Shown here in pieces: positions 1 to 64,000 of a stretch of 64,000 bases of DNA. The stretch's first letter is position 1. Every line of letters starts with the position of its first letter. The notes beneath the pieces were generated by a model, which saw nothing but the letters and a program-made list of their open reading frames with translations, made no database searches and had not been told where the DNA came from. A program made the position numbers and the translations under genes. Where the stretch lies: NCBI GenBank assembly GCA_903836515.1, contig CAILQW010000050.1, positions 14,861 to 78,860 on the forward strand. Reading direction: 5' to 3'. Origin of the DNA: Candidatus Omnitrophota bacterium. Lineage in GTDB: Bacteria; Omnitrophota; Gorgyraeia; Zapsychrales; Fredricksoniimonadaceae.

Positions 1-105
1 AGAAGATCGTTTTTTACGGGACGTTCGACGCTTTTTGTCATTCTCCTGAAATGGGGACCCATTTCGGGGCAGGCCAGCATCTTATCTGTCACAGGCACGG
101 TTGAT

Positions 106-918
106 ATGATATCTCCAATAATCGACGCCTTGCATTATGCTTTCATCCAGCGGGCCCTTTTGGCAGGGTGTTTTGTCGCGGTCTCCTGTGCGTTTCTGGG
201 GGTCTTTCTGGTCCTGCGGCGTTTTGCCATGATCGGCGACGGGCTGGCGCATGTCAGTTTCGCGACCATTGCCATCGGCCTGGTCCTTAACATCACACCG
301 GTCTTCGTTTCTGTGCCCCTGGTGGTTCTGGCGTCCCTGGGGGTTCTAAAGCTTTCCGACCGTTCCATGCTCTACGGGGATGCGGCCATCGGCCTCTTGT
401 CTGCCATGGGTGTGGCTACGGGTATCCTCATCGCGAGTGTCGGCGGCGGGTTTAACATTGACCTTTTCAGTTACCTTTTCGGGAATATCCTCTCGATCAG
501 CCCGGCGGAGGTGTGGTTGTCGGTCCTTTTGTCCCTGTTGGTCATCGGGGTGGTTAAATTCTTTTACCATGATCTTTTTGCCGTGAGCTTCGACGAAGAC
601 CATGCCCGGGTTTCCGGGATCAGGGCCGGGTTTATCAACAGGGTCCTGATCATCCTCACGGCCCTTACGGTTGTTCTGGGGATCAAGGTGGTGGGCACCA
701 TGCTTGTGTCAAGCCTGATCATTTTTCCGGCCGTGAGCGCTCTTTTTGTGGCCAGGAATTTCAAGGCCGTCATCTTGCTGGCAACGCTTTTTGCCGTGTT
801 ATCGGTTATTGTCGGCATCCTTATTTCGTATGCGTTCAACCTGCCTTCAGGGGCAGCCATCGTGTATGTGAACTTCGTGTTCTTTGCGGGGGCTTTCTTT
901 TTTCGGGGAAGAAGCTAG
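106..918 (+). CDS. znuB: ABC-3 family metal (Zn/Mn) ABC transporter permease
   Basis: 270-aa polytopic membrane protein. N-terminal region (IIDALHYAFIQRALLAG ... GVFLVLRRFAMIGDGLAHVSFA) is typical of ZnuB/MntB permeases. No ATPase or binding-protein gene in window (may lie upstream of window start). Confidence 0.75.
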   Translation: MISPIIDALHYAFIQRALLAGCFVAVSCAFLGVFLVLRRFAMIGDGLAHVSFATIAIGLVLNITPVFVSVPLVVLASLGVLKLSDRSMLYGDAAIGLLSAMGVATGILIASVGGGFNIDLFSYLFGNILSISPAEVWLSVLLSLLVIGVVKFFYHDLFAVSFDEDHARVSGIRAGFINRVLIILTALTVVLGIKVVGTMLVSSLIIFPAVSALFVARNFKAVILLATLFAVLSVIVGILISYAFNLPSGAAIVYVNFVFFAGAFFFRGRS

Positions 919-941
919 CCGTTTGTTAATTACTCCCGAGT

Positions 942-1793
942 ATGGGGAACAATCCCCAGGAGGTCATCATGCTCAATTTCTCGGTAAACAAGAAGACCTG
1001 TACGGTTTGCGGCCTGTGTGTGGCTGATTGTCCGGCCAATATCATTACCCTGGCCAGTGAAGGGCCGGCGATCCCTCCGGAAAACGAGGTCCGGTGTTAC
1101 AGGTGCCAGCACTGCCTGGCGGTCTGCCCGACAGGTTCTATTTCGATCCTTGGGGTGCAGCCTGAAGCGTGCCGCCCTTTGGCAGGGCATCTGCCGTCAG
1201 CGGATCAGGTTGAAACCCTGATCAGGGGGCGCCGGACCGTGCGCCGCTATAAAGACGAAAATCTTTCTCCCCGCATCATCCAGCGTTTGCTGGATGTCAC
1301 AGCCCAGGCGCCCAGCGGCCGCAACGAGCGCAAGGTCCTGTTGACCGTCATTGATGACCGCAAGGTCATGGCTGATTTTCGTCAACAAACCATGGACGCG
1401 TTGGCGCGGCTGGTCCGCGACAAGAAACTCCCGGCGGGCCGGGAACGTTTTGCGGACATTGTTGCGGCCTGGGAGAACAAGGGCGTGGATATTATTTTTC
1501 GCGGTGCCCCGCATTTTCTGGTCGCTTCGGCCCCAAGGACCTGCGCGACACCTGCTGCCGATTGCTTCATTGCGCTTTCCTATTTTGAACTTTTTGCCCG
1601 AAGCATGGGCGTCGGTACGCTGTGGGATGGCCTGGCTTATTGGGCGCTGACCGACCTTGTTCCGGAAGTACGGACCAAGCTAGGGATCCCTGAAGATCAT
1701 CAGATCGGTTATATGATGCTTTTTGGCAAGCCTGATGTGGAATATTTTCGCGGGGTTCGGCATGAACCGGCACAGATCGCCAGGGTTCATTGA
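942..1793 (+). CDS. Nitroreductase-family protein with N-terminal 2x[4Fe-4S] ferredoxin domain
   Basis: Two CxxCxxCxxxCP motifs (CTVCGLCVADCP; CYRCQHCLAVCP) followed by a nitroreductase-like fold region (RRTVRRYKDENLSP ... GAPHFLV). Confidence 0.65.
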   Translation: MGNNPQEVIMLNFSVNKKTCTVCGLCVADCPANIITLASEGPAIPPENEVRCYRCQHCLAVCPTGSISILGVQPEACRPLAGHLPSADQVETLIRGRRTVRRYKDENLSPRIIQRLLDVTAQAPSGRNERKVLLTVIDDRKVMADFRQQTMDALARLVRDKKLPAGRERFADIVAAWENKGVDIIFRGAPHFLVASAPRTCATPAADCFIALSYFELFARSMGVGTLWDGLAYWALTDLVPEVRTKLGIPEDHQIGYMMLFGKPDVEYFRGVRHEPAQIARVH

Positions 1794-2452
1794 AAATGGC
1801 ATTGTCACCGCTGACCCGGGGGCGTACCCTTGACCATGTGGCCGCGGTCTATGATGCGTTAAGCCCGCTCATGTTGTTTGGACAGGAACAGCGCATGGCC
1901 AGGCCCTGCCTTCAGTATATCCGGGAATCGTCCGTGCATGCGGTGCTGGACGTGGGGTGCGGCACGGGAACCCTGACGCTTGAGATCGCCGCGATCCTCG
2001 CCCAGCGCGGCGGCACGGTTGTCGGCGTCGATGCGGCGCCTAAAATGATCGCTGTGGCCCGCCGCAAGGCTGGTGCCCGGAGCAATGTCCGTTTCGATGT
2101 GGTCGCGGCCGAGGCCTTGCCTTACGGGGACGAGAGTTTTGACCATGGGCTGTCGACATTCTTCTTTCATCATATTGATTTTCAATTGAAGGTAAAGGCC
2201 CTCGATGAAGCTTTCCGTGTCCTTAAGCCGGGAGGGTCATTTGTTATTGTGGACGTGGATACTCCTACCAGCCTGTTTGGCCGTATATGCGCCTGGTCAG
2301 GATATTATTTATTCAAGCAGGAAGAGATCCGGGAGAACATCGAAGGCAAGCTCCGCCTGGCTATTGAAAAGTCCCTTTTTGGTTCTTTCAAGCGCGTGGC
2401 GCATTACCAGGGGTATGTTTCAGTATTCCAGTTGTCCAGGGCGGATTATTGA
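1790..2452 (+). CDS. Class I SAM-dependent methyltransferase (UbiE/COQ5-like)
   Basis: Motif I VLDVGCGTGTLT, post-I acidic residue, LKPGGSFVIVD motif. Start overlaps stop of upstream gene (ATGA). Confidence 0.7.
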   Translation: MKMALSPLTRGRTLDHVAAVYDALSPLMLFGQEQRMARPCLQYIRESSVHAVLDVGCGTGTLTLEIAAILAQRGGTVVGVDAAPKMIAVARRKAGARSNVRFDVVAAEALPYGDESFDHGLSTFFFHHIDFQLKVKALDEAFRVLKPGGSFVIVDVDTPTSLFGRICAWSGYYLFKQEEIRENIEGKLRLAIEKSLFGSFKRVAHYQGYVSVFQLSRADY

Positions 2453-2506
2453 TGTCCTGATTAAGCGTTCAATTCATATATTAATTAACATTTAACGGGG
2501 TAAAAG

Positions 2507-2881
2507 ATGGAAAAGTGGATCTATCTGATCGTCGGAGGGATCGTTGGCACGGTGTCCCGTTATGTCATGGCCGGGGCCGTGGCCCAGCGCATGGGCGCGG
2601 GGTTCCCGTGGGGGACGGTCGCGGTCAATCTGACAGGATGCCTGGTGATCGGCTTCCTGGATGTTCTCTTTGAGAAGAAATTCATGCTTAGTCCCAACAT
2701 GCGGATACTGCTCATGACGGGGTTTTGCGGGGCATTCACCACATTCTCGACCTTGATCCTGGAAACATCGAATCTCCTCCGGGAGAATGAATTCTTGTAT
2801 GCTTTTGGGAATGTGATGATCAGTTTCGGGATCGGTTTTGCCGCGTTCAAACTCGGGGCCGTCATCGCCGAGTTCATCTGA
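2507..2881 (+). CDS. crcB: Fluoride ion channel CrcB/Fluc
   Basis: 124 aa, four TM segments, GxVGxxxRY and GFCGAFTTFSTL signature typical of CrcB. Confidence 0.85.
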   Translation: MEKWIYLIVGGIVGTVSRYVMAGAVAQRMGAGFPWGTVAVNLTGCLVIGFLDVLFEKKFMLSPNMRILLMTGFCGAFTTFSTLILETSNLLRENEFLYAFGNVMISFGIGFAAFKLGAVIAEFI

Positions 2882-2903
2882 TACCCAAGCCAAGGGAGGC
2901 GTG

Positions 2904-3233
2904 ATGAAAATACCTGCGCAAGGACAACTTTTAAGGATATTCGTGGGGGAGCAGGACAAGTGGGAGGGAAAACCTCTGTATGAGGCCATTGTCATGCTGG
3001 CACGTCAGGAAAAGATGGCGGGCGCCACGGTGGTCAAGGGCTGTATGGGCTTTGGCCGCAAGAGCCACATGCATACGGCCAAGATCCTGCGCCTTTCCGA
3101 GGATCTTCCCATGATCATCGAGATCGTGGACAGTCGCGAAAAGATCGAACTCTTCCTCCCGCGCATCGATGCCATGGTTAAAGAAGGCCTTGTGACCCTG
3201 GAAGATATCCAGGTCATTGTATATCGTTCGTAA
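2904..3233 (+). CDS. DUF190 (PII-like) protein, fluoride-resistance associated
   Basis: About 110 aa, LLRIFVGEQDKWEGKPLYEAIV ... IIEIVDSREKIE typical of DUF190, which is commonly co-encoded with crcB. The ATG at 2904 is preferred over the longer ORF beginning at 2838, which overlaps crcB. Confidence 0.7.
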   Translation: MKIPAQGQLLRIFVGEQDKWEGKPLYEAIVMLARQEKMAGATVVKGCMGFGRKSHMHTAKILRLSEDLPMIIEIVDSREKIELFLPRIDAMVKEGLVTLEDIQVIVYRS

Positions 3234-3254
3234 CCCTATAAAACAGGGTATCCT

Positions 3255-4646
3255 TTATGTCCTTCGGCCGTTTGGGATGACAGCTGCTTTTTCAACCGCT
3301 TCGGCGATCTTTTCGTGGACATTGATGTGCATGAAGTTGGGGACCAGGTCGTGCTTGCCGCTGAGTGAGGCGAGGGTTTCGGCCGCGGCGAATTTCATGG
3401 CGCTGGTGATTTTACCGGCTTTGGCGTTAATGGCGCCCTTGATGAGACCCGGGAACGCCAGCGCATTATTGATGGTCCTGCCGTCCATGGCAATGGCCGC
3501 ACCCGCCGCCAGGGCATCCTGGGGCCATATCTCCGGAACCGGGTTAGCCAGACTGAACACGATCGCTTTTTTGGCCATGCTTTTGACCATGGCTGATTTG
3601 ACAGCGCCCGCCGATGAAACACCAATAAGAATATCAGCGCCTTTAAGTGTGTCGGCCAGAGACCCGGTGATCTTCCTTATGTTGGTAACAGCCGCGATGG
3701 CTTCCTTGTAGGGGTTCATCCCATCCTTACGTCCGGCGTAGATGGCGCCGGTCCTGTCGCACAGGGTGATGTCCTTGAAACCGTATTCCAGCAATAGTTT
3801 GCACGCCGCCATGCCAGCAGCCCCTGCGCCGTTGATGACCGTGCGGACGGATTGTTTCTTTTTTCCGGTCAGCTTGAGGGCTTTGATCAGGGCCGCGAGG
3901 ATCACTACGGCCGTGCCGTGCTGGTCGTCATGGAACACGGGGATATTCACCCGTTCCTGGAGCGCCGCTTCAACCTCGAAGCATAGCGGTGCACTGATAT
4001 CTTCCAGCATGATCACGCTGAATGTTTTCGATAAAAGCGCCAGGGCGTCCACGATGGGGCCCGCATCACGGCTTTCCAGGAGTAAAGGGACACAGCTGAC
4101 GCCGGAGAACTTGTTGAGGATCATGGATTTGCCTTCCATGACAGGCATGGCTGCGAGAACGCCGATATCGCCCAGTCCCAGCACCGCCGAGCCGTTGGTG
4201 GCAATGCACACGGTGTTGCCGATGGAGGTATAGGTTCTGGCTCCTTCAGGATAGCGGTGGATGAACTGGCAGACCTGGGCCACGCCCGGCGTGTAGATCA
4301 TCCGCAGGTCGCTTAAGGTGTCCATCTTGACCCGGGGGGTCATGGCGACCTTGCCGCCCTTGTGGATCTCAAGCACTTCGTCTTCCACATCAAGAACCTT
4401 GTAACCTTTAAGTTTGTTAACGGCGCTGACAGCGGCGTTGAACTGTTCCTTGGTATCAAAGAAGATGGTGATGTCGCGGACGATGTAGTTGGACGTGACA
4501 TGCTCGGTCACGATATCGCCCAGGACCGCTCCCTGCGCGCCCAGGGCCGAGGCCAGGTGGCCGAGAGCACCGGGCACATCGGGGATGCGGAAGCGGATCT
4601 TTTTGACAAGCTTATGCGCGTATTTTTCCATCGGGGAATTTATCAT
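3255..4646 (-). CDS. NAD(P)-dependent malic enzyme with N-terminal ACT domain
   Basis: ACT-like N-terminus, then malic-enzyme core (MIYTPGVAQVC ... GNTVCIATNGSAVLGLGDIG ... NGAGAAG Rossmann motif). Confidence 0.85.
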   Translation of the reverse strand: MINSPMEKYAHKLVKKIRFRIPDVPGALGHLASALGAQGAVLGDIVTEHVTSNYIVRDITIFFDTKEQFNAAVSAVNKLKGYKVLDVEDEVLEIHKGGKVAMTPRVKMDTLSDLRMIYTPGVAQVCQFIHRYPEGARTYTSIGNTVCIATNGSAVLGLGDIGVLAAMPVMEGKSMILNKFSGVSCVPLLLESRDAGPIVDALALLSKTFSVIMLEDISAPLCFEVEAALQERVNIPVFHDDQHGTAVVILAALIKALKLTGKKKQSVRTVINGAGAAGMAACKLLLEYGFKDITLCDRTGAIYAGRKDGMNPYKEAIAAVTNIRKITGSLADTLKGADILIGVSSAGAVKSAMVKSMAKKAIVFSLANPVPEIWPQDALAAGAAIAMDGRTINNALAFPGLIKGAINAKAGKITSAMKFAAAETLASLSGKHDLVPNFMHINVHEKIAEAVEKAAVIPNGRRT

Positions 4647-4693
4647 GGGCGGTCCTGTTCGTCATGGATGATTAATAATCTGGTCATTATATA

Positions 4694-5011
4694 TCAAAGT
4701 TCCAGAAAAGAAAGCACAGGCGTGTGCGGCGTGATGCTGACAATGACAGGCTTGAGGCCTTGCAGGTCATGGCGCAGGGAGGCCAGTTGCTGTGGGGTGA
4801 TGGTGAAAGTAACACCGTGACCGGCGCTGTCGGTATTCATGGCTTGCCCGTTGAGCGTCCATGTCATGGGGTTTGGGTTTAGGTCAATACCGCTGAAAAT
4901 CATTCCCGGCGCTTCCGACGAGGACGTGCGGCACACGCTGTCGCTGGCGAGTGCGGTTTCATTGAATATCGAGACAGCCGGTGAGGCCAATTTCAAGCGC
5001 TTGAGCCACAA
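4694..5011 (-). CDS. Mini-protein consisting essentially of the GIDL C-terminal module (family copy A)
   Basis: C-terminal 66 aa SGIDLNPNPMTW...TPQQLASLRHDLQGLKPVIVSITPHTPVLSFLEL aligns with the C-termini of four other ORFs in the window. The track start appears to be a non-ATG codon. An internal ATG (MIFSGIDL) would give 69 aa. Confidence 0.4.
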   Translation of the reverse strand: MWLKRLKLASPAVSIFNETALASDSVCRTSSSEAPGMIFSGIDLNPNPMTWTLNGQAMNTDSAGHGVTFTITPQQLASLRHDLQGLKPVIVSITPHTPVLSFLEL

Positions 5012-5280
5012 AAAAAATTACACCCGGGATATCCTGGGAAGCATCCAGTTTATCAGCCGGTTGACAGCCAGAGGTTCTTCTTTTGAACGGGTCAAGCAGA
5101 CGACACAGTTTGTGGCCGGAGCCTCGGGGGAAGACCTTTTAACCGCCGCCGTCTTTTTATTATCTTGTCTTCTCTCGCAAGGGTTAATGCTGTATGATGA
5201 TATTTGTGCTGGTGGAGAATAGTTCGTCTATGAGCTCGTCGTTATGCCGTCGGAGAATCTTGGCACATCCAGGAGGGGCT

Positions 5281-5679
5281 ATGTACAGCAAGAAAATATT
5301 GGTCGTGGACAATGACAAGGATTTTCTTAAGGAACTGGAAGAGGTGCTGATGTTTAGCGGCTATCAGGTCATCGCGATGGACAATTCTTCCGCGGTGGCC
5401 GGGATTGTCGACCAGGTCAGCGTCGATCTGGTTCTCATGGACCTTCAAATGCCGGGGAAGACCGGGTTTGAATTGGCGTATGAGCTGAGGGATCTGCCGC
5501 GTTTTTATGATGTGCCGATCATTGCCATGACCGGTTTTTACAGGGAAGAATACGAGCCTTTGCTGAAGGCCTGCGGGATTTCGTATTGCCTCCAGAAGCC
5601 TTTTCATCCCTTGGATGTTATCGCGAAGGTCGAGGGTATCCTGGCTAAACACCCCAGTAAAGCATCGTCGATGTCTTGA
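5281..5679 (+). CDS. Single-domain response regulator (CheY-like receiver)
   Basis: KILVVDNDKDFL ... LVLMDLQMPGKTGFEL ... PIIAMTG receiver signature. The ATG at 5281 is preferred over the longer track ORF. Confidence 0.8.
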   Translation: MYSKKILVVDNDKDFLKELEEVLMFSGYQVIAMDNSSAVAGIVDQVSVDLVLMDLQMPGKTGFELAYELRDLPRFYDVPIIAMTGFYREEYEPLLKACGISYCLQKPFHPLDVIAKVEGILAKHPSKASSMS

Positions 5680-5688
5680 GAGGATGAT

Positions 5689-6237
5689 ATGAAATGCCCT
5701 GATTGCGACAATAAATTACAGGTATCTTCCTGCCGCGGGATCATCATTCATGAATGCCGTGTCTGTAAAGGGAAATGGTTCGAGCGTGATGAACTTAAAC
5801 GGGTCAAGGACAAGACGGATGAGGGGTTAAGGTGGATCGATTTCGATCCTTTCGGTCTGGAGACAGAAAGCAGGCGGGTTCCCTCCCATGGGAAATTTTG
5901 TCCCAGCTGCCATAATGGCATGGCGTTGATCCGCTACATGCACTCCGATGTTGTGATCGACAAGTGCTGTGCCTGTAAAGGGGTATGGCTAAGCTCGGGA
6001 GAGCTCAGAAAGATCATTGCGTACCTGGAACATCTGGTCAAGGATAAAGAAACCAAAACGCTGGCCAAGGACACCTTCAGGAAGTTTATTGAGGTCTTTT
6101 CTGGCCGCAAGGATATGACCGCAGAGATACAGGATTTATTCGCAGTCTTTTATCTGCTTGAATTGAAGATATCCATCGAGCATCCCGACCTCACCCTGGC
6201 GACCCAGAAAATCTATGAAGCGGTCCCTTTCATTTGA
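5689..6237 (+). CDS. Zinc-ribbon (zf-TFIIB-like) domain protein
   Basis: Two CPxC...(17-19)...CxxCKG(K/V)W(F/L) repeats (CPDCDNKL...CRVCKGKWF; CPSCHNGM...CCACKGVWL), then a helical C-terminal part. Confidence 0.6.
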   Translation: MKCPDCDNKLQVSSCRGIIIHECRVCKGKWFERDELKRVKDKTDEGLRWIDFDPFGLETESRRVPSHGKFCPSCHNGMALIRYMHSDVVIDKCCACKGVWLSSGELRKIIAYLEHLVKDKETKTLAKDTFRKFIEVFSGRKDMTAEIQDLFAVFYLLELKISIEHPDLTLATQKIYEAVPFI

Positions 6238-6327
6238 CGCAGGTGTTTTGTGCCTCCCTTTATTCCTTGTAATTTTATGCCATCGTATAAAAGAATATGA
6301 TATGATTATCAAAATTATACGTAATCT

Positions 6328-6861
6328 TTGACGCGGAGGGATGGTATGGGAGAGAAAAAGCTCAAGATGATCGCGTTGGTTCTGGCTGCAGCCCTGGTCG
6401 TTGTGATCCTTGTCCTGGTTAAAGTTTACGCTGATGGCGCTGAAGCGTCAAAACAGCTGGAACTGCAATCCAGTGACAGTGTGTCCGCCAGGCAAAAGAG
6501 CGATGCGGCCATCAAGAAATTGACGGAGCAGTCATCGGTCAAAGATAAGGAAACGGCCGCGTTGAGCGACGAATTAAACGGGGTGAAGGCCGAATTGAAA
6601 GATGCCAAAGAGGCCTTGACGGGATCCAAGAGCGATCTTGAAGTCCTGGACAAGAAAGCCATTGCCTTGACGGAGCAGGTTTATAACGCCAAAAAAGAAT
6701 TGGCTGCCAAGACAGATGAATTGAAGGCAGCTGAAAATAAAGCGGCGGCATTATCAGATGAATTGACGTCGGTTAAGAAAGAACTTATAGATACCAAGAT
6801 CCTCCTGGAGTCAAACAAGGAAAGATCTGTTGGTATTCCTTCACTAACGCCGGTCAAATAG
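6328..6861 (+). CDS. Membrane-anchored coiled-coil protein (hypothetical)
   Basis: N-terminal TM helix (IALVLAAALVVVILVLV), then low-complexity heptad-like A/E/K/L-rich sequence. Confidence 0.45.
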   Translation: MTRRDGMGEKKLKMIALVLAAALVVVILVLVKVYADGAEASKQLELQSSDSVSARQKSDAAIKKLTEQSSVKDKETAALSDELNGVKAELKDAKEALTGSKSDLEVLDKKAIALTEQVYNAKKELAAKTDELKAAENKAAALSDELTSVKKELIDTKILLESNKERSVGIPSLTPVK

Positions 6862-6951
6862 ACAGGGCTGATCCTTGATCTGCTTGACAGATCTAAAACC
6901 CTCCGTACTCTGGTTGTACGGAGGGTTTTTGGCAATTTTTATGGGAAAAAC

Positions 6952-8343
6952 ATGAATCTTTTTGTATATGGCATGATGACATGTGTGTGTGCCGGTTTTT
7001 TGGCCGGTTGCGCGGTGGGGCCTGATTTTCACCCACCCGCCGCCACCTTGATGGCCGCGGACATTCCAGGGGAATGGTGGGGCTTGTTCAAATCTCCGGA
7101 ACTGGATCGCCTTATCCGTGGTGCCCTGGCGGATAATCCTACGCTTGAGGCGGCGCAGGCGGCGTTGCGTCAGGCGAGGGAAGATCTTAACGCCAGAGCG
7201 GGGGGCGAATATGTTCCGGAGGTGAATGGTTCCCTCTCAGCGTCCCGGCAGAAGACATCGTCAGCGGCCATGGGGCTTCCGCAAGGTCCGGCAAGTATTT
7301 TTACCCTCTACCATGCTTCGGTCAATGTTTCCTATGTGTTTGATGTTTTCGGACGCGGCAGGAGGGAACTTGAAGCGCTCAGGTCTTTGGTGGATTATCA
7401 GGCTTACCAGCATGAAGCCGCACGCCTGGCGCTGACAGCCAATATCGTGACAACGGTTATCATGGAAGCTTCCTTGCGGGAACAGGTCCAGGCCACCCTG
7501 CAGATCATGGCTATCCAGCAGAAACATCTGATCATGCTCAGGAAACAGCAGGATCTGGGTGGTGTTTCGCGTGCCGAGTTTTTGTCCCAGCGCACGGAAT
7601 TCGAACAAACCCGTGCCCTTTTGCCCCCCCTGCGTCGTGAGCTTTCGCAGCTGCGGTATCACCTGACAGTATTGGCCGGAAAAATGCCGGTTGAAGCGCG
7701 CCGTTTTCCTAAATTTCATCTGGCCATGCTTCATTTGCCCCTAGGGCTTCCTTCCGGGCTGCCTGCATCTCTCACGCGTCAGCGCCCGGATCTCCAGGCG
7801 GCGGAAGCGCTCTTGCATGCGGCGAGTGCCCGGGTAGGTGTTGCCACCGCAGATCTTTATCCCCGGATAACGTTAAACGGCAGTTATGGACGTTCTTCGG
7901 CAGGTTCGGGAAATCTTTTTGATGCCAACAACGCGGTATGGGATCTTGGGGCGGGATTGGTGCAGCCGCTGGTTAACGGAGGGGCGCTGCGCGCCAAACG
8001 CCGCGGAGCAGTGGCGGCGATGGATGAGGCGTCGTCCCGGTTCAGGCAAACGCTCCTGATGGCATTCGAGGATGTGTCCAATGCGCTCAGGGCCCTGGAA
8101 GAAGATGGTATGGCCTATCAGGCAAGGGTTGCGGCGCAAAGCGCTGCGCGTGATTCGCTGACACTGGCCCGTGAACAGTTTGTTTCCGGCGCGGCCAGCT
8201 ATATTCTGCTGTTAAATGCCGAGCGCCAATATCAACAGGCCTGTATCGCGCTCATTCAGGCCAGGTCAACGCGTCTGGCAGATGCTGTTGCATTATTCCA
8301 GTCATTGGGCGGTGGTTGGTGGAACCGTACTAAGGAGAAATGA
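6952..8343 (+). CDS. RND efflux outer-membrane factor lipoprotein (TolC/NodT family)
   Basis: Lipoprotein signal (FLAGCAV), two OEP-type helical repeats, first gene of a three-gene efflux operon. Confidence 0.85.
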   Translation: MNLFVYGMMTCVCAGFLAGCAVGPDFHPPAATLMAADIPGEWWGLFKSPELDRLIRGALADNPTLEAAQAALRQAREDLNARAGGEYVPEVNGSLSASRQKTSSAAMGLPQGPASIFTLYHASVNVSYVFDVFGRGRRELEALRSLVDYQAYQHEAARLALTANIVTTVIMEASLREQVQATLQIMAIQQKHLIMLRKQQDLGGVSRAEFLSQRTEFEQTRALLPPLRRELSQLRYHLTVLAGKMPVEARRFPKFHLAMLHLPLGLPSGLPASLTRQRPDLQAAEALLHAASARVGVATADLYPRITLNGSYGRSSAGSGNLFDANNAVWDLGAGLVQPLVNGGALRAKRRGAVAAMDEASSRFRQTLLMAFEDVSNALRALEEDGMAYQARVAAQSAARDSLTLAREQFVSGAASYILLLNAERQYQQACIALIQARSTRLADAVALFQSLGGGWWNRTKEK

Positions 8344-9476
8344 TCATGGGTAAACGGATGTTGATCATGCTGATGGTCGTCGGGATTGTGTTTGGTGGCC
8401 TTTTTGGCTATCAGGCATTTATGCGTTCCATGATGAAGAAATACATGTCCAGCGGTAAAGTGCCGCCTGTGACAGTTGCTGCAATGAAAGCCACGATCAG
8501 CCCCTGGCAGACCTTGATCAGGGCAACCGGGACCCTGCGGGCTGTCAAGGGCGTGGATGTGACCACGGAGGTTTCGGGGATCATCCAAGGTGTGTTTTTT
8601 ACATCCGGCAGTGCTGTCAAGAAAGACCAGATCCTGCTGAAACTTAACACGGACACGGATGTGGCTCAGCTACATGCCCTGGAGGCGGCGGCCGGACTGG
8701 CGAAGACCGTTTATGCGCGCGATAAAAAGCAGTTGAAGGTGATGGCCGTGAGTCAGGCGGTTGTGGATGCGGATGCCGCGGATCTGAAAAACCGCCGTGC
8801 CCAGCTGGCCCAGCAGGCAGCGGTCATCCGTAAAAAGATCATCCGTGCGCCCTTTGACGGGAAGCTGGGTGTGAGTGCGGTCAACGCCGGGCAATACCTC
8901 AATCCAGGGGAAAAGATCGTGTCCCTGCAGGATCTGGATCAAGTGTTCGTCGATTTTTATCTGCCCCAGCAGGAATTGTCACGGGTGAAGGTCGGGCAAA
9001 TGGCCGCCATGGCCATTGATGCGGTGCCGGACCGTGCGTTCCGGGGGAAGATCACGGCCATTAATTCAAAGGTTGATCCGGATTCACGCAATGTCCTCAT
9101 CGAGGCATTGATCGGCGAAGCGCGCGGCGCGCTCCTGCCCGGGATGTTTGCTTCTGTCCGTATTGAAGCCGGGATACCGCAGGAATATGTGACCCTCCCG
9201 CAGACAGCTGTCAGTTTTAATCCTTACGGGGAGACAGTCTTTATTGTTCAGCCTTCGCCCAAGGATGCCCAGGGGCCTGAGGTGCTGACGGTCAGGCAGG
9301 TTTTCGTCAAGGTCGGCGAACTGCGCGGCGACCAGGTGAGCATCCTCGAGGGGGTCAAACAGGGGGACCTGGTAGTCACCAGCGGTCAGCATAAACTCAG
9401 GAATGGGAGTGTGGTCCTTATCAATAACTCCATCCAGACGTCCTCAGACCAGGCCCCGCAGCCGGTGGATCAATAA
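8340..9476 (+). CDS. RND efflux periplasmic adaptor (membrane fusion protein, AcrA-like)
   Basis: N-terminal TM, biotinyl/lipoyl-like and beta-barrel HlyD-type segments. Start overlaps the OMF stop. Confidence 0.85.
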   Translation: MIMGKRMLIMLMVVGIVFGGLFGYQAFMRSMMKKYMSSGKVPPVTVAAMKATISPWQTLIRATGTLRAVKGVDVTTEVSGIIQGVFFTSGSAVKKDQILLKLNTDTDVAQLHALEAAAGLAKTVYARDKKQLKVMAVSQAVVDADAADLKNRRAQLAQQAAVIRKKIIRAPFDGKLGVSAVNAGQYLNPGEKIVSLQDLDQVFVDFYLPQQELSRVKVGQMAAMAIDAVPDRAFRGKITAINSKVDPDSRNVLIEALIGEARGALLPGMFASVRIEAGIPQEYVTLPQTAVSFNPYGETVFIVQPSPKDAQGPEVLTVRQVFVKVGELRGDQVSILEGVKQGDLVVTSGQHKLRNGSVVLINNSIQTSSDQAPQPVDQ

Positions 9477-9503
9477 ACCCGGCGGGATAAAGGAATATTC
9501 TTT

Positions 9504-12500
9504 ATGTTTTTTACGGATATCTTCATCAAACGTCCGGTCCTTGCCGTTGTTATAAGCCTCCTGATCCTTCTTTTGGGCTGGCGTTCCGTCATGCTTTTAA
9601 GTGTGCGCGAATATCCCCAGACCCAAAACGCCGTGGTTACGGTCACGACAGTTTATACAGGAGCGGATCCGGCGCTTGTGGCCGGATTCATTACAACCCC
9701 GCTTGAAAATTCTGTGGCCCAGGCCAACGGGATCGATTATCTCACATCGGCCAGCAGCCAGAGCGTGAGCGTCATCAAGGCCAACCTCCGCCTGAATTAC
9801 GATGCCAACAAGGCACTGACCGAGATCAATACCAGGGTGAATGCGGTGGTGAATCAACTGCCCAAGGAGGCCCAGCAGCCTGCGATAACGGTGGCGGTCG
9901 GGGAGTCAGTTGACTCGATGTACATCGGTTTCTACAGCAAAGTCCTTCCCACCAACAAGATCACCGATTACCTCATCCGTGTGGTTCAGCCGAAATTGCA
10001 GACGGTCGAGGGCGTCCAGACGGCCGAGATATTGGGCAGCCGCACCTTTGCCCTGCGGGCCTGGCTTGACCCCGAAAAGATGGCTTCTCGCGGCGTCACC
10101 GCTACCCAGGTCAATGATGCGCTGGCGGCCAATGATTTTATCGCGGCCGTAGGGCGGACCCGGGGGCAGATGGTGAGTGTGGATCTTGCCGCCAATACAG
10201 GGATGCATTCTGTCGAGGAATTCCGGCGGCTTATCATCAAGTCATCGGGAGGCACTGTGGTGCGCCTGGAGGATGTGGCACGTGTCACCCTGGGGTCCGA
10301 GGATTATGACACAGCGGTCGCTTTTGACGGCGATAATGCGGTTTTCATCGGCATCAAGGCCGCCCCCAGCGCCAATTTACTGAAAGTGATCGAGGGCGTT
10401 CGTAAGGTTTTTCCCGATATCAAGGATCAGCTTCCCGATGGCCTTGAAGGGCGTGTTGTTTACGATGCAACCGAGTATATCAATAGTTCCATTCATGAGG
10501 TTATAAAGACCCTTGTTGAGGCGTTGATCATTGTGACGCTGGTCATCTTTCTTTTCCTGGGATCTTTTCGTTCGGTGGTTATCCCGACGATCGCCATGCC
10601 CTTGTCGCTGGTGGGTACTTTTTTTGTCATGTTCCTCATGGGGTATACGATCAACCTCCTGACCCTCCTGGCCCTTGTTCTGGCCATCGGTCTTGTGGTG
10701 GATGATGCGATCATCGTGGTTGAAAATATCCATCGTCATATTGAAGAGGGGCTTTCGCCGATGGACGCGGCCATCAAAGGTGCCAGTGAACTTGCCGGAC
10801 CGATCCTGGTCATGACGCTTGTGTTGGTTGCCGTTTATGTGCCCATCGGGTTTATGGGAGGATTGACCGGTGCTTTGTTCACGGAATTTGCCTTTACGCT
10901 GGCGGGCGCCGTTTCGGTATCGGCGCTTGTGGCGCTGACGCTCTCACCCATGATGTGTTCGGTTTTTTTGCGCCAGCATGACACCGGTGCCAGGAAGTCT
11001 TTGACCGCATTCGTGGACACAAAGTTTGAACGCCTGCGCGGGGGGTATCAGAAAACGCTCCATGGTGCCTTGGACACGCTGCCGGTGGTCGCTGTTTTTG
11101 CCGTCCTTATTTTGGCGAGCAATTATTTTCTTTATATGAATGCGAAAAGCGAACTGGCGCCCCAGGAAGACCAGGGATTTATCCTTTCTTTGTATTCAGG
11201 GGCCCCTGATGCCTCGCTGGATCAAACGCTGCTTTATTCCAGGGAGGTCCACCGGGTTTTATCCGCTTACCCTGAAACCGCGCACATTTTTCAGATCGAC
11301 GGGCTGGGAGGGCTCAATGCCGGGATCGCGGGACTTGTCCTCAAGCCCTGGGATGAACGGAAACGTTCTTCTGTTACATTGCAGGAGGATATTCAAAAGA
11401 AGCTGGCAGGGATGGCCGGTGTCAACGGCGTCGCGTTTCTTCCGCCGTCACTGCCTGGCGGCGGGGAAGGCCTACCGGTGCAGTTTGTCCTGCAGACGAC
11501 AGATTCTTTTGAACGCCTCAATGAGGTGGCTTTAGCGTTCCTGGATAAAGCACGGGCCAGCGGGATGTTCATTTTCCTGGATTCCGATCTTAAGATCGAC
11601 AAGCCGCAGGCCGAGGTTTCCATTGACCGCGAAAAGGCTGCCCGGATGGGGCTGTCCATGCGGGATGTGGGCGGGGCCATGGGGGCCATGCTGGGCGGCG
11701 GGTATGTGAATTATTTCAGCCTGTCGGGGCGTTCGTACAAGGTCATCCCGCAGGTCATGCAAAAAGAACGTTTAAACCCCGACCAGATCAGAAATTATTC
11801 CATCACCACATCCAGCGGGGCGGTGGTCCCCTTGTCAACCATCGTGACGTTGTCCACGCGTGTGGTGCCGCAGGCGCTTAATCATTTCCAGCAGCTTAAC
11901 GCGGCCACCATTTCGGGAGTACCCATGCCCGGCATTCCTCTGGGGCAAACGCTGTCCGCCATGAAAAAAATCGCCGGGGAAGTCCTTCCCGAAGGGTATG
12001 CTGTCGATCATGCGGGCCAGTCGCGGCAGTTTGTGCGGGAGTCCAGTGCCATCATGTTCACGTTTTTCTTTGCACTGCTTATTATCTTCCTGGTGCTGGC
12101 CGCGCAGTTTGAAAGTTTTCGCGACCCGCTCATCATCCTTGTCAGCGTCCCGATGTCCATCTGCGGTGCCATGATCTTTATATCTCTTGGGATCGGCGGG
12201 GCCAGCCTCAATATTTATACCGAGGTGGGACTGGTGACCCTGATCGGGCTGATCAGTAAACACGGAATCCTGATTGTGCAATTTGCCAATGACCTTCAGC
12301 GTCAGGGCATGGCCAAACGCCAGGCGGTTGAGACAGCGGCCGGCATACGCCTGCGCCCCATCCTGATGACGACGGCCGCCATGGTTTTGGGGGTGATGCC
12401 GCTGGTCCTCGCCACCGGTGCCGGCGCCGCCGGCCGTTTCAATATGGGGCTTGTGATAGCCGCCGGGATTGCCATTGGAACGCTGTTCACCCTTTTTGTT

Positions 12501-12557
12501 GTTCCGGCCATGTATATGCTCGTCGGGACAGATCATGCCGCGGTGAAGGTGCGATGA
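9504..12557 (+). CDS. RND family multidrug efflux permease (AcrB/AcrD-like)
   Basis: 1017 aa, 12-TM architecture with two large periplasmic loops and conserved AcrB motifs (LAIGLVVDDAIVVVENI; GLISKHGILIVQFAN). Confidence 0.9.
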   Translation: MFFTDIFIKRPVLAVVISLLILLLGWRSVMLLSVREYPQTQNAVVTVTTVYTGADPALVAGFITTPLENSVAQANGIDYLTSASSQSVSVIKANLRLNYDANKALTEINTRVNAVVNQLPKEAQQPAITVAVGESVDSMYIGFYSKVLPTNKITDYLIRVVQPKLQTVEGVQTAEILGSRTFALRAWLDPEKMASRGVTATQVNDALAANDFIAAVGRTRGQMVSVDLAANTGMHSVEEFRRLIIKSSGGTVVRLEDVARVTLGSEDYDTAVAFDGDNAVFIGIKAAPSANLLKVIEGVRKVFPDIKDQLPDGLEGRVVYDATEYINSSIHEVIKTLVEALIIVTLVIFLFLGSFRSVVIPTIAMPLSLVGTFFVMFLMGYTINLLTLLALVLAIGLVVDDAIIVVENIHRHIEEGLSPMDAAIKGASELAGPILVMTLVLVAVYVPIGFMGGLTGALFTEFAFTLAGAVSVSALVALTLSPMMCSVFLRQHDTGARKSLTAFVDTKFERLRGGYQKTLHGALDTLPVVAVFAVLILASNYFLYMNAKSELAPQEDQGFILSLYSGAPDASLDQTLLYSREVHRVLSAYPETAHIFQIDGLGGLNAGIAGLVLKPWDERKRSSVTLQEDIQKKLAGMAGVNGVAFLPPSLPGGGEGLPVQFVLQTTDSFERLNEVALAFLDKARASGMFIFLDSDLKIDKPQAEVSIDREKAARMGLSMRDVGGAMGAMLGGGYVNYFSLSGRSYKVIPQVMQKERLNPDQIRNYSITTSSGAVVPLSTIVTLSTRVVPQALNHFQQLNAATISGVPMPGIPLGQTLSAMKKIAGEVLPEGYAVDHAGQSRQFVRESSAIMFTFFFALLIIFLVLAAQFESFRDPLIILVSVPMSICGAMIFISLGIGGASLNIYTEVGLVTLIGLISKHGILIVQFANDLQRQGMAKRQAVETAAGIRLRPILMTTAAMVLGVMPLVLATGAGAAGRFNMGLVIAAGIAIGTLFTLFVVPAMYMLVGTDHAAVKVR

Positions 12558-12922
12558 TCGATATACCGGATTCCTTCTTCGAAAAGGATGCCCATGGGCA
12601 ATTCCTTTGTCCTAAATGCCGCCGTATCATTAACGCGTGTACCTGTCCGTCGATTGACCCTCCCGGGCCGCGACCCATGACCTTTACGCCAAGGCTTCGT
12701 CTGGACAGGTCGGGGCGCAAGGGCAAGGTTGTGACCTTGATCGAGCGTTTACCGCACGACGAGAATTTTATCAAGGCCATGGCCCATGATATCAAGGCCA
12801 GGACCGGCAGCGGCGGGACTTTTTATCTCGCCGGAGATGAGGGCGTGATCGAGATCCAGGGCGATCACCGCAAGAAGATCAGCGATCTTCTGGCCCTAAA
12901 GAAATCCTCTTTATCCGCATGA
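12554..12922 (+). CDS. yciH: Translation initiation factor SUI1/YciH family protein
   Basis: C-terminal SUI1 fold (GRKGKVVTLIERL ... GSGGTFYLAGDEGVIEIQGDHRKKISDLLALKK) closely resembles E. coli YciH. ATGA overlap with the RND permease stop. Confidence 0.75.
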   Translation: MIDIPDSFFEKDAHGQFLCPKCRRIINACTCPSIDPPGPRPMTFTPRLRLDRSGRKGKVVTLIERLPHDENFIKAMAHDIKARTGSGGTFYLAGDEGVIEIQGDHRKKISDLLALKKSSLSA

Positions 12923-13099
12923 CCACCTTCCCGGGCCAAATTGAAACACCATTGTCTTTGGCCCGAACGTTACCGCCGGGCGATCACCCGATAGGATAAG
13001 GCGGGGATGGATGGCACGTGATTTTCAAGGAAATGTGATCTGTGTGCGGTTAATCTTTTTTTTGTTGTTTTAATCCGTTTTTACAGCACAATAGAACAC

Positions 13100-14215
13100 A
13101 TGCGCCTACGTCTTACCAGCAACATTCTTACAGCTTTCTTCCTTGCCGCAGCCATTCTTTTTCCAGCGACGACCCAGGCGCAGGCCGTGCCTCAGCGGGG
13201 GATATTTGTCAGTGTTATCGAGAAACAAACGGTTTTGGCCAGCCGTAAGGCCATGGATGACCTTATTGCGTTTTCCAGGCAGGCGGGGATCACGACATGT
13301 TTTCTTCAGGTCTATCGGGCAAACCAGGCCTGGTTTCCTACCAGGACAGGGGATACGTCCCCGTATCAAGCCGCATTGAAGGCTGTGGGGGAGGACCCTC
13401 TGGCGCTCTTTATCCGCAAGGCCCACGCCGCGGGGATCGAGGTACATGCCTGGGTTAATCTGATGAGCCTTAGCAAGAATGTCCATGCGCCCATCCTCAA
13501 GAAATATGGGCGGGGTATCCTGACAAGGAATCTGGCCCCTAAAAGAAGCCTGAAGGATTACCAGATCGACGGACAATATTTTCTTGAACCTGGAGATTTG
13601 CGCGTCCGCGATCAACTTGAGGTTATGGTGGGCGAGCTTCTGGGGAAGTACCCTCAACTGGACGGAATTCAGTTCGATTATATCCGTTATCCGGACATCA
13701 ATCCTACCTATGGCTATACACGGATGAACCTGGATCGTTTCAGGGCGGCGACCGGGATCAATCTCATTAAGGAAGACAGCCCCGCCTGGAAGAACTGGAA
13801 GAGGACCCAGGTCACGGAGCTGTTGCGTTTGCTGGCGGCCAAAGCGCGTACTGTTCATCCCGGGATCCATATTTCCACGACCGGATGCATGTCCTACGCC
13901 AGGGCATACCATGAAGCCTTTCAGGATTGGCCCTCCTGGGTCAATGACGGCCTGGTGGAGTTTGTTTCAGTCATGACGTACCCTGACAATGTCCCGGATT
14001 TTGTCAAACAACTCGCGGAAGCCAGGGCTCATGCCGGGGATTTCACAAAGATCAATATTTGCGTGGGGGCCTACAAGTTTATCAAGGCGCCGGGTATTTT
14101 TGCGGACCAGTTTCGCTTATGTGAAACATCGGGCGCCAGGGCGTGTCTTGTTTTCTACTACGGGAACCTTCTCGAGAATCCTGTGCTTGCGCAAAGCCTG
14201 ATCCGCCAGCCCTGA
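13100..14215 (+). CDS. Secreted glycoside hydrolase-like family 10 (GHL10/YngK-like) protein
   Basis: Signal peptide (AAILFPATTQAQA), then a TIM-barrel-like GHL10 region (GIEVHAWVN; DGIQFDYIRYPD). Confidence 0.55.
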   Translation: MRLRLTSNILTAFFLAAAILFPATTQAQAVPQRGIFVSVIEKQTVLASRKAMDDLIAFSRQAGITTCFLQVYRANQAWFPTRTGDTSPYQAALKAVGEDPLALFIRKAHAAGIEVHAWVNLMSLSKNVHAPILKKYGRGILTRNLAPKRSLKDYQIDGQYFLEPGDLRVRDQLEVMVGELLGKYPQLDGIQFDYIRYPDINPTYGYTRMNLDRFRAATGINLIKEDSPAWKNWKRTQVTELLRLLAAKARTVHPGIHISTTGCMSYARAYHEAFQDWPSWVNDGLVEFVSVMTYPDNVPDFVKQLAEARAHAGDFTKINICVGAYKFIKAPGIFADQFRLCETSGARACLVFYYGNLLENPVLAQSLIRQP

Positions 14216-14296
14216 TCAAGAATTTGAGTTTGTTTATTTGATCTTTTATGTCATGATATACATTCTTGTCAGTAAAAAATATAGGGAGATTCTTTT

Positions 14297-14701
14297 ATGC
14301 AGGTTGAAGTCTTTGCCATCTGTGACGCTGCGACATCCGACAGCGGCAAGCTTAATATCCTCGGCGCCTTTGACACCATCTGGGTGAGGCAGTTCCCGGC
14401 TGTTTATCCCCACTGTGCGGTTGCGGTCAAGATGCGTTTTGAGGCCATTGAAAAGGGTGATCATGCGATGGTCACACGCCTCATCGATGAGGACGGGAAG
14501 AATGTCCTGCCGCCGGCGACGGGGTCTTTTACAATGAATATGCCTGAGAACCAGCGTTCAGCTTCGACTGATGTGGTCCTGAACATCCAGGGGTTGAACT
14601 TATCCAAACCAGGTGAATATGCCCTCGAACTTGCGGTCGACGGCCGCAGTGAGATATCCCTGCCGCTCTTTATCCGTCAGGCAGCGGCGGTCGCCCCGTG
14701 A
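14297..14701 (+). CDS. Hypothetical protein
   Basis: 134-aa ORF with good RBS context (agggagattcttttATG). No family recognised by eye. Confidence 0.4.
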   Translation: MQVEVFAICDAATSDSGKLNILGAFDTIWVRQFPAVYPHCAVAVKMRFEAIEKGDHAMVTRLIDEDGKNVLPPATGSFTMNMPENQRSASTDVVLNIQGLNLSKPGEYALELAVDGRSEISLPLFIRQAAAVAP

Positions 14702-15492
14702 GCTCATCCGACATGTTTCAGGACGCCCATATCCATATCCAGGACTTGAAGAATGACAGCCAGATAACCCGTTTTCTGGAAGAAGCGCGGGCGCATGAGG
14801 TGGGTTGTTTCTACGGCTGTGCCATCACGCCGGCTGACTGGGACATGGTTGAGTCTCTTTCCCTGCGTTATGCGGGCTTTATTCCATTCTTCGGCATTCA
14901 TCCCTGGTTTGCGGATATAGCTCCATCCGGCTGGGAAGAGCGCCTCCGCGGCCTTCTGGAGAGATACCCCCTGGCCTGTGTCGGGGAAACCGGACTTGAT
15001 AAAACACGCAAGAACATCGACATGGAAGACCAGAAAAATATTCTGGCGTGTCATTTGCGCATGGCCCGGGATTACCATCGGCCTTTTGCCCTTCATTCTG
15101 TCCGTGCGTGGGCAGAGGCGATCGCGCTTATCAAGGAGCATGCACCGGGAGTTCCTTTTATAGCGCATTCTTTTTATGCAGCGCCTCCGATCCTGGGAGA
15201 GGTGCTGGATCTGGGAGGGTATGCGAGTTTCTCGACCAAACAATTGATGCGCCCGGATGAGGCATTGAAGGAGCTTGTCAAGGCCGCGCCCATTGACCGG
15301 ATACTGATTGAAACGGATTTCCCCTACCAGATCAAGTGGACATCGCCGGAAGATTACATAGAAGCCTTAAAGGCCGCCTATGCCATGGCGGCAGATATCA
15401 AGGGGGTCCCCCTGGATGAATTTATCCGCGTGATTCGGCACAATGGCCGGTTTCTTGCCAGTCAGGCGTTGCCGCGTCAAGGAACAACCTGA
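14698..15492 (+). CDS. tatD: TatD-family metal-dependent hydrolase (DNase)
   Basis: DAHIHIQD N-terminal metal-binding motif, GLHPW, internal histidines and ETD(F/S)PY C-terminal motif. Confidence 0.8.
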   Translation: MSSSDMFQDAHIHIQDLKNDSQITRFLEEARAHEVGCFYGCAITPADWDMVESLSLRYAGFIPFFGIHPWFADIAPSGWEERLRGLLERYPLACVGETGLDKTRKNIDMEDQKNILACHLRMARDYHRPFALHSVRAWAEAIALIKEHAPGVPFIAHSFYAAPPILGEVLDLGGYASFSTKQLMRPDEALKELVKAAPIDRILIETDFPYQIKWTSPEDYIEALKAAYAMAADIKGVPLDEFIRVIRHNGRFLASQALPRQGTT

Positions 15493-15738
15493 TCTTTTCT
15501 TGCGGTTCATAAAATATATTGGCAATATAAGCGTTGATGGTGTATAGTTAGTTCATCCAAGTCGTAAGGTTTGTTCACGTTGGGCAGATCTTTTTATATA
15601 GAACTCAAGAAAGGCAGGTGCAACATGAGTGAATGGAAAGAAGACAAACCGATCAAAATCAACCAGGCTCAGCGTGAGATCTTTGGTTGGGATAATATTG
15701 ACATCCTTATCTAAGATATCCTGAAGTTGATCCCAAAA

Positions 15739-15773
15739 GCCCTGTAAGGCATAGTCTTACAGGGCTTTTCTGT
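15739..15773. terminator. Bidirectional rho-independent terminator between convergent tatD and queH
   Basis: Perfect 13-bp stem AAAGCCCTGTAAG / CTTACAGGGCTTT with 7-nt loop, flanked by A-run and T-run. Confidence 0.6.
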
Positions 15774-16332
15774 TGTTAGCCTTTTTCATGGAGTAACGGC
15801 ATCCGCAATAGGTCTGGCGGTAGAAATTTTCTGTTTTTGCCACCGTGTGCATACGTTGTATGCCCCCCTCTTGGCGCCAATCACGGTTAAGGCAGGCAAG
15901 GTTGGGGTAGGGGGCGGCGGCGTTGACCAGGGCCCGGCCTACCTGGGCCGGATCTTTCCACCGGGATATGCCGTTAGTCGTTGCCAGTGCAGTAAATCCA
16001 TTCTCATGGGCATAGCGGGCGGCACGTTCAAGGCGCATGTCAAAGCATGCGCTGCAGCGCAGGCCTCGTTCAGGCGCGTCTTCCAGCCCTTTGACGCGTT
16101 CAAGCCATAGATCCGGGGTATTGTCTTCATCCACACAAGGGATGCCTGACCTTTGGGCAAACCGGAGGACTTCATCCTTGCGGCGGAGGTATTCTGCCTG
16201 GGGGTAAATGTTGGGGTTATAGAAATAGAGGGTGAACTCAGTTCCTTCATCCCGGAGTGTGGCCACGATCCCGCCGCAACAGGGGGCACAGCAAACGTGC
16301 AAAAGAAGGGAGGAGAATCCAGTGCGTGCCAT
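15757..16332 (-). CDS. queH: Epoxyqueuosine reductase QueH (DUF208)
   Basis: LLHVCCAPCCGG ... CSACFDMRLERAARYA ... YCGCRYS cysteine pattern characteristic of QueH. Confidence 0.85.
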   Translation of the reverse strand: MARTGFSSLLLHVCCAPCCGGIVATLRDEGTEFTLYFYNPNIYPQAEYLRRKDEVLRFAQRSGIPCVDEDNTPDLWLERVKGLEDAPERGLRCSACFDMRLERAARYAHENGFTALATTNGISRWKDPAQVGRALVNAAAPYPNLACLNRDWRQEGGIQRMHTVAKTENFYRQTYCGCRYSMKKANNRKAL

Positions 16333-16424
16333 TAAATTTAAATCCGGGTTGATTGAGAATACTACTATGTTATACTAAAAAAATTGGTTTTCTATATTAA
16401 ACTGCAGCGTGAAGGGCTGGTGAT

Positions 16425-17225
16425 ATGGGTTTGTCCAAGGATACGAGCTGGGCGGCTATACTTCGCAAATCTGTTTTTTTACTGATCTTTCTTATTCTGA
16501 TGCCAAGGGCATTCGCAGGATCGCCCAGCATCGACGCTGGCGGTTTCGGGTTTGACGTCCAGAGTGTTTCTATCGGAGATTGGGAGGGCAAAAGGTATCT
16601 CGTTATATTTTTTCGTTTCACGAACAAGACGCCTTCCCGTAAAGTTGACCTTGATCGCGCTTTTCAGTATACCCTCTCTGATAACCTGGGCAATCATTAC
16701 CGCCAGCTCCCGGTTCCTAAAGATTACACCAAGCCCCTGGATGAGCTGTCACCGAATTTTCCGAGTGTTTACCCGGGTGACGCATGTGCAACCACATTAT
16801 TCTTTGAAGCGCCTGTGCCCAAGGCGGCCTCTCTTAAGTTAGACGTTCTGGCAGATATTATTGGTCTTCATACGCCAGTGGGGCTTGAATTCTCTTTGGG
16901 CCGCTATGCCGATGATGGGGATAACAATGCCATTGATATTGCAAGCCCCGGGAACGGGGATGTCTTCGCCCCTGGGGATATGTTTCCGTTGCACGTCCGG
17001 ATCCGCTCGGCCGCGGCGCCTCACAAGATCATTGTCGTTGCTTTTGGCCGCACCTTCGAAGATGCGGCACCTGGGGTTGATAATACGTACACTATTACAA
17101 TTCCCTCTGGCTGTCCTGCGGGGGAATCCGGGATCAGCGTCATTGGGAAATGGGACACGCCTAATATCAGCGGGCAGGTTGCCTCAAAGAACATTGTTGT
17201 TCAGGTTCATCTTGCAAGTCGTTGA
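16425..17225 (+). CDS. Secreted hypothetical protein
   Basis: N-terminal signal peptide (FLLIFLILMPRAFAG), then a beta-rich sequence. No family recognised with confidence. Confidence 0.45.
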   Translation: MGLSKDTSWAAILRKSVFLLIFLILMPRAFAGSPSIDAGGFGFDVQSVSIGDWEGKRYLVIFFRFTNKTPSRKVDLDRAFQYTLSDNLGNHYRQLPVPKDYTKPLDELSPNFPSVYPGDACATTLFFEAPVPKAASLKLDVLADIIGLHTPVGLEFSLGRYADDGDNNAIDIASPGNGDVFAPGDMFPLHVRIRSAAAPHKIIVVAFGRTFEDAAPGVDNTYTITIPSGCPAGESGISVIGKWDTPNISGQVASKNIVVQVHLASR

Positions 17226-17282
17226 GCGGGTTCTTATGTTGTGTTAGGGGTATGTTATACTTGGCGTACGGAGGTTGGTGAC

Positions 17283-17714
17283 ATGCGGTATTTTGTGTTA
17301 GGCATCAGTTTTTTCATCCTTTTGGCAAGGCCGTTGCCTGTGCTTCACGCCCAGGAAATCCAGCCGGCGACTGTTCCTTTCAATGAGGCGACTGAAGAAG
17401 ATATTGACCCTCAGGATGTAGAAAAGGCGCCGGCCATTGAGAAAGTGTACAAGCCTGAAGACAAGGCTGTCAAGAAGGCGCGTCTTCGCCTGATCGCAGA
17501 GCGCAAGAAAGCCGAATTGGCCAAGCTCAAGGCCCTGCAAAAAGCAAGGGCTGAATTAAAGCGAAAAGAGGCTGACCGGCTTAAAGCCAGGGCGAGGGCC
17601 AGTGCCGAGGACCGCAAGAAAATTAAAGAACTGAGGAAGAAAAGAGAAATCAAGATGCGGGATCTCAAACGCAATCAGCGGATGCGTCGGAATCGTTACA
17701 AAACATCTTCTTGA
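17283..17714 (+). CDS. Secreted highly basic K/R-rich coiled-coil protein
   Basis: Signal peptide (FVLGISFFILLARPLPVLHA), then a KKARLRLIAERKKAELAKLKALQKARAELKRKEADRLKAR low-complexity charged segment. The ATG at 17283 is preferred over 17241. Confidence 0.45.
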   Translation: MRYFVLGISFFILLARPLPVLHAQEIQPATVPFNEATEEDIDPQDVEKAPAIEKVYKPEDKAVKKARLRLIAERKKAELAKLKALQKARAELKRKEADRLKARARASAEDRKKIKELRKKREIKMRDLKRNQRMRRNRYKTSS

Positions 17715-18388
17715 TGGGCTCTTCCAGAAAACTTCCAGTGTTAAAAGCAGTTATTTTCGATATGGATGGGGTCATCACCATGACCATGCCGTATCATGTG
17801 CGTGCCTGGACCAGGGTGTTTGCCGGGGCTGGGATCCATGTGCCATCATTCGAGATTTATGCACGTGAAGGCCAAAAAGGTCTTGTCAGTGTCATGGAGA
17901 TTTTTGCCCGGCACGGGAAGCCGCTTTCAGCCATGCGTGCCAGGGAGTTGTTGGCTAAAAAAGAGATCATTTTCAAGCGGATTGTGCGTACCCGTTTTGT
18001 GCCTGGCGCCCGGCGTTTTATTAAGACATGTTGTGCGCGTGGGGTGAGGCTTGCGCTCGTAACAGGAACGGCGCGGCACGAACTTGAAAAGATCCTTCCC
18101 AAGGAATTGATCGCCAGGTTTGAGGTGATCGTCACGGGGAACGACGTGAAAAATGGCAAGCCCCATCCTGAGCCTTATCAGAAGGCGCTTAAGGCGCTGA
18201 GGATGCCCGGGGGAGGGGCCGTGGTGGTGGAGAACGCGCCTTTTGGGATCACCTCTGCGGTGAGAGCCGGGCTGGTTTGCGTGGCCCTGGAGACATCTTT
18301 GCCCAAGTCCTATCTTAAGGAGGCGGATAAGGTTGTCAGTGATTATCATGGCCTTGAAAAATTTATCTCCCAGCATTACAGCTTATGA
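17711..18388 (+). CDS. HAD-superfamily hydrolase (beta-phosphoglucomutase-like)
   Basis: Motif I VIFDMDGVIT, motif II LVTGT, C-terminal ENAPFGITSA(V) motif. Confidence 0.75.
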   Translation: MMGSSRKLPVLKAVIFDMDGVITMTMPYHVRAWTRVFAGAGIHVPSFEIYAREGQKGLVSVMEIFARHGKPLSAMRARELLAKKEIIFKRIVRTRFVPGARRFIKTCCARGVRLALVTGTARHELEKILPKELIARFEVIVTGNDVKNGKPHPEPYQKALKALRMPGGGAVVVENAPFGITSAVRAGLVCVALETSLPKSYLKEADKVVSDYHGLEKFISQHYSL

Positions 18389-19233
18389 AAATACCTCGGG
18401 TTCTTGTCGTTTACAAGCGTAGCTCATTGTCCGTTGCCGGCAAGCTGGCATCGCGCCTGCGCCACATTGCGCGTTTTCAGGCGAACCATGCCGCGCATGG
18501 TGCCACCCTGCGTGTTGTTGAAGAAGTCCTCGTCAAGAACGGCATTCCGTATCACAAACATGTGCGCGGGCCGCATGTGGATTACGCACCGTATGACCTT
18601 GTTATCACGGTAGGCGGTGACGGGACCGTCCTGGGGGCGGCGCGTGCGGTGACCGGTCGTCAGGTCATTTTGGGGGTTAACTCGGATCCGTCCTGGAGTG
18701 TGGGCAAGTTTTGTTACGCCAATGCCGGCACATTCGAGCCGTTCCTTAAAGCGTTTTTATCAGGCCAAGCCAGGATTTGCCGGCTTTATAAACTTAAAGT
18801 ATGCCTTAATGACAGCAAGACTGTGCGCCGCATGGAATGCCTCAACGACATTTTGATATGTCATGCCAATCCGGCGGCCATGAGCCGTTACATGATCGCC
18901 GTCGGCCGGGAAAAGGAAGAGCAGCGCGATTCGGGGATATGGATATCCACGGCGGCAGGTTCAACCGGGGCCATTGCCTCGGCCGGCGGGGTACAGATGC
19001 CTCTTTCTTCGACAGATCTTCAGTATAAGCCCAGGGAGCTTTATTGCGGCCGCGGAGCCCGGTATCATTTGACCGGCGGTTTTGTGGCGCGTCCCGGCCG
19101 TATTGTTATCGAGTCCATGATGCCGCGCGGGCTGATTTTTGTCGACGGGTCGCATGTCAGGCTGCCTTTCACGTACGCCAGCCGTGCCGAGGTGTTTTCG
19201 TCGCCTCATTTTATCCAGCTTGTTCATGCCTGA
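18385..19233 (+). CDS. nadK: NAD+ kinase
   Basis: GGDGTVLGAARA motif and DG(S)HV C-terminal region typical of NadK/PpnK. Confidence 0.85.
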   Translation: MKIPRVLVVYKRSSLSVAGKLASRLRHIARFQANHAAHGATLRVVEEVLVKNGIPYHKHVRGPHVDYAPYDLVITVGGDGTVLGAARAVTGRQVILGVNSDPSWSVGKFCYANAGTFEPFLKAFLSGQARICRLYKLKVCLNDSKTVRRMECLNDILICHANPAAMSRYMIAVGREKEEQRDSGIWISTAAGSTGAIASAGGVQMPLSSTDLQYKPRELYCGRGARYHLTGGFVARPGRIVIESMMPRGLIFVDGSHVRLPFTYASRAEVFSSPHFIQLVHA

Positions 19234-20281
19234 TACATTTGCCATCCAACTCCTGCGCTGGTACCGTGTGCACGCGCGTGACCTTCCGTGGCGGCATACA
19301 CGCGATCCGTATTCTATATGGATATCCGAAGCCATGCTCCAGCAGACGACCGTTAAGACGGTCTTGGGGTATTACGCCCCGTGGCTGGCAGCATTTCCGG
19401 ATGTGTACGCGCTGGCATCGGCACCCATCGAGAAAGTCCTGAAGGCCTGGCAGGGGCTTGGTTATTACAACAGGGCCAGAAACCTTCACAAGGCGGCCGG
19501 AATCGTAGTAGCGCAATTCCAGGGGCATGTTCCGCAAGATCCCGACATTCTCAGAAAGCTTCCGGGGTTCGGCCCGTATATGTCGGCATCCGTGGCCAGC
19601 ATCGCTTTTGACCGGCGTGTACCGCTGGTCGACGCCAATGTGCGGCGTGTCATGATGCGTATTTCCAATATTCACGGCCCGGCATCAGGCACTTGGGATA
19701 AAGATATTCTGATATTCCTGGATCGGGTCATGCCGGCACATCGCGCCGGTGATTTTAACCAGGCGTTGATGGAGCTTGGTGCTCTTGTTTGTACAAGTCA
19801 ACAGCCCAAGTGCAACATGTGTCCGCTGACACGGCATTGCCGGGCTTTTGAAAAAGGCCAGCAGGAGCTTATCCCGGAGCCAAAAAAAGTTTCTTTAAAC
19901 GAGATTACGGCCGTTATTGGTCTTGTCAGGGATAAAAAGAAGTATCTGATCCAGCAAAGGCCTGAGAAAGGACTTTTGGCTGGCATGTGGGAATTTCCAG
20001 GGGGAAAGGTTGGAGCATCAGATAAGTCGTTCAAAGAGGCATTAAAGCGTGAGTTGATGGAAGAATTGGGTGCGGTATGTCGGGTGAATGAAGAATTCTG
20101 CCGGGTGAGGCATTATTATACAACAAACAAAGTCCAGTTGATTGCGTTCAATGCTGTGTTGAAGGGCGGCTTTAAGCCCAGGGCCAATCAGCGCTGGGTG
20201 AGCGTTGGAGATTTGACGGCGTATCCGATGCCGTCAGGGAGTGCCAAGATTGTGGTTAAACTCCTGGAAAACAATCCTTAA
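19230..20281 (+). CDS. mutY: A/G-specific adenine DNA glycosylase MutY with C-terminal NUDIX-like domain
   Basis: HhH-GPD core (WYRVHARDLPWR ... EAMLQQTTV), [4Fe-4S] cluster loop cysteines (CTSQQPKCNMCPLTRHC), C-terminal MutT-like [10 protein letters not shown] domain. The ATG at 19230 is preferred. Confidence 0.85.
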
Positions 20282-20418
20282 AGATTTTGTTCATGGCAAT
20301 TCTTTCCGCCTTCCAGCAACTTCCTATAATATATGTTATGTTAACTTCGCATATATGAAATGCATAAAATGGCGTTTAGTTGACGCCGACCCTGCCAAGC
20401 GTTTACGATGTGTCTTGC

Positions 20419-22491
20419 CTAGCTGATCCTGTTGTGTTGATTGTGATTGGTGATGACTCGCCTGATGTGTTCGAGGTTGGCTCGGGTCGCGGCTTCCCCG
20501 CGCTTGATCAGTTCTTCAGCCTGATTAAGCTCATACCAGTTCAATCCTGAAAGGTCCGGATGGATCACGATATCGGCATGCTGCCCGCTTTGCTGGGCCA
20601 GCACGTTTTCCGAGGCTTCCAGGGTGCGCACGATGATGTCGGAAATATTCGGGAAGAAACTCCGATTGACCCAGAATTTAAGGTGAATGCCCATGTAAGT
20701 CAACGGGGCCTGAACAAACCGGACCTGCAGGGATCTTTCAATCTCCAGGCGTGTTTTTTCATACCCCTTGATCACATCTTCCGGTGTCTGAAGCACGTTC
20801 ACGGCAATGATGCGTTTCACGCCCGCCTGTACCAGCACATTTGTTGGTAAAGGGTTCATGACGCCGCCATCAATGATGAGCTGGTCATGAGAAACGATCG
20901 GCTGGAAAACGCCCGGGATAGAGATACTTTTACGGATCGCTTCGACCAAAGAGCCTTGTTCGATGATGAGGTCACGCCGATGAATAAGGTCGTAGGCTAT
21001 GATTTTTAAAGGGATTTTGGTGTCACGGAATGTCCGTTGCCCGAATTTCCCACGAAGCCAGGACATGACAGCTTTGCCGCTGATGAGTCCCGAGAGCGGA
21101 AAAACAATGTCGATCAGTTTGATGAGATTTGAGCGTTTCTTGAACTCATAGGCCATTTTTTCGATGTCCGCAGCCATATAACCTGTGGCCCAAAGGCTTC
21201 CGATCAAAGCACCCATGGAGCTGCCCGCCACAATATCCACCGGAATGCCTTCTTCTTCAAGGACTTTAAGGACGCCGATATGCGCCAAACCAAATGCGGC
21301 CCCGCCGCCCAGAACCAGCCCGATGGAAACTCCCGATATCTGCCTTGAGATGCGCGTGATCATCTTGCGGTAATTGCTGGCAGGATCAAGCCCCATAAAA
21401 GACACTGCCGGCAGGTTGACCATGGTGTCAAAATCCTTGCGCTGGATATGCGGCAGGAATGCTGTGACATCATAGTCCAGGAGGCTGCGGACAGTGTCTT
21501 CGGAAATATTGCGGTGGGCGTGGACGCCGCCGATGATGACCTTGACGCGTTCTTCTGTAAAGTCTTCCTTAAACGTTTCTTCAATGCGGTCCAGGACAGA
21601 TCTTCCTGTGGCCAGGGCCTCGCGTTTGCGAACCATGACCAGGTGGACCAGGTCGGATTGCGACAGGGTTTTCATCACCACCGCGTCCATGTCGCTGGGA
21701 AGGTCGACAATGACATAGCGGTATTCATCGATGAAGCGGCTGATGAATTCGCTGATATGTTCCACGATAGACTGGTTATTTTTGTCAAAGGTGACGTTGA
21801 GGAAATCGACGCCGATATCGCTTTTGATAATATGCTCAGGGATAAGTTCGAAATCTTTTGCCAGGGCCACAATATCCTGGGCCGGCTGGTTCCATTGCGG
21901 GCGCACCTCTTCGATGTCGGACATCGGGGTGTGGGCCGGTACGTTTCTGGAGCGGAGGCTGACCCAGATCACCCTCTCCCCTGTTTCCCTGGCAAGGCTT
22001 GTGGCAAGGTTGACGGCGTAGGTCGACCCGCCTGACCCCGCAATGGGGGCGTAAACCGCAATAATTGTGCTGCGATTTACCAGCTGGGTCCGTGTGACTT
22101 TGCTGCGGATGCGCTGGGAAAGGATCTTGCTGAATTTTATCCCCAGTTGAGGGGATTGTTTGAGTATCCGGCGGAACTCGGAATATGAGATGCGGAAGAT
22201 CACAGAGTCGTTGATAGCTTCAAATGTCTGGGAGTGCACTTCGCCTGTGAGCGCGGAAATGATCCCGAAAAACATGCCGCGGTGGATGAATTCTATGTCG
22301 TCTTTGCCGCCGGAAGCATCGGGGGCGAAAGACTCAAGCCGTCCGGAAACAAGGAAGTAGACAAAGTCCGGCGCCTGTCCCTGTCGGGAAACGCTTTCGC
22401 CTTTTTTGTAGAAAACAATTTCACCGGATCGGGCAATGGCCTGGACCCGGTACCAGTTGAGACCTGAAAAGACAGGTATTTTCTTGACCAT
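20419..22491 (-). CDS. cNMP-binding / degenerate ParA-MinD-like / patatin-like phospholipase fusion protein
   Basis: N-terminal cyclic-nucleotide-binding fold (IPVFSGLNWY ... GEIVFYKKGE ... GMFFGIISALTG). Middle P-loop-NTPase-like segment IIAVYAPIAGSGGSTYAVNLATSLA lacking the Walker-A lysines. C-terminal patatin motifs GLVLGGGAAFGLAHIG (GxGxxG), AGSSMG (GxSxG) and DGG. The ATG at 22491 (MVKKIPVF) is preferred to avoid overlap with the upstream SDR gene. Confidence 0.7.
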   Translation of the reverse strand: MVKKIPVFSGLNWYRVQAIARSGEIVFYKKGESVSRQGQAPDFVYFLVSGRLESFAPDASGGKDDIEFIHRGMFFGIISALTGEVHSQTFEAINDSVIFRISYSEFRRILKQSPQLGIKFSKILSQRIRSKVTRTQLVNRSTIIAVYAPIAGSGGSTYAVNLATSLARETGERVIWVSLRSRNVPAHTPMSDIEEVRPQWNQPAQDIVALAKDFELIPEHIIKSDIGVDFLNVTFDKNNQSIVEHISEFISRFIDEYRYVIVDLPSDMDAVVMKTLSQSDLVHLVMVRKREALATGRSVLDRIEETFKEDFTEERVKVIIGGVHAHRNISEDTVRSLLDYDVTAFLPHIQRKDFDTMVNLPAVSFMGLDPASNYRKMITRISRQISGVSIGLVLGGGAAFGLAHIGVLKVLEEEGIPVDIVAGSSMGALIGSLWATGYMAADIEKMAYEFKKRSNLIKLIDIVFPLSGLISGKAVMSWLRGKFGQRTFRDTKIPLKIIAYDLIHRRDLIIEQGSLVEAIRKSISIPGVFQPIVSHDQLIIDGGVMNPLPTNVLVQAGVKRIIAVNVLQTPEDVIKGYEKTRLEIERSLQVRFVQAPLTYMGIHLKFWVNRSFFPNISDIIVRTLEASENVLAQQSGQHADIVIHPDLSGLNWYELNQAEELIKRGEAATRANLEHIRRVITNHNQHNRIS

Positions 22492-22519
22492 GGAACAGCA
22501 CTGGAAGAATGAGGCTTCT

Positions 22520-23398
22520 TCACGCATGGGGTTTGGTAGTCCCACGGAAGAAAATCCTGGCGACAGCCCAGGCGTAAAGTTCAAAAGGGATATGGCGTAC
22601 AACCCAGCAGCGCAGGCGGGAAAGAAGGCCGATAATATTGCGGAAGCGGGTATGCTCCTGTGTGGCCAGGGCGCTGATGACTTTGGCCACTTCTTCCGGA
22701 GAACGCCGTGACCGGCGCAGGTAACTGTCTACAAATGATTTTAACTGGCAGCTCATGGCGTAATACGGGCTGTCCTTGCGGTTGAAATTTGCGGCGTAGC
22801 GTGCATTCTCGGTAAATATCCTGGTGCGGTAGGATCCTGGTTCCACCAGGATAACATCGATGTGGAAGGGTTTAAGTTCCATATAAAGGCATTCGGAGAA
22901 TCCCTCGAGCGCCCATTTGCTGGAGGCATAGGCGCTGAAAGCCGGTGATCCCGAAAAGGCCGCCATGCTGGAAATATTGATGATGCGTCCCGCTCGCCGG
23001 GGGCGCATGACAGGAAGGACTTCGCGGGTGACATTCAGGACCCCGAAAAAGTTGGTGTCAAATTGCCTGCGCCAGTCTTCGTCCGAAAGATCTTCGAAAA
23101 ATCCACCAATCCCGAACCCCGCGTTGTTGATGAGGACATCGATGACGCCTTCGCGGGAGGCTATTTCGGTGACCACGGCTTTGATCGACACCGGGTCAGC
23201 GACATCCATGGCGTGTACTGAAAGATTTTTGGCGCCGCCGCGCGAGGCTGTCTCGACGTGCAGATGCTGAGATTTCTTAAGGTCGCGCACGCAGGCATGG
23301 ACACGATGACCTTCGCCGGCCAGGCGTGCCGCGGACAACAGTCCAAATCCGCTTGAACATCCGGTGATCAGGATAACACGTGAGCGTCGGACGGCCAT
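22520..23398 (-). CDS. Short-chain dehydrogenase/reductase (SDR) family oxidoreductase
   Basis: ILITGCSSGFGL Rossmann motif, NNAG, catalytic YxxxK (YASSKWA). Confidence 0.8.
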   Translation of the reverse strand: MAVRRSRVILITGCSSGFGLLSAARLAGEGHRVHACVRDLKKSQHLHVETASRGGAKNLSVHAMDVADPVSIKAVVTEIASREGVIDVLINNAGFGIGGFFEDLSDEDWRRQFDTNFFGVLNVTREVLPVMRPRRAGRIINISSMAAFSGSPAFSAYASSKWALEGFSECLYMELKPFHIDVILVEPGSYRTRIFTENARYAANFNRKDSPYYAMSCQLKSFVDSYLRRSRRSPEEVAKVISALATQEHTRFRNIIGLLSRLRCWVVRHIPFELYAWAVARIFFRGTTKPHA

Positions 23399-23402
23399 GG
23401 CG

Positions 23403-24467
23403 TTAATGGATCGTCTTCTGGATCAGGAACGCATCGGCCAGGGTCAGGGCTGTCATGGCCTCGACCACAGGGATGATGCGCGGGCAAAGGCATGGGTCAT
23501 GCCGGCCCTGGATCTGGATAGACTGAAGCGAAAGGTCTTTGGCAGGGGCGATCTGGGAACGCGCGATGGAGGATGTCGGTTTGACCGCAATGCGGAAACG
23601 GATCCCCTCCCCTGTTGTGATGCCGCCAATAATACCGCCGGCAAGGTTGTTCCTTGTTTTAAGGCAGGCATTCTCGACAACAGGTGTGTCGTTGTGCTCG
23701 GAGCCGGTCATCCTGGCTGCGGCAAAACCCGTCCCGAATTCGATCCCCCTGACAGCGCCGATAGAGAGGATGGCATGTCCGAGCCTGGCTTCCATTTTGT
23801 CGAAAACCGGGTCTCCCCAGCCCGCGGGACAGCCGAGGACGACGCCCTCCACCAAACCTCCGATGGAATCCCCGTTATCCCTGACTTCATTGATCCTGGC
23901 GATCATGGCCTGGGCCTGACGCAGGTCAGGGGCGCGGACGATGTTTTGTTCAATGACATCGTAGTTGATGACTTCGGCGCGGATGTCGCCCACCGCGAGG
24001 GTATATGCCAGTATCCGGATGCCTTCCATAGCCAGGATTTTTTTGGCCACAGCCCCGGCGGCCACACGCGCGGCCGTTTCGCGCCCCGAAGACCTGCCGC
24101 CGCCGCGGTGATCGCGGATGCCGAATTTTTTGAAGTAGGTGTAGTCCGCATGGCCGGGACGAAAAACATCCTTGATTTGGGTATAATCCGCGGAGTGCTG
24201 GTCTTTGTTGCGGATGATCATGGCCAGGGGTGTGCCTGTGGTACGGCCCTCGAAAACACCCGAAAGGATTTCGACTTCATCCGTTTCCTGGCGGGATGTG
24301 GTGACTTCGCTTTGGCCAGGCCTGCGCCGGTCGAGTTCCTGCTGGATATCTTTTACGGAAAGGATAATGTTGGGCGGGACTCCGTCGATGACACAGCCGA
24401 CGGCATTGCCGTGGCTTTCGCCGAATGTCGTGACGCGAAAAATCTCGCCGAAGGTGTTCCCTGCCAT
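23403..24467 (-). CDS. aroC: Chorismate synthase
   Basis: N-terminal MAGNTFGEIFRVTTFGESHG and other conserved AroC blocks. 354 aa. Confidence 0.9.
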   Translation of the reverse strand: MAGNTFGEIFRVTTFGESHGNAVGCVIDGVPPNIILSVKDIQQELDRRRPGQSEVTTSRQETDEVEILSGVFEGRTTGTPLAMIIRNKDQHSADYTQIKDVFRPGHADYTYFKKFGIRDHRGGGRSSGRETAARVAAGAVAKKILAMEGIRILAYTLAVGDIRAEVINYDVIEQNIVRAPDLRQAQAMIARINEVRDNGDSIGGLVEGVVLGCPAGWGDPVFDKMEARLGHAILSIGAVRGIEFGTGFAAARMTGSEHNDTPVVENACLKTRNNLAGGIIGGITTGEGIRFRIAVKPTSSIARSQIAPAKDLSLQSIQIQGRHDPCLCPRIIPVVEAMTALTLADAFLIQKTIH

Positions 24468-24557
24468 AACGGCCTCACATGAACATGTTGATGGTCAAAC
24501 CACACTGATGATGGTTTGATTGTAGCATCGTTTCAGATCTTTGCCAGCGGGCGATGA

Positions 24558-25169
24558 TTATTTCAGCCACGGCTTTGAAACAGCGATCGCGGCTTCAAAG
24601 GCGTCGATTTTTCCGGCATGCTGGAGTGTCCAGCCGATCTGGTCAAGCCCTCTGAGGAGGCATTCCTTGTTAAAGGCTTCGATCTGGAACGCAAATTTTT
24701 TACTGGCGGCACCCACCACCTGTTTGTCCAGGTCTACCGCGATCAAGCCGGACCCGCCAAAAGCGGCGACGGCAAAAAGCTCATCCATTTCATCGGCCTT
24801 TAAGGTAACAGGCAGGATGCCGTTTTTGATACAGTTGTTGTAAAAAATGTCGGCGAAGCTTGGTGCGATGATGCAGCGAAAGCCGTAATCGTAAAGAGCC
24901 CAGGGCGCATGCTCGCGTGAAGACCCGCAGCCAAAATTGTCTCGTGCCAGCAGGATCTTGGCCTTGCGAAAAGGCGGCTTGTTCAAAATGAAGTCGGGGT
25001 TTTCATGCATGCCTTCGTAATCGATGTAACGCCATTCATGGAACAGGTGTTTGCCGAAGCCTGTCCGTTCGATTTTTTTAAGAAACTGCTTGGGGATGAT
25101 CGCGTCGGTATCCACGTTGGAACGGTCCAGCGGAACGGCGATACTAGTTAAAATGGTAAAAGGTTCCAT
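24558..25169 (-). CDS. leuD: 3-isopropylmalate dehydratase small subunit
   Basis: 203 aa. GDNIDTDQIIP-type N-terminal equivalent ([14 protein letters not shown]) and [14 protein letters not shown] motif. Confidence 0.9.
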
Positions 25170-25172
25170 GGG

Positions 25173-26582
25173 TTATCCTCTTTTGATGAATTCCCTGATG
25201 TCGGTGATATGGCCTGTTACGGCCGCGGCCGCAGCCATCTCCGGGCTCATCAGATGGGTTCGGCCTCCCGGGCCTTGACGTCCTTCGAAATTGCGGTTTG
25301 AGGTAGACGCGCAGCGCTGTCCCGGGGTGAGCTGGTCGTCGTTCATGGCCAGGCACATGGAGCATCCCGCATAGCGCCATTCACATCCGGCGTCGGTGAA
25401 GATCTTGTCGAGGCCTTCGCGTTCAGCATAGCGTTTAACCCGGCCTGATCCCGGGACGATGAGCGCCTGCACCCCCGCGGCGACTTTCTTCCCCTTGATT
25501 ACGGCCGCGGCAGCACGCAGGTCCTCAATGCGCCCGTTGGTGCATGAACCTATAAAAACCACATCGATCTTGATGTCCGTGATCTTCCTCCCGGGTTCAA
25601 GTCCCATGTAGCGCAGAGCGTTGATCGCCGCTGTCTTTTCAGCGGGGTCCTTGAATTGCGCCGGGTCCGGAACCTGGGAGTTTACGGCTGTGACCTGGCC
25701 CGGGCTTGTGCCCCAGGTGACCTGCGGGAGGATGGCTTCGGCCTTGATGTCGACGACCTTGTCAAAGGAGGCGTCACGGTCGCTCGCCAGGGTTTTCCAG
25801 TAAGTGACCGCCTTGACCCAGTGGTCGCCTTTGGGTGAATGGTCGCGCCCCTGCAGGTAGGTGAATGTTTTATCGTCGGGCGCGATCATGCCGGCGCGCG
25901 CGCCAGCCTCAATGGACATGTTGCAGATCGTCATGCGGCCTTCCATACTCATCCCCCGGATGACATCCCCGGCGTATTCAATGATGTATCCTGTAGCGCC
26001 TGCCGTACCGATCATGCCGATCACGTACAGGATGATATCCTTAGAGGTCACCCCGTCTGCAATGCGGCCGTTGATATTGATGAGCATTGTTTTCGACGGT
26101 TTCTGCTGGAGCGTCTGGGTGGCCAGCACATGTTCGACTTCCGAGGTGCCGATGCCGAAGGCCAGGGCACCGAGCGCGCCGTGGGTAGCTGTGTGTGAAT
26201 CGCCGCACACGATGATCATCCCCGGCTGGGTGATGCCAAGTTCTGGCCCGATGATGTGCACAACCCCTTGATCATCGTCGTTAAGGTCAAAGCATTTGAT
26301 GCCAAAAGCGTCGCAATTCTTTTTAAGCTGGTCCAGCTGGGCGCGCGAGATCTCGTTGGTCGAGGCAAGGTCCCGGCTGCGGGTGGGGACATTATGGTCC
26401 ATGGTCGCGAAAGTTTTTTGTGGACAGCGGACCTTGCGTCCTGTGGCCCGCAGGCCTTCAAACGCCTGGGGGCTTGTCACCTCATGCACAAGGTGGCGGT
26501 CCACATACAAAAGGGATGCCGTCCCCTCCCCGTCATGGACAAGGTGGGCATCCCATATTTTCTGGTACATTGTTTTACCCAT
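25173..26582 (-). CDS. leuC: 3-isopropylmalate dehydratase large subunit
   Basis: 469 aa. Aconitase-family cluster cysteines (CGDSHT; [11 protein letters not shown] ... [14 protein letters not shown]). Confidence 0.9.
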
Positions 26583-26606
26583 AATGACTCCTCTGTGGAT
26601 GTGTCT

Positions 26607-29315
26607 TCAGGATGACGCCGCGAGTTTACGCAAGACCGTTGGGAGTATCCCTCCGTTACGGTAATAGTCGATCTCCACGGGTGTATCAAGCCTGACGATG
26701 ACCTTGAATTCTTTTTTCATGCTATCTCCTGCAACAGCTGTAACCAGGACTTCCTGGCGCGGCTTGAGATTTTCATCGAGACCGGCGATCGTGAATGTTT
26801 CGTTTCCCTTAAGGCCCAGGACGGATGCCGTATCCCCCGAAAGGAACTGAAGCGGGAGGATGCCCATGCCCGCCAGGTTCGAGCGATGGATGCGCTCAAA
26901 GCTTTCGGCAATCACAGCGTTGATGCCCAGCAGGGCCGGCCCTTTGGCGGCCCAGTCGCGGCTAGAGCCTGTGCCATACTCCTTGCCCGCGATGGCAATG
27001 AGAGGGATGCCGTCTTTTTTGTAACGGCAGGAAGCGTCGAAGATGCTCAGAATGTCACCCGTCGGGAAATGTGTTGTCCATGAACCTTCTGTGCCGGGTG
27101 CAAGTTTGTTGCACAGGCGGATGTTGGCAAACGTCCCGCGGCTCATGACGCGGTCATTGCCGCGGCGTGCGCCGTAACTGTTGAAATCCTGCGCGGCGAT
27201 GCCCAGGGACAACAGGTACTTCCCGGCCGGCGATGCGGCCGAAATATTCCCCGCCGGAGAAATGTGGTCCGTGGTGATCGAATCCCCCACCATGACAAGG
27301 GCGCGCGCTGCAAAGATATCCTTGATTTGCTTCAGTCCGGCAGCCATGGTTTCAAAATAAGGCGGCTCCTGGATGTAGGAACTTGCCAGGGACCAGGGGT
27401 AGAGTTCGCCCTTAAGCTCTTTGACGGCCTTCCAGTGGGCACTGCCCTTGACCGCATCCTTGTATTTGCCGCGGAAGACCTTTGCGGTCACGTATTTTTT
27501 AACGGCCCTGGCAATTTCTTTTTCAGCGGGCCAGATGTCTTTCAGATAGACAGCCTTGCCCTTGAGGTCTGTCCCCAAGGGTTCGTTAAGAAGGTCTGTT
27601 CGGACCGAACCTGCGATGGCAAAGGCCACAACCAGCATGGGAGATGCCAGGTAGTTGGCTTTCACATGCGGGTTAATCCGTCCTTCAAAGTTGCGGTTCC
27701 CCGATGTCACGCTGGCCGCGATCAGCCGGCCCTGGTCGATGGCGCAGGCCACGGCTTCAGGAAGGGGGCCGCTGTTGCCGATGCATGTGGCACAGCCATA
27801 ACCGACATTATTGAAACCAAGGGCGTCCAGGCTTTTCATAAGTCCGCTCTTGGTCAAATATTCATCCACGACCTGCGAACCGGGCGTCAGGGATGTTTTG
27901 ACAAATTTCTTAACTTTTAATCCCCTGGCTACAGCATTTTTGGCCAATAAGCCGGCGCCGATGAGGACGGAGGGATTGGATGTGTTCGTACAGCTTGTGA
28001 TGGCTGCCAGAACAACACTGCCGTGGGTGATGGTATCCTTTGATGTTCCGACGTGCTCATTTTTTTGGATATCAGCGTCGGCCAGCCCGAAGCCCTTGTG
28101 GCCTGCGGGAGCGCCGAGTACCGCGGCAAAACTTTTTTTCAAGTCCGTCAGGCGTACGCGGTCTTGCGGACGTTTGGGGCCTGCAAGGCAGGGTTCGATC
28201 GCGGCAAGGTCAAGTTCAAGGGTATCCGTAAAAAGAGGCGTTGATTCTTTGTAAGGGTCAAACAGCCCCTGGGCTTTGTAATAAGCTTCAACCAGCCTGG
28301 CTTCCTGCACGCGGCCTGTCATCCTATAGAAGGAGATCGTTTCAGCGTCAACCGGGAAAAGCCCGATGGTCGCACCGTATTCGGGGCACATATTGGAGAT
28401 GGTGGCGCGGTCCGGGAGGCTCAAGGTTTTTACGCCTGGACCGAAAAATTCCACAAATTTATCCACCACCCCGCGTTGGCGGAGGATTTCGACGATGGTA
28501 AGCACAAGATCTGTGGCCGTTACGCCGGGGGGCAGTTTGCCGGTCAGGCGCATCCCAATCACCTCCGGCATCACCATGGAAAGGGGTTCGCCAAGCATGA
28601 CGGATTCGGCTTCAATGCCGCCAACCCCCCAGCCCACAATGCCCGCGCCGTTGATCATGGTCGTGTGGCTGTCAGTTCCCACCAGGGAGTCTGGATAAAG
28701 AACAGGGTTGGCGCCTGGCTTCTTTGGAGTGCACAAGACCCCGCTGGCAAGGTATTCCAGGTTTACCTGATGGATGATGCCGGTCGCCGGGGGGATGACA
28801 CGGAAATTCTGAAACGTATGCTGTCCCCATTTAAGGAAGGCGTAGCGTTCTTTGTTGCGCTTAAATTCGAGGGATACGTTTGTGTCAAAAGCTTTGGAAG
28901 AACCATACGCATCCACCTGAAGCGAATGGTCGATCACAAGGTCGCAGGGTACCTGGGGGTTGATCTTGTTGACATCCCCGCCCATCCGTTTCATCTGCTC
29001 GCGCATGGCTGCCAGGTCGACAACGCAGGGTACCCCTGTGAAATCCTGAAGGATCACGCGTCCCGGTTTGAAGGCGATCTCTTTGAGTTCGTTTTTGGGT
29101 GCCCAGCCAGCGAGGGTTTTAACATCCTCCAGGGTCACCTGATAATCGTCATAATTACGCACAGCGCTTTCAAGGAGAATGCGGATCGAGAACGGGAGCC
29201 GGGATATATTGCCGAAGCCCTGCCCCGTCAGTCCGGGGATAGAGAAAATCGCGTACTTCTTCCCCGCAACGGTCAATGATTTTTTTAATGCTGTTTTATC
29301 AAATGCCATAGACAC
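26607..29315 (-). CDS. acnA: Aconitate hydratase (AcnA/IRP-type)
   Basis: 902 aa. Full-length aconitase A with cluster-ligand cysteines (ITSCTNTSNP; CATCIGNSG) and C-terminal swivel domain. Confidence 0.9.
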   Translation of the reverse strand: MSMAFDKTALKKSLTVAGKKYAIFSIPGLTGQGFGNISRLPFSIRILLESAVRNYDDYQVTLEDVKTLAGWAPKNELKEIAFKPGRVILQDFTGVPCVVDLAAMREQMKRMGGDVNKINPQVPCDLVIDHSLQVDAYGSSKAFDTNVSLEFKRNKERYAFLKWGQHTFQNFRVIPPATGIIHQVNLEYLASGVLCTPKKPGANPVLYPDSLVGTDSHTTMINGAGIVGWGVGGIEAESVMLGEPLSMVMPEVIGMRLTGKLPPGVTATDLVLTIVEILRQRGVVDKFVEFFGPGVKTLSLPDRATISNMCPEYGATIGLFPVDAETISFYRMTGRVQEARLVEAYYKAQGLFDPYKESTPLFTDTLELDLAAIEPCLAGPKRPQDRVRLTDLKKSFAAVLGAPAGHKGFGLADADIQKNEHVGTSKDTITHGSVVLAAITSCTNTSNPSVLIGAGLLAKNAVARGLKVKKFVKTSLTPGSQVVDEYLTKSGLMKSLDALGFNNVGYGCATCIGNSGPLPEAVACAIDQGRLIAASVTSGNRNFEGRINPHVKANYLASPMLVVAFAIAGSVRTDLLNEPLGTDLKGKAVYLKDIWPAEKEIARAVKKYVTAKVFRGKYKDAVKGSAHWKAVKELKGELYPWSLASSYIQEPPYFETMAAGLKQIKDIFAARALVMVGDSITTDHISPAGNISAASPAGKYLLSLGIAAQDFNSYGARRGNDRVMSRGTFANIRLCNKLAPGTEGSWTTHFPTGDILSIFDASCRYKKDGIPLIAIAGKEYGTGSSRDWAAKGPALLGINAVIAESFERIHRSNLAGMGILPLQFLSGDTASVLGLKGNETFTIAGLDENLKPRQEVLVTAVAGDSMKKEFKVIVRLDTPVEIDYYRNGGILPTVLRKLAASS

Positions 29316-29627
29316 CCCAAGTTAGAATGGATGAATTATATGGAAAGGAGGGCTTTACGTCAATGAAGTTGAAGGTATTTCTTGAAAAAGGTATTCATTG
29401 TGCATAATATACCTAAACAAAATGAAACTCCAATATTCTATATTTGTGAAGTTTTATGTGCTTAAATTTCATCCTAAGCATCAATAATATTGAAAATAGA
29501 GCTTTGCGGCATGTCTTGATGTGCGTTCAGAAACCAAGCTGACCACAATATCTTTCTGGAAAAAGCTGTTTCTGCTGTCTGAGCAGCAAGACATACCGCG
29601 AAGCTCAATCAGACTGGACGTACACGC

Positions 29628-31070
29628 ATGAAGATTGCTATCCTCAACCCCTCATTTGGCAAGAACTTTGTCCGCGTTGCCCGCTGGGCGGCCCGGTCGC
29701 GGGGGCGTGTTCAGCGTCATCCCGATTATTTGCTCATCGCGGCCCAGGTCCTCCTGGATGCCGGCCATGAGGTGATTTTCGTAGAAGCCGCGGCATGCAA
29801 TATGTCACCGGAGGAAAGTTTCAAGGTCATCCGGGCGTTTACGCCGGAACTGCTCGTGATCCATGCCACGACCCCATCGATTTATGCGGACATGGAACAG
29901 GCCCGCACGATCAAGGCGCAGAATGACTGCCGGGTGGTCTTTGTCGGCCAGCATGTGAGTGCAGAACCCCTGAATACGTTTGAGATAGCCCGCGGCGCCG
30001 TGGATTATATCCTGCGCGGCGAATATGATCACTCCTTGCGCGATCTGGCCAATGGTTTGCCCTCTGGGGATATCAAGGGGATGAGCTGGCATAACGGGCA
30101 GACTGTTATTACCAATCCCGACCGTCCTGCCCTGGATGTGAACGAGCTTCCCTTCCCTGCCTGGCATTTGATCAAGCCGGAGTGGTATCCGGATGCGGGT
30201 AAGAAATTCCCATTCTTGACGCTGTTCACCGGGCGCGGGTGCAATAATGCCTGCAGTTTTTGCCGTGATCCTCAGCTCATGTATGGCTATCGTTTGCGTA
30301 ACCGTGATGCCCAACGGGTCGTCGACGAAATGGAATTCGACCTTCGGTTGTTCCCCGGTATCCGTGAGATCATGTTCGAAACAGATACTTTTGCAGCCGA
30401 TCCCAAACATGTTCAGGCGGTTTGCCAGGAGATCATCCGGCGGGGCCTTCACACGAAGATATCCTGGTCCTGCAATATGCGCATTAATACGGACCTTGCC
30501 CTGCTTCCTTTAATGAAGAACGCCGGCTGCCGCATGCTTATGGTCGGGTATGAATTCGGCACGGATGAGACCCTGCGCGCGGTGCGCAAGGGCGATGTGA
30601 ATGTGGCCATGGGCCGGCGATTCAGCCAAAGAGCTCATGAACTGGGGTTTACCCTGCACGGGTGTTTTATGATCGGCGCTCCCGGGGAAACCCATGAAAG
30701 CGCCCGCGCCACCATCGATTATGCCAAGTCCATGACCCTGGATACCATCCAGATCACAGGGATCGCCACATACCCTGGCACGCATCTTTATAGTTGGGCC
30801 AAAGAGAACGGGTATCTGCTGGCCAAGGACTGGACCGACTGGCTGACGGCGGAAGGCGAACAGAAAACCCTGCTGTCGTATCCCCAACTTTCCAACAAAG
30901 AGATCGATACCCTTATTGATACCGGCCTGAAAGAATTCTACCTGCGCCCCGTTCAGATGTGGCGCATGCTGGTCAGCATCCGTTCCGTGGGAGATCTCCT
31001 ACGGAAACTCTACGGCCTGGGGGCATTCATCGATTATTTCTGGAAGAAAATCATTCGGTCACACCCATAA
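29628..31070 (+). CDS. B12-binding-domain radical SAM protein
   Basis: N-terminal cobalamin-binding-like Rossmann region, then radical SAM CxxxCxxC motif (GRGCNNACSFC). 480 aa. Confidence 0.8.
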   Translation: MKIAILNPSFGKNFVRVARWAARSRGRVQRHPDYLLIAAQVLLDAGHEVIFVEAAACNMSPEESFKVIRAFTPELLVIHATTPSIYADMEQARTIKAQNDCRVVFVGQHVSAEPLNTFEIARGAVDYILRGEYDHSLRDLANGLPSGDIKGMSWHNGQTVITNPDRPALDVNELPFPAWHLIKPEWYPDAGKKFPFLTLFTGRGCNNACSFCRDPQLMYGYRLRNRDAQRVVDEMEFDLRLFPGIREIMFETDTFAADPKHVQAVCQEIIRRGLHTKISWSCNMRINTDLALLPLMKNAGCRMLMVGYEFGTDETLRAVRKGDVNVAMGRRFSQRAHELGFTLHGCFMIGAPGETHESARATIDYAKSMTLDTIQITGIATYPGTHLYSWAKENGYLLAKDWTDWLTAEGEQKTLLSYPQLSNKEIDTLIDTGLKEFYLRPVQMWRMLVSIRSVGDLLRKLYGLGAFIDYFWKKIIRSHP

Positions 31071-31679
31071 AAGACGGGACTGTTGTTGTCATCGGGCGGA
31101 TGTCAATGATGACCGGCGTGATGCCCGCGGCGTCCTGCAGGCGCTGGATCATGGCGGGGTCGAATTTATACTGGACAATTTCCCCATTATTATTCTTGAC
31201 GTTTATTCTGTCGCGGGTCAGGTCGATGCCGCCGGTGCCAGATTGAGACGCAGAATCGGGCAGAACAACATCGGGTATCCGGTTAACTGGTGATTTTAAC
31301 GAATTATCCCGAGGGGTGTTATTGTGTTTCGTTAGAAAATAATATAATTTCTCTTCATTCTTTACTGTAAAATCCCGTTTCAGCAGATCCTTTCTAAAAT
31401 ATCCGTTTAGAAATTCCTGGCCGGATGTTAAATCCGTAATATCAAACCCAGGTTTAATAAACGGTTGCAGCAATCAAAAAAATAATTGTTCAGATCCCCA
31501 TGGCTTAACCTTTTATAGAAACTGATGAGCATTTTTCTCAAGTCATCAATAACAAAGAAGGCGAATTCATCTCTGGACATACGACCTGCTGCGATACGGG
31601 CATCTTGAAAGTCGACTAATTTTAGACGGCTGATATATCCATCAGGGATTCTAAATTGTCCAAGTAGATTGATGTTCAT
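31051..31679 (-). pseudogene. Frameshifted small GIDL-module protein (family copy D, paralog of 62921..63598)
   Basis: Two overlapping ORFs in different frames on the same strand (31428..31679 and 31051..31473) reconstruct a ~210-aa protein. It ends in GGIDLTRDRINV...FDPAMIQRLQDAAGITPVIIDIRPM. The locus is AT-rich. Confidence 0.4.
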
Positions 31680-31817
31680 AAAGATCGCAAAAGTATATAT
31701 TATTATTTATATTCCTGCTATTCCCTGAATGGGAACCTGTCTAAAAATCGTTTTGACAATTCACGCCGGCTCTGGTATATTTTCTTCACTGTTCAACCAT
31801 TTATCAGGAGTCAATGT

Positions 31818-32093
31818 ATGCCACATGTTGTTTGCGAACCCTGCGTGAATTGCCGCACCACCAATTGTTGTGTCGTGTGCCCCGTGGAAGCTTTTCGCGA
31901 GGATACCAATATGCTCGTCATCGATCCGGACGTCTGCATTGACTGCGGCGCGTGCGCCGGCGAATGCCCGGTACAGGCCATCTACCCCGACGGCGACGTA
32001 CCTGCCAAGTGGCAGAAGTATATCGCGCTCAACAAGGAAAAAGCGCCGTCGCTTCCTCCGATCAACACAAAAAAGACGCCGCTGAAGAAGTAA
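31818..32093 (+). CDS. fdxA: 7Fe ferredoxin ([3Fe-4S][4Fe-4S], FdxA-like)
   Basis: 91 aa. CxxxxxxCxxxCP then CxxCxxCxxxCP pattern, followed by the FdxA-type C-terminal helix (DVPAKWQKYIALNKE). The longer antisense ORF 31761..32633 is judged spurious. Confidence 0.8.
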   Translation: MPHVVCEPCVNCRTTNCCVVCPVEAFREDTNMLVIDPDVCIDCGACAGECPVQAIYPDGDVPAKWQKYIALNKEKAPSLPPINTKKTPLKK

Positions 32094-32113
32094 TACAGCG
32101 ACCATTGATTGAA

Positions 32114-32147
32114 AAAGGGCGCTGAAACGATCAGCGCCTTTTTTTTT
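32114..32147 (+). terminator. Rho-independent terminator after fdxA
   Basis: GGGCGCTGA / TCAGCGCC stem, followed by a run of nine T. Confidence 0.6.
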
Positions 32148-32174
32148 GACGGGATCATATAAAGGAAAAATGCG

Positions 32175-33902
32175 ATGACAAAGAAGAAAACCCCTTCCAA
32201 ACCTATGACCGGTGCCCAGGCCCTCATCAAGTGCCTGGAAGCGCATGGCGTCCAATACATTTTCGGCCTTCCCGGTGGATCGGCGATCCCTATCTTCGAT
32301 GCCCTTTATGAGTCGAAGATCAAGACGATCTTGACCCGTCATGAGCAGGGTGCCACACACATGGCGGATGGGTATGCCCGTGCGACCGGCAAAGTCGGTG
32401 TGGCCCTTGTTACCTCTGGGCCCGGTGCGACCAATACCGTTACTGGCATCATGACGGCCATGATGGATTCCATCCCCATCGTGGTGTTTGCCGGGCAGAC
32501 CATCTCTCCCATGCTGGGCAAAGATGCGTTCCAGGAATCCGATATCACCGGCATTACCATGCCCGTGGTGAAACACAATTACCTGGTCAAGGACATCAAT
32601 GCGATCCCGCGGATCGTCAAAGAAGCGTTCCATATCGCTTCAACCGGACGCCCCGGCCCCGTGCTGGTGGACCTTCCCAAAGATGTGACCGCCGGATTGT
32701 TCACCGGCTCCCTTGACCAGGACATGGACCTGCCTGGGTATACGATCCCGGCCAAAGGGAACAAGGCCGATATCCTGAAACTGGCAAAAATGTTCAAGCA
32801 GGCCAAGAAACCGCTTATCCTCGCCGGACACGGCGCGGTCATCGCCAATGCGGACAAGGCGGTCAGGACCCTGGCCGAAAAAACACATTCCCCTGTCACG
32901 GTGACATTGTTAGGAAAAGGTGCTTTCCCGGAAACCCATCCCTTATCGCTGGGGATGCTGGGGATGCACGGCACGGTCTACGCCAACAAAGCATTGACGG
33001 CCTGCGACCTGATCGTTTCCATCGGCTCGCGCTGGGACGACCGCATCAACGGCAATAATGACGAGTTCTGCATCGGGGCCAAGAAGGTCCACATTGACAT
33101 TGACCCCGCGGAAATAAACAAGATCGTGAAACCCGACCTTTCTATCGTGGGTGACGCGCGGCTCATCGTCGAAGAACTGATCAAGCACGTGAGCCCGCTG
33201 GATACGGCGGAATGGCTTGAGGAACTTGAATTCTGCAAAAAGGAATTCCCGCTCCATTATTCCGATGCGGAAGGGCTCACGGCCCAGCGTGTGATCGACG
33301 ACCTGTACCATGTGACCGGCGGGAAGGCTGTTGTCACGACGGACGTTGGGCAGCATCAGATGTGGGCGGCACAGTTTTACAAGACGGATCATTGCCACAA
33401 CTGGCTTTCATCGGGCGGCGCCGGCACCATGGGTTATGGCTATCCCGCGGCCATTGGGGCGCAGTTTGGTCGTCCGGGTGAACTGGTCGTGGCCATTGTC
33501 GGCGACGGCGGGTTCCAGATGACCCTGTGTGAACTGGCCACCGCTGCGGTCAACAAGCAGCCCGTCAAGGTGCTTGTTGTTGACAATAAGTACCTCGGCA
33601 TGGTCCGCCAGTGGCAGTCGCTCTTTTTTGACAACCGTCTTTCGGGGGTTGATCTCGCCGGGAATCCCGATTTCGTGAAACTTGCGGAAGCTTACGGGGT
33701 CAAGGGTTTTCATATTGATTCAGTCAAGGATTGCCGCAAAGTCCTGGCCCAGGCCATGGCGCACAAGGGGCCGGCCCTGATCCACGCGGAAGTTATCAAG
33801 GAAGGTAATGTTTTTCCGATGATCCCGGCGGGAAAATCAGCGTATCATATCATTACAGAAGCACCCAAGACAAAAATGGAAAAACCGACGGGTTCCACCT
33901 GA
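32175..33902 (+). CDS. ilvB: Acetolactate synthase large subunit (biosynthetic type)
   Basis: 575 aa. TPP-enzyme N/M/C domains ([14 protein letters not shown] ... GPGATN ... GDGGFQM). Confidence 0.9.
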
Positions 33903-33960
33903 TCGGCATCAACATAGAGGAGCGGCCTGCGATGGCTGCTCCCCCACAACAAGGGTTTTT

Positions 33961-34458
33961 ATGAAACAGGATGGAATTCACACACTGAGCATTCTCGTCG
34001 CCAATAAACCCGGAGTCCTCGTACGTGTGGCGCTCACCTTTGCCCGGCGTGGATACAACATCGACTCTCTGGTGGTGTCGGCGACGCATAATCCGAAATT
34101 TTCACGCATGACCGTGACCGCCAAGGGAGATCCGGCGACACTCGAGCAGATCATTAAACAGCTAAATAAACTGATCGATGTGATCCACGCCAGCGAACAT
34201 AACACCGCGACGTCCCTCGACCTTGAATTGTCGCTGCTCAAGGTCAGGGTGGCCGGCGCGTCCAGGGCTGTCATCATCAAACACATCCGGGAACACCAGG
34301 CAAAACTCATGGATGAGACCGACGACAGCCTTATCATCGCCCAGATGGGAACCACCGATGAACTTAACAGCTTTGAAAGCCTTATCACCAAGTACGGGCT
34401 GGTGGAAATGGTGCGTTCCGGAAAACTTTTGATGACCCGGGGAAAAGAAACGACCTGA
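33961..34458 (+). CDS. ilvN: Acetolactate synthase small (regulatory) subunit
   Basis: ACT-domain N-terminus (HTLSILVANKPGVLVRVALTFARRGYNIDSL) and the IlvN C-terminal domain. Confidence 0.85.
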   Translation: MKQDGIHTLSILVANKPGVLVRVALTFARRGYNIDSLVVSATHNPKFSRMTVTAKGDPATLEQIIKQLNKLIDVIHASEHNTATSLDLELSLLKVRVAGASRAVIIKHIREHQAKLMDETDDSLIIAQMGTTDELNSFESLITKYGLVEMVRSGKLLMTRGKETT

Positions 34459-34477
34459 TTTTTCCCGGTCATTCTAT

Positions 34478-34900
34478 TTATTCTTCCCAGGCAATATCCG
34501 ACGGGTTGACAGCATCCGCCGAGGGTTCCTGACCATAGCTGCCTTCAGGGCGTGTCCGTGGTGCGCCTCCGTCATCATTTCGTTTGGGCATGAAATGGAT
34601 GTTGTTCGCCGAGATTCTGACACGGCTTTGCGTTTTGCCGTCTTTCTCCCAGCGGTCCTGCTTCAAGCGGCCCTCCACAATGATGCCGCTGCCTTTCTTT
34701 AAATATTTGCCGCAATTCTCAGCGACAGGCCCCCAGACTTCAATATCGAAGTAAGATACTTCCGTGACCTTCTCGTTATTTTTGGAATAGACCCGGTTAT
34801 TAGCGATCGAAAGTGTGCATACAGTTTTTCCGGAAGGCGTGTTTTTCAGTTCGGGATCGCGTGTCAGATTGCCCATGATGTTCACAGAGTTCAAGCTCAT
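34478..34900 (-). CDS. ssb: Single-stranded DNA-binding protein
   Basis: OB-fold SSB N-terminus (MSLNSVNIMGNLTRDPELKNTPSGKTVC ... FDIEVWG), G/P-rich tail and acidic C-terminus (DIAWEE). Confidence 0.85.
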   Translation of the reverse strand: MSLNSVNIMGNLTRDPELKNTPSGKTVCTLSIANNRVYSKNNEKVTEVSYFDIEVWGPVAENCGKYLKKGSGIIVEGRLKQDRWEKDGKTQSRVRISANNIHFMPKRNDDGGAPRTRPEGSYGQEPSADAVNPSDIAWEE

Positions 34901-35073
34901 TGGTCATCCTTTCATTGGTGTGTTGCGGCGCTCGTCGGAGATCAAAAAGAGGCCGGTCATAATTATTTTATTGTTTATAAAATATCATAAATTATTTGAA
35001 CATTATAAAACACATATTATTATAAAGAAAGAAACGCAGTAAAAAACATGCAACCTTGGAAAGGAGAACAACA

Positions 35074-35139
35074 TGGCCACAGCCAAAAAAGCCGCGAAGA
35101 AAGCTCCTGCGAAGAAGACAGCAAAAAAGAAGAAGTAAT
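35074..35139 (+). CDS. Possible 21-aa lysine/alanine-rich micro-ORF (MATAKKAAKKAPAKKTAKKKK)
   Basis: Strong SD (ggaaaggagaacaacATG) and an intrinsic-terminator-like hairpin immediately downstream. No other ORF sits in this 300-bp AT-rich gap. Confidence 0.3.
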
Positions 35140-35159
35140 AGCTTCTCCCTTATTTATAA

Positions 35160-35193
35160 AAAACCCTCTCATCCACGTGGAGGGTTTTTTATT
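35160..35193. terminator. Putative bidirectional terminator (downstream of sod on - strand and of the micro-ORF on + strand)
   Basis: A6 - ACCCTC ... GAGGGT - T6 hairpin between convergent ORFs. Confidence 0.45.
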
Positions 35194-35210
35194 TCTGGCT
35201 CGCCCATGTT

Positions 35211-35822
35211 TCATTTAGCCGCAAGATAAAGTTCGTTCACCGTCTCCCAGTTGATCACATTGTAAAATGCGTCGATGTACTCGGGGCGCCTGTTCTGGTA
35301 TTTCAGGTAGTACGCGTGTTCCCAGACGTCGATGACCAACAAGGGCTTCTTTCCGATAGACAGCGGGCTGTCCTGGTTAGGGGTTTTGATGACCTCAAGC
35401 TTTCCGTCCTTGGTCATGACGAGCCATGCCCACCCCGAGCCGAATTGGGTTGTTGCCGCATCGGTAAACTTCGCCTTGAATTCCTGGAATGAGCCAAACC
35501 CTGCCCTGATGGCATCAGCGACGGGCCCCTTGGGTTCTCCGTTTTGCCGGGGGCCGATCACCGCCCAGTAAAATGAATGGTTAACCGCGCCGCCGCCGTT
35601 ATTGCGTACCGCCGCACGAATATCTTCCGGAACGGTGTCAATATGGACCAGGAGATCTTCGGCGCTCTGGCTTTCGAGCAGAGGCTTGCCGGCCACCGCC
35701 GCGTTAAAACGGTCCACATAGGTCTTGTGATGCTTGCTGTGGTGTATTTCCAAGGTTTTTGCGTCGATGAAAGGTTCAAGCGCGTCATAGGCATACTTGA
35801 GTTGGGGCAACTGATAAGCCAT
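35211..35822 (-). CDS. Fe/Mn superoxide dismutase
   Basis: 203 aa. [28 protein letters not shown] and DVWEHAYY motifs. Confidence 0.9.
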
Positions 35823-35871
35823 AAAATCCTCCGTTGTTTTTTAAAATTTAGTCGTCCAAGAAGATAAAGCC

Positions 35872-36270
35872 TTACAAGGCGGTGTTGAACCGTCGGCGCC
35901 ATTCTTCAGGGATGGGGGTTTTTACCCCCGTTTTTTTGTTTACCGTGACGTTGACAGTACTGGCCGTGCCGACTGGCCGTCCTTCCCTTGTCAAGGTAAA
36001 GGCGAATACGACGGACGTTTCACCGATCTTGGCAATGCGCACAGCGATATCCAGTGCATCACCGGCCTTGAGCATGGCCGTGTAATCCGCCTCCGCATGG
36101 ACGAGCGGAAAAGTTAAGGTCGGATGGTCCATCCATTCAGCCATGTCAAGTCCCAGGGATTCGAGGAAATGTTCTTTGGCTTCGTGGATCAGATAAAACT
36201 GGTTGGCAAAAAAAAGCCGTCCTGCCGCGTCGGTGTGGTGTAAATAAATACGTGCATGATGGGTAAACAT
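35872..36270 (-). CDS. Hotdog-fold acyl-CoA thioesterase (YbgC/4HBT family; candidate DHNA-CoA thioesterase given men context)
   Basis: 132 aa. HHTDAAGRLFFANQFYL ... hotdog thioesterase signature. Adjacent to men genes. Confidence 0.65.
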   Translation of the reverse strand: MFTHHARIYLHHTDAAGRLFFANQFYLIHEAKEHFLESLGLDMAEWMDHPTLTFPLVHAEADYTAMLKAGDALDIAVRIAKIGETSVVFAFTLTREGRPVGTASTVNVTVNKKTGVKTPIPEEWRRRFNTAL

Positions 36271-36842
36271 TAATTCTCCTCAATCACCAGGGGGTCCCCT
36301 GTTTCAAGGCAATGAAAAAGATTTTGAAGGTCTCCGGGGTCGGCCTTCAGCATCGGATAGGACAACAGCGTCCTGGCCGGTACGATCCGTAAAATAAGGC
36401 AACGGTCCGTGTCAATTCTCGGACCCAGGGCGGCATCGCTTCCAAGGAACATATCATTATACCCGTAAGCGACGGCATGTTCAATATCGGTCCAGCGCAA
36501 GTTCCTGGAAAAAATTTTTTTGTTCGTCCGCGAGCTGATCACAAGCCCCGGATTGACGTCAGCGATAATTGTTTCAGGGCCAGGCCCTAAAGCGGCAGGC
36601 GGCAGTGGACAAACAAGCGCACCGATGCGCCATAGGGCCATAAGCACGATGAAATAGGATGGCGATTTTTCCGCAACGAGAAGGATCCGCGTGTCGGCGT
36701 GCACCGCGATTTCTTTCAAATACCTGGACGTGTTGTGCACGTAACTGTTGACGGCCCCCCAAAGGATGCTGCGTCCGCCCCAGGATATGGCCGTACGTTG
36801 CGGATAACGGCAGGCATTGAGGTAGACCGGGCAGGGTTCCAC
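36270..36842 (-). CDS. Degenerate MenE-like (o-succinylbenzoate-CoA ligase) N-terminal fragment
   Basis: 190 aa. Resembles only the first ~110 residues of AMP-binding enzymes / MenE (RTAISWGGRSILWGAVNSYV ... LWRIGALVCPLPP). No T/SGxTG P-loop or downstream adenylation motifs. No room for the rest, because menC abuts upstream and the thioesterase start overlaps its stop. Confidence 0.4.
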   Translation of the reverse strand: MEPCPVYLNACRYPQRTAISWGGRSILWGAVNSYVHNTSRYLKEIAVHADTRILLVAEKSPSYFIVLMALWRIGALVCPLPPAALGPGPETIIADVNPGLVISSRTNKKIFSRNLRWTDIEHAVAYGYNDMFLGSDAALGPRIDTDRCLILRIVPARTLLSYPMLKADPGDLQNLFHCLETGDPLVIEEN

Positions 36843-36846
36843 GCGA

Positions 36847-38007
36847 TTACACCGCTTTCAGCCGGCCCGTCAATGACGGGGTAAAGAATTTTGTGACGAT
36901 ATGCAATCGGTCTTTGGGGATGCGTCCGGCGTCGACCAGGACCGGACGAAGTAAAAGATCGCCGTCAAACCAGTTGGCCGTTCCCAGATTGGCTGTTGCA
37001 GGGGTCATGGATGCAAGATTCGCAAGGGCTGTCATCCCGATACCGGATTCAAAAAGTCCCTCCACGATCACATGAAGCCCAAGATCTTTGGCGGTATCAA
37101 GGAGTTTCATATGTCCGCTGATGCCGTTCATGAGCATGGGGCATGCGATCACATGGGTGAGACCGACAAGCCCTCCGAGTTCCTCGAGCGGCCGTTGGGT
37201 TCCTGACAGGCCCAGAGCAACAGGCATCGCCGTACGCCGGGTGAACTGTTCGATTTGAAGGAAGTTAGCCACGGGATCCTGAAGATATTCAATGCGGTCC
37301 ATGCCGGTATTTTCCGCAAAAACGATCGCTTCATCGAGGCGCCATCCGCCTTCAGCGTCAAGCCGCAGTTTCCCTTCAGGCCCTATCACCTGCCGGAGCG
37401 ATTCCACCCGCTGGATATCAAGGGGAATATTGCGGCTGCCGACTTTGAGTTGAAAGGTTGTATAACCTTTGGCGCTAAGGAATCGTGCCTGGCGGACAAT
37501 ATCCGTTGATGACCCATGCAGGAATCCTGCACTGGAAGCCTCCTGGGCCACATCCGTGCCCAGGAATGCGGCCACGGAGAGATTATGGGTGTCGGCGGCC
37601 ATGGCTGTGAGTGCGGCTTCGAAACCGAATTTTACCGAAGGGCAAATCTCCCCGCCCGAAAAGCGCCTGGTCAGCCATTCAAGCAGGTGCGGCCCATCCA
37701 CAGGGACAGGCGCATTCTTAAGTTCACGCGCCAGGGTTTCAGCCTGGTGAACGGCTTTCTTGAGGAGTTCGCTGCTGACGCCCGGTAATGGCGCTATTTC
37801 TCCAAATCCCATGCATCCCCTGTCGGAAATGATGTGCACGACAAGCCCTTCCCGGCAAATATGTTCTTGCCCGCGTCCGGTCACAGGCTGCGCGAGTGGC
37901 AGCAGGAAAGGATAGCAATGAATGCTTTGGATAACTAAAGAAGCCATGTGCAGGAATATCCAACGGCCTGGACGAATAAAAGAAGGATTGTCAATCCCAA
38001 GACCCAA
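36847..38007 (-). CDS. menC: o-Succinylbenzoate synthase-like enolase-superfamily enzyme
   Basis: Enolase-superfamily capping and barrel domains (KVGSRNIPLDIQRVESLRQ ... LRLDAEGGW ... LQDP). The true start is probably internal (about 37947) to avoid a ~70-nt overlap with menA. Confidence 0.65.
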   Translation of the reverse strand: MGLGIDNPSFIRPGRWIFLHMASLVIQSIHCYPFLLPLAQPVTGRGQEHICREGLVVHIISDRGCMGFGEIAPLPGVSSELLKKAVHQAETLARELKNAPVPVDGPHLLEWLTRRFSGGEICPSVKFGFEAALTAMAADTHNLSVAAFLGTDVAQEASSAGFLHGSSTDIVRQARFLSAKGYTTFQLKVGSRNIPLDIQRVESLRQVIGPEGKLRLDAEGGWRLDEAIVFAENTGMDRIEYLQDPVANFLQIEQFTRRTAMPVALGLSGTQRPLEELGGLVGLTHVIACPMLMNGISGHMKLLDTAKDLGLHVIVEGLFESGIGMTALANLASMTPATANLGTANWFDGDLLLRPVLVDAGRIPKDRLHIVTKFFTPSLTGRLKAV

Positions 38008-38771
38008 TTGAGGCTGGTGGTGTCTTCACGGGTGAATACCCCGTGGATCAGCGGGATCGCGGCAAAGGCCGTCAATGAGGTTAAAAGTGTGGCGGGATGC
38101 TGATCTGTCAGGTAATAGATGGCCACCGGGCCTGCGGCGGCGGCCAGCACGCAAAAAAGGTATTCGATTTGCGGGAAGGTTTTGCCAAGCTGGACGGCCA
38201 GGGTGCGTTGGCCGCTGGCTGCATCCGTCGTCATGTCGCGCAGGTTGTTGACAGCCAGCACCGCCGTTCCCATAAAGCCTGTCATGGTGCCTGCCAAAAC
38301 GATCGCTGCATTATATTCGAACGACTGGGCGTAGTAGGTACCTGTTACCGCCACAGGGCCGAAAAGAACGCATGCCGCAAGGTCACCCAGGCCGGTCCTG
38401 GCCAAGGACCATCGTCCGGTGTTGTAAAAGATCCCCACCAGGACAGAAAGCCCAAGGACCAGCAAGGCAGGATACCCCACCCGGACAATGAGCCCGGATC
38501 CTGCGGAAGTTGCCAGAAGGAACAACAAGATAGAGCCATGCCGCAGGGCGCGTGATGTCAAAACCGATGATCCGCTGATGCGGCTGCCGGCGCTGCGGTA
38601 CAGATTTATGGCTCCCTGCAGGGCAACCGCCAGGGCCAGGGCGGATAAGGCGGATGGGAAATGAAAGAATCCGTCGCCATAAGCCATGGCGGACCCAATC
38701 ATGACCGGGGCAAGGGCAATGAGGAGTGTGTGCGGGCGGATGGCCGCAGTCCACGCGATAAGTTTTTTCAT
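37935..38771 (-). CDS. menA: 1,4-dihydroxy-2-naphthoate polyprenyltransferase (UbiA family)
   Basis: UbiA-type polytopic membrane protein (MKKLIAWTAAIRPHTLLIALAPVMIGSAMAY ... NNLRDMTTDAASGQRTLAV). The ATG at 38771 is preferred over the track start. Confidence 0.8.
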   Translation of the reverse strand: MKKLIAWTAAIRPHTLLIALAPVMIGSAMAYGDGFFHFPSALSALALAVALQGAINLYRSAGSRISGSSVLTSRALRHGSILLFLLATSAGSGLIVRVGYPALLVLGLSVLVGIFYNTGRWSLARTGLGDLAACVLFGPVAVTGTYYAQSFEYNAAIVLAGTMTGFMGTAVLAVNNLRDMTTDAASGQRTLAVQLGKTFPQIEYLFCVLAAAAGPVAIYYLTDQHPATLLTSLTAFAAIPLIHGVFTREDTTSLNWVLGLTILLLFVQAVGYSCTWLL

Positions 38772-38790
38772 GATTCCCCGGGAGGGTTTT

Positions 38791-39141
38791 TCATTCAATG
38801 TTGCCCTTAAGATGCTCCCGGATGTGCAGGACTTCCCCCTTATAGCGCGGGATAAGATGGACATGGGCGTGCATCACGATCTGCCCTGCGGCTTCGCCGC
38901 AATTGATCCAGATATTGTAGCCGTCTGGTGTATGCTCTTTTTCGACGGAATTTTTCATGTGTCCCAGGAGCTGCTGAATGGCGTTGAATTCTTCCCTGGT
39001 GGCTTCGAATATGTCCCTGATGTGGCGGCGGGGAATAATGAGGGTGTGCCCCTTAGACAGGGGGCGGATATCGTAAACGGCATATGCCAAATCATTCTCC
39101 ATGATCCGGGGTATGTTTTTGCAAAAGACACAATCGGGCAT
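38791..39141 (-). CDS. HIT-family (histidine triad) hydrolase
   Basis: 116 aa. CVFCKNI ... HVHLIPR histidine triad motif. Confidence 0.8.
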   Translation of the reverse strand: MPDCVFCKNIPRIMENDLAYAVYDIRPLSKGHTLIIPRRHIRDIFEATREEFNAIQQLLGHMKNSVEKEHTPDGYNIWINCGEAAGQIVMHAHVHLIPRYKGEVLHIREHLKGNIE

Positions 39142-39150
39142 CGAAGACTC

Positions 39151-39417
39151 CTAGGCGTGCATATTGCGTTCGAACTCTTCCACTTCCTTGCGGGCGCGTT
39201 CAATATCTTCCATGGCAAAGATGTCGCAGTAAAGCTGTACGGCCAGGTCCTTGTCGCCTTCACGCAGGACTTCCCGTACATCCCACATGGTGGGTTCTTC
39301 CTGGCGCGTGCGTTCCTGATACAGTTTTTGAGCCTTGCGCAGCGCCACGATCCAGTAAATCTGCAAACCCAGCAGAACCGTTAGTACAACGCTGATAAAA
39401 ATAGCGAACCAGATCAT
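39151..39417 (-). CDS. Small membrane protein (hypothetical)
   Basis: 88 aa. N-terminal TM helix (IWFAIFISVVLTVLLGLQIYWIV), then a charged helical tail. Confidence 0.45.
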   Translation of the reverse strand: MIWFAIFISVVLTVLLGLQIYWIVALRKAQKLYQERTRQEEPTMWDVREVLREGDKDLAVQLYCDIFAMEDIERARKEVEEFERNMHA

Positions 39418-39466
39418 GATCCCTCCCTGATGGGTGCGTCCAATACTTTTTTAGGTATCGCCGCCG

Positions 39467-39670
39467 TTAGGCCGCAGGGGCATCGAACTTTTGAACGATT
39501 TCCTTGACCTCGAATTCAGCTTTCTCGATCTTGTCCTTGCACAGTTTGACAAGGGTGACGGCTTCCTTGACTTTTTCCGAAAGTTCGTCGATGTCGATCT
39601 CCTCGTTCTCGATCTTGCGAATGATCTCCTCGAGCTTTTCGACAGCTTTTGAGTATTTAATGTCCGGCAT
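39467..39670 (-). CDS. xseB: Exodeoxyribonuclease VII small subunit
   Basis: 67 aa. LEEIIRKIENEEIDIDEL ... typical XseB helical hairpin. Overlaps the xseA stop by 14 nt. Confidence 0.85.
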   Translation of the reverse strand: MPDIKYSKAVEKLEEIIRKIENEEIDIDELSEKVKEAVTLVKLCKDKIEKAEFEVKEIVQKFDAPAA

Positions 39671-41000
39671 CCTGTTTCTCCCTTAGATCGTTTTCTTCGA
39701 CAGTCACACTGCCGACAAAGCCGTCATAAAGTTCGGTCCGTAAAGCCTGGCCCGGGTGGACATCGGCAGATGAACGTAACGCACGGCCGTTTTGGGCCCG
39801 TGTGATGGAAAAACCGCGCTTGAGGACATTCTTTGGGGAAGCCATCTCGATCAGTTTTTGACAATGACCTATTTTAGTCACACAGGCCGTTAAACGCAAT
39901 TGAATTGTCTTTTTTAGCTGGTCCCTTGACCGTTGAAGACCCGTGCGCGCATCGGACACAGATTTTGCGGGAATTGATCTCAAACGCTCAAAAAGCCGGG
40001 CATGATGTTCTTTTCGTCCGGTCATCATGTGCCTTAAGGCTGTTTGCAGGTCGATGGCCGCATCCTTGAGGCATATTCTACGGGCATTCAGGGCTTCATC
40101 GGCCATGCCTTGCAGCGCCTGCCAGGTCTCATCCAAATTCTCTGCGAAGGCCCTGACCCGGCCGGCCAGGAACTGGGCGGCTGCCGTGGGTGTTTTGGCT
40201 GATGTGTGTGCGGCAAGGTCCGCGATGCTTGTGTTGATTTCATGCCCGATACCGGTAATGACAGGGTGTTTTGATGCGGCAATGGCCAGGGCGATCTCTT
40301 TGGAATCGAAACAGGCTAATTCCGCGATAGAACCTCCCCCGCGGGTAATTACAACCGCGTCCAGTCTCTCCATGGCGTTAAACGCCGCGAGGGCCGCGCA
40401 GACGGATGGCGCACAGTTTTTTCCCTGCATCACGGCCCGGGCCAGGTGGACATGAAACCCGCAGCTGCTTTGCACGAGTTCATCTACAAAGTCGTTGTAG
40501 GCCGCCGAATCGAAAGCGGTAATAAGCCCGATTTCAAGCGGTACGGGGCCAAGCGGCTGAGTTTTGTTTTTTGCCAGGACTCCCGATTTTGTGAGTTCAG
40601 CAACGAGTTTTTGACGGTCCTGGGCGATCTTCCCGAGAGTATAAACAGGATCGATATCTTCAACGATGAGGCGGATCTGCCCGAATCCAGGGTAAAAATC
40701 GACCCGGCAAAGAAACTTGACTTCGATATCATCCTTGAGTTCAAAAGCGTTTTCCGCACGCCTGAGGACCGCTTCGATCCGTGGACGGGTGTTCGCCCAG
40801 ATGACCAGGCCAAGACGGGCCTTGACATCGTTGGCGTCGGAAGATCTTTCGACGAGTTCAAAAAAAGCGTGCTGTTTCCCCTTGTTGCGGTCATAACTCT
40901 GGATTTCCCCGCATACCCATACCGCCTGCGGAAAACCCGATGTGACGACATCGCGGATAAGATTGTTGAGTTGCGATACGGTAAAGAATTCCCGGGACAC
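39657..41000 (-). CDS. xseA: Exodeoxyribonuclease VII large subunit
   Basis: 447 aa. N-terminal OB-fold (FTVSQLNNLIRDVV ... VWVCGEIQ) and catalytic core (VITRGGGS). Confidence 0.85.
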   Translation of the reverse strand: MSREFFTVSQLNNLIRDVVTSGFPQAVWVCGEIQSYDRNKGKQHAFFELVERSSDANDVKARLGLVIWANTRPRIEAVLRRAENAFELKDDIEVKFLCRVDFYPGFGQIRLIVEDIDPVYTLGKIAQDRQKLVAELTKSGVLAKNKTQPLGPVPLEIGLITAFDSAAYNDFVDELVQSSCGFHVHLARAVMQGKNCAPSVCAALAAFNAMERLDAVVITRGGGSIAELACFDSKEIALAIAASKHPVITGIGHEINTSIADLAAHTSAKTPTAAAQFLAGRVRAFAENLDETWQALQGMADEALNARRICLKDAAIDLQTALRHMMTGRKEHHARLFERLRSIPAKSVSDARTGLQRSRDQLKKTIQLRLTACVTKIGHCQKLIEMASPKNVLKRGFSITRAQNGRALRSSADVHPGQALRTELYDGFVGSVTVEENDLREKQDAGH

Positions 41001-41004
41001 GGCG

Positions 41005-41412
41005 TTACCTCTTTCCCGCCGGATAAACCGGCATGTGCTGCGCCAAGATGATCTGCGGCTTGAGGGCGTTGAATGCGGCCATCATGGTTTCGTACTTGCG
41101 GTCCAGGATAAGGGCATTGGCGCGCGTTTTATGGTCCATGCTTGAAGCATATTCGGCCTGGAACCGCTGATGTTCATCGAACGCCGCATTGAAGGCGCGG
41201 ACAGCCTGGGCGTAGGGTTCGAATCCCGGCGGGACCGTCGCGGCGAGGTCCATTTTACGGCTGACGATCTGGCGTTGTTCCATCACCTGGACGCGTTGCA
41301 GGTTGCGGGCCATCTCTTGGCGAAAGGCATCAGCCAAAGGCGCGACGCCGGGTGTGCGCCGCCATTTGAACGGCCACCACAGGATCACAAAGGGGCCTCG
41401 TCTTTTTCCCAC
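41005..41412 (-). CDS. Hypothetical protein
   Basis: 135-aa ORF, helical, between xseA and the PEBP gene. No family recognised. Confidence 0.35.
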   Translation of the reverse strand: MGKRRGPFVILWWPFKWRRTPGVAPLADAFRQEMARNLQRVQVMEQRQIVSRKMDLAATVPPGFEPYAQAVRAFNAAFDEHQRFQAEYASSMDHKTRANALILDRKYETMMAAFNALKPQIILAQHMPVYPAGKR

Positions 41413-41948
41413 AATTGGTTCTGGTAGGTGCCGATCAACTGGGCTTTGCCAACGATACGCCCCTGCATAGCCTTTTCCACGATATCCATGGTGGCTCCTT
41501 CGTTGACATCATCCAGGTAGCTGTTAAGGGCATAAAGCGTGAACACAAAATGATGTTCTTTGGCATCAAAGACACAAGGTCCCCCGTAATAAAAATTCCC
41601 GAAGTCGTTCAAGGCCTGCGTCCCGGGGATCGAATTGGCTTCCACTGTACGCGTGCCGGGGCGGATATTGTAGACCAGCCAGTGCGTCCAGGGTGTTATC
41701 GGGTTGTCCGGTTCGCGCAGGGTCAGGACCATGGACCGTGTGCCCGCGGGGATATTATGAAATGCGAGCGGAGGATTGATATCCGCTTCCTTGCAGGAAT
41801 ATGTTCCGGGAATGGCTGTACCGTCGTTAAAAGCGGAGCTGGTCAATGTGAAGAGGGCTGGCGGCGTTTTCTTTTCCGGTGAGCAGAATGCCGGACCCGG
41901 GAAAGATAAGAAAAAGGCTGTGAAGGACAGGATGAAGAACATCATCAT
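41385..41948 (-). CDS. YbhB/YbcL (PEBP/RKIP) family secreted protein
   Basis: Signal peptide, then PEBP signature (NPPLAFHNIPAGTRSMVL ... DPD..HW..YNI ... YGGPCPP-like GGPC). Confidence 0.75.
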   Translation of the reverse strand: MMMFFILSFTAFFLSFPGPAFCSPEKKTPPALFTLTSSAFNDGTAIPGTYSCKEADINPPLAFHNIPAGTRSMVLTLREPDNPITPWTHWLVYNIRPGTRTVEANSIPGTQALNDFGNFYYGGPCVFDAKEHHFVFTLYALNSYLDDVNEGATMDIVEKAMQGRIVGKAQLIGTYQNQLWEKDEAPL

Positions 41949-41994
41949 AGAAAGATTATATACACCCTTTTGGGATGCCGGGCATCTAATTTAA

Positions 41995-42756
41995 TTATAA
42001 AATTTCAATCCCTACAGGACAGTGGTCCGATCCAGGGACATCCTTCAAAATGAAGGCATTACTGAGCCTGGTGAGAAACTCCCGGTCCACAAAGAAATAA
42101 TCGATGCGCCAGCCGACATTGCGTTCCCGCGCACGGGTTTTGTAATCCCACCATGAATAATGACCGCCATCCTGGTGAAAATGACGGAACGTGTCCACAT
42201 ATCCTTTATTCAGGAAGCGGGTTATCCAGGCCCGCTCTTCGGGGAGGAACCCTGTATTTTTTTCGTTCTCTTTGGGACGGGAAAGGTCAATGGGCTGATG
42301 CGCGGTATTGACATCGCCCGTAATGACAACATGGCGGCCCTGGCGGTGAAAGGTTTCAATTTTTTTGAGGAAGAGCTCATAGAACGCGAGTTTGAAGGGA
42401 ACCCGCTTGTTCCCTGCCCCTCCATTGGGATAATAAATATTGAAAAGGACAAAATCACCCATATCCATGACAAGGGTACGGCCTTCGTTGTCGAATGAAG
42501 GGTCGCCCAGGCCGTATCCCACAGATAAGGGCTCTTTTTTCGTGTAAACCGCCACACCGCTGTAACCTTTTTTCTGCGCCGCGCACCAGTAGGATGTGTA
42601 GCCGGGAACATGCCGCAGGGCGTCGTCAAGTTGCTGGGGGTCAGCCTTGGTTTCCTGAAGGCAGAGGATATCCGGAGCTTCGGTTTTTAACCAGGTCAGG
42701 AACCCTTTTTTTTGTACGGCCCGAATACCATTCACATTCCAGCTGATCAGGCGCAT
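41995..42756 (-). CDS. xth: Exodeoxyribonuclease III
   Basis: [14 protein letters not shown]-terminus, [15 protein letters not shown]-like [11 protein letters not shown] and C-terminal SDHCPV motif. The ATG at 42756 is preferred. Confidence 0.85.
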
Positions 42757-43187
42757 GTTGATTGATCCTTTTGATTTATGGGAAGCTCCGCCAGTGTCCG
42801 GATCACACGGCCCAGCGATGGCGATACAGCCATATTCTTGAGGGTGTCCGGGGAGAACCATCCAAAAGCGTCATGTTCATCGGATAGGGTTATCGCGGCA
42901 TGATCGGCGTTGACCATGAAAATGAGATAAAGGATGCGGTCATGCTCGCGTTCCCACTCAAAAGCGTCAAGCAAGCCGTTGGGGGTGACATTGATGCCGG
43001 CTTCCTCGCGCCATTCACGTTGAAGGGCGTCGATCATGTTTTCTCCCGCGTCCACTTTCCCGCCGGGGAATTCCCAGCATCCCGGGTAATTTTTTGAATG
43101 CGGTGCGCGGCGCATGAGGAGTGTTTTTCCTGAAGTGTCTTGAAGGACACCCCGCAATACCAGAAGATAAGGTTTGATGTCAGCCAT
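42747..43187 (-). CDS. NUDIX hydrolase (MutT-like)
   Basis: Nudix box [24 protein letters not shown]. Confidence 0.8.
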
Positions 43188-43199
43188 TGGGAGAACAGC

Positions 43200-43673
43200 T
43201 CAGGATTTCTTGCGGTTTATCCTGGCAAAAGTGCCCAGCACTTTTTCCAGGAGTTCACTCCAGACAACGCCATAGGCCTTGTCGAAATAAATAGTTTGCT
43301 CCACATCCACCCCATTGACCTTGGCAATCTCGACACCGACCTGAAAGACGGGTTTGCCTTCAGGCGGAGGATTGGCAGGCTGGCACCAGCATACCTCCCC
43401 TTGCATGAAAATGACTTCGCGGCTCTTGGGCAAATGCATGTCGATCCACAATAACTCGCCCGGTTCCAGGGTTTTGGGTGTTTCAAACGATAGCCCGTGT
43501 ACCGAGATATCCCTTGAAAAGCCGTTGTACTGATGTTCGCGGCCTTCCATGACTTCTTCATCGATCTTGAAGTCCACTTCAGCCTTGAAATCATACTGGA
43601 TGCGGAATTCCAGGCGGGCATCGGTTTCATAACGTTTGTGCCGGCGTTGGTTGGTCACAGCGTGTTGTTCCAT
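43200..43673 (-). CDS. PilZ-domain protein (putative c-di-GMP receptor)
   Basis: RRHKRYET (RxxxR) and DISVHGLSF (DxSxxG) PilZ motifs. 157 aa. Confidence 0.6.
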   Translation of the reverse strand: MEQHAVTNQRRHKRYETDARLEFRIQYDFKAEVDFKIDEEVMEGREHQYNGFSRDISVHGLSFETPKTLEPGELLWIDMHLPKSREVIFMQGEVCWCQPANPPPEGKPVFQVGVEIAKVNGVDVEQTIYFDKAYGVVWSELLEKVLGTFARINRKKS

Positions 43674-43758
43674 GGGCTATTCTCCTGTCCCGATGATCAT
43701 TTATTCACTTGGATATTATCCCTGCCGGCAGATAGTTTGGGAAGGGATTTTTACAGGG

Positions 43759-44334
43759 TCATTTTTTGACCAGAAATGATGAGAAACCTTTGATGGTACG
43801 CGCGGTCAGCGGATCAATATTCTCACCGTATTGGCCGTTTGAGAAATGAATAATACCCAAGGCGTTAGTGTTCTCTCCCGGCAGGGCCGTGACTGGCAGG
43901 GGGACACACAGCATGCCCATATATTTTGCGTAGGTATGCAGGGCTTGCAGGCAAAGATCTCCGCCGCCTTGCGGATTTCCCGCGGAGGTGAATGCCGCGA
44001 ATTTCTTGCCGGCGAGGCTCCCTTCGACCCATAGTTTTCCCGTGGAATCCATAAAAGCCTTCATCGACGCAGAGACGTTGCCAAAATATGTCGGAGAGCC
44101 CATGATGATGACATCGGCTTTGATCAATGCGTCGGGCGTGGCTAAAGGGATCGCGCGCATCGCGCGGAGGTTCGATTGTGCGGCAGGAGAAATGCCCGGT
44201 TTTTCGGTCCATCCCTGGTCCGGAGTGCGCAGGAGCCTTACGGCAGCGCCGATCGATTTCAACTCTTTCTCGAATTGATCCGCGATGAGGTAATTGTTGC
44301 CGCACATACTGTGAAATATGATCGCGATGTTCAT
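43759..44334 (-). CDS. Flavodoxin-like NAD(P)H-dependent FMN reductase family protein
   Basis: MNIAIIFHSMCGNN ... IIMGSPTYFGNVSASMKAFMD flavodoxin-fold signature. Confidence 0.7.
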   Translation of the reverse strand: MNIAIIFHSMCGNNYLIADQFEKELKSIGAAVRLLRTPDQGWTEKPGISPAAQSNLRAMRAIPLATPDALIKADVIIMGSPTYFGNVSASMKAFMDSTGKLWVEGSLAGKKFAAFTSAGNPQGGGDLCLQALHTYAKYMGMLCVPLPVTALPGENTNALGIIHFSNGQYGENIDPLTARTIKGFSSFLVKK

Positions 44335-44359
44335 GGGAAGGCCTCCTGTTACAGTAAAA

Positions 44360-45817
44360 TTAACCGATCAGCGCATAAGCCAGGCTGATCAACACGACAG
44401 CATAGGGCAATGACATAAGGAACATGCGCAAATAGGACAAGCCTATATGCCGGGCGATCGCGCTGGTGAGGAGAAAAAGGAACGCGGCCTGGCCGTTAGG
44501 CGTCAGGATTGAAAAAATATTGGTTCCTGCGTTGATTAAGAGCGCCATTTTATCGAACTGGATGCGGTCAATGACGCCCTGGGTCAATGCGTTGGATGCC
44601 TGGTGGATGTAGATGCTGGCGACAAAAACGTTGTCGCTTACGGCTGAGAGGATGCCGCTGGACAGGAAGAAGGCGTATAACTGCCCTTTCCCCCGGGATT
44701 GCAGGGCCATATGGGTGATCGGTGAAAAAAGCCCCAGAGATTCGATCATCGCCACGATTACGAAGAAAACGACCAGGAGTCCGGCAAAGGGCATGGCTTC
44801 TTCAAACGACTTGCCGATCTCATGTTCGTTGGTTTGTCCGGTCAGTACCGGAAGGCAGATGAGAAATCCCAGGCCGATGATGCCGATAGGGGCGATCTGA
44901 AAGGCAAGCGCAAGCATAAGGCAGAGGAATGCCGATGACATGATGATCATTTTTGTCGTGTGTGCAGGATCGTTTTCTCCCAACAACTCCCCGGATTTTT
45001 TTTCGATGGATGCGGCGATGCGCTCCGGCAGGCGGTAGCCGAATCCAAAGGCGCGCACACGCCAGAATTCAAGGGCAAGGCAGACGAGGATACCCGCTCC
45101 CTGCAAGGGAATGGAAAAATGCGCCATCTTGAGGTAGAAATCCTGGAAAGTCCAGCCCGCGTATTTGCCGATAAGAAGATTCTGGGGCTCACCAATGAGC
45201 GTGGCCACTCCCCCCAAAGCGGTCCCCACGGCCCCGTGCATCAGGAGGTTTCTTAAAAAGCCATTGAATGCCTCGGTCTCTTCAGGGGATGTGCGTTCCA
45301 CCGACAGATAAATTTTCCTGACCGCCACACTGACACTGATCATCACCGCCAGAACTGTGAGCGCGTCAAGCCAGGCGGAAAGAAAGGCGCCGGAGATTAA
45401 GAAAACAAGGCTCAGCAGGATTTTATTGCGAATGGTTGAAAACATGCGCAGGAAGAGCCATCCCAAAAGGGGCTGCATGAAATAGATGGCCGGGACCATG
45501 AACATGAGCAGCATCAGCACATCGATATTGCGTGTGATCTCATGCATGACACTGGTTGAGGATGTCATGTTCAGGCAGAGCGCTTCCAGCGCCAGAAGGC
45601 CGCCTGGGAAAAGCGGGTAAGACTTCAGGGCCATGCCCAGGACGAGAAGGAATTCGAGGAGGACAGCCCACCCTGCGATAAAAGGACCGCAAGAGAAATA
45701 GACTGCTGCGTTAGTTGTGAGAAATACGGCGATGAGGATCTTGTACCAGCGGGGGGAAGATCCCATGAAAAGCGTTGCCGCGTTATGGATATGACGCCGG
45801 ATGGTCCCCGCCCCCAT
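44360..45817 (-). CDS. ArsB/NhaD-superfamily ion transporter (NhaD-like Na+/H+ antiporter)
   Basis: 485 aa, about 12 TM. Two-repeat permease with conserved mid-protein loops, resembling the NhaD/ArsB/citrate-transporter fold. Confidence 0.6.
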   Translation of the reverse strand: MGAGTIRRHIHNAATLFMGSSPRWYKILIAVFLTTNAAVYFSCGPFIAGWAVLLEFLLVLGMALKSYPLFPGGLLALEALCLNMTSSTSVMHEITRNIDVLMLLMFMVPAIYFMQPLLGWLFLRMFSTIRNKILLSLVFLISGAFLSAWLDALTVLAVMISVSVAVRKIYLSVERTSPEETEAFNGFLRNLLMHGAVGTALGGVATLIGEPQNLLIGKYAGWTFQDFYLKMAHFSIPLQGAGILVCLALEFWRVRAFGFGYRLPERIAASIEKKSGELLGENDPAHTTKMIIMSSAFLCLMLALAFQIAPIGIIGLGFLICLPVLTGQTNEHEIGKSFEEAMPFAGLLVVFFVIVAMIESLGLFSPITHMALQSRGKGQLYAFFLSSGILSAVSDNVFVASIYIHQASNALTQGVIDRIQFDKMALLINAGTNIFSILTPNGQAAFLFLLTSAIARHIGLSYLRMFLMSLPYAVVLISLAYALIG

Positions 45818-45820
45818 GAG

Positions 45821-46234
45821 CTATTCGACCCTCACAGCCGCGATATCGAGTTTGGATATGCCCAGGGCGGTCATGATATCCAGGACATCAACGACGTCCT
45901 TGAAGCGGGTCTGCTGGTCGGATCTCAGGTAAACGTTCAGGCCGGGGCTGGTTTTCTTCATGGCAGCGATTTTGCTCTTTAGCTCCTTGTGCGTCACGAC
46001 TTTTTCATCAAGGTAAACCATTCCTTCGCTCGTGATTGTCACAACCGTCTGCTTGACCTTGCCGGCATCCCGGGGTTCGGCACTCTTTGATTCCGGGAGC
46101 TTGACCTTGATGTTGGACTGATAAATAAGGGGGGTTGCCAGCATGAAAATGACCAGGAGAACCAAAATCACATCCGTGAACGGCGTGATATTGATCTCGG
46201 CGACGAGCGGGCGTGTGCGCGGACGCCTTTTCAT
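45821..46234 (-). CDS. exbD: Biopolymer transport protein ExbD/TolR
   Basis: 137 aa. EINITPFTDVILVLLVIFM TM, then the periplasmic domain. Confidence 0.8.
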   Translation of the reverse strand: MKRRPRTRPLVAEINITPFTDVILVLLVIFMLATPLIYQSNIKVKLPESKSAEPRDAGKVKQTVVTITSEGMVYLDEKVVTHKELKSKIAAMKKTSPGLNVYLRSDQQTRFKDVVDVLDIMTALGISKLDIAAVRVE

Positions 46235-46849
46235 GACCTGGCTCCGATCAAAAGATCGCGTGCTTCGGAAGCCGCGATGTCCATGTCCATCACAAAACGT
46301 TCAATCCGGCTTTGGCAGTAATTGAAGGCGATGACCGCAGGGACCGCCACACAAAGCCCGACGGCCGTGCAGATCAGCGCTTCCGCGATGCCATTGATAA
46401 CAACCCCCATGCCGCCAGCCCCCTGCTGGGCGATATCATGGAAGGCGCGGATGATTCCCAGGACCGTGCCAAAAAGGCCGATATAGACCGCGGTACTGCC
46501 GATGGTGCCGATGATGGCCGTGCGGCGTTCCAGTTTGATGGTTTCGATGGTGATCTGACGTTCCATGGCGTTGTCCATGACTTCGCCCGTACTGTTACGC
46601 AAGGCCAGCCCGGTACCGACAACAGCGGCAAAAGGGGTCTCGGTGTGCTGGCAGATCTCCTGGGCCTTGGTAAAATTGCCCCGGCGGATCTGTCCGGCAA
46701 TATCCATCATGAAAATGTCGCGCGTGACACGGGATGACCTGTAATAAAGAATGGCCCGTTCGATGATAACCGCCAGGGAAAGCGTGGAAAGGAACATCAG
46801 GAGGATGACAGTCCCCCCGCCCAGTTGCAGCATTTGCCAGAGTGACATG
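46231..46849 (-). CDS. exbB: MotA/TolQ/ExbB proton-channel protein
   Basis: Three TM. Conserved C-terminal channel region (AIIGTIGSTAVYIGLFGTVLGIIRAF ... GIAEALICTAVGL). The ATG at 46849 is preferred over the track start at 47016. Confidence 0.8.
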
Positions 46850-46957
46850 AAAAACAACCTCCCCAGGAAGATCCTGTTACCGTTTGGATGGAAAAATACG
46901 TATGAAACTGTAGCAAAAACAAGTCGCGCCGTCAATGGGCAGGCGGAAAAAGAGAGA

Positions 46958-49106
46958 TTATGGGTTAACGGGGACCGATGGCGGGACAGCCGTTCCCGGG
47001 CCAAACAACGCATCAATCTTGACCGGACGCGGGCTTCCTACCGGAACTGGAAGAAAGCCTCGCAGGTCGCGTTGAAGGTGCAGGATTTCGGCGGGGTTAA
47101 ATTGAGAGCTGCCGTCAGGGCTCATCCCCATCACGTGAAGATAATGCCCCTGCCCCAGGTCAATACCGCCGTTGGGGGAAGCAGTGTCGATCGAAGTGGA
47201 TTCTTCACTGTTCCGGAAATGCTTCTTTAGAGCGAGCCAATGCCTGTTCAAAATATCGTTGTATATCTTCATCTTTGTTTTTGTGGTTTGATCATTCAAG
47301 TCCGTATGACGCGCGATGATCCTCATGAAAAGAGGAAAGAAAGGAAGATCGAGCCATAAGGAGATGAATGCCCCGCCTGCCGTGGCGGCGCAGATCTTGC
47401 CCACAGATGAATATTTTTTCCACCATGTCTTCATCCTGTCCGTGTTCCAGGGGGGCATATCATCCGTATCAGAACCGGATGTTTGCGCTTGATCCCTGAG
47501 CGTCCGGTAAGGCCGTGGTGGTACGAAACGTTTTGGCCATGGTTGAGCTCTGGATTTTTTTTGAAAGGCGTCCGCACGTGTTTTTTGTAACATATAAACT
47601 TCGGACATAAACATTTCAATTTTTTTGATTTTTTTAATATTATCACCCATAGACTCTTTGTGGGTCCTGAGAGCGTTAAACAGGTTGTTTAGCGCCACCT
47701 GATTGAACGTGTGATAATTGCGATGCAGGGCATCAGCCCCATTTGTGGATTTGAGTTTTTCCAGGAAATAACCGTAAGTATTGAGGCGTTGGTGGGTTTG
47801 TTGAGCCGCATCGTATTCCTGGTCGCTGTCTGTGGACATATCAAATTTTAGCTGGTAGGTAATTGTTTTATAATCTTCATTAAATCTTATGCCGTAGTTG
47901 TTATTGGCGTTATCAGGGTGCAGGGCTTTGTGAAAGGCAAGCCCGCCCGCGAAATATTTGCGTGCAAGAGGTTGTTGGGTCGTGCGGTCAAATTCTTCTT
48001 TCACGTAGTTGTAAACACCTTTCCGGTACGCCTGAAGGTATTGCGCGTATACCTGTTCCCTGGCGTTCTTCTGCGCGATTTCAAAGGCCGACTACCTTAT
48101 TTGTGCCTATATAAATCCGATTGATCAGACTGTTCTTTAAGCTGTTTTTGTACCACCCCGCCAGGATCAGGGAGTAAAAAATTTGCCGTAAGGGGGCAAA
48201 GTTTTTACCTTCGTTGACTTCTTTTTCGAGGATGGGGATGACGATGTCACGCAGGACATCCTTGATGATTATATTACGGGAGGACACAAGGTCCTCCCCT
48301 ACGCTCATGGAATTAACATTTTGTAGTGTAGGGGCGGACCTTGTATCCGCCCGTGCCATGTCCTTCTGTTGGGACATGGCTACGTCCCCGGCAGGAGCCG
48401 AGGATTCCGCCATGTCCTTCTGTTGGGACATGGCTACATAATCGCTTTCCAGCATTACCTTCAAATGGGCTTTTGTCACGAAGGCGTTGCCGTCGTGTTG
48501 ATATACTTCGGCTTCATCGGGGGTGATCCAGACCTTGTTGAAAGTATCCACCGGGATATCGGCATGGCCGAATTTCGCGTATACCTGGTTGTAAATGGTA
48601 TCCCAAAACTTCCGCCCAAGATCATTTTCCGGGTACATCAAGGTTGACATCACCTGCTTAAGGATGTAATCCTGCGCCAGCATGTCGCGCCCGGCATCGG
48701 TATGACTTAACGGATCGGCCATGATCCTGTTTTTTTCGGCGGGCGACAGGTTAACCCACAACTCGTTCTCCGGGACGGCCAGTCCTGCCAGGAAATATTT
48801 TACAAGACGGGTGGTCTCATCGGTCAACGTTTGCTCTTTCAGATCAGCCGTCCCGTTATCCACAATAAAATCGATCAGGAGAGGATCTTCAGGATGGAGG
48901 GACACACCCTTGAGCAGGACCGGCGTAACAGGTTCTGAAAGCCCGATCATCTCCCCCGGCTGGGGCAGATTAAAAACAGACTGGGCGTACCCCTGAGGAG
49001 GGATAATTATGTTAAAACAGAATATTGTTAGAATAATATATGTTTTAAGTCGTTGCATGGGTAGACCAATTGCCGGGAATTTTTGTAAAAAGTATAATAT
49101 ATACAA
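46958..49106 (-). pseudogene. Frameshifted paralog (~716 aa) of the N-terminal region of the giant protein, ending in the GIDL module (family copy E)
   Basis: ORFs 48081..49106 and 46958..48004 (same strand, different frames) are collinear with giant-protein residues ~40-400 (QPGEMIGLSEPV.. vs QPGAMVGLSPAY..; LHPEDPLLIDFIVD vs LHPEDPFRFDFMVH; DMLAQDYILKQV vs DLLAQDYLLKQL; KVWITPDEAEVY vs KVWIIPDRASVY; ARKYFAGG vs PRKYFSGG). The frame switch lies at about 48004-48081. The C-terminus is GGIDLGQG...FNPAEILHLQRDLRGFLPVPV. Confidence 0.55.
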
Positions 49107-49119
49107 ATAAAAATAACAA
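49091..49119 (-). promoter_or_regulatory. Candidate sigma70-type promoter for the paralog gene (TTGTTA-17-TATACT on - strand)
   Basis: Reverse complement of 49091..49119 reads TTGTTA, a 17-nt spacer, then TATACT. Compatible only with translation starting at the second Met (MQRLKTY..., 49058). Confidence 0.25.
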
Positions 49120-49123
49120 TTTT

Positions 49124-49162
49124 TTTGATTCCGGATAAAAAAAGCCCCTGAGAACTTTCGTG
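49124..49162 (-). terminator. Rho-independent terminator of hppA
   Basis: 10-bp stem AGCCCCTGAG / CTCAGGGGCT. On the minus strand it is followed by a run of seven T (complement of the A7 at 49126..49132). Confidence 0.6.
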
Positions 49163-49213
49163 CTCAGGGGCTTTAATTCAACACTACAGATGCGGAATAA
49201 CCGCTTTAGGTAC

Positions 49214-51619
49214 TTACTTCTTGACTTCTTCCTTGATGATCTGCATGTCTGTGAATGACTTGATCACGAAGAACACCGACACCGCGAAGAACACGATCGC
49301 CAGGCCCATATTGAGCGCGGCGCTCAACTGGAGTGCGATCTCGATGGCCAAGAGGCCGAACAATGTCGTGAACTTGATGATCGGGTTCAGCGCGACAGAT
49401 GAGGTGTCCTTGAAGGGATCGCCCACCGTATCGCCCACCACTGATGCCGCGTGGAGTTCGGTGCCTTTTTCACGCAGATTGACTTCAACGACCTTCTTCG
49501 CATTATCCCAGGACCCGCCGGCATTAGCCATAAAGATAGCCTGGTAAAGGCCGAAGATCGCGATGGAGATCAGGTAGCCGATGAAAAAGTAGGGATTCAG
49601 GCACGCAAAGGACAGCGTGGCAAACAAGACGGCAAGAAATAAATTGATCATGCCCTTTTGCGCGAACATGGTGCAGATCTCGACAACTTTCTTGCTGTCT
49701 TCGGTCGATGCCTTGTCAGAACCTTCGAGTTTGATGTTCTTCTTGATGAACTCGACGGTATGATACGCGCCGGCCACAACCGCCAGGGTTGATGCGCCTG
49801 TAAACCAGTAGATCATGGCCCCGCCCAGGATAAGCCCCAGGAGGAAAGGCGGATATAGGACAGACAAGAACTGGATGTTCGTTGTAAGCCCCACGGTCAG
49901 GATCATGATGATCGAAAAGATCATGGTGGTCGCGCCGACAACAGCTGTCCCGATCAAGACCGGCTTGGAGGTGGCTTTGAATGTGTTACCTGCACCGTCA
50001 TTGGATTCCAGGTAATGCTTGGCTTTTTCAAAGTCAGGCGTAAATCCAAAGTCCTTCTTGATCTCCGCAGGAGAAACTTTCTCAATGAGGGAAAGTTCAT
50101 AGATCGACTGCGCATTATCAGCGACCGGGCCATAGGAATCGACCGCGATGGTGACCGGTCCCATACCCAGGAACCCGAAGGCTACAAGACCGAACGCGAA
50201 GACCGATGGTGCCAGCATGAGGACGTCAAGTCCAAGGGCGCTGATGCCGTAGGCGATCGCCATAAGAGACGCGATGGTGAGCCCCATCCAGTAAGCACTG
50301 TAATTGCCGGTCACAAATCCCGCCAGAATATTCAGGGATGCGCCGCCTTTTTTGGAAGATTCCACGATGTTCTTCACGAACGCAGATTCAGGCGATGTGA
50401 ACAGTTTGACCAGTTCAGGAATAATGGCGCCGGCGATCGTGCCGCAGGTAATGATCGAGGCGAGCTTCCACCACATGGTGCCATCCCCCATCGTCGGGAT
50501 CAAAAGGAAGGATGCCGCGAAGGTGAAAGCGATAGAGACCAGCGACGTGATCCAGACCAGCGACGTCAGGGGGTCTTCGAAATTCATTTCCTTGGCTCCC
50601 GCATAACGGGCCTTGGAAATAACACCATTAAGCCAGTAGGAGAAGGCACTGGCAATGATCATTAAAAGACGCATGACAAAGATCCAGACCAGGAGCTGAA
50701 CCTGCACCAGCGGGTCCTTGACGGCCAGGAGGATAAAGGAAATGAGCGCCACACCTGTAACGCCGTAAGTTTCAAAACCATCGGCTGTCGGGCCGACGGA
50801 ATCGCCCGCGTTGTCGCCGGTACAATCCGCGATGACACCGGGATTACGTGCGTCATCTTCTTTAATATTGAACACGATCTTCATCAGGTCGGAACCGATG
50901 TCGGCGATCTTGGTGAAGATCCCGCCCGCGATACGCAATACAGAAGCGCCCAAAGATTCGCCGATGGCGAAACCGATAAAACAGGGACCCGCATAGGAAG
51001 GATCGATGAACAGGAGGATGCAAAGCATGACCAACAGCTCGGTCGAGATGAGGAGCATGCCGATGGACATCCCCGCCTGGATCGGAATGGAATAAACGGG
51101 ATACGGAGAACCCGCCAGCGAGGCAAAGGCGGAGCGGGAATTGGCCATGGTGTTGATGCGCATGCCGAACCAGGCCACCCCGTAACTGCCGGCAATACCG
51201 ATCAGCGAGCAAATGAGGATCATCACGACCTTGGCGAATTCCATGTGGCGCAGCCAGCCGAAGTACGCGATCATGACAATGCCCACCAGCAGCTCGAGGA
51301 TCAGGAGGAATTTACCTTGCGTGATCAGGTAGGTTTTGCACGTTTCATAAATTAGTTCGGAGATGTCTTTCATCGCCTTGTGCACGGGCATTTTCATGAT
51401 GCTGACAAACTGGACGAGCCCGAAAAGAAAACCGAACACGCAGATCGTCATCCCATAGAGCAAGAGGGTTTTGCCGTCAATACCTAGAAAAGACACGGAT
51501 GATAGATTGGGGACGATCAAATCCGCTTCACCGGCCCATGCGGGTGTCAGGCTTGCGGTCAAAAGGACCAGCGGTGACAAAAGCATGGGTTTAAGTAGAT
51601 TCTTAAAAAAACGCCTCAT
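49214..51619 (-). CDS. hppA: Membrane-bound H+(/Na+)-translocating pyrophosphatase
   Basis: 801 aa, about 16 TM. Conserved GGIFTKIADIGSDL, DNAGDSVGP and DCTGDNAGD-type motifs. N-terminal signal-like extension. Confidence 0.9.
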   Translation of the reverse strand: MRRFFKNLLKPMLLSPLVLLTASLTPAWAGEADLIVPNLSSVSFLGIDGKTLLLYGMTICVFGFLFGLVQFVSIMKMPVHKAMKDISELIYETCKTYLITQGKFLLILELLVGIVMIAYFGWLRHMEFAKVVMILICSLIGIAGSYGVAWFGMRINTMANSRSAFASLAGSPYPVYSIPIQAGMSIGMLLISTELLVMLCILLFIDPSYAGPCFIGFAIGESLGASVLRIAGGIFTKIADIGSDLMKIVFNIKEDDARNPGVIADCTGDNAGDSVGPTADGFETYGVTGVALISFILLAVKDPLVQVQLLVWIFVMRLLMIIASAFSYWLNGVISKARYAGAKEMNFEDPLTSLVWITSLVSIAFTFAASFLLIPTMGDGTMWWKLASIITCGTIAGAIIPELVKLFTSPESAFVKNIVESSKKGGASLNILAGFVTGNYSAYWMGLTIASLMAIAYGISALGLDVLMLAPSVFAFGLVAFGFLGMGPVTIAVDSYGPVADNAQSIYELSLIEKVSPAEIKKDFGFTPDFEKAKHYLESNDGAGNTFKATSKPVLIGTAVVGATTMIFSIIMILTVGLTTNIQFLSVLYPPFLLGLILGGAMIYWFTGASTLAVVAGAYHTVEFIKKNIKLEGSDKASTEDSKKVVEICTMFAQKGMINLFLAVLFATLSFACLNPYFFIGYLISIAIFGLYQAIFMANAGGSWDNAKKVVEVNLREKGTELHAASVVGDTVGDPFKDTSSVALNPIIKFTTLFGLLAIEIALQLSAALNMGLAIVFFAVSVFFVIKSFTDMQIIKEEVKK

Positions 51620-51909
51620 ACAAAACTCCTCCTTTTAGATTAATACTTTGCTCATGCGGCACTGGAAACTGTAAATACACTTCTCTCCGCGCGCAGAGGC
51701 TATAACATTACTTCTTCACGGACCGAAGCTCACGCGAAGAACTGGATAAAGTGAATTTAGAGAATATAACTCCAATCAGCGGTCAAGTCTAGTGTAAAGA
51801 TAAGAAAAATTTAACCTGCTTTTTGAAGTGCGGCGCCTTGACAATAAAACATCATCTGGTAGGCTATGTTCATCATGGTATTTCAGGCGCAACTCATCAA
51901 GGAGCCCTT

Positions 51910-53016
51910 ATGATTATCGGCGTTGTCAAAGATACGATCCCTGGAGAACTTCGCAGTGCGCTTGTGCCCTCCGGGGCGCTGCGACTTGTTAAAAAAGGCT
52001 GTCAGGTCATGGTTGAGGCCGGACTAGGCGGCCCATCCCGTATCGCCGACAATGAATATGCGGCCGCCGGGGCTGTTCTTTCTTCCCGTGCCGATATTTT
52101 GGCCAGGGCCGACATCCTTTTAAAGGTGCGTAAGCCTCTTATAGATGAAGTCCGCGCGATGAAAAACGGGAGTATCCATATCAGTTTTCTGGATCCGTTC
52201 AATGAAAAAGACCTCATCAACGGGTTGGCCCAGGCAGGTATTTCCGCGGTCAGCCTGGAAATGATCCCGCGTACGACCATGGCCCAAAAGATGGATGCCT
52301 TGAGTTCCCAGGCGAATCTGGCAGGCTACGCTGCGGTTGTGCTTGCCGCCGAACGGATCAACAGGATATTCCCCATGATGATGACACCATCCGGCACCAT
52401 CTCCCCGGCACGCATTTTTGTGATCGGCGCCGGTGTGGCCGGCTTGCAGGCTATTGCCACTGCCCGACGCCTGGGCGCACGGGTGGACGCTTTTGACACG
52501 CGTCCTGTGGTCAAAGAGCAGGTTCAGTCCCTGGGAGCCAAATTCGTGGAAGTAGATCTGGGTGAGACCGGACAGACCCAGGATGGTTACGCCAAAGCCT
52601 TGACACCGGAACAGCTGGCAAAACAGCGCGCGGGCATGGCCAAGGTTTGCGCCCAGAGCGATATCATCATCACGACCGCACAGATATTCGGCAAGAAAGC
52701 GCCTGTCATCATCACCCGGGACATGCTCTCGGGCATGAAACCCGGCAGTGTAGTCGTCGATATGGCGGTTGAATCCGGTGGTAATGTGGAAGGTTCTGTG
52801 CTTAACGCAGAGGTTGACGTCAATGGGGTGCGTGTGATCGGTCCGGGGAATCTCGTGTCCCGTGTCTGTGTGAATGCCTCCGAGATGTTCAGCGCTAACC
52901 TTGTCAATTTCATCGAGCATTTCTGGAATAAAGAGAAGAACACCTTTGTCCTCAACCAGGAAGATACCCTCATCCAGGGCTGTCTCATCACCCATCAGGG
53001 AAAGGTATTGAAATAA
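51910..53016 (+). CDS. pntAA: NAD(P) transhydrogenase alpha subunit, part 1 (dI)
   Basis: MIIGVVKDTIPGE, alanine-dehydrogenase-like Rossmann fold (VIGAGVAGLQAIATARRLGA). Confidence 0.85.
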   Translation: MIIGVVKDTIPGELRSALVPSGALRLVKKGCQVMVEAGLGGPSRIADNEYAAAGAVLSSRADILARADILLKVRKPLIDEVRAMKNGSIHISFLDPFNEKDLINGLAQAGISAVSLEMIPRTTMAQKMDALSSQANLAGYAAVVLAAERINRIFPMMMTPSGTISPARIFVIGAGVAGLQAIATARRLGARVDAFDTRPVVKEQVQSLGAKFVEVDLGETGQTQDGYAKALTPEQLAKQRAGMAKVCAQSDIIITTAQIFGKKAPVIITRDMLSGMKPGSVVVDMAVESGGNVEGSVLNAEVDVNGVRVIGPGNLVSRVCVNASEMFSANLVNFIEHFWNKEKNTFVLNQEDTLIQGCLITHQGKVLK

Positions 53017-53024
53017 GGAGTCCT

Positions 53025-53360
53025 ATGGAACAGCACATCATCCCTTTTATCTATCTTTTGTATATCCTGGTCTTGTCGGTATTTTTAGGTTTTGCGCTCA
53101 TCAGCCGCGTGCCGCCTTTATTGCACACGCCTCTTATGTCCGAAGCCAATGCCATTTCCGGCATCACCATTGTGGGCGCGCTCATCGCGGCGGGGTCCGG
53201 TGACGCCCATTCTCCGCTGACCATCTTTCTGGGCACCGCGGCCGTCGCCATGGCTGTTTTCAATGTTGTGGGCGGCTATTTGGTGACAGAACGCATGCTC
53301 AAGATGTTTAAATCAAAAGTTTCCGTTCATTCTGCTGCAACCGCAAAGGCAAAATCATGA
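53025..53360 (+). CDS. pntAB: NAD(P) transhydrogenase alpha subunit, part 2 (membrane dII-a)
   Basis: 111 aa, three or four TM (SGITIVGALIAAG motif). Confidence 0.8.
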   Translation: MEQHIIPFIYLLYILVLSVFLGFALISRVPPLLHTPLMSEANAISGITIVGALIAAGSGDAHSPLTIFLGTAAVAMAVFNVVGGYLVTERMLKMFKSKVSVHSAATAKAKS

Positions 53361-54733
53361 ACCACCTCTCCTGGATCAACGGTGTTTATATCATCAGCTG
53401 TATCCTGTTCGCGTTCGGGCTGAAATTTCTTGGATCCCCTGAAACCGCCCGCCGCGGCAACTGGCTTTCCGCCATGGGTATGCTCTTGGCTGTGCTGGCG
53501 ACCCTGACGTCGCGTGAGATCATTTCTTTCCAGTGGATCCTGATCGGGGGTATTATCGGCGCATCGTTGGGGACCCTGGTGGCCTTGCGCGCGGGCATGA
53601 CCCAGATGCCCGAGATGGTGGCCTTGCTCCATGGATTCGGGGCCTTGGCCAGCGTTTTTGTGGACTGGAGCGCATACCACAACCACACGCCGGATAACGC
53701 GATTGTCGTCACCGCGATCTATCTGTCGATCCTCATCGGCGGGGTGACGTTCACCGGAAGTCTTGTGGCCTGGGGTAAGCTGAGCGAACGGCTTCCCGGG
53801 AAACCACTGCTCTTCCCCGGCCAGCAAATGATCAGCATCCTGACCGTTGCAGCCATAGGTCTGCTGGCGATCCCGTTCTTCCTGAATCCTTCTGTTTATC
53901 CGGTATTTTTATGGATCCTGGGCCTGTCCCTCGTCCTTGGCGTCCTCTTGGTGATCCCTATCGGCGGGGCTGATATGCCGGTGGTGATCTCGGTCCTTAA
54001 CAGTTATTCCGGGCTTGTGGCGTGCACCACAGGGTTTGTGATCAACAATATCCTTCTGATTGTCGTCGGGGCTCTTGTCGGGGCCAACGGGATCATCTTA
54101 AGCTACATCATGTGCAAGGCCATGAACCGTTCGCTCAACAATGTACTTTTTGGCGCCTTCACCGCACGCGCAAAGAAAGCCGCAGGAACGGCCAAGGGTG
54201 AAGTCAAACCCATCAGCCCCCAGGATGCATTCCTCATCCTGGAGTCCGCACGTTCGGTCGTTATTGCCCCCGGCTACGGTCTTGCGGTCGCCCAGGCCCA
54301 GCACGCGGTTCGCGAATTGGGAGAACTTCTGGAAAAGAACGGGGCTGATGTGAAATACGCCATCCATCCGGTGGCCGGCCGCATGCCCGGGCACATGAAT
54401 GTCCTTTTGGCCGAAGCCAATGTCCCCTACGACCAGCTGGTGGAAATGGAACACATCAATCCGCTGATGGACAGCGTTGATGTGGCCATTGTGATCGGGG
54501 CCAACGATACCGTCAACCCCGCCGCGATCCACGACAAGACCTCCCCCATTTACGGCATGCCCATCATTGAAACATTCCGGGCCAGGACTGTGTTTGTGAT
54601 CAAGCGTTCCATGGCGTCGGGTTTTGCGGGGATCGAGAATGAACTTTTCTATTATGACAATACGCGCATGATCTTCGGCGATGCCAAGGATGTGGTGCAG
54701 AAGCTTGTGGCGGAATTCAAGGCCGGGAACTGA
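53357..54733 (+). CDS. pntB: NAD(P) transhydrogenase beta subunit
   Basis: 458 aa. N-terminal membrane domain plus C-terminal NADP(H)-binding dIII (VIAPGYGLAVAQAQH ... GANDTVNP). Confidence 0.9.
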   Translation: MNHLSWINGVYIISCILFAFGLKFLGSPETARRGNWLSAMGMLLAVLATLTSREIISFQWILIGGIIGASLGTLVALRAGMTQMPEMVALLHGFGALASVFVDWSAYHNHTPDNAIVVTAIYLSILIGGVTFTGSLVAWGKLSERLPGKPLLFPGQQMISILTVAAIGLLAIPFFLNPSVYPVFLWILGLSLVLGVLLVIPIGGADMPVVISVLNSYSGLVACTTGFVINNILLIVVGALVGANGIILSYIMCKAMNRSLNNVLFGAFTARAKKAAGTAKGEVKPISPQDAFLILESARSVVIAPGYGLAVAQAQHAVRELGELLEKNGADVKYAIHPVAGRMPGHMNVLLAEANVPYDQLVEMEHINPLMDSVDVAIVIGANDTVNPAAIHDKTSPIYGMPIIETFRARTVFVIKRSMASGFAGIENELFYYDNTRMIFGDAKDVVQKLVAEFKAGN

Positions 54734-57700
54734 CCGGCAGGACCGCATCTGCGATCAGGGCGGGAAGATCGGTCACAGGCTGTATATCCATGATCACAGG
54801 GATCAGCCCCGGGATCGGCCCCTCCGGCAGCGGACGGCGGTATTCCGGGAACCGGATGCAGATCTCATCCCCGCCGGTGTGCAGTTCGGTATTACGCGGA
54901 TTCAGATCGATACCACCTTTATCAAGCGGCTGTATTGAATTCCCATCCAGAGCCGGCTTGGCAGAATAATCCTTCTTTTCCCCTGGGATCAAACCAAGTT
55001 CTTGGCCCATTTCAATGATGTGCTCTGCCATATAGATTTTTCGATGATAATGCCGCTGTGTTGTTGAATGTTCTGAAGAAATCCAATAGCTCAGATCATC
55101 ATAGCCATCTTCATCCATTCCAACAAAACCCTGACTCACATAATGCTTGCCTAAGGCATACGCCAGATGTGTTATGCCGCCTTCAACCGTACCAACAATA
55201 TCAGCGGCTTCCATTAAATAAAGGATGCCCCGTTCATGCGGTTGCGGCACAGGCGCAAGCATGATGGAATTCAAATATTGCTCAGGAATAAAATTCATGA
55301 TAGATTTTTCATCTTCAGAACGGCTGAATCCCCACCCTGCTAAATGATTCATGTTCGGCATAAGAATGACAAAGAATCCCGATTCAATCAACTGTTGAAT
55401 TTGCCGGGCCCCGTAGCGAAACCCGAATTCCGATAATCCCTTGGCTGTCAACTCCCCGCCGAACGGATTCAAAAACACAACCGGTCTTTTTTCGATATTT
55501 TTCTCAGCCAATTCGGCCAAGAGTCTTATTTTCTGATCGGCCTCAGAACCTGAAACTGTCGTCATATAATGATCGGTTACTCCCTGGTTGTTACCTGACC
55601 TGTGTGGAAGGCCGAGTTGCTTCAAAAGATTAAGGGTGGGGGCATATTGATTGTCATCGTTTATCGGGCTCAACACGTCATTTCCCACACGGATGATATC
55701 ATAACCTTTGCGTCCGTAGGCGTAGGGGGAATGAATATAAATAGCAGGTTGCTGTCTTTTAATGACATCCTGGATCGCATCTTCCGCCCTTTGTGAAAGA
55801 ATTTTTCTGTCAGCGTCATAACGGTGAATGATCATGTCAAACTTTACAGCGTCAAACATAAAAGGAGGTGTCACTTTTATCCGCGGATGATTATACAACT
55901 GCGTTTGTTTCGTATAAACATAGATCTCAAGCTCCGGGTTGTAATCCAGCAGTGCTTGAACGAGTGATCCATTGCGTATGATTTCATCTCCCAGGCCTTC
56001 ATCCAGATTATGGACCAGCAGGACATTTTTCTTGCCGGTCTTAAGAATTTCCTCAACTTTCTTATGAATTGCGGTCTTCTCGTTTTTCCCAAGGTCCGGT
56101 TTTTTCTCATTAATCAAAGGAATGAGTTGTTCAAGCCCTTGTCGAAAATCATTCAAAGATCCGGCCTCATGTATGTTATTTTTAATCAGTAAATTCCAAA
56201 AAGTAGCAACACGTCCGTGAACACGTGAACTCATTTCAGCAAAAATCCTCAACTGCTCAAGTGATAGTGATGCCCCATGAAACCCAATCCTCCCTTCTAG
56301 TTGGTAATAGATAAAGTTGTGCGGTGAACTATCCAGATTGAGCAGGATCGCCTTGATCGAAGGCCAATATTCAAAGAAACTTTCGCCGTAATGTTCCTTT
56401 AAGTCCATAAAACTCCCGTTAATTAAATAACCCATGCTTGTCGCATCCGGTTCCTTAAACATGAGCTTAAAGATGTCTCCAATTTCATCAAAAAACCTGT
56501 GACCAAAAATTTTCTTAACTTCAGGCAAAAACTTAAAATATTGTCCGGGACGCCGACCCGCCGATAAGATCGCGAATTCTTTTAAATCATCCCAGTATTG
56601 CGGGATTTTATCGTCAAACACATCAACGGCGATTTCCCATATTCCCCAAACGTCACGACCCAGATCATTCTCGGCCGCCATGGTCCAATACATATTTTCC
56701 AATTCATCCAGAATACGCCGCATATCCTCACGGGAATGGATTAAATACGGTTTTAACGTCTTCAGTGAAGATAAGGCCAACTCAGCACCGACATTGGGTT
56801 GACGAGCATCGTTTTCTATCGAGCTTTGAATCAGCTTGAGTCCTAATTCAGGAAAATACTCCAGGTATTCCTCATTGGAATAACCATCAAACGGCATCCC
56901 GCCATTTGTCGTAAAAAACGGTTCTCTCCATTGCCGCACGCCAGCAACAGTGTCAACAACCTCATAGCCATAACGTTTAATAATATCTTCTATCAGCTGT
57001 CTTTTATCATCTGGCAGTTTTTTATATAACGATTGGGCATAAAATTCATTCTTAAAAGAGCTCTCAGACCTGTTATTAACACCTCGTTTAGCCCGTAAAG
57101 CCAATATTATTTCCTCTGCCGGCATTGATACCGGAACTCCACCCAAACCATCAATAAAACGGTTCCCGTTCATCGCGCCATCTTTCTTCTCTCCATCTTT
57201 CCTGGACGATCTTGATCCGGCGGTTTCATTCTTCGCGGCATGGAATAGATAGAGATTCGGATAAAATGCCGCATCATTTGCGATGCGAAGGATACCCTCT
57301 ACTGGATCTCCAACCAGATTGTTTTTCTTCAAAAATTCTTTGATCCGCATTTCATAACTTGCTTCCGGGATATCATCAATAAGACCAGAACTCGGACCAA
57401 TAATTATCCGCCAGAGAGCCAGAGAATTTTTATTCTGCGCCAACTTTTCTTTAAGTTCATTAAACAACATAATGAATTCACCAGGTGTTATATAATAAGC
57501 CCGGCTGTTATAGGAGAATCCCCTACGACGAAGATACCACGCAAGGAATTCTTCATTATAAACGGCCGGTGCGTTAAACAGATACACATCGGCATCGCCC
57601 ATCTCGCGAGACTGCTCAACCTCACCGCCTATGGGAATCTGTCCGGTGTCCCGCGCATAGCGCACATTCCACGCGGTCAACAGATTATGTGCCGGATTGA

Positions 57701-60700
57701 TATCATAGTATGTGACCCTGCGTGCCCCTGACAACAATGCCAGCAGGACATCGATCCCGGTTCCGGGCCCCTGGACACGAACAGTCTTGTTTTTAAATAT
57801 CCCGGCATTCTCAATAACAGCTTTCTGAAAATCTGCACTGCGATTATGGCGCGCCGAGAATATCTTCTCATGTGGAAGAGCATCAAGCATAACTTCTTGA
57901 AGGAATCCATCCGTCTTCTGTTCTGTGTAAGGCTTTACTGTCAGAAGAGAAAGCTTGTATCCTTGATCCCTTCCTTCCACGTTCCGGGACGCATTAATAT
58001 CTTGTGTATTTTCCGGAGATAAGATCAGTCCCGACCAGTCTTTAAAAGTTGCCAGTTTTGTCTTATTGATGACATCTTGCGCGTTTTTCAATATCCAATC
58101 CATTTTTCCAGGGTAAGACCATAAGAAAGATATATCAAAAAGAATATTTTTATCTTGGATCGGATCCTCCACAACCAGCGCCATGGGCAAATTGTGGAGA
58201 GTGTCAAATTTCCCACCATAATTCCCTTCTTGGGAATTAAAAGTAATCAGAAAGGCACGTTGGCTGGCCACAGGTCTTTCTGTATCACTAAATGTTCCGA
58301 AAAACGCTTGGCCCGCCTCATTGAGACGGATGGGGATATACCCCCACGCATTGCCATCACTGTCCGTATGAACGTGCGTATACTCCTGCGCCAGCTTCTC
58401 ATAATTCATACCGGGCGTATCCGGGAACTTTGCCATGGAGCTCAAAATCTCCCGGAACATCGGCAGGAACGCATGCTCACCGATGGAATGAATATACTTT
58501 TCCAAGAAATCCCCGGAACGGTCTCTTGAAGGTGGCAATATCATTTCTCCTGATCCCTGATTACCCGTAATAATGGATGCCTTGTCTTCAGCCGCTGTTC
58601 CCGTTGCCTCCATCCTGCTCTGGCCTGGCTGGTTATTAATCCTCTCATCGGCATCATGATTCTGTGTGAACGCCGGATTGTTGCGCGCAAAAGGCTCAAA
58701 AAAGTCCGGATTCTTTGATGCCGCAACCAGAAAATGTCCGGATGACAGGATGTGATGCGCGAGCGCATAATAAAGGGCGGACTGATAGTCCGGCGATGTG
58801 CTTGTCCCGGCTTCCGCCATCACCGCCAACACCGGCTGATCCGATGTCATCAAGTCCAGGAATTCCGTCAGCTGTTTGATGTTGTTTCCAAAGAGGCTCA
58901 GCTCCGGTCGCCGGTACCGGTATTCAAGCGTATCATCGTAATATGCAAATTTTTGAAACACCGGCATTGTCATCTTCTGATTTGGCGCATACCCTGTCGC
59001 CTGAGCGCACAGCAGATTTAAGACAAGTGTCTTCAAGTCTTCGCGTGTTAACGACCCTTCAGGTTCACCGTAAAGCTGAACATGGCGATGGGCATCTATC
59101 AAAAAATCAACCGGCTTGTATTCCTTCCCGGATTTAAGAAAATTCCGCGCTCCCTTAATTTCAACCTCCGGATTTTCATGAAACTGAACCAGTGTCCATT
59201 GCCGTTTCTGAATAAAACGAGCCAACTTTATCAAGGCCCCCATTTTATTTAACTCAAACTTGATATCAATATGCGATTCCTCATCAATCAGATATCCCCG
59301 TACCGCAGCCCTCACGGCCTCCTGTTGTGCCAGGAATCTCAGATAATCCATGCCATTTTTAAAATCTCCTAACCAATGTCGCAGTATCTTTTCAAAATAA
59401 TTGCCGAATTGATTCAAATAAACCGAATCAAAACTCTTCAACGCATCAACCAGATCCTTAACGGCATCTCCCGGCATTAATAGCGTTTTGATCCGATAGG
59501 CGTACATCACACTGGGCATTCCGGGGATATTCATCCCCCACACCCCTGGTTGTCTATCAAGAAAAGCAACAACCTTGTCGATCTGCGCGCGGACAATGTC
59601 CCAGCGTGTTTCATCATAAAGCGACAACGGAGGGACCTTTTGAAAAAGAATTTCATTAATGCGTCTCTGTAAGTCCGCGATCAGAGGGATCACTGTCGGT
59701 AATGGCATGCCCTCTTGCTGTCTGATTTTGTAAATTTCATTGAGCTCTTTATCAATTCCAACTTTCTCCTGCGTAAGATCGCCGCCCAAACTCAAGACCA
59801 TCTCGACCATTTTTACATACGCATCAACAAGAATGAAATAGGAGTCTCTCTTAATATTTCCATCTTCCTTGGTATAAATCATGAATTTTAAAAGTTCATG
59901 ATTAAACCGTGTCCAATCTATGTCACGATCCACACTGGACGTCACTGACAATAAGCCCTGTATCCGCTCCAGGGCTGTTTCTATTTTCTCAATATTGGGG
60001 GCATATTCCGGCGCTCCTAAAAGACCAAACATCTTTTGGCGTTCGAAGATCTCTTGGGGGTCACGGGAAGTTCCCTGTAGAAGGAATTTCTGAATCTCTT
60101 GGCCATAAAACATACCCAAAATATTCATGTCTTCTTTACTCATATCAAAAGGCGATCCACCATTCGATAATTCCATATCGTTGGAAAACATCTTGAATAC
60201 AGGATCATAGGTCAACTCCTTCTCTTTCAACGGGCCGCCAACCGAGGGATGAGAACCTTCTCGTTTTGCCACCGGGACAAGCCAGCCTCTTTCTGGAAAG
60301 AATCCGTAGAAATTCCCGGTTCTTTTCTTGAGAATTTCCCGTTGCTTTTCAGAATAGGTTTTAAGGGCAATCATTGGCAAAGGACGGATATTCTCCACAG
60401 AACGCTCAACGCCATCATGATAGTTTTGCGCGGTTTGCACGACGTCTTCCGGAAGACCAAGATCTCGTGCCACCTCAAGTGCATGCGAATCATCCGGCCC
60501 CGGGTGCATCTGATGGGTCTGAACGATCTGGCCATCATGCTGGTCAATCTTAAAGTGATAGACCGCTGTAGTTTTAGGATCATTAAGCCTGGAATCGACA
60601 AAAAGGCTATTATGCGTCGCCACCCTCACCCTAGCTCCGCGTTTAAGCAATTCATTTGTAAGCAGTTGTAATTTTAAGGTATGTTCCTCGGGCGACAACC

Positions 60701-62918
60701 TTGAGAATGGTTCATCAAGACAGACCAGCGTTTCATGCGTCACGCCGGATTCTTCTGGAAAAAGTTTGGCAATTTCAATACGTGAACTTTCCCGATCATC
60801 TACGAAGGCTAATTTCTTATAGATTCGGAAGTTTCCATCTGCAAAGGGACCATATCCAAATGTCTGGACCATCTTTTGGATCAGATAGTCGCGTTTGAGC
60901 CCGGTAAAGGTCTTGCCGGACATATTTGCTCCCCGGTAGATCACCAGCGGCTTATCCTCGGGTGAATCATTAAGGACCTGACCTTCTTTTGGTGCGTACG
61001 GCATCCAGGCGTCCTTGTATCCAATATGCTCATCGAGATTGAATGTTGCCGGGTGAAATCCCTCCCGGCGCGCCCACCATGTAAAATGCAGAAAAACATC
61101 AATCCGTTCCACAGCCGCAGAGATCGCCTCGAGTTCTTTACGGCGTCCCGCCAGAGCCTTGTAATCCTTTTCTCGGGCATAGGATAAAAGTGTTGCAATA
61201 TCAGATATATGTGATCCCGTGAGCAAGGCGTCGGCTTCATCCGCCAATTCGGTTAATAAAGGATCCTCCAGTTTTTTGACATCCTGAAGGAAAGCCGCAA
61301 CATCCTCAGCAACCTTAGTGAAGCGCGAAAAAACAGGATGATTGACGTCAATATCCGTGGCATTCTGAACACCGATCACAATGAGCGGCTCGGTGGCCCC
61401 AGGCAAACGAAGAAACAAATTTATGCACCAACCGATCTTGCCTTGGAGTCCCTGACTTTTTTCCACCAACAGGGCCTGTTTATCATCATTCAGCTTTAAA
61501 ATACATTTCACCGCAGCCTGCCGCTTCAAGATATCCGCCTTGTTAATTAATGGCGCGTCAATCAGATCGCCGATCAGCCTGTGATGTGTCCAAAAGTTTT
61601 CTTCCTCAGGTTTTTGTAAACTGTCACGGATCTGCGCTGTGGCGGTAGGAAACAGCGCCCCAGACTTTTGCGAATCCGTTGGTTGTTTAGAATTTTCTTG
61701 TGAGGCATCATTGGATCGTTGCGACGCAATATCGGCGCGTGTCCTAACAATAACAGAATCGGTTGCTTTTTTACGCATCTTGTCTGGCAGTTGCAACTCA
61801 TTGCTGATTTGTTCATACTTCTCCACCACGCCGCCGGAAAAATATTTGCGCGGGATCATGGTCCTGGAGCCCTCGTCATAATCCTCTTTAATGAAATTAT
61901 AAACACCTTGTTGGAACGCCTTAAGATACTGCTGATAAATCTTCTGGTTGATCTGTTTATCCTGGGTATCTACACCTGCGGTCCTGTTGTGATCGGTGTA
62001 AATATCCTGCAGAACACTGCCCGCCACATGGCGCTTGTACCAGGTTGCGAGGATCACGGCGTTTGAGATCTGGCGCAGATGCGCGAACGACTTGCCGGTA
62101 TTGACCTCCCGCTCGATCTCGGGGATGATGATCTCCCGGATAATTTCTTTGGCGATATCGCTCAGCGGCGTCAGATCCTCAGGGCGTGCGTCCCCCAGCC
62201 CGTGCCGGGTGTGGCTCTGATTGGCCTCCAGGGCCAGATAATCGTTTTCCAGCATAACCTTATGGTGACATCCGGTCACAAAGACCGATGTTCCGCTGAC
62301 ATAGACCGACGCACGGTCCGGAATAATCCACACCTTGTGAAAGGTCTCCATCGGGATCTCGTTTGTCCCGTATTTCTCCCGGGTTTTATCCTTTACCCGC
62401 TTCCAGAACGTACGCCCCAATTCTTTCTCGGGATACATCAGGCTGGCGGTCAACTGCTTGAGGAGATAATCCTGCGCCAAAAGGTCCCGCCCTATCTCGG
62501 TTGCACCGAATCCCTGCGGAATAATGCGGTCTTTCTCATACGGAGAAAGGTTGACCCACATCTCGTCTTCAGGCACTGTCATGGCCGCAAAGAAATATTT
62601 GATCAGGCGGCTGGATTCATCCCGCAGACTATCCCCTTTAAGATTGTCATCCCCGGGATGCACCATGAAATCAAACCGGAACGGATCCTCAGGATGGAGT
62701 TTCATGCCGATCATCAGGACAGGATCATAGGCGGGGCTTAAACCAACCATGGCGCCGGGCTGCGGCAGGCCGGGGATCGTTTCAACCGCGGGCACAATCT
62801 GCTGTGCCTGCGCCTGGGACAATCCGGATGAAAAAACAGACTGACAGATAAAGGAGATCAAGACCGTCAGGATCAGGGTTTTCTCAAGAAATTTGTTTTT
62901 TAAATGAAAATTGTGCAT
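54717..62918 (-). CDS. Giant (2733 aa) multidomain protein: signal-like N-terminus + conserved N-domain + MutS-type ABC ATPase + class-I MTase-like + GT9 heptosyltransferase-like + C-terminal GIDL module (family copy B)
   Basis: Continuous ORF. MutS domain V match at about aa 600-840 (RGANMSGKTF Walker A; LVCLDEPFSRLSPEEHT Walker B region; ATHN). MTase motif I VRVQGPGTGIDVLLAL plus YYDINP plus DVYLFNAPAV at about aa 1710-1790. GT9-like LLVHNLDEGLGDEII ... VVFLNPFGGE ... VEGGITHLAYALGKHYVS at about aa 2295-2600. C-terminus is GGIDLNPRNTELH...IPGLIPVIMDIQPV. GC is visibly lower than in neighbouring genes. Confidence 0.7.
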   Translation of the reverse strand: MHNFHLKNKFLEKTLILTVLISFICQSVFSSGLSQAQAQQIVPAVETIPGLPQPGAMVGLSPAYDPVLMIGMKLHPEDPFRFDFMVHPGDDNLKGDSLRDESSRLIKYFFAAMTVPEDEMWVNLSPYEKDRIIPQGFGATEIGRDLLAQDYLLKQLTASLMYPEKELGRTFWKRVKDKTREKYGTNEIPMETFHKVWIIPDRASVYVSGTSVFVTGCHHKVMLENDYLALEANQSHTRHGLGDARPEDLTPLSDIAKEIIREIIIPEIEREVNTGKSFAHLRQISNAVILATWYKRHVAGSVLQDIYTDHNRTAGVDTQDKQINQKIYQQYLKAFQQGVYNFIKEDYDEGSRTMIPRKYFSGGVVEKYEQISNELQLPDKMRKKATDSVIVRTRADIASQRSNDASQENSKQPTDSQKSGALFPTATAQIRDSLQKPEEENFWTHHRLIGDLIDAPLINKADILKRQAAVKCILKLNDDKQALLVEKSQGLQGKIGWCINLFLRLPGATEPLIVIGVQNATDIDVNHPVFSRFTKVAEDVAAFLQDVKKLEDPLLTELADEADALLTGSHISDIATLLSYAREKDYKALAGRRKELEAISAAVERIDVFLHFTWWARREGFHPATFNLDEHIGYKDAWMPYAPKEGQVLNDSPEDKPLVIYRGANMSGKTFTGLKRDYLIQKMVQTFGYGPFADGNFRIYKKLAFVDDRESSRIEIAKLFPEESGVTHETLVCLDEPFSRLSPEEHTLKLQLLTNELLKRGARVRVATHNSLFVDSRLNDPKTTAVYHFKIDQHDGQIVQTHQMHPGPDDSHALEVARDLGLPEDVVQTAQNYHDGVERSVENIRPLPMIALKTYSEKQREILKKRTGNFYGFFPERGWLVPVAKREGSHPSVGGPLKEKELTYDPVFKMFSNDMELSNGGSPFDMSKEDMNILGMFYGQEIQKFLLQGTSRDPQEIFERQKMFGLLGAPEYAPNIEKIETALERIQGLLSVTSSVDRDIDWTRFNHELLKFMIYTKEDGNIKRDSYFILVDAYVKMVEMVLSLGGDLTQEKVGIDKELNEIYKIRQQEGMPLPTVIPLIADLQRRINEILFQKVPPLSLYDETRWDIVRAQIDKVVAFLDRQPGVWGMNIPGMPSVMYAYRIKTLLMPGDAVKDLVDALKSFDSVYLNQFGNYFEKILRHWLGDFKNGMDYLRFLAQQEAVRAAVRGYLIDEESHIDIKFELNKMGALIKLARFIQKRQWTLVQFHENPEVEIKGARNFLKSGKEYKPVDFLIDAHRHVQLYGEPEGSLTREDLKTLVLNLLCAQATGYAPNQKMTMPVFQKFAYYDDTLEYRYRRPELSLFGNNIKQLTEFLDLMTSDQPVLAVMAEAGTSTSPDYQSALYYALAHHILSSGHFLVAASKNPDFFEPFARNNPAFTQNHDADERINNQPGQSRMEATGTAAEDKASIITGNQGSGEMILPPSRDRSGDFLEKYIHSIGEHAFLPMFREILSSMAKFPDTPGMNYEKLAQEYTHVHTDSDGNAWGYIPIRLNEAGQAFFGTFSDTERPVASQRAFLITFNSQEGNYGGKFDTLHNLPMALVVEDPIQDKNILFDISFLWSYPGKMDWILKNAQDVINKTKLATFKDWSGLILSPENTQDINASRNVEGRDQGYKLSLLTVKPYTEQKTDGFLQEVMLDALPHEKIFSARHNRSADFQKAVIENAGIFKNKTVRVQGPGTGIDVLLALLSGARRVTYYDINPAHNLLTAWNVRYARDTGQIPIGGEVEQSREMGDADVYLFNAPAVYNEEFLAWYLRRRGFSYNSRAYYITPGEFIMLFNELKEKLAQNKNSLALWRIIIGPSSGLIDDIPEASYEMRIKEFLKKNNLVGDPVEGILRIANDAAFYPNLYLFHAAKNETAGSRSSRKDGEKKDGAMNGNRFIDGLGGVPVSMPAEEIILALRAKRGVNNRSESSFKNEFYAQSLYKKLPDDKRQLIEDIIKRYGYEVVDTVAGVRQWREPFFTTNGGMPFDGYSNEEYLEYFPELGLKLIQSSIENDARQPNVGAELALSSLKTLKPYLIHSREDMRRILDELENMYWTMAAENDLGRDVWGIWEIAVDVFDDKIPQYWDDLKEFAILSAGRRPGQYFKFLPEVKKIFGHRFFDEIGDIFKLMFKEPDATSMGYLINGSFMDLKEHYGESFFEYWPSIKAILLNLDSSPHNFIYYQLEGRIGFHGASLSLEQLRIFAEMSSRVHGRVATFWNLLIKNNIHEAGSLNDFRQGLEQLIPLINEKKPDLGKNEKTAIHKKVEEILKTGKKNVLLVHNLDEGLGDEIIRNGSLVQALLDYNPELEIYVYTKQTQLYNHPRIKVTPPFMFDAVKFDMIIHRYDADRKILSQRAEDAIQDVIKRQQPAIYIHSPYAYGRKGYDIIRVGNDVLSPINDDNQYAPTLNLLKQLGLPHRSGNNQGVTDHYMTTVSGSEADQKIRLLAELAEKNIEKRPVVFLNPFGGELTAKGLSEFGFRYGARQIQQLIESGFFVILMPNMNHLAGWGFSRSEDEKSIMNFIPEQYLNSIMLAPVPQPHERGILYLMEAADIVGTVEGGITHLAYALGKHYVSQGFVGMDEDGYDDLSYWISSEHSTTQRHYHRKIYMAEHIIEMGQELGLIPGEKKDYSAKPALDGNSIQPLDKGGIDLNPRNTELHTGGDEICIRFPEYRRPLPEGPIPGLIPVIMDIQPVTDLPALIADAVLPVSSRP

Positions 62919-62920
62919 CG

Positions 62921-63598
62921 CTAACCGCCTTTTAAGGCAACAGGCTGGATACCCAGGAAGCTCGACAGGTTATCCATGGGCTGAATATTGATGATCACAG
63001 GCTCAAGCCCTGGCGCGGACTGATAACGCTCAAGAACAGCCGGATCCATTCTGAACACCAGACCAGGATTGTCGGATATTGTCTCCAGGCCTAACCGTTC
63101 GGGGGTAAGGTCAATACCGCCGGTATTATCCATTGTCACGGGAGTCCCTTGGAAAGCCACGACATTAAGGGGGAAATATTGGAAGAATGCTGCATTCTTC
63201 CTCGCCAAGGACTGGAACTCAGGCGAAAGCTTATAAAATGACCCCGGAAAAACATCTTCCCCATGATTCCCAGAGCTTTCGCTGTCAGTTACTTTCGAAG
63301 GAATGTCGTTTGTCCCCGCCCATCCTAATTTCAACGGGATTAACATTGCCCGCCCCTGGCTATCAACCTCTAGTTCCAGGTCGAATTCTGACGGGATAGG
63401 CATATCCTTTAATTGTGCATATAAGACACGACGCCCCTCCGGCGTCATGTTGTCAAGACGCCCCTTGAGAGGATCTGAAGAAAAGAAGAATTTGAACAAA
63501 GGGTCCAGCGCAGTGCCAGGCTTAATGCCCCTGATATCACTTTTATTGACAGATACTCCTATAGGATGCTGATGCGCCTCTTTCAGTATCATGTCCAT
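62921..63598 (-). CDS. 225-aa GIDL-module protein immediately upstream of, and abutting, the giant gene (family copy C)
   Basis: Stop codon TAG at 62921..62923 is 2 nt from the giant gene ATG (62916..62918). C-terminal 67 aa GGIDLTPERLGLET...FRMDPAVLERYQSAPGLEPVIINIQPM share the module. Confidence 0.55.
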   Translation of the reverse strand: MDMILKEAHQHPIGVSVNKSDIRGIKPGTALDPLFKFFFSSDPLKGRLDNMTPEGRRVLYAQLKDMPIPSEFDLELEVDSQGRAMLIPLKLGWAGTNDIPSKVTDSESSGNHGEDVFPGSFYKLSPEFQSLARKNAAFFQYFPLNVVAFQGTPVTMDNTGGIDLTPERLGLETISDNPGLVFRMDPAVLERYQSAPGLEPVIINIQPMDNLSSFLGIQPVALKGG

Positions 63599-63757
63599 TA
63601 AGTCATCACTTAAACCCTTCGTGGAATGTAACGGAATGAATCTGGCGGTTTTGAAATACTCAAGAAATAATTTAAATCCTGATGAATCGAGTCTGTCATA
63701 AAATTTGTGTAAATGGTCAACGGCGGTACACTATTACGGTCAACGAAAGGACCAGCC

Positions 63758-64000
63758 ATGGCCATACGCAAAGAGATTATAGAAGAATTGATGGCGGAGT
63801 ACAAGAAGCCGGATGATTTGATCGGTGAAGGCGGATTGATCCGGCAATTGAGCAAGGCTCTTTTGGAACAAGCCCTGAAGGGCGAAATGACCCATCACCT
63901 GGGTTATGAAAAGAATCATAGCCGGCCGGAAGGCGCCGAGAACGCCCGTAACGGCCAGACGAAGAAAAAAATCATTACCCGGGACGGCCCGATTGATATT
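63758..64000 (+). mobile_element. IS256-family transposase gene, 5' part (runs off window end)
   Basis: Translation MAIRKEIIEELMAEYKKPDDLIGEGGLIRQLSKALLEQALKGEMTHHLGYEKNHSRPEGAENARNGQTKKKI matches the conserved N-terminal region of IS256/mutator-family transposases (..LLGxxGLLKQLTKxLLExALEAEMTEHLGYEKHD..NxRNGxxxKTL..). Not in the ORF track because no stop lies within the window. Confidence 0.7.

What the first reader, a model, noticed from the sequence alone, without database searches (positions are those of the whole stretch)
62921..63124. Recurrent ~60-aa extreme C-terminal GIDL module shared by five otherwise different ORFs in one 64-kb window
Five ORFs on four loci end with the same module. 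Copy A (4694..5011) ends SGIDLNPNPMTWTLNGQAMNTDSAGHGVTFTITPQQLASLRHDLQGLKPVIVSITPHTPV. Copy B (giant C-terminus) ends GGIDLNPRNTELHTGGDEICIRFPEYRRPLPEGPIPGLIPVIMDIQPVTD. Copy C (this ORF) ends GGIDLTPERLGLETISDNPGLVFRMDPAVLERYQSAPGLEPVIINIQPMDN. Copy D (31051..31473) ends GGIDLTRDRINVKNNNGEIVQYKFDPAMIQRLQDAAGITPVIIDIRPMTT. Copy E (46958..48004) ends GGIDLGQGHYLHVMGMSPDGSSQFNPAEILHLQRDLRGFLPVPVGSPRPVKID. Consensus is G-G-I-D-L-x-P, then 10-18 aa, then F-x-P-x-x-(L/I)-x-x-L-(Q/H), then 3-4 aa, then G-(L/I)-x-P-V-I-x-x-I-x-P-(M/V), then a short hydrophobic tail. In every case the module is at the very C-terminus. It occurs on proteins from ~70 aa to 2733 aa. This behaviour is typical of a C-terminal sorting/secretion signal (by analogy with T9SS CTD, PEP-CTERM and similar tags) or of a docking/oligomerisation module. 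I do not recognise it as a named domain. The secretion-signal idea is inference only.
Basis: seen in the sequence. Interest (0 to 1): 0.85.

Follow-up and report, generated by a model that had tools for sequence, protein, structure and literature searches.

The report
Omnitrophota-specific conserved C-terminal tag domain
The repeated ~60-residue "GGIDL" tail is real: it is an undescribed protein domain, apparently confined to the little-known phylum Omnitrophota, that sits at the very end of thousands of otherwise unrelated proteins and most likely acts as a shared address or docking tag.

Summary
A profile built only from sequences outside the window finds four copies in the window's six-frame ORFs with strong scores (D 9e-28, C 2e-25, A 6e-11, B 6e-8). 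The fifth, E, is marginal (0.006), and there is no sixth.

The module is not local to this window. A five-sequence profile hits 2,700 50%-identity cluster representatives, always at the extreme C-terminus. In species-representative genomes, 88 of 88 copies end 0-19 residues before the stop codon. Most of the 24 source MAGs are labelled Candidatus Omnitrophota, and single MAGs give up to 8 loci.

No Pfam, NCBIfam, PDB or literature match was found.

- Long carriers also share a ~330-residue N-terminal domain behind a Sec-type signal peptide. This includes giant B and frameshifted gene E.
- The middle "cargo" is highly variable (kinases, hexokinase, transketolase, lipases, methyltransferases).
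- Short carriers lack signal peptides.
- The module has no membrane helix, so PEP-CTERM or sortase analogies fail. T9SS and T1SS analogies fit only partly.

Best reading: a phylum-specific C-terminal targeting or docking domain. Its partner was not identified, so the function remains inferred.

The parts
62924..63127 (-). Copy C module (NTGGIDL...ALKGG). It is the C-terminus of ORF 62921..63598 (225 aa, no signal peptide).
   Evidence: Independent profile E = 1.9e-25. The identical protein is found on 15 public contigs.
54720..54923 (-). Copy B module (DKGGIDLNPRN...VSSRP), a divergent 'IRFP' subtype. It is the C-terminus of the 2,733-aa ORF 54717..62918.
   Evidence: Profile E = 5.9e-8. The same subtype occurs in P0168. 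The divergent type is homologous to the canonical one: hhalign probability 97.8%, E = 1e-12.
61824..62918 (-). Signal peptide plus the conserved N-terminal domain (aa 1-365) of giant B. This is the second 'bookend' that accompanies the module in long proteins.
   Evidence: phmmer E about 1e-100 to the N-termini of 40 long module proteins. 1,232 homologs; of those that carry a name, most read 'hypothetical protein [Ca. Omnitrophota/Omnitrophica]'. AlphaFold2 pLDDT is 80-97 for this domain in homolog P0168.
31054..31239 (-). Copy D module (GTGGIDLTRD...MGVTE), the 'TPVIIDI..PMTTTVP' subtype. It is the C-terminus of ORF 31051..31473.
   Evidence: Profile E = 9.1e-28. dN/dS = 0.14 against the ortholog in L085.
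4697..4900 (-). Copy A module (IFSGIDL...SFLEL). It is degenerate (SGIDL, PVIVSITPH) and lies in a stop-to-stop ORF of at most 107 codons between the malic-enzyme and response-regulator genes.
   Evidence: Profile E = 5.7e-11. Public gene calls annotate only the last 57 aa (P0003).
46961..47176 (-). Copy E module (PNGGIDLGQGH...PVNP). It is degenerate (PVPVGSPRP) and is the C-terminus of ORF 46958..48004.
   Evidence: The profile hit is only marginal, E = 0.0058. Pairwise z is 0-4.
48081..49106 (-). ORF for the signal peptide and N-terminal domain that belongs with copy E. A one-base frameshift at the TTT run 48082-48084 separates it from ORF E. Together they form a family member of about 690 aa, probably a pseudogene.
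   Evidence: tblastn of giant aa 1-316 gives 40.5% identity and E = 1e-82, and the match continues in another frame into ORF E. The junction was read directly.

Best explanation
The GGIDL module is a real, autonomous C-terminal domain. It has a conserved core of about 58-65 residues, usually preceded by a [DN]-x-A-[MQ] linker motif. It appears specific to the phylum Candidatus Omnitrophota.

It is the constant tail of a large paralogous cassette family with three architectures:
- Full-length members: Sec-type signal peptide, conserved ~330-residue N-domain, hypervariable enzyme cargo, linker, GGIDL domain.
- Members with cargo plus GGIDL domain only.
- Members that are little more than the domain itself.

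Proposed mechanism (inferred, not shown): the invariant tail is a recognition tag that binds one common partner. It would thereby direct many unrelated proteins per genome to the same destination. My favoured destination is export to, or assembly at, the cell surface or a target cell, in a lineage thought to be predatory or host-dependent.

Shown: homology, strict C-terminal position, phyletic restriction, multi-copy status, cargo diversity, purifying selection, pairing with the N-domain.
Inferred: that it is a tag, and what it targets.
For: - Independent-profile hits in the window.
- 2,700 representatives at E <= 1e-3 and 550 at E <= 1e-10, with the top 150 all C-terminal.
- 88 of 88 copies end 0-19 aa before the stop in GTDB genome loci from 24 MAGs, most of them labelled Ca. 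Omnitrophota, with up to 8 loci per MAG from two strict patterns.
- The window's PntB clusters at >= 90% identity with an Omnitrophota MAG protein.
- Cargo is highly diverse: HATPase_c, transketolase, hexokinase, Pkinase, GDSL lipase, trypsin, ART-PolyVal, methyltransferases, GT2 and a DnaJ J-domain.
- The module is far better conserved than what it is attached to. For copy D, dN/dS is 0.14, while the cargo just upstream of the linker is not alignable at DNA level with a relative that is 75% identical across the module and the downstream gene.
- 17 of 19 closed long ORFs with the module also carry the N-domain. The only closed N-domain ORF without a module is overlapped by a module ORF.
- N-domain proteins have Sec-type signal peptides in 96 of 98 cases.
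- Genes are dispersed with no fixed neighbour, as for substrates of other tag-based systems.
- The [DN]xA[MQ] linker motif is enriched 9-fold.
Against: - No partner, receptor or processing enzyme was identified.
- No experimental localisation data were found.
- Short module-only proteins lack signal peptides (1 of 81) and include a J-domain protein. That is awkward for any two-step, Sec-dependent export model.
- The cargo is mostly cytoplasm-type, ATP-dependent enzymes.
- The isolated module is predicted with low confidence (pLDDT 59), so no fold-based inference is possible.
- Three of the five window copies (A, E, possibly D or C) may be remnants or disrupted genes.
Confidence: 0.45

Rival explanations
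1. Bookend docking. The C-terminal module binds the conserved N-domain, either in cis (closing the protein around its cargo) or in trans (head-to-tail chains, or small module-only proteins docking on N-domain proteins). The two ends would then form one structural unit, and the module would be an assembly element, not a transport signal.
For: - The N-domain and module co-occur almost obligatorily in long proteins.
- In the AlphaFold2 model of full-length P0168, the GGIDM + hairpin segment (621-650) reaches pLDDT 78-90. Its flanks are at 30-44, and the only confidently folded body is the N-domain.
- The equivalent segment of the isolated copy C module scores only 52-60.
- Module genes often lie in tandem with N-domain genes. 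For example, C and B are separated by 2 nt.
Against: - Coordinates and PAE were not available, so contact between the two ends was never observed.
- N-domain proteins are predicted to be exported, while module-only proteins lack signal peptides. Trans-docking would therefore need both in one compartment.
- B has its own module, so C is not needed to complement it.
- hhalign finds no relationship between the module and any part of the N-domain.
Confidence: 0.25
2. Autonomous functional end-domain. The module itself binds a small ligand, a cell-envelope polymer or a protease or chaperone (for example a regulatory domain, anchor or degron). It would confer the same property on many enzymes in whatever compartment they are in.
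For: - It occurs on proteins both with and without signal peptides, including a J-domain protein.
- Invariant residues (G-G-I-D, D-P, N-A-P-G, P-V-I-I-x-I-x-P) could form a binding site.
- No linked machinery was found.
Against: - Ligand-binding or anchor domains are rarely restricted to the last residues of a protein, yet here there is no complete internal copy in 182 proteins.
- There is no similarity to any known binding domain by HMM or PDB profile search.
- The monomer model has low confidence.
Confidence: 0.15
3. Not a biological module. The resemblance would be chance or compositional, or a repeated DNA or mobile-element sequence that happens to be read in frame.
For: Copy E alone is only marginally significant. 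An IS256/Mutator-family transposase lies next to copy C.
Against: - Profile E-values down to 1e-27 using a profile that excludes the window's own sequences.
- 2,700 database representatives.
- dN/dS = 0.14.
- No DNA-level repeat beyond 13-26 nt.
- No hits in 2.9 million viral contigs.
Confidence: 0.01

Closest known systems
Type IX secretion C-terminal domain (T9SS CTD, TIGR04183/TIGR04131, Bacteroidota)
   Same: It is a conserved domain at the extreme C-terminus of many unrelated, dispersed, multi-copy cargo proteins in one phylum. Cargo with the N-domain also has Sec signal peptides, as T9SS cargo does.
   Different: - No HMM match.
- The core is shorter (about 60 aa against 70-100 aa).
- No confident Ig-like beta-sandwich is predicted.
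- Many carriers lack any signal peptide.
- The phylum is different.
- The second conserved N-terminal domain has no T9SS counterpart.
Type I secretion substrates of the LapA/giant-adhesin type (conserved N-terminal retention module, variable middle, C-terminal signal)
   Same: The three-part layout matches: conserved N-terminal domain, variable middle, and an essential sequence in the last ~60 residues. Carriers without signal peptides would also be compatible.
   Different: - No RTX GGxGxD repeats (0 of 303 proteins).
- T1SS signals are poorly conserved in sequence, whereas this module is nearly invariant.
- N-domain carriers have cleavable-looking Sec signal peptides, which T1SS substrates lack.
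- No adjacent ABC, MFP or OMP genes.
PEP-CTERM/exosortase, LPXTG/sortase and GlyGly-CTERM/rhombosortase sorting signals
   Same: These are also C-terminal tags shared by many paralogous and unrelated proteins, with the machinery encoded elsewhere.
   Different: Those signals are a short motif plus a transmembrane helix plus a basic cluster. The GGIDL module has no membrane-spanning segment and ends in a variable polar tail.
Dockerin-cohesin system (cellulosomes; dockerins also occur in Omnitrophota giant proteins)
   Same: A small, mostly C-terminal module attaches diverse enzymes to a common scaffold. This is the best functional analogy for the docking reading.
   Different: No PF00404 match and no duplicated Ca-binding loop motif. 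No cohesin-like partner was identified, unless the N-domain plays that role.
Polymorphic effector or 'polyvalent' protein architectures (constant trafficking ends, swappable enzymatic modules)
   Same: Constant termini flank hypervariable enzyme or toxin-like cargo (ART-PolyVal, kinases, lipases, proteases). Cargo is replaced at the module boundary between close relatives.
   Different: In known polymorphic toxins the variable toxin is at the C-terminus and the constant part is N-terminal. Here both ends are constant and the variable part is in the middle.

Membership tests
T9SS C-terminal domain | Match to the family profiles (TIGR04183 Por_Secre_tail or TIGR04131 in NCBIfam; Pfam equivalents) | tested here: not met
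   No Pfam or NCBIfam hit for the window copies at E <= 1, nor for canonical members.
T9SS C-terminal domain | Located at the extreme C-terminus of the cargo | tested here: met
T9SS C-terminal domain | All cargo carries an N-terminal Sec signal peptide | tested here: not met
   96 of 98 N-domain carriers have one, but only 1 of 81 short module-only proteins does. This used a hydropathy heuristic, not SignalP.
T9SS C-terminal domain | 70-100-residue Ig-like beta-sandwich fold | tested here: inconclusive
   The AlphaFold2 model of the isolated module has pLDDT 59, with short strands and helices only. The core is about 60 aa.
T9SS C-terminal domain | T9SS machinery genes (PorK/L/M/N, SprA, PorU/V) present in the genome | not testable with these tools
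   Whole genomes could not be scanned. None is present in the window.
Sortase/exosortase/rhombosortase tripartite sorting signals | Signature motif followed by a hydrophobic transmembrane helix and a basic C-terminal cluster | tested here: not met
   The maximum 19-residue Kyte-Doolittle window of the consensus is 0.88. The tails after FLG[LI] are polar and variable.
T1SS C-terminal secretion signal / RTX proteins | RTX nonapeptide repeats (GGxGxD) upstream of the signal | tested here: not met
   0 of 303 collected proteins have three or more GGxGxD repeats.
T1SS C-terminal secretion signal / RTX proteins | Substrates lack N-terminal Sec signal peptides | tested here: not met
   N-domain carriers have signal-peptide-like N-termini in 96 of 98 cases.
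T1SS C-terminal secretion signal / RTX proteins | Linked ABC transporter, MFP and OMP genes | tested here: not met
   No conserved neighbour was found in 79 loci. The window's OEP-MFP operon carries an AcrB-type RND pump, not a T1SS ABC transporter.
Dockerin | Match to PF00404, with duplicated Ca-binding segments | tested here: not met
   No Pfam match in the window copies or in 42 long members.
Unnamed Omnitrophota 'N-domain ... GGIDL' cassette family (defined here) | C-terminal GGIDL module detected by a profile that excludes the window's own sequences | tested here: met
   D 9e-28, C 2e-25, A 6e-11, B 6e-8; E marginal at 0.006.
Unnamed Omnitrophota 'N-domain ... GGIDL' cassette family (defined here) | Signal peptide plus conserved ~330-aa N-domain (full-length class) | tested here: met
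   Met for giant B and for ORF 48081..49106 upstream of E. Absent from A, C and D, which belong to the module-only class.

The most novel reading that the evidence does not exclude
The signal peptide plus N-domain and the GGIDL C-terminal domain together define a previously unrecognised, Omnitrophota-specific protein export, effector-delivery or self-assembly system. It would handle dozens of different cytoplasm-type enzymes per genome (kinases, sugar-metabolising enzymes, ATPases, lipases, ADP-ribosyltransferases). The GGIDL domain would be its recognition signal, and the [DN]xA[MQ] or Gly-Gly site a possible processing point. This would be a new secretion or targeting tag class, possibly linked to the predatory or host-dependent lifestyle and to the giant proteins of this phylum.
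Probability: 0.25. Interest if true: 0.85.

Novelty: new variant of a known kind. Interest (0 to 1): 0.62.

Why it matters
Omnitrophota are uncultivated, ultra-small bacteria, thought to be predatory or host-dependent. Their many large 'hypothetical' proteins are essentially unannotated.

This work adds two things:
- Two undescribed conserved domains, an N-terminal one and this C-terminal one, bracket a hypervariable enzyme cargo in thousands of proteins.
- This gives a simple sequence handle (two profile HMMs) to enumerate a putative cargo or effector repertoire in any Omnitrophota genome.

That in turn makes it possible to look for the partner machinery by phylogenetic profiling. It also allows concrete hypotheses to be tested in the existing 'Ca. 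Velamenicoccus archaeovorus' enrichment proteomes.

If the tag proves to be a secretion or assembly signal, it would be a new class alongside T9SS CTDs and PEP-CTERM. If not, it is still a large new domain family worth a Pfam or NCBIfam entry.

Tried and rejected
- **Pfam and NCBIfam scans** of the five window copies, canonical small members and 42 long members. No family covers the module or the N-domain.
- **PDB sequence-profile searches** with the module and full-length alignments. Nothing was found.
- **AlphaFold2 of the isolated module.** pLDDT is 59, too poor for a fold search.
- **The search for homologous proteins with module profiles.** It returned only 12-22 short proteins, apparently a word-index bias, so it was not useful for distribution.
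- **Conserved neighbour search in 79 loci.** The largest neighbour families occur in at most 7 loci (a TPR protein, an integrase and an ABC ATPase are the top three).
- **TonB-C idea** for copy E, which sits next to ExbB/ExbD. There is no TonB_C match and no general linkage.
- **Kinase-like reading of the region upstream of copy D.** No Pfam support, so dropped.
- **DNA repeat or mobile cassette idea.** Rejected.
- **Viral origin.** No hits in IMG/VR.
- **Literature searches** for the motif strings and for Omnitrophota terminal domains. No description was found.
- **First genome scan with the broad alignment.** It failed for lack of a conserved stretch and was repeated with a narrow canonical alignment.

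Full report

Each has G(G)IDL 59-69 codons before its stop codon. The finding's coordinates (62921..63124) are the stop codon plus the module of copy C (ORF 62921..63598, 225 aa).

Local alignment scores against 500 shuffles give z = 4-22 for every pair among A, B, C and D. Pairs with E are weak (z about 0-4).

To avoid circularity I built a profile from 41 homologs from outside the window and searched all 1,449 six-frame ORFs of the window.

| Copy | E-value |
|---|---|
| D | 9.1e-28 |
| C | 1.9e-25 |
| A | 5.7e-11 |
| B | 5.9e-8 |
| E | 0.0058 |
| next hit (noise) | 0.97 |

So there are four solid copies, one marginal copy and no sixth.

At DNA level the copies share only 13-26 nt around the GGIDL codons. 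This is old, protein-level conservation, not a DNA repeat or a recent gene conversion.

**2. How widespread is it?**

- A profile of the five window copies was searched against 1.84 billion 50%-identity cluster representatives. It found 2,700 proteins at E <= 1e-3 and 550 at E <= 1e-10.
- In all of the best 150 the match ends within a few residues of the C-terminus. These proteins range from 57 to 2,646 aa.
- The canonical sequence is far more regular than the window's copies. Type 1 is GGIDLTPANMNLQTQNAGEGIKFHLDPAMLQQLQNAPGFVPVIINIQPMTDLRQFLGL. Type 2 has ...GVQFKFDPAMIQQLQNASGLTPVIIDIQPMTTTVPMFLGL (copy D is of this type).
- A more divergent type also exists: GGIDFN...ING(I/L)xPVIINITP(I/V)xN(F/I)PLLLG. 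Giant B's 'IRFP' variant and P0168 resemble it. It is homologous by profile-profile comparison (probability 97.8%, E = 1e-12).
- The species-representative genome collection was scanned with two strict peptide patterns. This gave 202 confirmed stretches, and the 79 loci returned come from 24 MAGs.
- Most of those MAGs are labelled Candidatus Omnitrophota. The rest are auto-labelled bins ('uncultured Planctomycetales', one 'Alphaproteobacteria', one 'bacterium'). Single MAGs contribute up to 8 loci.
- In those loci 88 of 88 modules end 0-19 residues before a stop codon.
- Among 182 module proteins there are only two internal hits, both covering just the first ~20 residues.
- No copy was found in 2.9 million viral contigs.

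The window itself is Omnitrophota. Its PntB lies in a >= 90%-identity cluster with MEI8010974.1 from a Ca. Omnitrophota MAG. The same contig is present in several ENA and JGI metagenomes. The rest of the window is ordinary chromosome: aconitases, H+-PPase, PntAB, malic enzyme, chorismate synthase, an RND efflux operon and ExbB/ExbD.

**3.

The first ~365 residues of giant B are a second, even better conserved domain.

- 40 of 68 long module proteins carry it at their N-terminus with E about 1e-100.
- A word-indexed search found 1,232 homologs. Of those that carry a name, most read 'hypothetical protein [Candidatus Omnitrophota/Omnitrophica bacterium]'.
- In the window, ORF 48081..49106 is this domain (40.5% identity to giant B). 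The homology continues in another frame into ORF E.
- The junction is a single extra base in a TTT run at 48082-48084. So E is a frameshifted family member of about 690 aa, probably a pseudogene, which fits its degenerate module.
- In genome loci, 17 of 19 long ORFs closed at both ends that carry the module also carry the N-domain. Of 8 N-domain ORFs without a module, 7 run off the fetched locus. The eighth is overlapped by a module-bearing ORF, another apparent split.
- N-domain proteins begin with K/R plus a hydrophobic stretch in 96 of 98 cases. 82 of 98 have an AxA-like site just before a conserved L-P-x-P-G motif, which together make a Sec-type signal peptide.

Neither end domain is in Pfam-A (2025) or NCBIfam 20.

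**4. The middle is cargo**

Pfam on 42 long members found 39 different families, nearly all in single proteins. They include HATPase_c, transketolase, hexokinase, Ser/Thr kinase, FHA, histidine phosphatase, GDSL lipase, trypsin, GT2, ART-PolyVal, methyltransferases, DndE and a receiver domain. Giant B has a MutS domain-V ATPase.

Module-only proteins are real genes in MAG contigs. Examples are a 233-aa J-domain protein, and 531-, 667- and 748-aa proteins without an N-domain. They lack hydrophobic N-termini: 1 of 81 against 79% for N-domain proteins.

Copy D's module is under purifying selection. Compared with an ortholog in a related organism, dN/dS is 0.14 with dS about 1.1 over 78 codons. 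DNA homology to that organism starts only ~15 codons upstream of GGIDL and then runs on through the downstream gene. The cargo has therefore been replaced at the module boundary.

A [DN]-x-A-[MQ] motif lies 3-12 residues upstream of GGIDL in 54% of members, against 5.8% of control windows. Window copies D and E have D-x-A-S at this position.

**5. What it is not**

- *PEP-CTERM, LPXTG or GlyGly-CTERM type.* The module has no membrane-spanning segment (maximum 19-residue hydropathy 0.88) and no basic tail. That analogy fails.
- *T9SS CTD.* There is no profile match. The module is shorter than T9SS CTDs. Many carriers lack the signal peptide that T9SS cargo requires.
- *T1SS.* There are no RTX repeats (0 of 303). 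N-domain carriers have signal peptides. No ABC, MFP or OMP genes are linked.
- *Dockerin.* No match.

No gene is consistently adjacent in 79 loci. I found no paper describing the module, the N-domain or their motifs, including the two preprints on Omnitrophota giant proteins and the 2023 phylum survey.

**6. Most likely mechanism**

These features are what one expects of a recognition tag bound by one conserved partner:
- strict C-terminal position;
- near-invariance across paralogs and genomes;
- attachment to unrelated, swappable cargo;
- many dispersed copies per genome.

I therefore read the module as a phylum-specific C-terminal targeting or docking domain, with confidence about 0.45. My favoured purpose is export to, or assembly at, the cell surface or a target cell. 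Three things point that way: the full-length class is Sec-exported, the cargo looks effector-like, and the phylum is thought to be predatory or host-dependent. Everything beyond 'conserved C-terminal domain on diverse cargo' is inference.

The main rival (about 0.25) is that the partner is the N-domain itself. Two things support this: the ends co-occur almost obligatorily, and in the full-length AlphaFold2 model the GGIDM-hairpin segment reaches pLDDT 78-90 although it is flanked by disorder. In the isolated copy C module the equivalent segment is at 52-60. I could not inspect coordinates or PAE, so contact is not shown.

A third reading (about 0.15) is an autonomous binding or regulatory end-domain. 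That would fit carriers in both compartments.

**7. Status of the five window copies**

- **B** is an intact full-length member.
- **E** is a frameshifted member with a decayed module.
- **C** is a 225-aa module-only ORF, 2 nt upstream of B and so probably co-transcribed with it. An IS256/Mutator-family transposase lies 115 nt upstream of C. C may be an independent small carrier or the 3' remainder of an IS-disrupted gene.
- **D** is a small carrier with a selected module. Its 5' part overlaps another ORF in a different frame.
- **A** is a short, degenerate, probably vestigial copy.

**8. Verdict**

I rate it a new variant of a known kind, namely a non-homologous C-terminal tag domain with an unusual two-ended cassette architecture. 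Interest is about 0.6.

Noticed in passing
window 61824..62918 (-) and 48081..49106 (-): A second undescribed conserved domain of about 330 aa sits behind a Sec-type signal peptide. Its consensus includes ...LPxPGxMVxLSP...WVNLSPYEKDRIIP...GRDLLAQDYxLKQ...IPRKYFSGG. It has 1,232 or more homologs, nearly all Omnitrophota hypothetical proteins. There is no Pfam, NCBIfam or PDB relative, and the AlphaFold2 model is confident.
   Followed up: partly
window 48082..48084 (TTT run, - strand reading): A single-base frameshift separates the N-domain ORF from ORF E. Removing one T restores ...NKVVGL-EIAQKNAREQVYAQY..., which is colinear with giant B. This is either a pseudogene or an assembly error.
   Followed up: partly
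window 63713..64000 (+): This is the start of an IS256/Mutator-family transposase (PF00872, E = 4e-9), 115 nt upstream of and divergent from copy C. The same IS sits there in other metagenome contigs (L002), where a radical-SAM-like ORF ends at the far IS edge. Copy C may therefore be the tail of an IS-disrupted gene.
   Followed up: partly
3-12 residues upstream of GGIDL in family members; window 31240..31260 (D: PDSASQ) and 47177..47195 (E: IDTASP): A [DN]-x-A-[MQ] linker motif precedes the module in 54% of 138 proteins, against 5.8% of control windows. It could be a hinge or a processing site. It resembles the AxA|Q site that ends the family's own signal peptides.
   Followed up: partly
window 31051..31679 (-) compared with locus L085 1..640: In a relative with 75% nt identity across the module and the downstream radical-SAM/B12 gene, the sequence upstream of the linker is unrelated at DNA level and the ORF is longer (at least 211 aa). 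This indicates cargo replacement at the module boundary. In the window, ORF 31428..31679 overlaps the start of D in another frame, which may be a frameshift.
   Followed up: partly
window 62916..62923: The stop codon of copy C (TAG) and the ATG of giant B are separated by only 2 nt, which suggests co-transcription and translational coupling. Tandem module-bearing genes also occur in other MAGs (L026, L040, L053).
   Followed up: no
window 54717..62918 (-): Giant B (2,733 aa) has one Pfam hit, a MutS domain-V ABC-type ATPase at aa 660-835. By eye it also has SAM-methyltransferase-like and glycosyltransferase-like stretches. These are cytoplasm-type activities in a protein with a signal peptide.
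   Followed up: no
window 45821..47016 (-): ExbB (MotA_ExbB) and ExbD genes follow copy E directly, and the longest ExbB ORF overlaps E's 3' end by 59 nt. No TonB_C-like domain was detected in E, and no such linkage appears in other loci.
   Followed up: partly
one search hit list (names of N-domain homologs): A few N-domain proteins are deposited under Heimdallarchaeota, Nanoarchaeota and Pacearchaeota MAG names. One is named 'RecJ'. These are probably mis-binned contigs or annotation carry-over.
   Followed up: no

Follow-up and report, generated by a model that had tools for sequence, protein, structure and literature searches.

Probable disruption of a giant-protein operon by a recently active IS256-family element in an Omnitrophota genome

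We consider it very probable that an intact, recently active IS256-family insertion sequence (IS) has split a gene, here called X, directly upstream of a giant-protein gene in the window, the 64,000-nucleotide stretch of Candidatus Omnitrophota DNA that was analysed, and that the low GC content of the giant gene and its relatives marks a native, variable gene family and not an IS-borne island. The IS would have transposed into the coding sequence of X, the first gene of a two-gene operon in which the giant gene is the second. The AT-richness of the giant gene and its paralogs would be a property of a phylum-native, variable and weakly codon-adapted family, several members of which appear to be decaying in this genome.

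The insertion sequence and the gene that it interrupts

The last 312 bp of the window (63689..64000, plus strand) are the left part of a 1,317-bp IS256-family element whose remainder lies beyond the window end. They are exactly identical to the left end of the complete IS in four contigs that cross it (L002, L006, L008 and L096), and comparison of the flanks in these four contigs fixed both IS ends. Three of the contigs (L002, L006 and L008) were found through protein look-ups and L096 through a later metagenome scan. The complete IS occupies positions 1282..2598 of L002. Its left terminal inverted repeat (IRL, GAGTCTGTCATAAAATTTGTGTAAATGG, 63689..63716, plus strand) pairs with the right repeat (IRR, GAGTCCATCATTATTTTTGTGTAAACGG) as 28-bp imperfect inverted repeats that agree at 22/28 positions. 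The 8 bp preceding the IRL (GATGAATC, 63681..63688, plus strand) are the left copy of a target-site duplication, which is repeated after the IRR in L002, L008 and L095 and stands as a direct repeat on both sides of the IS in L002.

The first 81 codons of the transposase gene fill 63758..64000 on the plus strand, with AAAGGA 7 nt upstream of the ATG, and match Pfam Transposase_mut (E=2.5e-9, 37 bits against a cutoff of 21). The full transposase is a single ORF of 404 aa at element positions 70-1284, called as 419 aa by gene callers that use an upstream ATG. At full length it matches PF00872 Transposase_mut at E=2.2e-122 over profile positions 12-377 of 379, and the NCBIfam equivalog NF033543 (transpos_IS256) with 428 bits against a cutoff of 150 over positions 1-337 of 338; its homologs align from residues 1-3. 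The full-length HMM match implies that the catalytic DDE residues should be present. Every IS256-family feature open to testing in silico (transposase, compact size, inverted repeats, 8-bp duplication) is found in the element.

These results bear out much of an earlier note on this DNA. The IS256-family transposase that it read from 63758 has exactly the peptide given and the PF00872 and NF033543 matches, the IS end that it expected within 63660..63720 lies at 63689, and the distance of about 160 bp from the transposase ATG to the start of a 225-aa gene (ATG 63598) is 160 bp. The extension beyond position 64000 that it proposed yielded the 1,317-bp IS with its boundaries, inverted repeats and duplication. 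A degraded transposase with a distant IS end, which the note had named as the contrary outcome, was not seen, the transposase being full length at 404 aa and the IS end lying 91 bp from the ATG of the 225-aa ORF.

The nearest transposases in 185,579 reference genomes (one per GTDB species; best 80 loci) are 50-62% identical, and their hosts include Acidobacteriota, Elusimicrobia, Latescibacterota, Treponema, Rickettsia endosymbionts and others. Metagenomes contain a graded series at 97, 91, 85 and down to 65% amino acid identity, mostly on contigs of 1.3-2.2 kb, which are the element assembled alone; for relatives with 97-72% amino acid identity, short and unassigned metagenome contigs are the only known source. 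The stand-alone contigs of these relatives measure 1,316-1,319 bp, and two relatives, one at 95.6% and one at 72.5% nucleotide identity, share the IS termini (GAGTC...GACTC is kept in the latter, L091). The IS is a new element within the well-known IS256 family. A literature search found IS256 and Omnitrophica never linked, and this would be the first IS256-family element defined for an Omnitrophota host, including its ends, repeats and target duplication.

The sequence beside the IS is the 3' part of X, a remnant of 255 codons plus stop (62921..63688, minus strand) that contains the 225-aa ORF (62921..63598) and carries the GGIDL C-terminal domain described below. When the IS and one copy of the duplication are excised from L002 or L008, the two sides join into one unbroken ORF of ~840 aa, gene X. 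The N-terminal part of X contains LNLTQGCTNQCVMC and a CxxxCxxC motif and has a weak match to Radical_SAM (E=0.012). The insertion point is spanned by P0002, an uninterrupted 664-aa protein that aligns to X at E=1e-59 in one block (...QEIFPDPDSS|GFKLFLEYFKTA... at the junction). This alignment runs ~110 residues beyond the insertion point and covers the first ~80 residues of the 225-aa ORF. P0002 is the only distant full-length homolog of X among 5.8 billion proteins, and a protein search found no uninterrupted X allele on record. Chance was considered as the source of the ORF continuity, 30 stop-free codons in a matching frame not being improbable, and was rejected because P0002 aligns through the junction. 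The continuous ORF and the alignment across the junction thus identify the 225-aa ORF as the 3' remnant of an IS-split gene. The earlier placement of the IS in or next to the promoter of the 225-aa gene does not hold, as the element lies in the coding sequence of the ~840-aa X.

Inserted antisense to X, the IS would leave two pieces, an N-terminal fragment with 13 IS-encoded residues at its end and a 3' remnant of 255 codons that lacks a promoter. The first piece is recorded as P0001, with the 13-residue IS-encoded tail ...SSSPSLFLCKRHS at its end, and direct reading of the sequence ahead of ATG 63598 showed no convincing ribosome-binding site. The insertion would presumably inactivate X, and the proper annotation of the 225-aa ORF is as the 3' fragment of a ~840-aa gene disrupted by an IS. 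An IS-free allele is expected to carry the empty-site junction ...CCGGATTCATCAGGATTTAAATT... in X.

The giant gene and its family

The giant gene (54717..62918, minus strand; 2,733 aa) lies 2 nt downstream of the X stop codon, a spacer with which the two genes are probably co-transcribed, and its end is overlapped by pntB. The close relative L104 has an ortholog at the same position. The giant protein contains a signal peptide, a conserved N-domain, MutS_V-like ATPase blocks and a GGIDL C-terminus. A search with it returned 1,976 hits at E<=1e-5, nearly all to the ~350-aa N-terminal domain at 45-61% identity, in proteins of 1,500-4,700 aa with very diverse enzyme domains. Every match with an organism name is from Candidatus Omnitrophica/Omnitrophota, and the cluster of the host PntB is likewise named Omnitrophota.

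The family that these proteins form is very large and Omnitrophota-specific. Its frame consists of a signal peptide and a conserved N-domain of ~330-400 aa (motifs WVNLSPYEKDRI and RKYFSGG) at one end and a C-terminal domain of ~60 aa (GGIDL...F.PA......G..PVI..I.P) at the other, with highly variable cargo between them (MutS-like ATPases, HAD hydrolase, glycolytic enzymes, kinases). Some members, such as X and small ORFs, carry the C-terminal domain alone. Family members were found in L006/L008 (the gene Y, below), in L097-L100 and at 11361-17149 of L104. Neither the GGIDL C-terminal domain nor the conserved N-domain has a family in Pfam or NCBIfam, and a literature search for the GGIDL motif returned nothing relevant; the C-terminal domain may serve as a tag for sorting or export.

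Two further family genes in the window are, or appear to be, broken. The first (46958..49106, minus strand) is divided into ORFs 48081-49106 and 46958-48004 by a 1-nt frameshift near 48081, which frame analysis places at a short T run in the middle of the conserved N-domain. A truncated 325-aa (ATG-start) product is called in at least nine contigs from independent assemblies, and this recurrence shows that the population does carry the frameshift and that it is no assembly error. The second, a small GGIDL gene (31051..31679, minus strand), is apparently frameshifted, in that its overlapping ORFs, one of 83 aa and one of 140 aa with GGIDL, lie in different frames.

The 51 other genes of the window provide a background of GC 0.541 (sd 0.026) and GC3 0.631 (sd 0.052). 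The giant gene has GC 0.465 and GC3 0.496 (z=-2.9 and z=-2.6), a GC3 lower than that of all 51 background genes. The other family ORFs have GC 0.493 and GC3 0.531 (X remnant ORF, 62921..63598), 0.479 and 0.524 (46958..48004), 0.483 and 0.582 (48081..49106), and 0.456 and 0.511 (31051..31473). The computation of GC and codon positions called for in the earlier note thus gave a significant deviation of the family from the rest (Mann-Whitney, p=1.8e-6 for GC and p=8.5e-5 for GC3). The contrast that the note had sampled by hand stands in direction and shrinks in size: the family is significantly AT-richer, the shift is ~8 points and not 10-15, and pntB has GC 0.567, not ~0.60. Within the giant gene GC3 is host-like in the N-domain (0.625) and falls to 0.485 in the central block and 0.451 in the C-terminal third. 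The dinucleotide-signature distance at 56-64 kb is 58-63, the high end of the window range, against 51-58 for the housekeeping region at 48-56 kb; this measure did not separate the two regions and does not argue against a foreign origin.

Lower GC3 in family genes than in their neighbours recurs in other Omnitrophota contigs (0.455 vs 0.588 in L097; 0.378 vs 0.448 in L099), where these genes again have housekeeping genes around them. L100 shows the AT-richness only in part and the low-GC genome L098 not at all, so that the effect depends on the genome. As the deviation is found both in the L104 ortholog and in other Omnitrophota genomes, low GC is a trait of the family; the low GC3 may well result from weak codon adaptation or relaxed selection. 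Two other compositional features were observed in the window. GC skew drops clearly below zero (-0.06 to -0.21) across the giant gene at 54000-63000, with a cumulative peak near 53-54 kb, a change that is most simply a coding-strand effect of a long minus-strand gene and not a replication landmark. Three small plus-strand genes outside the family (161, 182 and 177 aa; 5194-6861) are slightly richer in AT than the average of the window, with GC 0.48-0.50 and near-normal GC3.

Synteny was compared with one close relative, the 399-kb scaffold L104, whose PntB and H+-PPase are 94% and 95% identical to those of the window and which shares the gene order PilZ, NhaB, ExbD, ExbB, H+-PPase, PntAA, PntAB, PntB. 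After PntB follows a 1,238-aa ortholog of the giant protein (11361-15077), which overlaps the pntB end as in the window and has GC 0.467 and GC3 0.490 against values near 0.55 and 0.69 in its neighbours; no IS is present at this locus in L104. By blastp the ortholog is 78% identical to residues 1-416 and 75.5% identical to residues 1902-2733 of the giant protein. The central block between them (residues 417-1901; 57216..61670, minus strand; 1,485 aa, in-frame, 4.46 kb) has no counterpart in the L104 ortholog. Two nt upstream of the ortholog, L104 has a 689-aa family gene with the N-domain, a HAD hydrolase domain and a GGIDL C-terminus, with which X shares only the last ~69 residues at 46% identity. 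The segment 46854..49213 (2.36 kb), which holds the extra family gene, is missing in L104 between exbB and the H+-PPase gene. We also observed that the H+-pyrophosphatase, intact at 801 aa in the window (49214-51619), is called as two pieces of 318 + 497 aa in L101 (441-2845), from the independent assembly ERZ27245625, a difference that may reflect strain variation or faulty assembly.

The earlier note had proposed that the IS sits in the promoter of an independent 225-aa gene, at the edge of a horizontally acquired island that contains the giant gene. The IS does adjoin the locus, the composition of the giant gene deviates from that of the host, and the content of family genes varies between close relatives. 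Against this stand the ORF that is unbroken across the insertion, with homolog support, and the 8-bp duplication that the IS carries inside the gene, from which it follows that the IS arrived after the locus. The locus comparison that the note had suggested shows the syntenic site of L104 occupied by an AT-rich ortholog beside pntB and an upstream family gene, without an IS, and all named homologs come from Omnitrophota and not from unrelated taxa. The family genes are scattered among housekeeping genes at 31, 47-49 and 55-63.7 kb, and the locus is not bounded by mobility genes, repeats or a tRNA: the sole mobility gene is the IS within X, pntB forms the opposite border, and tRNA and Rfam scans of the window gave no hits. 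The IS itself has a host-like composition (GC 0.503; transposase GC3 0.642 vs the background of 0.631). An acquired island is therefore extremely improbable, and the AT-rich giant-gene locus should not be labelled a foreign island. The note's wording that the family genes are accessory or foreign survives in its first half, in that they are gained, lost, remodelled and broken; the ortholog in L104 and the Omnitrophota-only homologs speak against the second. Lateral exchange at the level of cassettes is compatible with native ancestry of the locus, and we hold it to be possible, if tentative. The locus would be ancestral, and parts of it would have been acquired after the split from L104 by recombination among Omnitrophota family genes at their conserved N- and C-terminal modules. 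Candidates are the central block, the family gene at 46.9-49.1 kb and the cargo of X, which is radical-SAM-like here and a HAD hydrolase in L104. Such exchange would fit the in-frame presence or absence of the central block between gene ends that are 75-78% identical, the short stretch common to the two upstream genes, the 2.36-kb segment missing in the relative, and the thousands of family members that combine the same N-domain with very different middle enzyme domains. Deletion in the relative accounts for the same pattern, however; the GC of the central block matches that of the vertically shared C-terminal part (GC3 0.485 vs 0.451), and the search for a donor sequence came up empty, the closest full-length match to the giant protein being only 28% identical. 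In the reading that we prefer, of a native and variable family, this large-protein family varies by cassette gain and loss, frameshifts and IS hits while its genomic position is inherited.

Copies of the insertion sequence and their flanks

Searching for exact matches to the 225-aa product brought up 15 contigs of independent metagenome assemblies, and all of these have essentially the same sequence as the window. Most of them, from at least eight samples, end 145-231 nt upstream of the ORF, that is, 54-140 nt inside the IS, as expected of a repeat in short-read assembly; the contig break at the window end is likewise due to a repeat. A second insertion site was found through L006, L008 and a metagenome scan with the inverted-repeat pattern. 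This copy splits the family gene Y, with a target duplication (ATTTTGGC) that stands to the left of the IS in L008, L093 and L096 and to its right in L006 and L094. Rejoined, the Y flanks give a 941-codon ORF with a signal peptide, the N-domain shared with the giant protein and a GGIDL C-terminus. L096 adds a third right flank, Z, which adjoins a DUF2283 gene; a tRNA-like stretch at the L096 start was not confirmed by ARAGORN and Rfam. Two of the three known IS sites (2/3) are thus in family genes. All IS copies are 100% identical, and therefore transposition was recent.

Matching flanks across the IS occur in one of the four crossing contigs (1/4): the parental arrangement X|IS|X, with its duplication, is found only in L002. 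The remaining three have mismatched joins, X-C|IS|Y-C in L006, Y-N|IS|X-N in L008 and Y-N|IS|Z in L096. We regard these hybrid junctions as path choices of the assembler through a 1.3-kb exact repeat, which short-read de Bruijn assembly cannot resolve and at which most contigs simply stop. They could instead be real inversions between inverted IS copies that segregate in the population: L006 and L008 represent exactly the two reciprocal junctions expected from a single inversion between the X and Y copies, and assemblies of two different samples contain the L006-type junction. The mismatched L096 would demand yet another event, though, and the parental Y|IS|Y arrangement is in no contig, so that the choice of path looks arbitrary; we consider segregating inversions unlikely. 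A wider proposal, that the IS inserts preferentially in GGIDL-family genes and that inversions and insertions switch or dismantle large-protein operons in co-existing strains, is in our view very unlikely. The large signal-peptide proteins of such operons may be secreted or surface-exposed, and if the proposal were true it would supply an IS-driven mechanism of variation for a giant-protein family that is a signature of the phylum.

Expression of the giant gene and comparison with known systems

In L104 the ortholog and its upstream family gene are likewise 2 nt apart, and from this conserved spacing we infer that the giant gene depends on the X promoter. It would be cut off from this promoter by the 1.3-kb IS and a premature stop. 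The transposase gene is directed away from the giant gene, and a promoter and terminator scan of 62800-64000 detected no outward sigma-70-like promoter at the left IS end, counts being at or below those of shuffled sequences; the scan used the sigma-70 consensus, which may not apply to Omnitrophota. Expression of the giant gene is thus probably reduced through polarity and not driven by the IS. Of the two effects on the giant operon that the earlier note had allowed for, disruption is borne out by the split in X, and an IS that drives the operon finds no outward promoter. That the giant ORF has stayed intact agrees with a recent insertion.

In staphylococci, an IS256-type insertion just upstream of a gene can abolish or create its transcription, through polarity or hybrid promoters. 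The insertion in X differs in being intragenic, with no outward promoter-like site found at the left repeat, and disruption plus polarity is the expected effect of such an intragenic insertion. In its build the element agrees with the IS256 family, whose members have a single transposase ORF of ~400 aa in a ~1.3-kb element with imperfect inverted repeats of ~28 bp and 8-bp duplications. The known IS256 members are distant from it, the nearest reference transposases, at 50-62% identity, belonging to other phyla.

Giant ORFs are a known hallmark of Omnitrophota (PMC10066038; bioRxiv 10.1101/2023.11.21.568195). The published giant-protein loci encode large, poorly annotated, signal-peptide proteins typical of the phylum, as does the locus described here. 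The published giant ORFs exceed 20 kb, whereas the protein encoded in the window is far smaller, at 2,733 aa. Transposases of the IS110, IS5 and IS1634 families are among the genes that flank Omnitrophota giant-protein loci (bioRxiv 10.64898/2026.06.07.730766); in the window, by contrast, the element belongs to the IS256 family and lies within the upstream gene of the operon.
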